From Youngiibacter multivorans (GTDB taxonomy: Bacteria > Bacillota > Clostridia > Clostridiales > Clostridiaceae), in assembly GCF_017873395.1 (NCBI RefSeq), contig NZ_JAGGKC010000035.1:1-32000 (forward strand): a stretch of 32,000 nucleotides of DNA. The letters are read 5' to 3'. Within the stretch, counting starts at the first letter, position 1, and every line of letters starts with the position of its first letter. Below the pieces are notes generated by a model. The model did no database searches. It saw only the letters and a program-made list of their open reading frames with translations, and was not told the DNA's origin. The translations under genes and the position numbers were made by a program. Shown piece after piece: positions 1 through 32,000 of this stretch.

Positions 1-567
1 AGGGATGGTTATTTGTTCCAGGAGCACGGAAGCTTAGCTCCTATTGAAAAAGAGATTGAGATAACGCTTAAGGACATAGATCAGCTTAATGCTATCAAGA
101 TCTGGTTACGTGGAAATGGGGATTTGGTACTATCAAGTGAGCCAGATGTGTTCTATATAGCTAAAGTAAGTGGCGGTATAGACTATAAGCGATTACTTCA
201 CCTAAGAACAGCAAAGTTAAAGTTCGTGTGCCAACCTTATGGCTATCTGGAGAGCGGATTGACGCTTCAAACCATAACTGTACCAGGAAGTCTTGTGAAT
301 CCGGGCACAGCATCTTCAAGACCAATAATCACAGTGTTTGGTACTGGTAGCATTACTCTGACAGTGAATTCAGCTAATGTGATTCTGAGTAATGTTATTG
401 ACTATGTGACCTTGAACAGCGAAATCGAGGAAGCATACAAGGATCTCCTTGGAAAGAATAACGATATGCAGGGCGAATTCTCAATACTTAATCCTGGCAC
501 AAACTTAATCTCTTGGACCGGAACAGTAACAAAGCTTGAGATAGTGCCCAATTGGAGAAATCTGTAG
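1..567 (+). CDS. Phage distal tail protein (Dit-like, siphovirus tail family), 5' partial
   Basis: The frame is open to the window edge (no stop in 1-12). The ...IKIWLRGNGDLVLSSEPDVFYIAKV... segment and the position directly upstream of the tail-tip protein fit Dit. Recognition is by recall only. Confidence 0.55.
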   Translation, partial: RDGYLFQEHGSLAPIEKEIEITLKDIDQLNAIKIWLRGNGDLVLSSEPDVFYIAKVSGGIDYKRLLHLRTAKLKFVCQPYGYLESGLTLQTITVPGSLVNPGTASSRPIITVFGTGSITLTVNSANVILSNVIDYVTLNSEIEEAYKDLLGKNNDMQGEFSILNPGTNLISWTGTVTKLEIVPNWRNL

Positions 568-578
568 GAGGTGGAGGT

Positions 579-2327
579 TTGATTAGGTTATTTGAAAAAG
601 ATGCAACAACCTTCACATCCAATGGAATAAATGTTCTTAATAACCTTATAAAGGCTACCTCCAAAGAAGTCCTAAACGGTCTTTATAGTGCAGAATTTGA
701 AGCAATTTTCGATACTACTGGGAAATGGAAAGAGATCATAGAAGGAAGGATTATTCACGCTGATGGCCAACCTTTCAGGATATATAAGACCCGTAAAGGC
801 ATGACAAGCCTTTATGTATATGCGCGTCATGTATTCTGGGACTTGGTCTACAACGAGGTCAGGGATATCAGACCTACAAATAAAGGAGCTCAAGCTGCCC
901 TGGAAGATGTTCTTGGGGCAGCTAATTATTTGCACCCATTTACAGCTTTCTCAGATATTTCAACGCCAGCTACTCAGTACTTTATAAATAGGAACATTGT
1001 TGACTGCATCATGGGGAGCGACAGCATTATCTCCAAATGGAATGGAGAACTGAAACTAGACGGCTGGCTCATCTCGATTCTAAGTCAAAGAGGCCTGGAC
1101 AATGGAGTAACCATCTCATACAGGAAAAATATTCTGAATGTGGAAGTAACAGAAGATTACGATGCACTAATAACCAGGATTAGGCCTAAAGGCAAAGACG
1201 GATTGGAGCTCCCCGAAGTTTATGTTGATAGTCCATATGTTAGTTCCTACGTATTTCCAAGGATTAAGGAAGTGGAGTTCGATATAGGCATCGACGAGGA
1301 AACATCTGAAGAAGAGGCTATAACACAGCTTAGAGAGGCTGCTACTTCCTACTTCATTGATTCTAAGTGCGACCTTCCAGTCACTAATATCAAAGTTGAT
1401 ATGTTAAACCTGGAGAATACTGAAGAATACAGGAATTTCAAGAACTTGGTTAAGGTGGAGCTTGGGGATACAGTAACCTGCAGGCATCTCGACTTAGGTA
1501 TTGACCACAAATCAAGAATTATAAGCATTGAGAAGGATCTGCTTCTTGGCAGAACTTCAAAGGTTGAGATTGGTGACTTCAAGGAAAGGATGTCAGGGAG
1601 CATTACAAAGATTTCTGACACACAAAAAGTGTTAGCCCAGACTGTGGAGAGGAATAATTCGGACTTAAATGCAGCAATCCTAAATGCGACCACACTTCTT
1701 ACGACTGCCCTTGGGGGTTACGTGCTAAAGCGAAATGGCGAGATCCTTATCATGGATACGGATGATCCAGCAACAGCTCAGAAGATATGGCGATGGAACA
1801 TCAATGGCTTAGGTTACAGTTCATCAGGAATCAATGGTAACTTTCCGATTGCAATAACCAATGATGGAAGGATAAGCGCATCTTTCATTACAACAGGTGA
1901 GCTTAGTGCAAATATTGTTAAGACCGGAATCCTTCAGTCAGCTAATGGGTCCAGCTGGATTAACCTTGCTGATGGTACTTTTAGCCTAGGAGCTGGAAGG
2001 ATTACAAACAATGACATAAGCTATGCTGGAACATCAATAGAGCAGGCGCTTAATGGGAAGGCTGATATGAGCACAGTTGAAGACATCAATCAGTACTTCA
2101 AGTTTGATGACGTAACAGGTCTAACCATAGGGGACAATAACAGCAACCTTAAGATAAACATCACCAATCAGCAGATGAACTTCAAGGACGGAGAAGCTAC
2201 AGTTGCTTACATCAATGGTCAGATAATGTATATCAAATCAGTGCAGGTGCTGGATTCAATGGTTGTTGGAAACCATAAGGTAGAAAAATATGATGCAAAT
2301 ATTACTCTGGTTAGGTGGATTGGATAG
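579..2327 (+). CDS. Phage tail-tip / minor structural protein (prophage endopeptidase tail, Tal-like)
   Basis: The ORF track starts at TTG 552. However, the upstream stop (TAG 565-567) and AGGAGGTGGAGG (566-577) favour TTG 579. The N-terminus LIRLFEKDATTFTSNGINVL and ~580 aa size are typical of siphovirus Tal proteins placed after Dit. Confidence 0.7.
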   Translation: MIRLFEKDATTFTSNGINVLNNLIKATSKEVLNGLYSAEFEAIFDTTGKWKEIIEGRIIHADGQPFRIYKTRKGMTSLYVYARHVFWDLVYNEVRDIRPTNKGAQAALEDVLGAANYLHPFTAFSDISTPATQYFINRNIVDCIMGSDSIISKWNGELKLDGWLISILSQRGLDNGVTISYRKNILNVEVTEDYDALITRIRPKGKDGLELPEVYVDSPYVSSYVFPRIKEVEFDIGIDEETSEEEAITQLREAATSYFIDSKCDLPVTNIKVDMLNLENTEEYRNFKNLVKVELGDTVTCRHLDLGIDHKSRIISIEKDLLLGRTSKVEIGDFKERMSGSITKISDTQKVLAQTVERNNSDLNAAILNATTLLTTALGGYVLKRNGEILIMDTDDPATAQKIWRWNINGLGYSSSGINGNFPIAITNDGRISASFITTGELSANIVKTGILQSANGSSWINLADGTFSLGAGRITNNDISYAGTSIEQALNGKADMSTVEDINQYFKFDDVTGLTIGDNNSNLKINITNQQMNFKDGEATVAYINGQIMYIKSVQVLDSMVVGNHKVEKYDANITLVRWIG

Positions 2328-2340
2328 GAGGTGAGTGTGA

Positions 2341-4272
2341 TTGGCGTTATCAGGAAGTTATTCGTATGATTCATGGTACTGGTATAACGATGTTTTTTAT
2401 CTAGGTTGGGACTGGAGTGCTACCCAGGATATTAATGCTAATACGAGCACCATTAGCATAGCATTCAAACTTTGGCGAAATAACACTTCGGCTGATATCA
2501 ATTCAACTGCTGGAAAAACCGGAACCATTGCATGCAATGGAACAACCACAACCTTCAGTCCAAACTATGTTACCCTTTTAGATCCAACACTTGTAAGGAT
2601 ACTAGGAACTACGACAAGGGTAATAAATCACAACGCTGAAGGGCAGGCCTCATTCACAATTGGGGGAACACAACAGTTTAATGTTAACTTCGCAGCAGGT
2701 TACATTGGGACTGTGACTATACCTACACAGAGCTACACGCTGGATACAATTCCACGTGCTTCATTAATAACAAGCTTCCCTGACTTCACTATCGGATCCG
2801 GAGTGACAGTCACAGCTCCAAGGTATTCAACAAGTTTCACTAATACCTTCCAGATAAACATTGGTGGAACAGTAATTGAGACTACCGGTGACTTGGCTCA
2901 GGATAGTTACACTTTCTCTGCAGCACAGCTCGATGAGATTTATGCAACGATACCATCAGCAGTTTCCACTACGGCTACTGCTTATGTGACCACAAAGCTT
3001 AACGGATCTCAGATAGGAAGTACTCAGAGCGCTTCTGCTACTGCAAATGTGGGATCAGACATCATTCCAACCCTGTCGAGCGTAACAGCTGCTGAGACAG
3101 TAACTGCGGTTACCAATCTGGCACTTGGCACAAATAACTTTGCTCAAACTCTGAGTAGGATCCAATTTACGATCAATGGAGCTGCAGGGGTGAAGTCCAG
3201 CTCGGTCTCCTCTTACAAAGTGGTCTTCAATTCTGTTGCATACACCAATTCATCCAGCATAGTCGGCACCACAGGTGCAATAACCTCGACTGGAGCAATA
3301 GTTGCGACAGCAACGGTAACTGACAGCCGAGGGAGAACAAGCACTTCAAAGACTGTAACATGTACGTTATTAACGTACAATGCTCCTGAAATTACTGCTT
3401 TTTCTGCTTTCAGAAGTACAAGTGGTGGTGTTGCGTCACCACTTGGAACTTATGCTAAATACACTTCAGCTGCAACAATAAGCAGTCTAAACAGCAAGAA
3501 TCAGATAACATATTCAATAAAATCAAAACTAAGGACTAGCGGAACATGGACTACCACCCATGTCAGTACCAGCCTTGCTGTTGGAACTACTTCATTAAGT
3601 GTTACTCCGGTATATGGAACCTATACGGCGACCACCAGCTACGATCTACTGTTAACGGTAACTGATAAATTCAACTCAGTGACTGCAGGATATGTGCTCT
3701 CAAGTGGTGAAGTTGCAATGTCCTGGAGTAAGACTGGAATAGGAGTCGGAAAGGTCTGGGAGCAGGGTGCCTTGGATATAGGTGGGGATGCCTACTACAA
3801 AGGAACAATATTAGAGAGTATTTTTGTATCAGGAGCTGCGACACTTATCGGAAGGACCTTATCTCCTCTGGTAACTTTATCATCAGCATCAGCCTGGGGA
3901 GACCTTCCTAATGGGTATTGTGGATTCATTTCTCATTCATCCGTAGGAGCACCTCCAGTTTCAAACTATGGCTACTTCATCAAGATTGCCTCAAGAGACA
4001 TGTCTAGAGGTTGGGGAGGAATTTGGATAGACTATAGCGGCACAGGTAATGCATTCTTTGGTAGGACTACAGATGGAAATGTGGCTGCTTCATGGACTAG
4101 GATTTACACCTCTGATGCTGCAGTTTCACATGCTCACGATAATACTTCAATTTCCCTTTCTGACTATGTTAGTGGCACTACTCCAAAGGTTGCTGGCATC
4201 ATCTCAGGAACAGGAGCTCCTCCAACAGCAAGCACAGTGCCTACAGGAACTGTGTACCTGAAGTATGTGTAA
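2341..4272 (+). CDS. Ser/Thr-rich tail fibre / receptor-binding structural protein
   Basis: TTG start follows AGGAGGTGAG. The protein is 643 aa with a long low-complexity T/S/A/V-rich beta-type middle and a distinct Gly/Trp/Tyr-rich C-terminal ~160 aa, plausibly a receptor-binding head. Its position after Tal supports the call. Confidence 0.6.
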   Translation: MALSGSYSYDSWYWYNDVFYLGWDWSATQDINANTSTISIAFKLWRNNTSADINSTAGKTGTIACNGTTTTFSPNYVTLLDPTLVRILGTTTRVINHNAEGQASFTIGGTQQFNVNFAAGYIGTVTIPTQSYTLDTIPRASLITSFPDFTIGSGVTVTAPRYSTSFTNTFQINIGGTVIETTGDLAQDSYTFSAAQLDEIYATIPSAVSTTATAYVTTKLNGSQIGSTQSASATANVGSDIIPTLSSVTAAETVTAVTNLALGTNNFAQTLSRIQFTINGAAGVKSSSVSSYKVVFNSVAYTNSSSIVGTTGAITSTGAIVATATVTDSRGRTSTSKTVTCTLLTYNAPEITAFSAFRSTSGGVASPLGTYAKYTSAATISSLNSKNQITYSIKSKLRTSGTWTTTHVSTSLAVGTTSLSVTPVYGTYTATTSYDLLLTVTDKFNSVTAGYVLSSGEVAMSWSKTGIGVGKVWEQGALDIGGDAYYKGTILESIFVSGAATLIGRTLSPLVTLSSASAWGDLPNGYCGFISHSSVGAPPVSNYGYFIKIASRDMSRGWGGIWIDYSGTGNAFFGRTTDGNVAASWTRIYTSDAAVSHAHDNTSISLSDYVSGTTPKVAGIISGTGAPPTASTVPTGTVYLKYV

Positions 4273-4283
4273 GGAGAAGATTA

Positions 4284-4928
4284 ATGGGAACAGTAACAAT
4301 AAACGCAAATGTAGACAATAACTGCCTTCAGGATGGACCTAACAGCGTATATCGAACTGCAACAAGTAACACTTTAAGGCAGACAAGCACCACAGCTCGA
4401 ATAATGGCCCTTAACTGGGACCTAAGCTCTATCCCTGCAAACTGCAGGATAAACTCGGCTACTCTGTATCTCAGGCTTTATAGTCTTGAGTCTGGGGCAG
4501 CGACAATCTATGCGCAGAGATGGCTTGCAGCATGGGGCGCAACCACAATAACCTGGAACAACATGCCGTCAGCTGCAGGTGATGGGGACAACTCGGTGAG
4601 CACAGGAACCACTCTTAACGTTGATGTAGCAGTACCAGTAACAAATATCGTGAGAGCCTGGTATGAAGGTGGAGCAGGGAAGTATGGAATCAAGGTCCTA
4701 TCCAGCACCGCAACAATGGCATACTTCAGAACTCAGGAGAGTGCAGCGCCAAACAACGCATACAACCCAAGGCTCTATGTTGATTACAGTGAGGTCCCGG
4801 CTTTCCAGGTAAATGTAGGTGACGTTTGGAAGCAGCCTTCAGCCATGTATGTGAATATTAGCGATACCTGGCGTCAAGTGGTACAAGCCTATGTAAATGT
4901 GGGAGATGTATGGAGAGAGGTAAAGTAA
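4284..4928 (+). CDS. DNRLRE-type carbohydrate-binding domain protein (tail-associated)
   Basis: The pattern ...LNWDLSSIPANCRINSATLYLRLYS...WGATTITWNNMP...VTNIVRAW...GIKV matches the DNRLRE domain layout. The C-terminus has three VN(V/I)(G/S)D(V/T)W(K/R) repeats. Confidence 0.5.
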   Translation: MGTVTINANVDNNCLQDGPNSVYRTATSNTLRQTSTTARIMALNWDLSSIPANCRINSATLYLRLYSLESGAATIYAQRWLAAWGATTITWNNMPSAAGDGDNSVSTGTTLNVDVAVPVTNIVRAWYEGGAGKYGIKVLSSTATMAYFRTQESAAPNNAYNPRLYVDYSEVPAFQVNVGDVWKQPSAMYVNISDTWRQVVQAYVNVGDVWREVK

Positions 4929-4938
4929 GGAGGAAGAA

Positions 4939-5550
4939 ATGATAAGCCACATAACAATATATAAGTATGACGACAGCTATCAGATCAGGTACTTCAAGGA
5001 TACAGTTTCCAATGAGATTGTGATTCAGAAAGCAACTGAGGAACTAAGAACGGTCATTGAGAGTCTGGTAGATCTGCTTGAAGAGGATCTACTTCCTGAA
5101 GAGAAGATAATAGAACTGACAGCTGAGGTTTTACGAGTCAACATTCAAAAGGAAGAAGTGGTGAATCTAAATATTAAGTACAAGGAAACGCTCCTGGAGA
5201 CTGAGTTAACAGCTGAACAGATGCTTGAACTCATGGAAATCTATCCTGAATGGGAACCAGTGCGTGACTACTCTGCTGGCAACATTTTGAGGTATGAGAG
5301 TAAGCTTTATGAAGTCCTTGCACCCGGTCACATATCACAGGTAGATTGGACTCCGGATGCCACTCCAGCTCTATTTAAGAAGATTGTGCCTGAAGGTGTG
5401 ATCCCTGAATGGATCCAACCAACAGGTAGTCATGATGCCTATAACATAGGAAACAGAGTAACATTCAATGATTTAGTATATGAGTCCATCATCGATAGTA
5501 ATGTTTGGAGTCCGGAAGCATATCCAGCAGGATGGCAACAGGTTAATTAG
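4939..5550 (+). CDS. Phage accessory protein with acidic coiled N-half and two CBM5/12-like carbohydrate-binding motifs
   Basis: AAGGAGG RBS. Two copies of the Y-x-x-G-N-x-(L/V)-x-(Y/F)-x-x-x-(L/V)-Y-E...W-(T/S)-P...(F/W) pattern occur: YSAGNILRYESKLYEVL..DWTP and YNIGNRVTFNDLVYESI..VWSP..GWQQV. Confidence 0.45.
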   Translation: MISHITIYKYDDSYQIRYFKDTVSNEIVIQKATEELRTVIESLVDLLEEDLLPEEKIIELTAEVLRVNIQKEEVVNLNIKYKETLLETELTAEQMLELMEIYPEWEPVRDYSAGNILRYESKLYEVLAPGHISQVDWTPDATPALFKKIVPEGVIPEWIQPTGSHDAYNIGNRVTFNDLVYESIIDSNVWSPEAYPAGWQQVN

Positions 5551-5578
5551 TTTAGACCAAATTCCCTCTTTATTTAAA

Positions 5579-5597
5579 AGAACATATGTTCTATAAT
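5579..5597 (+). promoter_or_regulatory. LexA (Cheo/SOS) box AGAACATATGTTCT abutting a TATAAT -10 hexamer
   Basis: A perfect 14-bp palindrome at 5579-5592 fits GAAC-N4-GTTC. TATAAT lies at 5592-5597. The next gene starts at 5628. Confidence 0.6.
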
Positions 5598-5627
5598 GAT
5601 TACACAAGGAAAGAGGGAGTGATAAGA

Positions 5628-5888
5628 ATGCAGACCAATCTCTTAGAAGTTGAGACACTAGCATACAGCAAACCAGGAGAACCACCGAGGCCTGTGACAT
5701 TCAGGTTCATGATAAATGACGAGTACATGAAAGGCTCCATCAAGAAGATCAGAGACAAAAAGACTGAGAAGTTAGCAGGGAACATCATGTACACGTATCT
5801 ATGTGACGCGGTGGTGGAGGATAGACCAACGACTGTAAAAATGAAGTATGAGCGGGACACCATGAAGTGGTACCTGTACAACCTATAA
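5628..5888 (+). CDS. Hypothetical 86-aa protein, first gene of the putative SOS-controlled accessory operon
   Basis: ATG 5628 is preceded by AAGAGGGAG. The track start at 5586 would lie inside the LexA box and -10 hexamer. No family recognised. Confidence 0.5.
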   Translation: MQTNLLEVETLAYSKPGEPPRPVTFRFMINDEYMKGSIKKIRDKKTEKLAGNIMYTYLCDAVVEDRPTTVKMKYERDTMKWYLYNL

Positions 5889-5912
5889 ATAAAAAAGTGA
5901 AGGAGACCTAAT

Positions 5913-6134
5913 ATGGCTGAAATTAAATATGAGGTAACTGCAAAATACGGAGTGCTTTCCACAAACAAATCTGGCTGGACCAAGGAAGTAAGAAGCATAT
6001 CCTGGAATGATAAGGAAGCGAAGTTTGATATTCGCGAGTGGGCACCAGGGGATGAAAAGATGGGAAAGGGCATAACGCTGTCAACCGAAGAAATGCGTGA
6101 GCTCAAGAAAATACTAAATGGACTCGATTTGTAG
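5913..6134 (+). CDS. ydbC: YdbC-family (PC4-like) single-stranded DNA-binding protein
   Basis: MAEIKYEV..YGVLS...GW.KE...ISWN...KFDIREWAP..EKMGKGITLS.EE...L is close to the recalled YdbC/PC4-like family sequence. GAAGGAG RBS present. Confidence 0.75.
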   Translation: MAEIKYEVTAKYGVLSTNKSGWTKEVRSISWNDKEAKFDIREWAPGDEKMGKGITLSTEEMRELKKILNGLDL

Positions 6135-6152
6135 TCTGAAACTGTGCCATTT

Positions 6153-6193
6153 AAGCACCTCCAGCATATATAGATTCTGGAGGTGTTTGCTTT
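6153..6193 (+). terminator. Rho-independent terminator closing the accessory operon
   Basis: Perfect 9-bp stem CACCTCCAG (6156-6164) / CTGGAGGTG (6177-6185), extendable by A-T/G-T pairs. A T-rich tail TTTGCTTTG follows. Confidence 0.6.
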
Positions 6194-6398
6194 GTATGAA
6201 TGTTTGATTTGTGGTGGAGAACTAATAGCCATAGATTATGATCTGGTCTGTGAAAAGAAAAAGCTAATGAGAAAGTACCACATGTTCTGTTTTAACTGTG
6301 GCGATGAATCCATTATGGATGTCCCAGATACGCGTGACAGTAAGCTTCAGAAAGGAATTCTTGCGGAAATGAGAAAAGAACCAGATATTTATGTTTAA
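6192..6398 (+). CDS. Small Cys-rich (CxxC...CxxC) zinc-ribbon-like protein
   Basis: The track start GTG 6183 overlaps the GGAGG (6179-6183). TTG 6192 has correct spacing. CLICGG and CFNCGD motifs are present. Confidence 0.4.
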   Translation: MYECLICGGELIAIDYDLVCEKKKLMRKYHMFCFNCGDESIMDVPDTRDSKLQKGILAEMRKEPDIYV

Positions 6399-6439
6399 AA
6401 ACTAATCTCCTCAGCATAATAAGCTTGGGAGGGGATAGT

Positions 6440-6613
6440 GTGGTAGTTGTAGAATGCGGTTGTGGTAAGAAACAGGTCCTGCACGATTATCGGATTACAA
6501 TGGATGATTGTGTAACGTTCAGGGAGTACTCTGGCAAATGTAAATGCGGTGAAAAGCTAAGTATGACGGATGTTAATCTTAAGGATCTTGAAAAAAGCAG
6601 ATACTTGAACTAA
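6440..6613 (+). CDS. Small Cys-rich (CGCG...CKCG) protein
   Basis: GTG 6440 lies after GGGAGGGG (6427-6434). The track start is TTG 6425. A terminator follows. Confidence 0.35.
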   Translation: MVVVECGCGKKQVLHDYRITMDDCVTFREYSGKCKCGEKLSMTDVNLKDLEKSRYLN

Positions 6614-6618
6614 ACGAT

Positions 6619-6650
6619 GAAAGCGTCTTGGAAAGCCAAGGCGTTTTATT
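6619..6650 (+). terminator. Rho-independent terminator
   Basis: AAAGCGTCTTGG-AAAG-CCAAGGCGTTTT hairpin with G-U wobbles, followed by a T-run. Confidence 0.6.
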
Positions 6651-6677
6651 ATGCGCAAAAATAAGGAGGAACAACGA

Positions 6678-7091
6678 ATGAAAGAAGTGTGGAATAGCAT
6701 ACAATATGCCTTTGCGGCAATAGGAGGGTGGTTGGGATGGTTTATGGGAGGATTTGATGGATTTCTATATGCCTTGGTAGTTGTCGTAACAATTGACTAC
6801 ATTACTGGTGTAATGTGCGCAATCCTTGACCGTAAGATCTCCAGTGATATTGGGGGAAAGGGAATATTCAGAAAGGTAGTCATTTTTTCACTTGTGGCAC
6901 TTGGAAACATCATAGATATCAATATTCTGGGTAAGGTTGGAGTAATACGGACTGCGGTGATTTTCTTCTATATATCTAATGAGGGAATAAGCATCTTGGA
7001 GAACGCTACAAGATTAGGTCTGCCTATTCCTGAGAAACTAAGAGATGTTCTGCAGCAGCTAAACGAAGGGGGAGACAAAGATGGGAACTAA
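6678..7091 (+). CDS. Phage holin (toxin-secretion/phage-lysis holin family, TcdE-like)
   Basis: ATG 6678 lies after AGGAGG. Multiple TM segments are present. Motifs: ...FLYALVVVVTIDYITGV..A......SS..G..G..RK......V.....ID and ...FFYISNEGISILENA...G.PIP. It overlaps the endolysin start by 11 nt. Confidence 0.8.
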   Translation: MKEVWNSIQYAFAAIGGWLGWFMGGFDGFLYALVVVVTIDYITGVMCAILDRKISSDIGGKGIFRKVVIFSLVALGNIIDINILGKVGVIRTAVIFFYISNEGISILENATRLGLPIPEKLRDVLQQLNEGGDKDGN

Positions 7092-7782
7092 GAAAATATA
7101 CCTGTCACCGAGCAATCAGCCGGACAATAAATATGTTGTGGGCAATACAAATGAGAAATTTGAGATGGAGGCAGTAGCAGTTAAAATCAAGCAAATCCTG
7201 GATGCAGAATATGAATGCGAGACTGTAGTAGCTACTACAAATCTAACCATTAACGCTTCAGGAAGGCCAAAGGAAGCCAAGGATAAGGGCTGCGATGTCT
7301 ATTTGGCCATTCACTCGAATGCAGGTGGAAAGGGAAAAGCCAGCGGTGCTGTGGCCTTCTATCATCCTAACAGTGATGGAAGCAAGGAACTGTCTAGAAA
7401 CATTGTCAGAGAGCTTAATGCAATCTGCCCGATACGGTCAAACAGAGACACTGCTGTGAAAAATGGTATGGAGCTCTATGCTGGATATGGCCTTGCTGAG
7501 GTAAGGAATCCAAACAAGATAGGGATAACAGCAGTACTCGCAGAGACTGACTTCCACGATAACCCGGCCACAGCAAAATGGATCATAGACAACAAGGATA
7601 AGATAGCGAGGGCTTATGTTGAGGCTCTTGTAAAAACTTTTGGAATTACGAAGAAGGTGCAGACAACTGAAGGCAAACTTTATCGGGTCCAGGCTGGTGC
7701 GTTCAAAGAAAAGGAGAATGCAGAGGCGCTTGTGACTAAGCTTAAGGCTGCAGGATTTGAGAGCTTCATAAAATATGACTAA
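7081..7782 (+). CDS. Endolysin: N-acetylmuramoyl-L-alanine amidase (Amidase_3-like) with C-terminal SPOR domain
   Basis: IYLSPSNQ...YLAIHSNAGG...ETDFHDN amidase motifs. The C-terminus YRVQAGAFKEKENAEALVTKLKAAGFESFI is a SPOR repeat. Confidence 0.8.
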   Translation: MGTKKIYLSPSNQPDNKYVVGNTNEKFEMEAVAVKIKQILDAEYECETVVATTNLTINASGRPKEAKDKGCDVYLAIHSNAGGKGKASGAVAFYHPNSDGSKELSRNIVRELNAICPIRSNRDTAVKNGMELYAGYGLAEVRNPNKIGITAVLAETDFHDNPATAKWIIDNKDKIARAYVEALVKTFGITKKVQTTEGKLYRVQAGAFKEKENAEALVTKLKAAGFESFIKYD

Positions 7783-7802
7783 TGGGTAACGAGGAGACAC
7801 AT

Positions 7803-7958
7803 ATGACAAAAGAACAGTTTGAGCGAGAGAAAGATTACCGAATTTCCAAGGCAGTGGCGAAATCAATCCTAAATCAAAATATCATAAACAATGAAGATTT
7901 TCGCAAAATAAACAACCTGCTGATTGCTAGATATAAACCAATGATTGGCAGTTTATAG
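7803..7958 (+). CDS. 51-aa ORF (below ORF-track threshold) immediately upstream of the recombinases
   Basis: GAGGAG (7791-7796) plus ATG 7803, stop TAG 7956-7958. The sequence is MTKEQFEREKDYRISKAVAKSILNQNIINNEDFRKINNLLIARYKPMIGSL. It resembles short ORFs I recall preceding large serine recombinases in Firmicutes mobile elements; this is unverified. Confidence 0.4.
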   Translation: MTKEQFEREKDYRISKAVAKSILNQNIINNEDFRKINNLLIARYKPMIGSL

Positions 7959-8022
7959 CTATATATGTAGTTGCTATGTATCAAAATGAGAGTTAACATT
8001 GGTGCTGAAAGGAGGAGATCAA

Positions 8023-9246
8023 ATGGCCCGAATCATAAGAGTAATCAAGGCTTCAGCACCATCAAAATTTGTGAAAAAGAAAGTTGCTGCATATGCGAGA
8101 GTGTCATCAGACAAGGACTCAATGCACCAGTCACTTTCTGCTCAAATAAGCTACTTCAGTGATTTGATTCAAAGGAATCCTGAGTGGGAATTTGTTAGAA
8201 TATATGCAGATGAAGCTAAGACCGGCACTAAGGATACCAGGGAAGAGTTTCAGAACATGCTAAGTGACTGTAGAGAAGGCAAGATTGATCTGATAATCAC
8301 AAAGTCAGTCTCAAGGTTTGCTAGAAATACACTGACAATGCTTGAGGTTGTAAGAGAACTTAAAGCACTTAACATTGATGTGTACTTTGAAAAAGAAAAT
8401 ATTCATTCGATAAGCGGGGATGGTGAGCTAATGCTAACTATCCTCGCTTCTTTTGCTCAAGCAGAAAGTTTATCTGTAAGCGAGAACTGTAAGTGGCGAG
8501 TAAGGAAAAGCTATGCAGAAGGTGAATCCATAAACTTACGATTTATATACGGTTACGATATTTCAGGAAGGTCCATTTCAATTAATGAATTTGAAGCTCA
8601 GATTGTTAGACGGATCTTCAATGACTATATTAGTGGGATTGGTGCAACTAGGATAGCCAATGACCTTAGAACTCAAGATGTTAAGAGGCCTCGTGGCGGT
8701 GTTTGGACTTCGGCTAAAGTAATGAAGATCATTAAGAATGAGAAATACGTTGGAGATTCACTCCTTCAAAAAAGATATGTGTCAAACCATTTAGAGAAGA
8801 AACTGATAAACAACAATGGAGCATTACCCCAGTACTATGTAAGGAACTCACATCCTGCCATAGTATCCAGAGAAATCTTTGATGAAGCGAATAAGATTTT
8901 GAAGGAAAGGACCGCGGGAGTAGCTAGCAAAAAAGTAACTTGGAGTCCGCTTAGAGGTTTAGTCAAATGCACAGAATGCGGGAAATACTACAGAAGAAAA
9001 CATAATCATGGAAGAGTGTATCTAGTCTGTGGGAGTGTCATCGACTACGGTAAAGATGCTTGTAAATCGAAATATGTGAGAGAAAGTAGGTTTACTGAGT
9101 TACTAAAAAGAACTCTTGGGATTGACTGCTTGGAGAAAGATTTGATCAGAAAACAGATACAGACAGTACTAATTAATTCAGATGGATCCATAACGATTAA
9201 CTTGGTAAGTGGAAAGAGCATATACTTTGAGGAGGGTTGTGAATGA
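8023..9246 (+). CDS. Serine recombinase (resolvase catalytic domain + recombinase domain + Zn ribbon; short, no long coiled-coil)
   Basis: ATG 8023 lies after AGGAGG. Motifs: AAYARVSSD catalytic Ser, DLIITKSVSRFARN, and CTECGKYY...LVCG...CKSK zinc ribbon near the C-terminus. Confidence 0.85.
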   Translation: MARIIRVIKASAPSKFVKKKVAAYARVSSDKDSMHQSLSAQISYFSDLIQRNPEWEFVRIYADEAKTGTKDTREEFQNMLSDCREGKIDLIITKSVSRFARNTLTMLEVVRELKALNIDVYFEKENIHSISGDGELMLTILASFAQAESLSVSENCKWRVRKSYAEGESINLRFIYGYDISGRSISINEFEAQIVRRIFNDYISGIGATRIANDLRTQDVKRPRGGVWTSAKVMKIIKNEKYVGDSLLQKRYVSNHLEKKLINNNGALPQYYVRNSHPAIVSREIFDEANKILKERTAGVASKKVTWSPLRGLVKCTECGKYYRRKHNHGRVYLVCGSVIDYGKDACKSKYVRESRFTELLKRTLGIDCLEKDLIRKQIQTVLINSDGSITINLVSGKSIYFEEGCE

Positions 9247-10817
9247 GCTTAGCAAAAGCAATTACGGTTATTCCGGCTGCAAAGAAATTTAGCGAGATAT
9301 CTTCAAGCACCTGGACGACGAAGAAGCGAGTCGCAGCCTACGCCAGGGTATCCACTGATAATGAGGAACAGCTATCGAGTTTTGAAGCGCAAAGGAACTA
9401 CTACGCGCAATACATAAGATCAAAGTCTGAGTGGACGTTTGTCGAGGTTTATGCGGATGAAGGTATTTCAGCGACAAGCACGAAAAAGAGAGACGGCTTC
9501 AATCGAATGGTCAATGATGCGCTAGATGGGAAGATTGACCTGATAATTACCAAGTCAGTCTCGAGATTTGCAAGGAACACTGTAGACACACTGACCACGG
9601 TTAGAAAACTTAAGGAGCAGGAGGTAGAGGTCTATTTCGAGAAGGAGAACATTTATACATTAGATAGCAAGGGAGAGTTGCTCATTACGATAATGTCCAG
9701 CCTTGCGCAAGAAGAATCGCGAAGCATTAGTGAAAATGTAACCTGGGGCCAGAGAAAGAGATTCGCAGAAGGAAAGGTGAACTTACCTTACGGACAATTC
9801 TTAGGCTATGAAAAAGGTGAAGATAATCTTCCAAAGATTGTCGAGAAAGAAGCTCAAGTGGTCAGAAAGATATATAGACTCTTTCTTGAAGGCAAGACTC
9901 CAAGCGGGATAGCGAAGATACTAACTGATGAAAAGATCCCTTCTCCTGGAGGTAAAGAGAAATGGCCAGTAAGTACAGTCACAAGCATTCTTACAAATGA
10001 GAAATACAAGGGAGATGCAATACTACAAAAAGCGTTTACTGTGGATTTTCTAACCAAGAAAAAGAAGAAGAATGAAGGGGAAATCCCCATGTACTATGTT
10101 GAGAACAGCCATCCAAGCATAGTGAGTTCGGATGTGTTTGATCAGGTACAATACGAACTAAAAATCCGGAAGAAACATAACGGGTATAAGACAGGAGTAA
10201 GTTGCTTCTCAGGTAGAATAAAATGTGGTCAATGTGGCTGCTATTATGGGAGTAAAGTCTGGCACTCGAACAGCAAGTATAGAAGGGTTATCTGGCAATG
10301 CAATCACAAGTATCAAGATGAAGAGAAATGCAGCACTCCACATATTTATGAGGAGAACTTGAAAAAGGCATTCATTGAGGAGCTGAACAAAATTCTACTT
10401 AACCAGGACAAGGTCATCTCAGATCTAAGACTGATTTCACATGAGATCTTCGATTCAAACAAACTGATTGAGAAGGAGTTATACCTTAAAAATGAACTCA
10501 CTATTGTTGAAAACCTAATTGAAAAATGTATAAAAGACAACGCCTTGGTTGCATGTGACCAGAATGAGTACAGTATAAGGTACAATGAGTTATTAAAAAG
10601 ACATGAAAATAAAAAGTCTGAACTTAACAGATTAGTACAGCAGAGGGCGGATGCCAGCACAAAGAAACGTAGTTTAGAGGAGTTGGTAAGGAGGATTGAG
10701 GAGCAGGAGATCATTCTAACCTCGTTTGACGAGGAATTATGGATTTCCTTGGTAGATAGTGTAGTAATCCAGCCAAGTGGAGAAATGTTATTCAATTTCC
10801 AGGGTAAGATTTTTTAG
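9243..10817 (+). CDS. Large serine recombinase (integrase) with Zn ribbon, long coiled-coil and FDEELW C-terminal tail
   Basis: ATGA overlap with the upstream recombinase. Motifs: AAYARVSTD, DLIITKSVSRFARN, CGQCGCYYGSK...WQCNHK..., then a ~130-aa Lys/Glu-rich helical region. Confidence 0.9.
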   Translation: MSLAKAITVIPAAKKFSEISSSTWTTKKRVAAYARVSTDNEEQLSSFEAQRNYYAQYIRSKSEWTFVEVYADEGISATSTKKRDGFNRMVNDALDGKIDLIITKSVSRFARNTVDTLTTVRKLKEQEVEVYFEKENIYTLDSKGELLITIMSSLAQEESRSISENVTWGQRKRFAEGKVNLPYGQFLGYEKGEDNLPKIVEKEAQVVRKIYRLFLEGKTPSGIAKILTDEKIPSPGGKEKWPVSTVTSILTNEKYKGDAILQKAFTVDFLTKKKKKNEGEIPMYYVENSHPSIVSSDVFDQVQYELKIRKKHNGYKTGVSCFSGRIKCGQCGCYYGSKVWHSNSKYRRVIWQCNHKYQDEEKCSTPHIYEENLKKAFIEELNKILLNQDKVISDLRLISHEIFDSNKLIEKELYLKNELTIVENLIEKCIKDNALVACDQNEYSIRYNELLKRHENKKSELNRLVQQRADASTKKRSLEELVRRIEEQEIILTSFDEELWISLVDSVVIQPSGEMLFNFQGKIF

Positions 10818-10826
10818 CTAATGTAA

Positions 10827-10868
10827 ATGACTATGTGGGTTCTTTGGAACAGCATAGTCATTTTTTTG
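10827..10868 (+). terminator. Rho-independent terminator after the recombinase genes
   Basis: ATGACTATG (10827-10835) / CATAGTCAT (10853-10861) with inner GTTC/GAAC pairing, then a T7 run. Confidence 0.7.
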
Positions 10869-11205
10869 TTTGCATCATGTTGAAAAAATCGTATTAAGCG
10901 CTTAGATTCATATTTTAGGATAAATGATGATAGTTACGGATTTTGCAAAGTATATTGCACAAAAACCATAAAACACAGAATAAAATGCTTGCCATAATAT
11001 TTAATGTGCAGTATATTATAAATAACCCGCAATGTTTTCAAATAATGTGCAGTAAAATGGACGAATAGAGGTGAGATATTATGAAATAAAAATCGTGAAC
11101 GATATATTGTACGCTTGGGATTGAGGCATATAAGTTGAAACTGGTAGGTTTGTCTTTGGAGCATGGGTAATAAAATATCAAGTATAGTATTGGAGGACTT
11201 ATTAA

Positions 11206-12075
11206 ATGCAAAAAAAAATAACTCTTAGAAATCTCCTTGATAAAGAAGGATTGATCGTTGCGCCAGGTTGCCACGATGCCTTTGGAGCAAAAATTATTGA
11301 ACATGTCGGGTTTGAAGTAGCTTATATGACAGGTAATGGTACTTCAGCCAGCTTAATTGGAAAGCCTGACCTTGGTCTAATTACTGCGTCCGAGATGGTA
11401 ACTCATGCGAGAGGGATTGTTTCGGCAGTAAACATACCCATAATTTGTGATTGTGACAATGGTTATGGCGGTGTAAATAATGTTATTAGAGCAGTAGAAG
11501 AATATGAGGCAGCTGGGGTATCGGCAATACACATAGAAGACCAGGATATGCCGAAAAAATGTGCAGCTCTGGGAGATATAAAGTTCATCGCCAAAGAAGA
11601 ACTTACTGAAAAAATTAAAGCTGCCGTACATGCAAGGAAAGATAAAAACTTTACGATTATTGCACGTACAGACTGCCGTAGTGCTTTGGGGTTAAAGGAA
11701 GCAATTAGCCGTGGCCAAGCCTGTGCAAATGCGGGTGCTGATGTAGTCTATATTGAATTACTAGAGTCTATCGATGAAATGAAGGAAGTAGTTAGAAGTA
11801 TCGATGCCCCAGTGATGTTCGATATGCTGGAACATTTCAGGATGCCTTATATAAATGTTAAGGAATTGGAGAATATCGGATATAAACTGGTTGTTTTCCC
11901 TCTTTCCTCCACACTGACATATGCTAAATCAATATTAGGTTTAATGACTTCGTTAAAAGAAACTGGCACAACAGAAGCTTTCCTGGATAAAATGCTGACT
12001 TTAAAAGAATATGAACACTTACTAGGATATGACATGATTGAACGAAGAGAAATTGCTATACGTAAGCAGTGTTAA
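11206..12075 (+). CDS. Isocitrate lyase / PEP mutase superfamily enzyme (methylisocitrate-lyase / carboxyPEP-mutase-like)
   Basis: ...APGCHDA..AKI.E..GF...YMTG...SASL.G.PD.GL......DCDNGYGG..NV...V..YE.AGV.AIHIEDQ..PKKC....IIARTD... GGAGG RBS present. Confidence 0.75.
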   Translation: MQKKITLRNLLDKEGLIVAPGCHDAFGAKIIEHVGFEVAYMTGNGTSASLIGKPDLGLITASEMVTHARGIVSAVNIPIICDCDNGYGGVNNVIRAVEEYEAAGVSAIHIEDQDMPKKCAALGDIKFIAKEELTEKIKAAVHARKDKNFTIIARTDCRSALGLKEAISRGQACANAGADVVYIELLESIDEMKEVVRSIDAPVMFDMLEHFRMPYINVKELENIGYKLVVFPLSSTLTYAKSILGLMTSLKETGTTEAFLDKMLTLKEYEHLLGYDMIERREIAIRKQC

Positions 12076-12115
12076 TAAGACAAAAGAATTGGCTCGTATG
12101 AAAGGAGAACTCGAA

Positions 12116-13577
12116 ATGGAAAACAACAAACGCATTATTATTCTGATGGTCGCTCTGTTTTTCACTTTTGTTTTTGGATACGTTTGTCCAACGTGGGCAA
12201 CTGTCACCCCCATGGGTTTAAAAATCCTTGGTGCTTTGCTTGGCTGGCTCGTTCTAGCTGCTAGCGGATTTGGCCTGATTGTCCCCAGCCTAATTGCACT
12301 AGTTGCGGTTCAACTTTCTGGCTATTATACCGTCGCTGAAATCTTTTCGAAAGGCATTGGCTCCACCGTAAATATACTCGTAATATTCATTTTTGTCTTG
12401 GTGGAGGTGTTCTCTTCTAGCAAGACAGCCGAATACATTGTCAGGTCGTTCCTTTCCCGGAAATTCGTCAATGGGCATCCCTATGTGTTGACTGCAACAT
12501 TTTTGGTCACGATGGTGGCTCTGGGGACTATTGTGGGTTCCCTCGGTATAATCATGCTTGCAATTGTTCTCCTTGAAAACATCGCAACTATTGCCGGCAT
12601 TAACAAGACGGATGACTGGGCTCGCTTTTTGCTGATCAGCATTGTCGCTCTTTCTGGCGTCACGGAGCTCCTGTTCCCTTTCAAACCGTTTGCGCAAATT
12701 TTCATAGGCCTTTTTAACAGCTCCCTTAAGATTATGAATGTTTCTATCAATGAAGGTACCTATTTTCTGACAGGTACCATCATTGCGGCAATCGCTATTA
12801 TCCTTTTAATGCTAGAAGCTCGATTTCTATTCCACTTTAATTTTGATAAGTTGAAGGCACTGGATACGTCTGTCCTAAAAACAAATGAATTCTCCAAAAT
12901 GTCCAAAAAGCAGGGAGTCATTTTGATCACAGTACTTCTTTCTTTCTTTCTTCTATCCTGCCATCATTTTGCTGTTCCCCTCAGATTCCGCTATTTTCAC
13001 GACACTAAATGGTCTTGGACAGGCCCTCTTTATGGCTGCTTGCGTCGCTTTCCTCAGTATTCTTAAAATTGACGGAGAACCAGTCATAGAACCCGCCAAA
13101 ACCTTTGCCAAAGCCGTTAACTGGGACATCGTTTTCGCTATTGCTTGTGTAACCTTGCTGGGGAACGCATTAGGGGCAAATAATTCCGGTTTTACGCCGT
13201 GGTTGCTCGGCATTTTCACAGAACAGTTCAACAATATTGGCATTATTCCCATTCTGATCCTGACTGCTTTAGCAGCCTGCTTACTGACGCAAGTCTTCTC
13301 GAACTTGGCCACCGGAATGATCCTCTGCTCTGTCCTTGCGCCAATGTCCATCTTATTCTATAGCCGTGGAATCAACGTCTCTGTTTTTCCAGCGCTTATT
13401 GGTATTGGCACGTGTTCCGCCTGTTTGATTCCTGCCGGTAGCGGCCAGGCCGCCATTATGCTGTCAACCAAGATTTTTGAAAATGGTAGCAGTTGGGCAA
13501 TGAAAAAAGGCTTGGTTGTTCTGGCGGCTGTCACCATTGCCTGTGCACTATCTACCATCATTGTTGCTTATATTTAA
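12116..13577 (+). pseudogene. Multi-TM anion permease (ion-transporter superfamily, DASS/ArsB-like) split by a +1 frameshift near 12936-12953
   Basis: Two overlapping ORFs (12038..13066 and 12969..13577) are both hydrophobic. Frame B is open from 12927. Together they read ...VLLSFFL/FYPAIILLFPSDSAIF... An SN-containing hairpin motif TQVFSNLATGMIL lies in the second half. The likely start is ATG 12116 after AAAGGAGA. Confidence 0.6.
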
Positions 13578-13859
13578 TACAGGACTTATGCATTTGATGA
13601 AAAATAACCCCAAAGCAAAATCCGAAAATATTTTTACTAAGCCCAGTGAATTGTTGATGGGACTTTCGAAGGGCTGGGTGCTGACGCTGGGATTGGAAAT
13701 CTACAAGCAATCATCGCCGTATATGAAAATCAGGTATGCTTACGCGGTTGTGAAAAATACAGTGCATATAAAGAAGAATTAACCTAATTGTGAACTGCAC
13801 CCCAATAGTTAGACATGTGATATGATAAACATGCCTAACGAGAGGAGTGCAGTTGTTGT

Positions 13860-14023
13860 ATGGTGAAATATTCATTGGAATTTAAGCTGGAAGTAGTAAA
13901 AGTGTAATAGAGGATATGGTATCAGCGTCAGAAGCTGCTAGAACAATCAACGTCAATAGAAGTGAAGTTCTGAAATGGATAGCAGCATACCAAGCCCATG
14001 GATTAAATGGAATAGAAAAGTAG
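13860..14023 (+). pseudogene. IS3-family (IS150-like) transposase OrfA remnant
   Basis: MVKYSLEFKLEVVKV is followed by TAA TAG stops. It then resumes as EDMVSASEAARTINVNRSEVLKWIAAYQAHGLNGIEK*, the HTH portion of OrfA. Confidence 0.6.
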
Positions 14024-14278
14024 CGTATTAGAACTTTCTTAGGAATCTGAGATATGTCCCCTAAAAAGGTTAGTATGATAACTATCTTGACAAATAACGT
14101 TATTCCAATGGATAATGACGATAGATAAAGCAACCGAAAAGTTCAAAAACGGATATAACTGAAATATTCGCCAGTGGCTCATAAATCAACATCAAATCTT
14201 AACACAAACAATCAACGATTGTTACAATGCTTGATCTGCAGAGCAATAGTGATGATTGAAAGGTAGAGAGGTTAATAA

Positions 14279-14830
14279 ATGAATATAGGAGACCAGTTAA
14301 AACAAACCAGAGAAAGAAAAGGACTTTCCTTACGAGAAGTAGGTGAAAAAGCAGGGCTGTCAGCTAGTTTTATTGGTCAAGTTGAACGAGATGAAACCAG
14401 CCCTTCCATGCGTTCAATTAAAAGCATAACAGATGCTCTTGGAGTTAAATTAGCTGATTTATTAAACTCTGTTGAGAGTCAGCAAGAAGATTCCTCGCAT
14501 GTAGTTGCTTTAGATAATAGAAGGAAAGTTGAGAATCTATTTCCCGGATTAGAAATGTATTATCTCACTCCTAAGGGAAAAAAGGATTTTATGGTAGCAA
14601 TGCTATATGCAAAACCAGGGTCATCCTCAGGGGATGACTTCAGCATACATGATGGTGAGGAGTTTGGATATATCATCAGTGGCATGCTTTGGTTTTGGAT
14701 GGATGGAAATGAATATAATCTCCGTGAAGGAGACAGCATAAGCCTAAATTCTTCTATACCACATAGATGGGAGAATAGAAGCTCATCACCGTGTACCTCT
14801 TTGTGGGTGACAACACCCCCAGCATATTAA
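14279..14830 (+). CDS. XRE-family HTH + C-terminal cupin transcriptional regulator
   Basis: The N-terminus LKQTRERKGLSLREVGEKAGLSASFIGQVERDETSPSMRSI is an HTH_3 motif. The C-terminus G.EFGYI..G..W....G.EY.L.EGDS.....IPHRWEN is a cupin motif. Confidence 0.85.
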   Translation: MNIGDQLKQTRERKGLSLREVGEKAGLSASFIGQVERDETSPSMRSIKSITDALGVKLADLLNSVESQQEDSSHVVALDNRRKVENLFPGLEMYYLTPKGKKDFMVAMLYAKPGSSSGDDFSIHDGEEFGYIISGMLWFWMDGNEYNLREGDSISLNSSIPHRWENRSSSPCTSLWVTTPPAY

Positions 14831-14844
14831 TTAGACGAAAAATT

Positions 14845-14880
14845 CCCTTCGCTATAACCGGCAGAAGGGTTTTTATTTTT
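14845..14880 (+). terminator. Rho-independent terminator
   Basis: CCCTTC (14845-14850) / GAAGGG (14864-14869), followed by TTTTTATTTTT. Confidence 0.6.
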
Positions 14881-14913
14881 CAAGTTTATTTATCAAAATA
14901 ATTATTGATTTTA

Positions 14914-15066
14914 TTAATCAACTCTATACTTTGGCTCACTCTGGTTTTTAAGAATATTTAACAGATGTGTTTTTACTGTGTTGGGACTAATAAAAGTCTT
15001 TTCCCAATTTCGGCATTATTAAGGCCATCCAGAATCAGTCTGACAATTTCTATTTCTTGTAATGAT
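14914..15066 (-). pseudogene. LuxR-type HTH domain remnant (frameshifted, N-terminally truncated)
   Basis: The minus strand reads SLQEIEIVRLILDGLNNAEIGKRL, then a frameshift, then ISPNTVKTHLLNILKNQSEPKYRVD*. A stop lies two codons upstream of the fragment. Confidence 0.6.
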
Positions 15067-15086
15067 CAAGTAATTTTGCAACACCA

Positions 15087-15265
15087 CTATCTAGTTTGAT
15101 CCAACTGATATCGTGCCTGAAAAGGCGTTCGGTAATCATAAAAAGAATGTGGCCGAATTTGGTTGTACCAGCCATAAGCATATTCGAAAATAGCCTGCTC
15201 AACTCTTCATCCACTTGGAAATTGAAACGATTAATCAGTTCTGCTTCGAAAGTGTTGTAATATCG
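15087..15265 (-). pseudogene. IS3-family transposase OrfB C-terminal remnant (frameshifted)
   Basis: The minus strand reads ...YYNTFEAELINRFNFQVDEELSR.., then a frameshift, then FEYAYGWYNQIRPHSFYDYRTPFQARYQLDQTR*. This is the typical end of a DDE integrase-core transposase. Confidence 0.6.
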
Positions 15266-15284
15266 TTACATCGGTAAAAGAATT

Positions 15285-15319
15285 CGGGAGGTGGCCTTTT
15301 CTCTTCGAGCCTCCTCCCG
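15285..15319 (-). terminator. Hairpin terminator downstream of the SAF-domain dehydrogenase gene
   Basis: CGGGAGG (15285-15291) / CCTCCCG (15313-15319). A T-rich tract follows on the minus strand. Confidence 0.5.
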
Positions 15320-15374
15320 TTCTGATTCTCAATTTACTAGACTGAGTTAGGTAAAAACATAGAATATCTAAGGG

Positions 15375-16787
15375 TCAATTGAGATTAAAAGTTTCTTCCT
15401 GCTCATGTCTAAGTTTCCACAAAACTGATCCTGACATGTCTTCTATCATTGAATAGTCGATAATTTCTCCATATTTAATATCCCTAACAGCCCTATTTCC
15501 AGTAATCATGTGGCCAGGGACTGGACTGGTGTGTGACTTTTTTGAAGCGGGTAGAATAAGAGCTTTAAGCTTCAGGTCATGATCGTTACCTAATAATTCA
15601 CCCTTCATGATATCTCGTTCAGCTCTCTTAGCTAGATCGAAGCTAGGGATATATTCTAATGTGCCTGTATCTACACCTAAAAATGCAGCAGAAAGTATTG
15701 ATGTAGCTACTTCAACTCCACACAAATGATAAGGCCTGTAAATAACCACTGTGGAAAGATCGTAATTTGGAATTTGTCCCTTTGTGGCAAGGATATAATT
15801 GGAATAAGCATTATCGCACTTAACTACCATATAGACACCGCCACCCATGCCGGATTCATCCTCTCTTCGAAGGTTTGTATGCACGTCAATAACACCAGTT
15901 ACAGGATAAATGCCGTTGGTTTCCCTTGTGCAGTATGCAATAGGAAGTTCTGTGATTCTTAATGAGGCCTGAGTTAGTTCTGGACACGACGGTTTAAAGC
16001 CGATAGCATTAGCAACTATAACCATTTCACATAGATCAAACGCACCTGCATTTGGCAATCCCTTTAGAAGCTCTGCTCTCTTTTTGATATATTCGTCTGA
16101 TTGTCCTTCTGGTATTTTATTGAAATATTTAATGTCTTCGTCAAGGATATGTACAACATAGTCTTCATGTACAGTGATTCCATCAGCTTTTATAGATACT
16201 GTATTATTTTTCTCATCCAAGATAAACTCGCCATCTCTTGCCTTCCCAGCAGATATTACTGTGAGTCCGATAAGTTTTGCCCATTCAACTAGCGCCATTA
16301 ATAGAGCGGGTTGATCCCCATCAACTGGGGTGTATACTACGCCATACTCCTTAGCTTTCCTTTTAAGGATTGGACCCACGACTGAATCCATTTCTTTACT
16401 TATTGAAACAACATGTTTTTTGCTCTTTATTGCTTCAAGGCTATACTTTGCGCTTGCTTCAGGTACCCCTGTTCCCTCGCATACTACCTCAATAGACGGA
16501 ATATCCATTATTATCATTGGATCATCTGTATAGACGTATTTACCATCTTTAATTAATTTTTCCGCTTCTCTGGCATCTTTCGAGTAGACAATCAAATTCT
16601 CAGATATTCCAGTCTTAATAAACGCAGCTCTCGCATTTTCCAGACTTATATCAGCAACAATATGAACCGCAACATTTGGAGTGCTTAATTGTTGTGTTAC
16701 AACTGCCGTTCCAAAATGACCCGCCCCTATTATTGCTGTTTCTACTTGCCTGTTCTTGAATTTGTTGAACAAATGATGATAAATCAT
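15375..16787 (-). CDS. NAD(P)-binding dehydrogenase with C-terminal SAF domain (predicted homoserine-dehydrogenase-like, COG4091-type)
   Basis: Rossmann motif AIIGAGHFG near the N-terminus, 470 aa. The layout matches the recalled oxidoreductase + SAF family. AAGGAGTG RBS present. Confidence 0.7.
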   Translation of the reverse strand: MIYHHLFNKFKNRQVETAIIGAGHFGTAVVTQQLSTPNVAVHIVADISLENARAAFIKTGISENLIVYSKDAREAEKLIKDGKYVYTDDPMIIMDIPSIEVVCEGTGVPEASAKYSLEAIKSKKHVVSISKEMDSVVGPILKRKAKEYGVVYTPVDGDQPALLMALVEWAKLIGLTVISAGKARDGEFILDEKNNTVSIKADGITVHEDYVVHILDEDIKYFNKIPEGQSDEYIKKRAELLKGLPNAGAFDLCEMVIVANAIGFKPSCPELTQASLRITELPIAYCTRETNGIYPVTGVIDVHTNLRREDESGMGGGVYMVVKCDNAYSNYILATKGQIPNYDLSTVVIYRPYHLCGVEVATSILSAAFLGVDTGTLEYIPSFDLAKRAERDIMKGELLGNDHDLKLKALILPASKKSHTSPVPGHMITGNRAVRDIKYGEIIDYSMIEDMSGSVLWKLRHEQEETFNLN

Positions 16788-16821
16788 GATATCACTCCTT
16801 GAAATTGTTTAAAAATATTAA

Positions 16822-16837
16822 AGCAATAATCATGCCA
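16822..16837 (-). promoter_or_regulatory. Sigma-54 (-24/-12) promoter TGGCAT-GATTA-TTGCT for the dehydrogenase gene
   Basis: The reverse complement of 16822-16837 is TGGCATGATTATTGCT, with correct GG/GC spacing. It lies ~35 nt upstream of the ATG. Confidence 0.8.
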
Positions 16838-16866
16838 ATTAATATCATAAACAATTTCAAACTAAA

Positions 16867-16927
16867 TTGGCAAATTGTTGCCAAAAGTGTTGCAGTTAGT
16901 GTTGTGGCAACTGTTGCGTTGCTGTAA
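16867..16927. promoter_or_regulatory. Putative enhancer (UAS) array: TTGGCAA-ATTG-TTGCCAA palindrome plus GTTGC/GCAAC repeats
   Basis: GTTGC at 16877, 16889, 16913 and 16918; GCAAC at 16907. An 18-bp palindrome lies at 16867-16884. The array is 30-90 bp upstream of the minus-strand sigma-54 promoter. Confidence 0.5.
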
Positions 16928-16961
16928 TATACTTGGTAATTGCACTATTTAGGAGGTATTT

Positions 16962-18875
16962 ATGATTAAAATACTGTTTATTGTTCCTTATCCAGAGCTG
17001 CGAGATATTGTGCTTGACATAATTAGTGAAAGAAATGAAGTAGGTTTGTACGAGATTAACGTTATAGTTTCTACTGTTGATAGCATTCCTCAAATAGATA
17101 GTAACAACTACGATGTTATTATAGCTCGAGGTTATTCCGCAGATATCATTTCGAAGAAATATGCTGACATACCAATAATAAAACTAGATATCTCGGGGTA
17201 TGATGTATTTCGATCACTTTATGAATGCGTCGAAAGTTATCATCCCAAGCATATCGCTATTATCGGCACTCCAAATCTGAAAAATAATGATAATTATCTT
17301 CAAGACGTTTTCAAGTGCAAGATTTCGATTCTGGGATCAGTTGATTATAGTCAACTTGAAGAGGAAGTTAAGCATATTAAGAATACAGGCTGTGATGCAA
17401 TTATAGGTGGGTATTCAGCAAATTTGTTTGCATCAAAATATAAACTAAATTCAGTTGTTATAAAGACAGGTGTTGAAGCCATTTCAAATTCCCTCAATGA
17501 AGCTATACGAACAGTTGAAATATTAAATAATGAGAGATTGAAGGCTGAGATGTATAGAAATATTACTAAGTCATCAAAAGAAGCAATAATGTTCATTGAT
17601 AAAACCGGAATTATTAGGGTTGATAATAGCGTTGCGTGTTTAATCGGAAACAACACAAAGATGTGCGGATGTCAACTTAGTAATATCTTTCCTTTCCTTT
17701 ATGATGGCTTCATAAAATCAATATATTCTGAAAAGGAACTTCTTAATGAAATTCACGAGATAAGAAATCGCATGACAGTTTCAGCATCTTTTTCACCTGT
17801 AAAGGTAGGAAATGATGTTAAGGGTGTTGTTATAAATATGACGGATATTTCCAGAATACAAGAGCTAGAAGGCCAGATACGTGTTAAGTTAAGCTCTAAA
17901 GGACTTAAAGCTAAGTATACATTTACTGACGTGATCCACTCTAGTGAAATCATGGATAGCACAATAAATACATCAATAATGTATGCAAAGTCATCATCTA
18001 GCATACTTATTATTGGGGAGACAGGTACCGGAAAGGAAATATTCGCTCAAAGTATTCATAATTGCAGCAACAGATGTAATGGGCCATTTGTTGCTGTTAA
18101 TTGCGCAGCTTTACCTGAGAATTTATTGGAAAGTGAACTGTTTGGTTATGTTGATGGGGCGTTCACAGGATCATCAAAAGGTGGGAAGATGGGATTGTTT
18201 GAACAAGCACATAATGGAACAATTTTTCTGGATGAAATTTCAGAAATACCATTGGCACTACAGGGTAAGCTGCTGCGTGTGTTACAAGAGAATGAAGTGC
18301 GTAGAATAGGCGATGATAAGGTGATATCAATAAATGTTAGAGTTATTGCTGCAACAAACAGAAACCTTAAGGATCTTGTAGATTCTGGCAAATTTAGGAA
18401 TGACTTATTGTTCCGAATAGATATTTTACGAATTTACTTACCTTCATTAGCTGAAAGAGAAGATGATGTTGAGAAGTTGTTTTTGCATCTGCTAAATAAA
18501 TACAAAGATGATGGTATTTCAGAAAAGTTAACTATAGATAGTAGTGCGATGACATTATTGAAAAGGCATAATTTTACTGGAAATATCCGCGAATTAATGA
18601 ATATTGTCGAAAGAGCATGTGTGCTTAGAAAAAACAATTGTATTGACTCGGATGTAATGAATCAAGCCTTGAACCCAAAAGACATAAATGTGAAAAAAAC
18701 ATATGATCAGGTTGAGCAAGTGAAGAAAATTCCAGAGTTCAAATCGGATAACGATGCGATTAATTGGGCTATAAACGAAAGCAATGGAAATAAATCAAAA
18801 GCAGCAATGTTGTTAGGTATCAACAGAACAACACTTTGGAAAAAACTTAAAAAAATTGAAATTGAAATGAAATAA
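16962..18875 (+). CDS. Sigma-54-dependent transcriptional activator, PrpR-type N-terminal sensor + PAS + AAA+ + Fis-type HTH
   Basis: PrpR_N-like N-terminus (IKILFIVPYPEL...IIARGYSA). Motifs: GETGTGKE Walker A, ESELFGYVDGAFTGS (GAFTGA motif), and C-terminal AAMLLGINRTTLWKKLKK. Confidence 0.9.
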   Translation: MIKILFIVPYPELRDIVLDIISERNEVGLYEINVIVSTVDSIPQIDSNNYDVIIARGYSADIISKKYADIPIIKLDISGYDVFRSLYECVESYHPKHIAIIGTPNLKNNDNYLQDVFKCKISILGSVDYSQLEEEVKHIKNTGCDAIIGGYSANLFASKYKLNSVVIKTGVEAISNSLNEAIRTVEILNNERLKAEMYRNITKSSKEAIMFIDKTGIIRVDNSVACLIGNNTKMCGCQLSNIFPFLYDGFIKSIYSEKELLNEIHEIRNRMTVSASFSPVKVGNDVKGVVINMTDISRIQELEGQIRVKLSSKGLKAKYTFTDVIHSSEIMDSTINTSIMYAKSSSSILIIGETGTGKEIFAQSIHNCSNRCNGPFVAVNCAALPENLLESELFGYVDGAFTGSSKGGKMGLFEQAHNGTIFLDEISEIPLALQGKLLRVLQENEVRRIGDDKVISINVRVIAATNRNLKDLVDSGKFRNDLLFRIDILRIYLPSLAEREDDVEKLFLHLLNKYKDDGISEKLTIDSSAMTLLKRHNFTGNIRELMNIVERACVLRKNNCIDSDVMNQALNPKDINVKKTYDQVEQVKKIPEFKSDNDAINWAINESNGNKSKAAMLLGINRTTLWKKLKKIEIEMK

Positions 18876-18884
18876 TGTGTTTAC

Positions 18885-18915
18885 GCAACGTTGCCAATGT
18901 TGCTGTAAACGTTGC
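18885..18915. promoter_or_regulatory. Putative enhancer (UAS) array: GCAACGTTGC palindrome plus GTTGC repeats
   Basis: GCAACGTTGC at 18885-18894; GTTGC at 18899 and 18911. It shares the 10-mer GTTGCTGTAA with the 16.9-kb array. It lies ~100 bp upstream of the sigma-54 promoter at 19007. Confidence 0.5.
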
Positions 18916-19006
18916 GGTTTAGTTATGATGGATAAAAAGTGTTCAATTATTACAATGAATTGAATGAAAAACTTAAAAATACTGATAGTATCTCTGAAAA
19001 CGGTTT

Positions 19007-19022
19007 TGGCATGGTATTTGCT
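19007..19022 (+). promoter_or_regulatory. Sigma-54 promoter TGGCAT-GGTAT-TTGCT for the permease/amidohydrolase operon
   Basis: Exact -24 GG / -12 GC spacing, 47 nt upstream of ATG 19069. Confidence 0.8.
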
Positions 19023-19068
19023 TAAACTATGACAGCTAGCCAAAATAATTTGAAAAGGAGATCGGAAA

Positions 19069-20046
19069 ATGAAGCTTGTTAAGACAATGAAAAAGTTCCC
19101 TGGAGGGATGATGGTAATACCATTATTGTTAGGCTGCATTATTAATACTACTATTCCTCAAGTTTTGACAATAGGAGGATTCACCACTGGATTATTTAAA
19201 GGTGGAACAGCTACGTTAGTTGGACTTTTTATTTTGTGCAGTGGCGCAACTATAAACTTGAAAGAAGCAGGAGAGCCACTTTATAAAGGTGCAATACTTA
19301 CAATCCTAAAATATGCTATTGGAGTTGCAATTGGGTGGGGAATAAGCTTAGCATTTGGGCCAGCAGGTATTCTAGGACTCACACCCTTAGCAATAATTGC
19401 GGCAGTTACAAATTCTAATGGTGCAATATATACTGCTTTAGCTAAAGAGTTCGGTGATAAGACGGATGTCGGTGCGATAGCTATACTATCATTGAATGAT
19501 GGGCCATTCCTAACAATGATTGCCCTTGGAGCGACTGGAATTGCTGAAATTCCTATAATCGCACTCGTTGCAGCAATAGTCCCACTTATTATAGGATTCA
19601 TATTGGGTAATCTTGATGAGGATTTTCGTAAACTCCTCTCTGATGGTTTAAATATGCTTTTACCTTTTAATGGATTTGTGCTAGGAGCAAACATGAGTTT
19701 GTTAACGATTGCTAAAGCAGGGTTCTCTGGTATACTTCTTGGTTTCATTACAGTTATGTTTACTGGAGTCCTTACATATTATATCTACAGCTTTATAAGA
19801 AGAAAACCTGATCCTATGGGTATGGCTGTTGGAACATGTGCTGGAAATGCTGTAGCAACACCAGCATCTGTTGCCTTAGCTGATCCAGCAATGGCACAGT
19901 ATGCTCCAGCAGCCACAGCACAGGTAGCGGCAGCTGTAGTTGTTACTGCGATATGCACCCCATTACTAACTGGTTTTTTCCACAAGCAAGCTCAGAAGAA
20001 AATTGCGAAAATTGAGAGAACTAAACTAGAAAACGGAATTGAGTAA
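19069..20046 (+). CDS. kdgT: 2-keto-3-deoxygluconate permease family transporter (KdgT-like)
   Basis: The N-terminus ...KKFPGGMMVIPLLLGCIINT... and ~325 aa polytopic profile match KdgT. AAAGGAGA RBS present. Confidence 0.8.
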   Translation: MKLVKTMKKFPGGMMVIPLLLGCIINTTIPQVLTIGGFTTGLFKGGTATLVGLFILCSGATINLKEAGEPLYKGAILTILKYAIGVAIGWGISLAFGPAGILGLTPLAIIAAVTNSNGAIYTALAKEFGDKTDVGAIAILSLNDGPFLTMIALGATGIAEIPIIALVAAIVPLIIGFILGNLDEDFRKLLSDGLNMLLPFNGFVLGANMSLLTIAKAGFSGILLGFITVMFTGVLTYYIYSFIRRKPDPMGMAVGTCAGNAVATPASVALADPAMAQYAPAATAQVAAAVVVTAICTPLLTGFFHKQAQKKIAKIERTKLENGIE

Positions 20047-20066
20047 ACAACTCGGAAGGATAAACT

Positions 20067-21221
20067 ATGAGCGTATTGTATAAGGCTTCAAAAATTGTTG
20101 TTGGTGAAAATCTGGAGCTAATAGAAAATGCTTCTATTCTAGTTAAAGATGGTAAGATAATAAAAATTCTTAGCAATTCTGAGGTTGATGATTTTGGATT
20201 TGAATATGAGCTTGTTGATTTTGGTCAGAAGACAATAATTCCTGGAATGATAGATTGCCATAATCATTTAGCACTTGACACCAGACTTGATAATCATCTT
20301 GTTAGAATGAACGATAGTGAATGTGAACAGACAATTAGAGCAATAAAAACAATGAAAGATGACCTGTTATCTGGTGTAACTACAGCAAGATGTCTTGGAG
20401 ACAGGTATTATATTGACGTAACATGTAAAAAGGCTCAGCTAGAAGGACGAATAATGGGTCCCAAACTAATTGTTAGTGGAATAGGGATGAGAGCATCCCA
20501 TGGGCATGGTTATGTAGGGCTCCCTCATTGTGGTAAAGAGGAGTTTCGAAAAACTGCAAGAGAGAACATCGCTAAAGGCGTGGATTTTTTAAAAGTCTTT
20601 ATGACAAAAGTCATAAATGCTACACCATACATATACCATTTTCTAACTCTCGACGAGCTCAAGGTTGTAGTGGAGGAAGCAAAAAGTGTAGGTATCACAA
20701 CAGCATGTCATTGCTCAGGAGGGCAGGGGCTTGATGATTGTATTACTGCTGGCATTGATTGTTTAGAGCACGTCTATTATATTTCGGATGAACAGATCAA
20801 AAGAGTCAAAGAAGCTGATATGTGGGTAGTCTATACACCAAGTTATGCGCTTAACAACGAACTTTTGTTTAAGTTTTCTCCTAAGGATCGTGAAGGTAGT
20901 CTCCAAGAAAAGGAAATTATTAAGGGGTGTCTAGAAAACTCCATCAAGGGAAAACTCAAATTCGGAATTGGTACTGATGGAATACATCAAGGATTGGCTC
21001 AAGAGGCAATATATATCTCAGAGTTAGGTGCAAACAATAGAGATGTATTGGCAGGAATTACCACAAATGCAGCTAAGATTTGTGGAATATCGAGTTATAG
21101 AGGTGCAATAAGCGAAGGGCTTGATGCTGATTTAGTTGTTCTTGAGGGTAATCCACTTGAAGATATATCAGCTCTAAAACAGGTTTTTTCTGTTATTCAG
21201 TCAGGTGAAATAATTAGATAA
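20067..21221 (+). CDS. Amidohydrolase-superfamily metallo-hydrolase
   Basis: IIPGMIDCHNHL metal-binding HxH motif. The C-terminus ...G.I.EG.DADLVVLEGNPLEDI is typical of the family. Confidence 0.8.
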   Translation: MSVLYKASKIVVGENLELIENASILVKDGKIIKILSNSEVDDFGFEYELVDFGQKTIIPGMIDCHNHLALDTRLDNHLVRMNDSECEQTIRAIKTMKDDLLSGVTTARCLGDRYYIDVTCKKAQLEGRIMGPKLIVSGIGMRASHGHGYVGLPHCGKEEFRKTARENIAKGVDFLKVFMTKVINATPYIYHFLTLDELKVVVEEAKSVGITTACHCSGGQGLDDCITAGIDCLEHVYYISDEQIKRVKEADMWVVYTPSYALNNELLFKFSPKDREGSLQEKEIIKGCLENSIKGKLKFGIGTDGIHQGLAQEAIYISELGANNRDVLAGITTNAAKICGISSYRGAISEGLDADLVVLEGNPLEDISALKQVFSVIQSGEIIR

Positions 21222-21224
21222 TTT

Positions 21225-21252
21225 AAAAGGCACACAAAAACGTGTGCCTTTT
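21225..21252 (+). terminator. Rho-independent terminator
   Basis: AAAAGGCACAC / GTGTGCCTTTT perfect stem with a T tail. Confidence 0.8.
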
Positions 21253-21405
21253 AATATCTTTACCATATAGGAATTAAGCTAATTAATCAAAGTAAATCTT
21301 GGACTAAAACACATCATGTTTTTGATAAAAGAAGTCTGCAGTAACAAGAAAAATGTAACTTTATATAAGACACTTCAATTACTGTTTCAAAAGGAGAATT
21401 CTAGA

Positions 21406-22677
21406 ATGAAAGAAAAAATTAGATTATGTTGCATTGCCGATGATTTTACGGGAGCTAGTGATATTGCGTCATTCTTTTCAGAAGATGGCTTAAGAACTCT
21501 TGTAACAAATGGAATACCCAATAATTTTGTCGAAATTGAAGATGCTGATATTGTAGTCATCGCTTTAAAAACAAGAACGTTAAATGTGGATGAAGCTGTC
21601 AGTGAGTCCCGAAAAGCCCTAGAGTGGGCCTTGGATAAAGGATGTGAGAAATTCTACTTTAAATACTGTTCTACTTTTGATTCTACTTCAAAGGGTAATA
21701 TTGGTCCTGTCGCTGATATGATGATGGAAAAGCTCGGGATCAGGTATACTGTGGTTTGCCCTTCACTTCCGGTGAATGGCAGAACTGTTAGACATGGCAT
21801 ATTATATGTGAATGGAACTCCGTTGAGCGAAAGTCACATGAAGAACCACCCTTTGACTCCGATGACGAATTCAGATATTAGGGTGCTTCTTGGAGAACAA
21901 AGCAAGTATCCGATAATCCTTTTGGATGAGAATGCTTTTCAAAGTGGAAGCGACTTCAAAGATTTGCTAAGAGAAATGGACGGGAAATGGGAACATTTCT
22001 ATATTGTCCCGGATTATTATTTTGAGGAACATGGAATGAGAATCGTTGATTATTTCGAAGATCTTGTTCTCTATACAGGAGGCTCAGGACTTGCTACACA
22101 TTTGGGCAAGAAAATGGTAGCAAAATCCGGAATTCAGCAGAACAGGAATCAAAAATATGAACTTAGTGGTCCAACTCTACTAATTGCTGGGAGCTGCTCT
22201 ACCGCAACGCTGGGACAAATAGAAAGGTACATTTCAGAAGGATTGCCCTATATTAAAATCGAACCCGAGATGCTGGTTTCAGGCCAACAAACCATAGATA
22301 CCTTATGGAGCATTATTAGTGAGTGTAACAATGGACCAATTCTCGTATTTAGTTCTGATACTCCAGACAATATTCTAAAAGCACAGGAAAATGTTGGTGT
22401 GGAAATATCTGAATTGATAGAAGGTGTTGTATCAGAGCTAGCTAAAAAAGCTGTAGACAATGGAATAGGGAAAGTGGTTGTTGCCGGTGGTGAGACTTCA
22501 GGTGCTGTAACACGAAGGCTTGGTTATAATGTGTTTTCTATAGGGAAGAGTGTTGCACCTGGGGTCCCGGTTATGATACCGCTTGATAATAAAAGCATGA
22601 AACTAATATTGAAATCTGGAAATTTTGGAAGTCCTGAATTCTTTTTAAAAGCAATAAATTTGATGGAGGAATCATAA
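21406..22677 (+). CDS. Four-carbon acid-sugar kinase family protein (DUF1537; OtnK/DtnK-like)
   Basis: ATG 21406 lies after AAGGAG. The N-terminal CIADDFTGASDIA signature and C-terminal VVAGGETSGAV nucleotide-binding motif are present. Confidence 0.8.
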   Translation: MKEKIRLCCIADDFTGASDIASFFSEDGLRTLVTNGIPNNFVEIEDADIVVIALKTRTLNVDEAVSESRKALEWALDKGCEKFYFKYCSTFDSTSKGNIGPVADMMMEKLGIRYTVVCPSLPVNGRTVRHGILYVNGTPLSESHMKNHPLTPMTNSDIRVLLGEQSKYPIILLDENAFQSGSDFKDLLREMDGKWEHFYIVPDYYFEEHGMRIVDYFEDLVLYTGGSGLATHLGKKMVAKSGIQQNRNQKYELSGPTLLIAGSCSTATLGQIERYISEGLPYIKIEPEMLVSGQQTIDTLWSIISECNNGPILVFSSDTPDNILKAQENVGVEISELIEGVVSELAKKAVDNGIGKVVVAGGETSGAVTRRLGYNVFSIGKSVAPGVPVMIPLDNKSMKLILKSGNFGSPEFFLKAINLMEES

Positions 22678-23270
22678 TGGAGTTTGAAACTATGCTAGAT
22701 GATGCTATTTGGATTGCTAACTCACTCTTTACTCGCGGCAAGGCAACCGGATCTTCTGCTAACCTTAGCTTTAGGTGTGAAGATAAGATATATATTACCG
22801 GAACCGGCACATGCTTTGGAAGGCTCAAAAAGGATGATTTTGCAATTATGAAGTATGAATCTGTGGGAGATTGCTTGCCAATGAATACGGTAATAGCAAG
22901 TAAAGAGTTTCCGTTGCATTTGGCGTTTTACAGGAAAAGTGAAGATATTAAAGCGGTGATACATACACATTCCTTTTATTCAACTGTTTTTTCATGTTTC
23001 AATCATGAAAAGGCAAATGATATAATGCCCGACATCACGCCTTATTTAAAAATGAAGGTAGGAACGATTGGGTTGGTTCCGTACGCGAGGCCAGGTAGCA
23101 AAGAACTTTTTGCTTTGTTTGGACAAAGAATAAAAGATGATGATGCATTTTTGTTAGCGAACCATGGTCCAATTGTTGCAGGGAGCAATCTTATGAATGC
23201 TTTCTATGGTATAGAGGAACTTGAAGAAAATGCAAGGATAGCACTCCATTTTAGAAACCCTAACCTTTGA
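22677..23270 (+). CDS. Class II aldolase/adducin-family protein (OtnC-like 3-oxo-tetronate-4-phosphate decarboxylase or aldolase)
   Basis: TAATG 1-nt overlap with the kinase gene. Motifs: GSSANLS...ITGTG...HTHS...ANHG. Confidence 0.7.
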   Translation: MEFETMLDDAIWIANSLFTRGKATGSSANLSFRCEDKIYITGTGTCFGRLKKDDFAIMKYESVGDCLPMNTVIASKEFPLHLAFYRKSEDIKAVIHTHSFYSTVFSCFNHEKANDIMPDITPYLKMKVGTIGLVPYARPGSKELFALFGQRIKDDDAFLLANHGPIVAGSNLMNAFYGIEELEENARIALHFRNPNL

Positions 23271-23339
23271 TGGAGATAAAAGTGAATTTACTTTTTTCAA
23301 TTTATATTATAATCTACGTCATTAGATATAACTTTTAGT

Positions 23340-23400
23340 AGGAAGAGTAAGAACCAAGTAGTTGCAACGCTTGCAGGTTTTTACTCTTCCTGTTTTATTT
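23340..23400 (+). terminator. Long-loop hairpin terminator
   Basis: AGGAAGAGTAA (23340-23350) / TTACTCTTCCT (23381-23391), then GTTTTATTTT. Confidence 0.5.
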
Positions 23401-23692
23401 TCATGTCTGTTAGGTTTAGAGCTATATCGTTGTGCCTAGATGTAAATATAAACTTCGCGAAATGACTAATTTCACGAAGTTTTTATTTCTGTGACCGAAA
23501 AGTAGCAGAGCATGTGTAAGTGTAAGGATATCGCTGATATTATAATCCTATTTAAAAATTCATAAATGTCTGCAATTAAAACGTAAATTTTTTCGGATCT
23601 CAAAGTTAGTATATGTAAATTCAAATTTGCATTGCTCTTTTAACGTTTTAAACCTAAACTCTAGGTAAATGGTGTGGAGTGAGGAGACAGAG

Positions 23693-25261
23693 ATGAAGGT
23701 TTCGGATTTTCTAAACAGGGTATCGGTTCTTGAGAAGACAGGGACAGCTCTTACAGGTGATACAAACATACAAGATATACGTGGCGATTTACTAGATACA
23801 GACGAAAGTCTGTTGAGCGTTCTTGATGAAAATGGAGTAAAGCAGGGTGAAGTAGACACAATAAATATACGATATTTGGTTTCAAAGTACAGTGAGCTTC
23901 CTGCCATAGAGCTTTTGGACCACTTCAGGGAAGGGCTAGTCATAATCGATGAAAACGGAAGAATATGCTATATTAATGACGCCTATAAGCAAATACTAGG
24001 AGTTTTGGCGAGGAAGGTCGTAGGTAAATTTATATTTGACATCGAGGGTTCTGCACTTCTATATGAGGTTCTAAAAAGCGGAAAGCCAATGATACAGGAA
24101 AAGCATCTCGTAAAATCAATCAACAAGTATGTGTCTCTCAGGATGTGCCCCTTATATAAGGGCAGCAAAATAATCGGAGCGTTCTCGATCTTCACTGACA
24201 TTACAGAAATCGACAACCTGAATAATGAGGTCAAAAGATATTCAGGTATCGTAGATGAATACCACAGGGAAAAGGAAGTAGAAAGCGAAGCTTTGAGAGC
24301 GCAGATAATCGGCAACAGCCCCAACTTCCTCCGTATCCTCGATCAGGCAGTCATAGTAGCAAAGACAGATGCAGCAGTCCTTGTAAGCGGAGCAAACGGA
24401 TCAGGCAAAGAAGTGATAACAAAGCTTATCCACATGAGCTCGGCAAGGCGCAGCAAGCCCTTCATTACTGTAAATTGCAGTGCTATTCCCGAGTCCCTTA
24501 TTGAGAGCGAGCTTTTCGGATATGAGGAAGGTGCGTTCACGGGCTCCAGGAAGGGCGGCCAAATGGGCAAGTTCGAGCTGGCAAACAAGGGAACCATATT
24601 CCTGGATGAGATAGGCGATATGCCGCTGCAGATGCAGGCGAAGCTACTTAGGGTCCTGGAGCGAGGAGAAATAGAGAAGATAGGTCGGCAGAAGAATGTC
24701 GAGGTGGATGTGAGAGTCATTGCTGCAACAAATCAGCCACTTCCAGAATTGATCAAGCAGAAAAAGTTCAGGGAGGACCTATATTACAGGCTGAACGTGG
24801 TGAATCTGACTGTACCATCGCTTAAAGATAGGGGGAATGATGTTATCCTCCTAGCGAACCATTTTGCAGATTACTTCTGTGAAAAGTATTCAAAGAAGCT
24901 ATCAATTTCCGATGAGGCATACCGTGCCCTTGCAAGATATTCATGGCCTGGCAATGTCAGGGAGCTTCAGAACAGCATAGAGCATGCTGTAATATTATGC
25001 TCCGGTCCAATCATAATGAGGGAGCATCTTCCTGGAAGGATAATGGAGGGCGAGATATCGGAGCCTGATGTATCTTTGTCAGCCCCAATAACACAGTGTG
25101 AAGATGTTGATTATGCGAGAAGCATAGCAAAGGCAGAGAAGCAGCTAATGCTTGAGGCTCTGAAAAGGTCATCAGGAAGTAGGACTAAAGCAATGGAACT
25201 ACTAGGTCTCAGCAGGAGAACATTTTATCGGAAACTAAAAGAAAATGGCCTAGTGCCATAA
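23693..25261 (+). CDS. Sigma-54-dependent transcriptional activator (N-terminal sensor + PAS + AAA+ + Fis-type HTH)
   Basis: ATG 23693 lies after GAGGAG. Motifs: GANGSGKE, ESELFGYEEGAFTGS, and C-terminal AMELLGLSRRTFYRKLKE. Confidence 0.9.
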   Translation: MKVSDFLNRVSVLEKTGTALTGDTNIQDIRGDLLDTDESLLSVLDENGVKQGEVDTINIRYLVSKYSELPAIELLDHFREGLVIIDENGRICYINDAYKQILGVLARKVVGKFIFDIEGSALLYEVLKSGKPMIQEKHLVKSINKYVSLRMCPLYKGSKIIGAFSIFTDITEIDNLNNEVKRYSGIVDEYHREKEVESEALRAQIIGNSPNFLRILDQAVIVAKTDAAVLVSGANGSGKEVITKLIHMSSARRSKPFITVNCSAIPESLIESELFGYEEGAFTGSRKGGQMGKFELANKGTIFLDEIGDMPLQMQAKLLRVLERGEIEKIGRQKNVEVDVRVIAATNQPLPELIKQKKFREDLYYRLNVVNLTVPSLKDRGNDVILLANHFADYFCEKYSKKLSISDEAYRALARYSWPGNVRELQNSIEHAVILCSGPIIMREHLPGRIMEGEISEPDVSLSAPITQCEDVDYARSIAKAEKQLMLEALKRSSGSRTKAMELLGLSRRTFYRKLKENGLVP

Positions 25262-25305
25262 AGTAAACAAAGCGTCAAATTGTATACATATATTTTCTGG
25301 GTTAG

Positions 25306-25319
25306 TGCCATATGTGGCA
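25306..25319. promoter_or_regulatory. Palindrome TGCCA-TATG-TGGCA, candidate enhancer site
   Basis: Perfect inverted repeat ~135 bp upstream of the sigma-54 promoter at 25451. Confidence 0.35.
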
Positions 25320-25450
25320 TTATTTGGCGGAAACATTGACTTACATTAATTATGAAAGTCAGTTTCCGTCATTTGTTTTATCCATTAAAATCAAGTAAAA
25401 TGAATACGTTTAACACCTCGCAGTCATTTATTTTTTGATGTACTCAAATT

Positions 25451-25466
25451 TGGCATGATGTTTGCT
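25451..25466 (+). promoter_or_regulatory. Sigma-54 promoter TGGCAT-GATGT-TTGCT for the AtuA-like/HMG-CoA reductase operon
   Basis: Exact -24/-12 spacing, ~83 nt upstream of ATG 25549. Confidence 0.8.
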
Positions 25467-25548
25467 TATTAGATTCTGAAAGGTTGAAAGACCTGAGACT
25501 GCACTTTACGCGCGAAGAGCAGTGAATAAGGAAATTGGGAGTGATTTT

Positions 25549-26916
25549 ATGAAGACAGTATATATAGGTGGTGGACAGGGATTTTGGGGAGATACCAACG
25601 ATGGTGCAATAGCCATGGTAGAAAACGCGAAAATTGACTATCTTGCCTGCGACTACCTTGCTGAGCTTACGTTGTCAATAATGCAGAAGCAAAAGAATAA
25701 AAATCCTAACGCTGGCTTCGCCAAGGATTTCATAACCTTATACGAACAGATAGCTGAGACCTGCTACAAAAAGAAGATTAGAATAATAACCAATGCGGGC
25801 GGAATGAACATCACTGGAGCTGTAAAGGAAATCGAAAAGATTGCCAAAGCAAAGGGACTAAAGGGCCTGAAGATAGGTTATGTACTTGGAGACGACATTA
25901 AGGACAAGCTTCCTGGACTTCTCGAAAGCGGAGTAAAGTTCGTTAATATGGACAATGAAGGCGAATTCACTGAAATTCTTGATAGGATTTATAACGTCAA
26001 CGCATACCACGGATATGAACCTATACTAAAGTGTCTGGAAAAAGGTGCAGATATCGTGATAACTGGAAGGGCTACCGATTCAAGCCTTTTTCTAGCACCG
26101 CTTATCCACGAATTCGGCTGGGATCCTAGTGACCATGATAATATGGCAAAAGGAATAATCACTGGACACCTCCTCGAATGCGGTGGACAGGTTTCTGGTG
26201 GAAACTGTGACTACAATTGGAGAGATATTCCTGACCTTGCAGACCTTGGATTCCCGATAGCTGAGGTCACTCAAGACAGTCTCATCATTACAAAAACTCC
26301 GGGAACGGGCGGACTTGTAACAGAACAGTCAGTGAAAGAACAGCTGCTTTATGAGATTCATGACCCTGCAAACTATATAACTCCTGATGTCATAGTTGAC
26401 GTGAGCCATGCAACTGTTGAGAGTATAGGAGAGAACAGAGTAAAGGTTTCAAATATAAAAGGAAAACCTGCGCCTGACTCTCTCAAGCTCTGCGTGGGGT
26501 ATTCAGCTGGATTCAAGGTTGAATCTTTATACTGCTTCGCATGGCCTGATGCCTATGACAAGGCAAAGCTTGCTTCAGAAATAGTCATGGAAAAGATGAG
26601 AAAGAAGGACATGAAGACCGAGGAGGTCAGGATCGATTACGTAGGCCTCAATTCACTTCACCTGTCGCTTGCAGACATGTCAGAAGAAAGGCTCAAGGAC
26701 CTCAATGAGGTAATCCTTAGGATAGCGATAAGGACAAAAGACAAGTCAGAGGCTGAGAAGATAATACCTGAGATTGCACCGCTTCAGCTGAACGGACCTC
26801 CAGGTGGAGCCCTGTTCGGAGGAAGATCCAAAGTGAGTGAGGTTATCGCCCTATGGCCGACAGTAGTGCCAAAGTCCAGCGTAGTGCTTACTTCAAACAA
26901 TCTGGAGGTGCTTTAG
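25549..26916 (+). CDS. AtuA-like acyclic-terpene-utilisation family protein (DUF1446 domain)
   Basis: ATG 25549 lies after GGGAG. The N-terminus IGGGQGFWGD and ...ADIVITGRATDSSL... fit the recalled DUF1446 pattern. 455 aa. Confidence 0.65.
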   Translation: MKTVYIGGGQGFWGDTNDGAIAMVENAKIDYLACDYLAELTLSIMQKQKNKNPNAGFAKDFITLYEQIAETCYKKKIRIITNAGGMNITGAVKEIEKIAKAKGLKGLKIGYVLGDDIKDKLPGLLESGVKFVNMDNEGEFTEILDRIYNVNAYHGYEPILKCLEKGADIVITGRATDSSLFLAPLIHEFGWDPSDHDNMAKGIITGHLLECGGQVSGGNCDYNWRDIPDLADLGFPIAEVTQDSLIITKTPGTGGLVTEQSVKEQLLYEIHDPANYITPDVIVDVSHATVESIGENRVKVSNIKGKPAPDSLKLCVGYSAGFKVESLYCFAWPDAYDKAKLASEIVMEKMRKKDMKTEEVRIDYVGLNSLHLSLADMSEERLKDLNEVILRIAIRTKDKSEAEKIIPEIAPLQLNGPPGGALFGGRSKVSEVIALWPTVVPKSSVVLTSNNLEVL

Positions 26917-26917
26917 G

Positions 26918-27241
26918 ATGAAGAAGACATACTATCTCAAAGACCTGGCACATGGCAGATCGGGTGATAAGGGAGACAGAAGCAATATCTGTATGTTTGC
27001 AAGGAAGCCTGAAGACTTTGAATTCCTAAAGCAAGAGCTTACTGCAGCAAGGGTCAAGGAATACTTCGGGGACTTGGTGAAGGGTGACGTGGTAAGGTAT
27101 GAGGTCGATTCTCTCAAGGGATTTAACTTTGTAATGGACAAAGCATTAGGCGGCGGAGCTACGATGTCAATCAGGATGGATAACCTCGGAAAGACGATGT
27201 ATACGGCACTTCTGAGGATGAAGCTTGAACGTGAAGAATAA
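26918..27241 (+). CDS. Small protein resembling the C-terminal domain of long AtuA proteins (split subunit)
   Basis: LAHGRSGDKGDRSNI...VVRYEV.SLKGFNFVM...LGGGATMSIRMDNLGKT resembles the tail of full-length AtuA. The start is 1 nt after the upstream stop, with a GGAGGTG RBS. Confidence 0.55.
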   Translation: MKKTYYLKDLAHGRSGDKGDRSNICMFARKPEDFEFLKQELTAARVKEYFGDLVKGDVVRYEVDSLKGFNFVMDKALGGGATMSIRMDNLGKTMYTALLRMKLEREE

Positions 27242-27251
27242 GGAGGAGAAA

Positions 27252-28520
27252 ATGAAGAACAGCGAATACAAAGGATTTTATAAGCTTTCTATTGAGGACA
27301 GGCTGAAGGAGGTTGTTGAATTTGCAGGCTTAACAAAGGATGAGTCTGAAGCTCTAAGTGACCCGAATGTACTCACCTCGGATATGGCTGACCATATGGT
27401 TGAGAATGTTATCGGAAGGTACTCTCTTCCAATGGGTGTAGCAGTCAACTTTCTGATAAATGGAAAGGATTATCTGATACCAATGGTTACAGAAGAGCCA
27501 TCTGTCGTAGCAGCTGCAAGCAACGGAGCCAAGATAGCAAGAGAAAATGGAGGTGTATTTGCGAGCAACAGCGGAACTGTAATGATTTCACAGATTCAGG
27601 TATTGGACATTGAGGACGCCAATTATGCAAGAATAAAAGTTCTGGAAAACCGAAAGGCAATATCTGAAAAATGTAATGAAATGGATCCTGTTCTGATCAA
27701 GCTTGGCGGGGGAGTAGTAGATGTTGAGGCGAAAGTTGTTGAATCAACGATTATAGGCGACATGCTGGTAGTGCACCTTAAGGTAAACACCCTTGATGCA
27801 ATGGGAGCGAATGCGGTAAATACAATGGCAGAAGGTATCTCACCATTCATAGAGGAAATCACTGGTGGTCGTGTTAACCTAAGAATTTTATCTAATCTTG
27901 CTATATTCAGGCTTGCAAGGGCAAGAGCAAAGTTCAGCAAAGAAAGTCTTGGGGGAGAACATGTGGTTGATGCAATAATTGATGCCTATGCGTTCGCTGA
28001 AGCTGATCCTTTCAGGGCGGCTACACACAATAAGGGAATAATGAACGGAATTTCAGCAGCTGTCCTTGCTACTGGAAACGACACAAGAGCAGTTGAATCA
28101 GGAGCACACGCTTATGCATCCATAAGCGGTTCCTATAAGCCGTTATCTACATGGGAGAAGGATAAAAACGGAGATCTAGTCGGAACCCTAGAACTTCCAA
28201 TGGCTGTCGGTCTGGTTGGTGGAGCTACCAAAGTCCATCCTCAGGCTAAAGCTGCAGTAAGGATACTCAATGTCAAGTCTGCAGGGGAACTAGGCCAAGT
28301 GTTCGCAGCACTCGGACTCATTCAGAATTTTGCGGCAGTAAGGGTTCTTGCTACTGAGGGAGTTCAAAGAGGTCATATGGGTCTGCATGCGAGGAATATT
28401 GCAGCAGTAGCCGGAGCGACAGGAGATGCTCTTGAAGCAATAGTCAAGAGAATGGTTTCAGAGAAGAAAGTACGGGTTGAGTATGCTCAGGAACTGTTAA
28501 AGGAATATGAAAATAAATAA
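27252..28520 (+). CDS. mvaA: Class II hydroxymethylglutaryl-CoA reductase
   Basis: Motifs: ENVIG, MVTEEPSVVAAASNGAK, LDAMGANAVNTMAE, GNDTRA, GLVGGATKVHP, RGHMGLHARN. ATG 27252 lies after AGGAGGAG. Confidence 0.9.
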   Translation: MKNSEYKGFYKLSIEDRLKEVVEFAGLTKDESEALSDPNVLTSDMADHMVENVIGRYSLPMGVAVNFLINGKDYLIPMVTEEPSVVAAASNGAKIARENGGVFASNSGTVMISQIQVLDIEDANYARIKVLENRKAISEKCNEMDPVLIKLGGGVVDVEAKVVESTIIGDMLVVHLKVNTLDAMGANAVNTMAEGISPFIEEITGGRVNLRILSNLAIFRLARARAKFSKESLGGEHVVDAIIDAYAFAEADPFRAATHNKGIMNGISAAVLATGNDTRAVESGAHAYASISGSYKPLSTWEKDKNGDLVGTLELPMAVGLVGGATKVHPQAKAAVRILNVKSAGELGQVFAALGLIQNFAAVRVLATEGVQRGHMGLHARNIAAVAGATGDALEAIVKRMVSEKKVRVEYAQELLKEYENK

Positions 28521-28545
28521 CTTAATTTATCAGGGGGGAATCAGA

Positions 28546-29010
28546 ATGGAAAATAAGAAGGTCCAACTAACTGAAGTCTGGGGCGACACCGTTGACCTGA
28601 AAGAACTATTAATATCATCCATCCTTGGTATAGTACTTACTGTTGGCACGTATCTCATAGGTAGGAGTATTTTCCTAAAGATAGAGGGACTTGACATCGG
28701 CCTTGCCAAAGGATACTCGCTTCTCGTCGGTATAGGGGGGTGTGTAGCTTCTGGTATAATTTCCGCAAAACTATTCAAGCCAAAAAGGATTGTTGAGGAA
28801 AAATTTGAGAATGAGAATATAGAAGAAATCTTAATGGCAGCAGGGATGACAGTTGAAGATGAGATCAATGCACTGAGAAATGTTGATCCCGCAATCATAG
28901 CAGAAATGGAAGAGTTCGAGCTATACAGCCTGCTCGAGCTTGTGCCTGAGGACTCACCAAACTACAAACCTGAATACAAGGAAAAGGCAAAGGCAAAGGG
29001 GGGAAAATAA
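28546..29010 (+). CDS. Small membrane protein (2 predicted TM helices plus acidic cytoplasmic tail), possible small subunit of the adjacent permease
   Basis: ATG 28546. Hydrophobic segments are LLISSILGIVLTVGTYLIG and YSLLVGIGGCVASGIISA. Its stop abuts the ATG of the TctA-like gene. Confidence 0.55.
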   Translation: MENKKVQLTEVWGDTVDLKELLISSILGIVLTVGTYLIGRSIFLKIEGLDIGLAKGYSLLVGIGGCVASGIISAKLFKPKRIVEEKFENENIEEILMAAGMTVEDEINALRNVDPAIIAEMEEFELYSLLELVPEDSPNYKPEYKEKAKAKGGK

Positions 29011-30381
29011 ATGTTATTATTACAGGCTTTCATCGCAGCTACCCTTGGAGGAGTGCTGTATACAATAATCGGAATTATACCTGGAACAGATGAGACGGCT
29101 ACAATGGCTCCTGTTACTCTCATTCTCGTACTCATGGGTCTGCCTGGTGAGGTGCTCTTCGCTTGGTTCGTCGGTATAATCGTTGCCATGCAGATAAGCC
29201 ATACCATACCTACAGCAATGGCTGCACTTCCTGGAAGCACTATGGCTGTACCTATGGTACTAAACAGCTCAATAGCAAAGAGATTGGGTATACCTCATGT
29301 TGCAATGAGAAAGATGGCAGCAGGCTCGCTCATTGGATCGATCACAGGACTTGTAGTGGCAATCGGATTCGCACTTTTAATGGCACCACTAGGTAACATG
29401 GTAAAGCCATACATCGGACTCATATTTACAATCGGAGCTATGGTTATCGGCTATATGTCAAAAGCCAAGTGGGGTGCAGTAATCGCGCTATTCCCTTTCG
29501 CTTTCCTCATACAGGGATTCCAGAGGATAGCAGTTGAAGGTGTCGGTAAGACTCTCTTCATCTCCATATTCATGGGAATCACAATAGGACCTATGATTGC
29601 TGAGGTATTCAATATCTTCATACCAAGCCAAAGAGATAAACAGAGAAGAAACAAACCTTCAACTATTTGGCTTGCACCAGATTCAAGCAAGAAGACAGGG
29701 ATATTCCCTAATCCTTTCAAGATATTCACTAAAAAGCAAAATAAGACTATACTGCTCATGTCTTCTATAGGAGCCTGCACATTTACATTCTCACCAGTAG
29801 GTATGACAGTAATGCTTGGTGAGATTATAAATGGAAAATGCAAGGAACTATATGAAAGAGTGACAACGACACTTGGCGTTCAGGATTCCATAAGCAATAG
29901 CACATATCTTGGAGAGTTCATAATACCTTTGATCGCTTTTGCAGGACTTCCATTGAGCCCAATGGCTGCAGGACCGGGAGCGCCGCTCTTCAACGCACCT
30001 CCTAGGTTTACTGTTGAACCGCTGAATAATCTGGCACAGCTGCTCTCGATACCAGACTACTTCATATTCGGTTTTATCGGAATAGTAGGCGGAGCACTTT
30101 TCGCATTCCCTATAGCTATAAAGAAGGCAAGGTCATGGACAGAGCTCATGTTCAGAGCAGTTAGCCATGAAGCCCTCATAGGAGCATTCATAGGACTCAT
30201 ATGCATGCTTGCATTCTATGAAGCCGGCATTCTTGGAATATTCGTAGCAGTCAGCATAGGCATATTCGGCGGATTACTTCACAACCTATTTGGAATACAC
30301 ACCGGTGTCCAGTTTATGGCATACTATGCATCAGGATATATCGTCACTCAGGCATTGGCTCTTGCAAAGATACTGATTTGA
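29011..30381 (+). CDS. TctA-family (tripartite tricarboxylate transporter large subunit-like) permease
   Basis: 456 aa and polytopic. ...IIGIIPGTDETATMAPVTL... and ...AMAALPGSTMAVPMVL.S.......G...A.....AGSLIGS fit the TctA/DUF112 pattern. Confidence 0.65.
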   Translation: MLLLQAFIAATLGGVLYTIIGIIPGTDETATMAPVTLILVLMGLPGEVLFAWFVGIIVAMQISHTIPTAMAALPGSTMAVPMVLNSSIAKRLGIPHVAMRKMAAGSLIGSITGLVVAIGFALLMAPLGNMVKPYIGLIFTIGAMVIGYMSKAKWGAVIALFPFAFLIQGFQRIAVEGVGKTLFISIFMGITIGPMIAEVFNIFIPSQRDKQRRNKPSTIWLAPDSSKKTGIFPNPFKIFTKKQNKTILLMSSIGACTFTFSPVGMTVMLGEIINGKCKELYERVTTTLGVQDSISNSTYLGEFIIPLIAFAGLPLSPMAAGPGAPLFNAPPRFTVEPLNNLAQLLSIPDYFIFGFIGIVGGALFAFPIAIKKARSWTELMFRAVSHEALIGAFIGLICMLAFYEAGILGIFVAVSIGIFGGLLHNLFGIHTGVQFMAYYASGYIVTQALALAKILI

Positions 30382-30406
30382 TAGAATGATTGAATAGATT
30401 GAGCAG

Positions 30407-30431
30407 ATCCCCGCACTTTGTTTGCGGGGAT
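30407..30431 (+). terminator. Hairpin terminator after the permease gene
   Basis: ATCCCCGCA / TGCGGGGAT 9-bp stem with a 7-nt loop. The T tail is weak. Confidence 0.5.
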
Positions 30432-31101
30432 TCCTGTTGATGAGTTAGTTCAACATTATTATAGATGCATATAACAATTAGATTGAGGTATCCGGAAATG
30501 AGGTGTGAAAAATATAATTAAGCAAATCCTAAAGACATAATGGCATTGAATGATCTACAACATTCAGTTCCGCAACAAAGGAAGTCAGAGAAGAATTTTA
30601 TTATATGGAGCGTGGATATTACTGACCGATACGCTAAAATAGAGTTTTCTGTCTACACTGTTTTACATTTTTAAAGGGTAAATTAACTTCCTTTTAGTAA
30701 GCTGTGAGATTTAATGTAAAAACCATAGTAGTTGTTTGTCTGTTAAGTCATGAAGAGTTTTATAGTTGTACTTCAACTTAAGTAACCATTTTCCGGTAAG
30801 TCCAAGGATTTAGACCTGGAATTGGGTAAACACATACTTTACCTAATTCATAGTATCTGGTATAACTGCAAATCTTCAAGACTAGCCACTTCTCGTAAAA
30901 ATACAAATCCCTTCGTAACTTTATTTCTCTGAAAAAGGCGAAATTGCCAGGATGTAGGATTTGAAACATACTAATAGTCCAAACTGTATACGCAGCAGAA
31001 GATAATTCAGAAGTGTAATCAGGTGACATTATGTGGCTGTTCTTAGTTATTGTAATAGCTGGCTGGAGTAATAAGCATATCATAAAACCAGGAGGATAAT
31101 A

Positions 31102-32000
31102 ATGAAAGAAATTGTTATAGTAAGTGCTTCAAGGACACCGATAGGGTGCTTCATGGGAGCTTTTTCTGATGTCCAGGCAAAGACACTTGGAGCAGTGAGC
31201 TTAAGGGAAACGATCAGACGGGCGGGAATTGACCCTAATATTATTGATGAGGTCATAATCGGAAATATCAGCGGAACTGACCCGAAGGGAAACCCTGCAA
31301 GGGAAGCAGCACTTGATGCCGGTATTCCAATAGAGGTGCCGGCCTTCACTGTAAACAAGAACTGCGCATCAAGCATTAAGAGCGTATCTCTGGCAGCCAC
31401 TATGATAAAGGCCGGGGAGGCTGACATAATGCTTGCGGGCGGCATGGAGAACATGACTAGGATCCCCTATGTGATAAGGAACGCTCGCAATGGCTTAAGG
31501 ATGGGCAAAGATACGATAGACGACCTATTGTCTGACCTCCTTGAGGGAATGGGGATGACAGCGGAGAGGCTTGCGGGAAAGTACAATATCAGCCGTGAGG
31601 AACAGGATAGGTTTGCTTACTCCAGCCAGATGAAGGCTGCGAAAGCAATGGAGCTTGGTGCCTTCGATGATGAGATTACCCCTATAGAGGTTATGACAAG
31701 GAAGGGAACTGTCACAGTATCAAAGGATGAGGGAGTGAAGCCAGGCACTACATATGAAGGACTTGCAAAGCTAAAGCCTGCCTTCAAGAAAGACGGTACG
31801 GTGACTCCCGGAAATTCCTCAACAATCAATGATGCAGGCGCTTCAGTGCTTCTGATGAGCAGGGAAAAAGCCAGGGAGCTTCAACTTAAACCTATGGCTA
31901 AAGTTGTAGGCTGGGCATCTGCAGGGTGTGACCCAGAAATTATGGGTATAGGACCGGTGCCTGCTACAAGGAAGCTTCTTGAGAAGACAGGAATGAAGCT
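31102..32000 (+). CDS. Acetyl-CoA C-acetyltransferase (thiolase), 3' partial
   Basis: Not in the ORF track because it runs off the window. AGGAGG + ATG 31102. The sequence begins MKEIVIVSASRTPIGCFMGAF...FTVNKNCASSIKS (active-site Cys) ...PGNSSTINDAGASVLLMS... Confidence 0.9.
   Translation, partial: MKEIVIVSASRTPIGCFMGAFSDVQAKTLGAVSLRETIRRAGIDPNIIDEVIIGNISGTDPKGNPAREAALDAGIPIEVPAFTVNKNCASSIKSVSLAATMIKAGEADIMLAGGMENMTRIPYVIRNARNGLRMGKDTIDDLLSDLLEGMGMTAERLAGKYNISREEQDRFAYSSQMKAAKAMELGAFDDEITPIEVMTRKGTVTVSKDEGVKPGTTYEGLAKLKPAFKKDGTVTPGNSSTINDAGASVLLMSREKARELQLKPMAKVVGWASAGCDPEIMGIGPVPATRKLLEKTGMK

Follow-up and report, generated by a model that had tools for sequence, protein, structure and literature searches.

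The 32,000-nt stretch of Youngiibacter multivorans DNA analyzed here (the window) probably carries a sigma-54-controlled operon for the anaerobic catabolism of mevalonate (or for HMG-CoA funnelling), in which a two-subunit AtuA-family enzyme replaces HMG-CoA lyase (HMGL). An AtuA-type lyase in such an operon would give a long-uncharacterized enzyme family a directly testable substrate.

Gene organization and operon boundaries

Pfam and NCBIfam searches of the window confirmed the gene positions and identities that had been claimed from the sequence alone, and the profile searches proposed for 25549–27241 and 27252–28520 returned PF07287, PF23544 and TIGR00532. All of these genes are on the forward strand. 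A gene for a sigma-54 enhancer-binding protein (EBP, 23669–25261) precedes five packed genes, which encode an AtuA-family large subunit (25549–26916, 455 aa; PF07287, E 2e-140), an AtuA ferredoxin-like small subunit (26918–27241, 107 aa; PF23544, E 1e-28), a class II NAD-type HMG-CoA reductase (HMGR; 27252–28520, 422 aa; TIGR00532), a small membrane protein with two predicted transmembrane (TM) segments (28546–29010, 154 aa) and a TctA-like permease (29011–30381, 456 aa; PF01970, E 2e-16). The gaps between these five genes are 1, 10, 25 and 0 nt, and every gene of the cassette is preceded by a Shine-Dalgarno sequence.

A GC-rich hairpin on the same strand (30402–30441) starts 20 nt past the permease stop codon and has a folding energy of -22.1 kcal/mol (z = -4.07), with none of 200 shuffles as stable. 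It probably marks the end of the operon; a simple terminator scan did not flag it because its T-tract is weak. The next gene encodes a thiolase (acetyl-CoA C-acetyltransferase; Thiolase_N, 1e-87) and is cut by the window end (31102–32000). It had been counted as a member of the module, which did not hold up, as 720 nt and the strong hairpin separate its start from the permease gene and it is absent from all close relatives of the cassette: no thiolase lies 3' of the cassette in L002, L003, L005, L006, L086 or L087. Thiolase genes do occur inside or beside AtuA operons at four other loci (L007, L116, L133 and L136). The thiolase is thus a neighbour outside the conserved cassette. Almost nothing can be seen beyond position 32000, because the source contig ends at 32,473 nt.

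Profile searches detected no gene for HMG-CoA lyase, HMG-CoA synthase or mevalonate kinase anywhere in the window, in agreement with the earlier remark that no lyase is visible.

Transcriptional control

The EBP combines PAS_9, Sigma54_activat (E 1e-68), AAA_lid_14 and HTH_8 (Fis-type) domains, with a Walker A motif at residue 241 and GAFTGS at residue 288. An alternative start at 23693 gives a protein of 522 aa, matching the gene calls in relatives, most of which also place the EBP gene immediately before the operon. Among the NCBIfam models, the EBP matches PrdR best, with a score under the cutoff. A sigma-54 (-24/-12) promoter, TGGCATGATGTTTGCT, lies on the forward strand at 25451–25466 and ends 83 nt before the AtuA start codon. 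Its consensus pattern has three matches in the window against 0.29 expected, a number reached in 0 of 100 shuffles, and in 14 of 17 related loci an equivalent element precedes AtuA by 50–185 nt. Both the pattern statistics and the Pfam domains bear out the promoter and the dedicated PAS-AAA+ regulator described by the sequence-only reading.

The palindrome TGCCATATGTGGCA (25306–25319), 145 nt upstream of the -24/-12 element, is the sole match of its pattern in the window, against 0.01 expected. The window and the related loci compared with it (1.48 Mb) contain 21 exact TGCCA-N4-TGGCA sites, of which 18 are 121–226 nt upstream of an operon's sigma-54 promoter, at loci of the AtuA type as well as the HMGL type; the 18 include L001, a duplicate of the window locus. 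Judged by this positional pattern, the palindrome is a candidate upstream activator site for EBP binding.

The HMG-CoA reductase

The reductase scored 476 bits against TIGR00532 (cutoff 260) and is 54% identical to the enzyme of Pseudomonas mevalonii. The hallmark motifs that had been noted were verified: all catalytic and HMG-binding residues are present (E83, K267, D283, H381, R261, N271, S85 and the ENVIG and DAMG motifs), and so is D146, the Asp that confers NAD specificity. Its closest relatives are the P. mevalonii enzyme, which is catabolic, and those of the Delftia/Burkholderia type (453–465 bits), whereas the biosynthetic enzymes of Gram-positive bacteria score about 300 bits. These similarities predict a reductase of the catabolic type, which would oxidize mevalonate and CoA to HMG-CoA.

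The opposite direction was considered as well. In a biosynthetic module, the AtuA pair would produce HMG-CoA by condensing acetate and the acetoacetyl-CoA supplied by the downstream thiolase, and the reductase would form mevalonate for isoprenoids. A thiolase does follow in the window, and many Gram-positive bacteria use class II HMGRs for biosynthesis. The thiolase is not conserved alongside the cassette, however, and neither mevalonate kinase, HMG-CoA synthase nor a decarboxylase was found in the window or near any cassette or other locus examined. Biosynthesis is further disfavoured by the NAD-type Asp146, by inducible sigma-54/EBP control combined with an importer, and by sister loci in which HMG-CoA lyase, a cleavage enzyme, replaces the AtuA pair; moreover, Clostridia and Fusobacteria generally make isoprenoids via the MEP pathway. 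We therefore regard a biosynthetic role as very improbable, and the earlier preference for catabolism is supported.

The AtuA pair and its structural relatives

The AF2 model of the AtuA large subunit (pLDDT 96.4) has a single full-length structural match, chain A of a citramalate lyase (9evf_A; TM 0.78, E 7e-28), and a profile match to 9erq_A (E 1e-13). For the small subunit (pLDDT 89), which is 100% identical to the "AtuA-related protein" of Youngiibacter multivorans, the top match was chain B of the same enzyme (9evf_B, 105 aa; probability 1.00, TM 0.64). The two models match only these A and B chains. The enzyme is CmlAB of Raoultella planticola, an AtuA-family citramalate lyase of glutamate fermentation that cleaves the free dicarboxylate citramalate to pyruvate and acetate and was crystallized with ADP (PDB 9erq/9evf). 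AtuA had been said to have no demonstrated activity, but this enzyme is its one characterized relative. Both enzymes have two subunits of nearly the same size (455 + 107 aa in the window, 456 + 105 aa in CmlAB), similar folds and common GRxxD, LEC and YExxDP motifs, and the proposed chemistry is alike, namely C-C cleavage at a tertiary alcohol with release of acetate. They differ in that identity is only ~17–18%, that the family-invariant His207 is Lys in CmlA, and that the predicted substrate of the pair in the window is a CoA thioester rather than a free acid.

The statement that AtuA had been proposed as a lyase of the acyclic terpene pathway was correct: the Pseudomonas enzyme is proposed to convert hydroxy-isohexenylglutaryl-CoA, the analogue of HMG-CoA with an isohexenyl group, to a 3-oxoacyl-CoA and acetate (PMC4847356). 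That enzyme belongs to the same families (PF07287 + PF23544), but the ferredoxin-like domain is fused to AtuA in a single protein of ~600 aa, as opposed to the separate genes of the window, and identity is about 35–40%. To our knowledge, the lyase assignment of Pseudomonas AtuA has never been demonstrated, and LiuE reportedly carries the proposed activity in P. aeruginosa. We predict that the large subunit in the window is the catalytic part of a lyase that splits HMG-CoA.

At other loci, this AtuA subfamily is found directly beside a dicarboxylate-type family III CoA-transferase (40 of 50 loci); other neighbours are enoyl-CoA hydratase and thiolase. All three produce or use (hydroxy/keto)acyl-CoA esters. 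On the AtuA tree, the proteins linked to HMGR are mixed with those linked to CoA-transferase.

These neighbours bear on whether the pair might instead cleave a free acid, for example imported 3-hydroxy-3-methylglutarate to acetoacetate and acetate, with the reductase and CoA-transferase serving side routes or product use. CmlAB does take free citramalate, di- and tricarboxylates are the typical cargo of TctA-family permeases, and the acetoacetate released by cleavage could in principle be activated by a CoA-transferase; the partner CoA-transferase, however, resembles dicarboxylate CoA-transferases and not the family I acetoacetate type. The reductase would moreover yield HMG-CoA rather than HMG, and the cassette contains no thioesterase. 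The enoyl-CoA hydratase partner and the Atu enzymes of Pseudomonas all work on CoA esters, as does the HMGL-family enzyme that occupies the same operon slot in sister loci. We consider cleavage of a free acid unlikely.

Distribution of AtuA and HMG-CoA lyase among related loci

The six-gene cassette (EBP, AtuA, AtuA ferredoxin-like subunit, HMGR, 2-TM protein, TctA) recurs at 57–94% identity in Youngiibacter fragilis, Clostridium moutaii, Aminipila butyrica, Anaerococcus, Peptoanaerobacter, Fusobacterium polymorphum and F. necrophorum, where its flanks are unrelated. Conservation of the AtuA-HMGR linkage stood in so far as it recurs in distant anaerobes; it is a minority arrangement for both AtuA and HMGR, and most AtuA-subfamily members in metagenomes adjoin a family III CoA-transferase, not HMGR.

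Among 39 bacterial loci with an HMGR of at least 58% identity, an AtuA pair was located within 7 kb of HMGR in 14, plus one on the opposite strand, and an HMGL-family gene was near HMGR in 20 (directly upstream in 13). The AtuA pair, too, typically sits directly upstream of the reductase gene. Both together occurred at none of the 39 loci, and the naive probability of zero overlap is 1.5e-7, calculated for loci that are not phylogenetically independent. On the HMGR and TctA trees, which are neighbour-joining (NJ) trees without support values, loci of the AtuA type are interspersed with those of the HMGL type. This pattern suggests non-orthologous displacement, with the two enzymes swapped repeatedly.

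Sister operons with the order EBP, HMGL-like gene, HMGR, 2-TM protein and TctA, such as those of Eubacterium ramulus (L014) and Clostridium bovifaecis (L009), have the same promoter type and upstream TGCCA-N4-TGGCA palindrome as the AtuA-type operons. Their orthologues are 44–51% (EBP), 63–69% (reductase) and 59–67% (permease) identical to those of the window; the difference is an HMG-CoA-lyase-family gene in the slot of the AtuA pair. The idea that the pair sits in an HMG-CoA-lyase slot thus gained ground from the complementary distribution, the interleaved trees, the common palindrome and the predicted lyase fold.

Alternatively, the AtuA pair could be a hydratase/isomerase or a nucleotide-dependent accessory, and a lyase whose gene lies outside the operon, elsewhere in the genome, could cleave HMG-CoA. 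The binding of ADP by CmlAB indicates that the chemistry of the family is not fully understood, and at 4 of the 39 loci neither AtuA nor an HMGL-family gene is near the reductase. Against this stand the strict complementarity of AtuA and HMGL across the other 35 loci, their repeated swapping within one operon slot and the modelled lyase fold, which makes a non-lyase role quite doubtful.

By score, the lyase of L009 is a bona fide HMG-CoA lyase (388 bits, cutoff 246). A canonical enzyme is encoded only there and in L031. At the other 18 of 20 lyase-type loci the gene belongs to a divergent HMGL-like subfamily, which at 206 bits stays under the cutoff of 246, has Gln in place of Cys266 and contains a loop insertion of 16 residues; what is displaced is therefore not in every case a proven HMG-CoA lyase. 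This raises the question of whether the module acts on a related hydroxy acid (a different 3-hydroxy-3-alkyl compound, or a conjugate from a plant or host) of which mevalonate is just an analogue; the "HMGR" would then oxidize a primary alcohol to a CoA thioester for cleavage by the AtuA pair. Besides the divergent enzyme, most HMGL-type sister loci have additional genes (AcnX-type dehydratase subunits, amidohydrolases, M20 peptidases, Opp transporters and a CoA-transferase), a hint that the feedstocks are more complex. In the environment mevalonate occurs at low abundance, so the operon may really be induced by a related compound, and the permease bears only a distant resemblance to TctA. On the other hand, the reductase keeps every HMG-binding and catalytic residue at its high identity to the P. 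mevalonii enzyme, and L009 combines a canonical HMG-CoA lyase with the same EBP, reductase and permease. Such a substrate has a small but real chance of being the true one.

The permease and its 2-TM partner

The permease matches PF01970 across the full profile but weakly (60 bits), and the assignment says nothing about the substrate. Orthologues at 59–70% identity are present in both AtuA-type and HMGL-type operons, and the permease is predicted to be the substrate importer. The 154-aa protein has no Pfam or NCBIfam match; it has two hydrophobic segments and an acidic C-terminal tail, and at 22 loci its gene directly precedes the one for the TctA-like protein, which makes it a conserved partner of the permease. 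Compared with TctABC, this partner has two TM helices rather than four and no TctB match, and no cassette examined encodes a TctC binding protein. The likeness of HMG to citrate is a weak argument for a TctA-type importer, since the reductase needs mevalonate rather than HMG, no CoA-activating enzyme for HMG is encoded and the permease is without TctB and TctC.

Proposed pathway and comparison with Pseudomonas mevalonii

In the mevalonate pathway that we infer, the PAS-domain EBP would sense the substrate, bind TGCCA-N4-TGGCA and activate the -24/-12 promoter. Mevalonate would be imported by the TctA-like permease with its 2-TM partner and oxidized by the NAD-dependent reductase (mevalonate + CoA + 2 NAD+ -> HMG-CoA + 2 NADH). 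HMG-CoA would then be cleaved by the AtuA/AtuA-ferredoxin heteromer, a CmlAB-type lyase, in place of the canonical enzyme. By analogy, a split into acetoacetyl-CoA and acetate is favoured, because the known and the proposed reaction of the family both release acetate. Acetoacetyl-CoA could be consumed by a housekeeping thiolase or the butyrate pathway, and the net result would be a redox-balanced fermentation of mevalonate to acetate and butyrate (C6H12O4 = C2H4O2 + C4H8O2).

The mevalonate-catabolic operon mvaAB of P. mevalonii consists of the NAD-dependent HMG-CoA reductase MvaA and the HMG-CoA lyase MvaB. The operon in the window is alike in its reductase type, with active-site and NAD-specificity residues kept, in the adjacency of the reductase gene to that of the cleavage step, and in its inducible, catabolic control. 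The product split may differ, being acetoacetyl-CoA and acetate here and acetyl-CoA and acetoacetate there. Unlike mvaAB, the operon has an unrelated two-subunit AtuA-family enzyme for the lyase and adds the permease with its partner and the sigma-54/PAS-EBP regulator, and the hosts of the cassette are strict anaerobes.

Gene content and recurrence of the cassette

The gene map, drawn from an ORF listing and family searches of the window, bore out the gene content, order and common direction that the sequence-only reading had proposed. On the forward strand, a gene for a sigma-54 enhancer-binding protein (EBP) with PAS, AAA+ and HTH domains (23669-25261; closest NCBIfam model PrdR, under cutoff) is followed by AtuA (25549-26916; PF07287, E 2e-140), its ferredoxin-like small subunit AtuAfd (26918-27241; PF23544, E 1e-28) and a class II HMG-CoA reductase (HMGR, 27252-28520; TIGR00532, 476 bits, cutoff 260; PF00368, E 4.5e-107). 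Next come a 154-aa protein that matches no family and has two hydrophobic helices (2-TM, 28546-29010) and a distant, full-length member of the TctA permease family (29011-30381; PF01970, E 2.3e-16, 60 bits against a cutoff of 28.9). The five operon genes are separated by 1, 10, 25 and 0 nt, and a ribosome-binding site precedes each of them. The transport genes resemble TctABC loosely: the large subunit TctA is present, whereas the small partner has 2 TM helices where TctB has four, and no gene for a TctC-type binding protein was found in or adjoining any cassette examined.

A thiolase gene on the same strand, starting at 31102 and incomplete at the window end, had been counted as part of the module. 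The five packed genes, the EBP and the promoter were retained, and the thiolase was excluded on account of a 720-nt gap, a hairpin within it (-22 kcal/mol, z = -4.1) and the absence of a thiolase downstream of the cassette in any close relative examined. The hairpin was not flagged by a simple terminator scan because its T-tract is weak. The sole ORF of the spacer (30442-31101) encodes 101 aa on the minus strand (30778-31083) and has no family match; it is annotated as a gene in a public assembly (L001, a duplicate of the window locus). An Rfam scan of the whole window gave zero matches, hence no riboswitch in the leader or the 720-nt gap.

The window covers nearly the entire 32,473-nt Y. multivorans contig, its AtuAfd being 100% identical to the protein of that species, and the surroundings of the cassette were judged from relatives. 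The six-gene cassette is intact, with wholly different flanks, in a 94%-identical metagenomic contig, in Y. fragilis (93%, the closest genome in the species collection) and in a 74% relative. It was also found in Aminipila butyrica, Clostridium moutaii, Anaerococcus, Peptoniphilaceae, Peptoanaerobacter stomatis, Fusobacteriaceae, Fusobacterium polymorphum and F. necrophorum. Its neighbours already differ from Y. multivorans to Y. fragilis, so the six-gene unit behaves as a portable module. In C. moutaii a second, highly divergent AtuA and AtuAfd pair lies directly after the cassette permease (L008, 13324-15005), its AtuA being an outlier on the AtuA tree; two AtuA-type enzymes may thus act in one pathway in this species.

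Predicted sigma-54 control and a common upstream palindrome

The sigma-54 promoter and its cognate type of activator were both recovered. The -24/-12 element TGGCATGATGTTTGCT at 25451-25466 has the correct spacing of the -24 GG and -12 GC, and the EBP carries the GAFTGS loop and a Walker A motif. Three matches to the -24/-12 consensus lie in the window, where 0.29 would be expected by chance; of 17 relatives, 14 have such an element 50-185 nt upstream of AtuA. No rpoN gene lies within the window; its presence in the genome is implied by three sigma-54 promoters and two EBPs within 32 kb.

Further upstream, at 25306-25319, lies the palindrome TGCCATATGTGGCA (TGCCA-N4-TGGCA), the single match in the window where 0.01 would be expected. 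Across the window and the loci fetched by then (1.48 Mb), 18 of 21 exact sites were located 121-226 nt upstream of the operon's sigma-54 promoter, one of the 18 being the duplicate of the window locus. The palindrome is common to loci in which the reductase is accompanied by AtuA (AtuA-type) and loci in which it is accompanied by an HMG-CoA lyase family gene (HMGL-type). The operon is absent from the text and supplement of a Clostridiales sigma-54 regulon reconstruction.

The reductase is closest to catabolic HMG-CoA reductases

Aligned globally with the 1qax sequence, the window HMGR is 54% identical to the catabolic enzyme of Pseudomonas mevalonii. It scored 453-465 bits against the P. mevalonii and related proteobacterial structures and about 300 bits against Gram-positive biosynthetic HMGRs. 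The same alignment demonstrated conservation of catalytic Glu83, Lys267, Asp283 and His381 (P. mevalonii numbering), of the HMG-binding residues Arg261, Asn271 and Ser85, and of the ENVIG and DAMG motifs. Asp146 is kept as well; in the P. mevalonii enzyme, this residue sets the preference for NAD over NADP, as established by mutagenesis. Based on the scores and the conserved active-site residues, HMG-CoA and mevalonate were taken as the probable substrate pair, with oxidation, in keeping with Asp146 and the catabolic gene context, as the likely direction. A related but different substrate for the module appears unlikely beside this close match to the P. mevalonii active site.

Mevalonate biosynthesis was rejected and is scarcely credible here: HMG-CoA synthase, mevalonate kinase, phosphomevalonate kinase and the decarboxylase are all missing from the window and from the 7-10 kb around the cassettes of L002, L003, L005, L086 and L087. 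A GHMP kinase at L086 is part of a gal operon on the opposite strand. Class II HMGRs that are 55-60% identical to that of the window and lack the cassette partners were found in Bathyarchaeia, Nitrososphaerota and Anaerolineae (most of L043-L085); these are presumably biosynthetic, and lie surprisingly near the bacterial catabolic clade.

The AtuA pair and HMGL-family genes do not co-occur at the reductase loci compared

The window holds no HMGL homologue (tblastn at 1e-8), as had been read from the sequence, and the slot is held by the AtuA pair. One genome per species was scanned with an alignment of the reductase clade, and 80 loci were scored for every component of the cassette by tblastn and ORF clustering. 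The comparison set comprised 39 bacterial loci with reductase identity of at least 58%, in which partners were counted within 7 kb of the reductase. The AtuA pair alone was present at 14 loci, always directly upstream of the reductase, and at one more on the other strand; 20 loci had only an HMGL-family gene, which occupied the same directly upstream slot in 13. Neither was present at four loci (two of them on short contigs), and no locus had both. Under independence, zero overlap would have a chance of about 1.5e-7; the loci are not independent, and the figure merely illustrates the pattern.

HMGL-type loci are exemplified by Eubacterium ramulus (EBP, HMGL, HMGR, 2-TM, TctA) and Clostridium bovifaecis (HMGL, EBP, HMGR, 2-TM, TctA), and the EBP, reductase and permease of both types are equally similar to the window proteins. 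In neighbour-joining trees, whether of the reductase or of the permease, the types interleave, which indicates several independent swaps. Complementary distribution, interleaving and a common palindrome together are what non-orthologous displacement, inside a single operon and regulon, would be expected to produce, in agreement with the placing of the AtuA pair in the lyase slot by the sequence-only reading. To a non-lyase role of the pair, with the lyase encoded elsewhere in the genome, we give very little credence beside a distribution in which the pair and HMGL-family genes never co-occur. Judged from its genes, the window module is predicted to work like the mvaAB operon of P. mevalonii (HMGR MvaA and HMG-CoA lyase MvaB). 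It differs in that the defining HMGL-family lyase beside HMGR is replaced by the AtuA pair, and in having its own regulator and transporter.

A canonical HMG-CoA lyase is encoded at two HMGL-type loci only, namely L009 (388 bits, cutoff 246) and L031, there in one of two gene copies. The other 18 encode a divergent HMGL-like subfamily (206 bits against the NCBIfam cutoff of 246), whose closest database and PDB matches are all HMG-CoA lyases. By comparison with a human HMG-CoA lyase reference sequence, this subfamily keeps Arg41, Asp42, Glu72, Asp204, His233 and His235, among them the metal and catalytic Arg, Asp and His residues of the lyase, has Gln in place of Cys266, and contains a 16-residue insertion in the signature loop. 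The subfamily, with VTLRDGFQHEE near its N-terminus, is encoded at L013-L015, L018-L020, L022, L023, L028-L031, L035-L037, L040, L048 and L078.

Two further arrangements were observed among the reductase loci. At L022, L023, L028, L030, L036 and L078 (~8.9-18 kb in each), a larger sigma-54 island runs from EBP, divergent HMGL and HMGR through AcnX large and small subunits, a 101-aa Cys-rich protein, Amidohydro_3 and a Na/Ala symporter to either a family III CoA-transferase with a crotonase or an M20 peptidase with an Opp-type ABC transporter. Since archaeal phosphomevalonate dehydratase is a member of the AcnX family, the linkage of AcnX to HMGR in Clostridia is intriguing. In Alkalihalobacillus and Pseudalkalibacillus (L081 and L083, ~8.4-14.2 kb), EBP, HMGR, a 92-aa membrane protein and a TctA-like permease are followed by an aminotransferase/aldolase-like protein and M20 amidohydrolases, with no AtuA or HMGL gene within 7 kb.

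The modelled fold of the AtuA pair matches citramalate lyase

The sole PDB relative of AtuA by sequence is 9erq/9evf (E 8.6e-5 in a single-sequence search, 1.2e-13 when a family profile was used), deposited as 'AtuA family protein / citramalate lyase subunit A (cmlA)'. This enzyme, CmlAB of Raoultella planticola, is the only solved member of the AtuA family, and 9evf, crystallised with ADP and pyruvate, is titled 'citramalate lyase - ADP - pyruvate complex'. The AlphaFold model of AtuA (pLDDT 96.4) gave one full-length structural match, 9evf_A (TM 0.78, E 7e-28). For AtuAfd (107 aa), searches of the PDB by single sequence and by profile found nothing; CmlB was detected through fold comparison only, with 9evf_B as the top match of the model (pLDDT 89; TM 0.64, probability 1.00). 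By sequence and modelled fold, the pair is a member of the AtuA/CmlAB family. Fused family members of ~600 aa contain both domains, which argues that AtuA and AtuAfd form one enzyme.

The subunits are of similar size (456 and 105 aa in CmlAB, 455 and 107 aa in the window pair), and CmlA and the window AtuA have in common the family-invariant Arg174/Asp177 (GRxxD), Glu210-Cys211 (LEC) and Glu269/Pro273 (YExxDP). CmlA differs in having Lys where the family-invariant His207 stands. Identity between the two pairs is low, and a CoA ester is the predicted substrate of the window pair. Cleavage of a free acid, as by CmlAB, would follow the one family member with an assigned reaction; for a pair encoded beside a reductase whose expected product is a CoA ester, we consider it distinctly unlikely. 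ADP is part of coenzyme A, and relatives that cleave CoA esters might therefore bind the CoA nucleotide where CmlAB has its ADP pocket; another possibility is that the family depends on a nucleotide cofactor. HMG-CoA is the methyl analogue of the Atu substrate. By analogy, the reactions of CmlAB, of Atu and on HMG-CoA are alike, in that a tertiary alcohol with a -CH2-COO- arm would yield a ketone and acetate. In an older paper, a DUF1446 gene was described adjoining methylaspartate ammonia-lyase in glutamate-fermentation clusters.

AtuA homologues away from the reductase

AtuA homologues of about 60% identity are not always reductase-adjacent: in two genome contigs and most metagenomic contigs, a family III CoA-transferase follows, resembling oxalate, succinate-glutarate and mesaconate enzymes. 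A metagenome scan gave 50 loci with AtuA identity of at least 49% and sufficient flank to judge, many of the gut contigs probably coming from the same species, so that the counts are not independent. The CoA-transferase was the partner at 40 of these (two also with a thiolase), the reductase cassette at five and a thiolase alone at one; four had no recognised partner, and an HMGL gene was found at none. At 41-47% AtuA identity, the partner was an enoyl-CoA hydratase in 6 of 15 loci. Reductase-linked and transferase-linked AtuAs intermix on the AtuA tree. The simplest reading would be a single lyase specificity fed by two routes that lead to one CoA ester, with mevalonate entering via the reductase or free hydroxymethylglutarate via the transferase.

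The order AtuA, AtuAfd, family III (dicarboxylate-type) CoA-transferase (L088 7001-11626, L089 7001-10692 and most of L091-L143) is the commonest arrangement of the subfamily in human-gut and bioreactor metagenomes. An esterase-type hydrolase (CocE/NonD or GDSL), an Opp-type transporter or a LacI regulator is often found nearby, and such modules may release hydroxymethylglutarate or a similar acid from esters, activate it and cleave it. At four unrelated loci (L007, L116, L133 and L136), a thiolase gene lies inside or beside the AtuA operon. A thiolase would be expected if the product were a 3-ketoacyl-CoA, and these neighbours therefore weakly favour cleavage to acetoacetyl-CoA and acetate.

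Proposed function

We propose that the cassette is probably a sigma-54-controlled mevalonate catabolic operon with the AtuA pair in place of HMG-CoA lyase. The EBP would sense the substrate, bind the palindrome and open the sigma-54 promoter; mevalonate would be imported by the TctA-like permease and its 2-TM partner, and oxidised by the reductase to HMG-CoA with formation of 2 NADH. After cleavage of HMG-CoA by the AtuA pair, the C4 unit would enter general metabolism, e.g., as butyrate formed using the 2 NADH, in which case conversion of mevalonate to acetate and butyrate would be redox-neutral. HMG had previously been suggested as the imported compound. This was rejected as the main reading, since the cassette lacks a CoA-activating enzyme and the reductase would be redundant.

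More tentatively, the AtuA pair could possibly represent a second, evolutionarily unrelated class of HMG-CoA lyase, which by analogy with its relatives would cut on the side opposite to the classical enzyme, giving acetoacetyl-CoA and acetate and keeping the thioester on the C4 unit. This would be a new, energetically favourable lyase reaction, possibly useful in pathway engineering. If true, gut, oral and sediment anaerobes, including the Fusobacterium nucleatum group, could with the help of an oxidative HMGR ferment mevalonate to acetate and butyrate in redox balance, and the same lyase, with a CoA-transferase instead of the reductase, would deal with hydroxymethylglutarate as the free acid. 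All members of the AtuA family might then, by extension, be regarded as 'acetate-releasing tertiary-alcohol lyases' for 3-hydroxy-3-alkylglutaryl-CoA-type substrates.

AtuA/DUF1446 is a large family, numbering 5,422 representative clusters at 50% identity, and since the Pseudomonas terpene work it has had no more than a tentative function; a structure and an assigned reaction are available for CmlAB alone, a distant member. Complementarity with HMG-CoA lyase names a commercially available substrate, HMG-CoA, for a defined AtuA subfamily, and thereby a cheap and concrete functional test. The gene content suggests that strict anaerobes of the human gut and mouth, among them Fusobacterium, Anaerococcus, Peptoanaerobacter, Flavonifractor and Eubacterium ramulus, have an undescribed capacity to break down mevalonate or hydroxymethylglutarate, which could matter for host-microbe exchange of mevalonate-pathway intermediates. 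Full-text searches of the searchable literature found no description of an anaerobic mevalonate operon or of the AtuA-HMGR linkage, and no primary paper on CmlAB.

Other features of the window

The first part of the window (1-10817) is a prophage remnant or prophage end, encoding a tail endopeptidase, a siphovirus DUF859 protein, two CBM-containing proteins, a holin, an amidase endolysin and two adjoining large serine recombinases (7999-9246 and 9243-10817). A gene for a PEP-mutase/isocitrate-lyase-superfamily protein (11206-12075; PF13714, E 2e-44) is followed by a 342-aa ORF that matches no family. Cleavage of 2-hydroxy acids is known in this superfamily too, but the gene appears to have no connection with the cassette.

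A second sigma-54 system spans 15375-23270, with a PrpR_N-type EBP gene (16962-18875) between divergent -24/-12 promoters. On the minus strand, TGGCATGATTATTGCT at 16822-16837 precedes a DRL-type oxidoreductase gene (15375-16787), and on the plus strand, TGGCATGGTATTTGCT at 19007-19022 precedes genes for a KdgT permease, an amidohydrolase, the 3-oxo-tetronate kinase OtnK (model match above cutoff) and an OtnC-like decarboxylase. From this gene content, the region looks like a sigma-54-controlled catabolic operon for acid sugars of the tetronate/threonate type.
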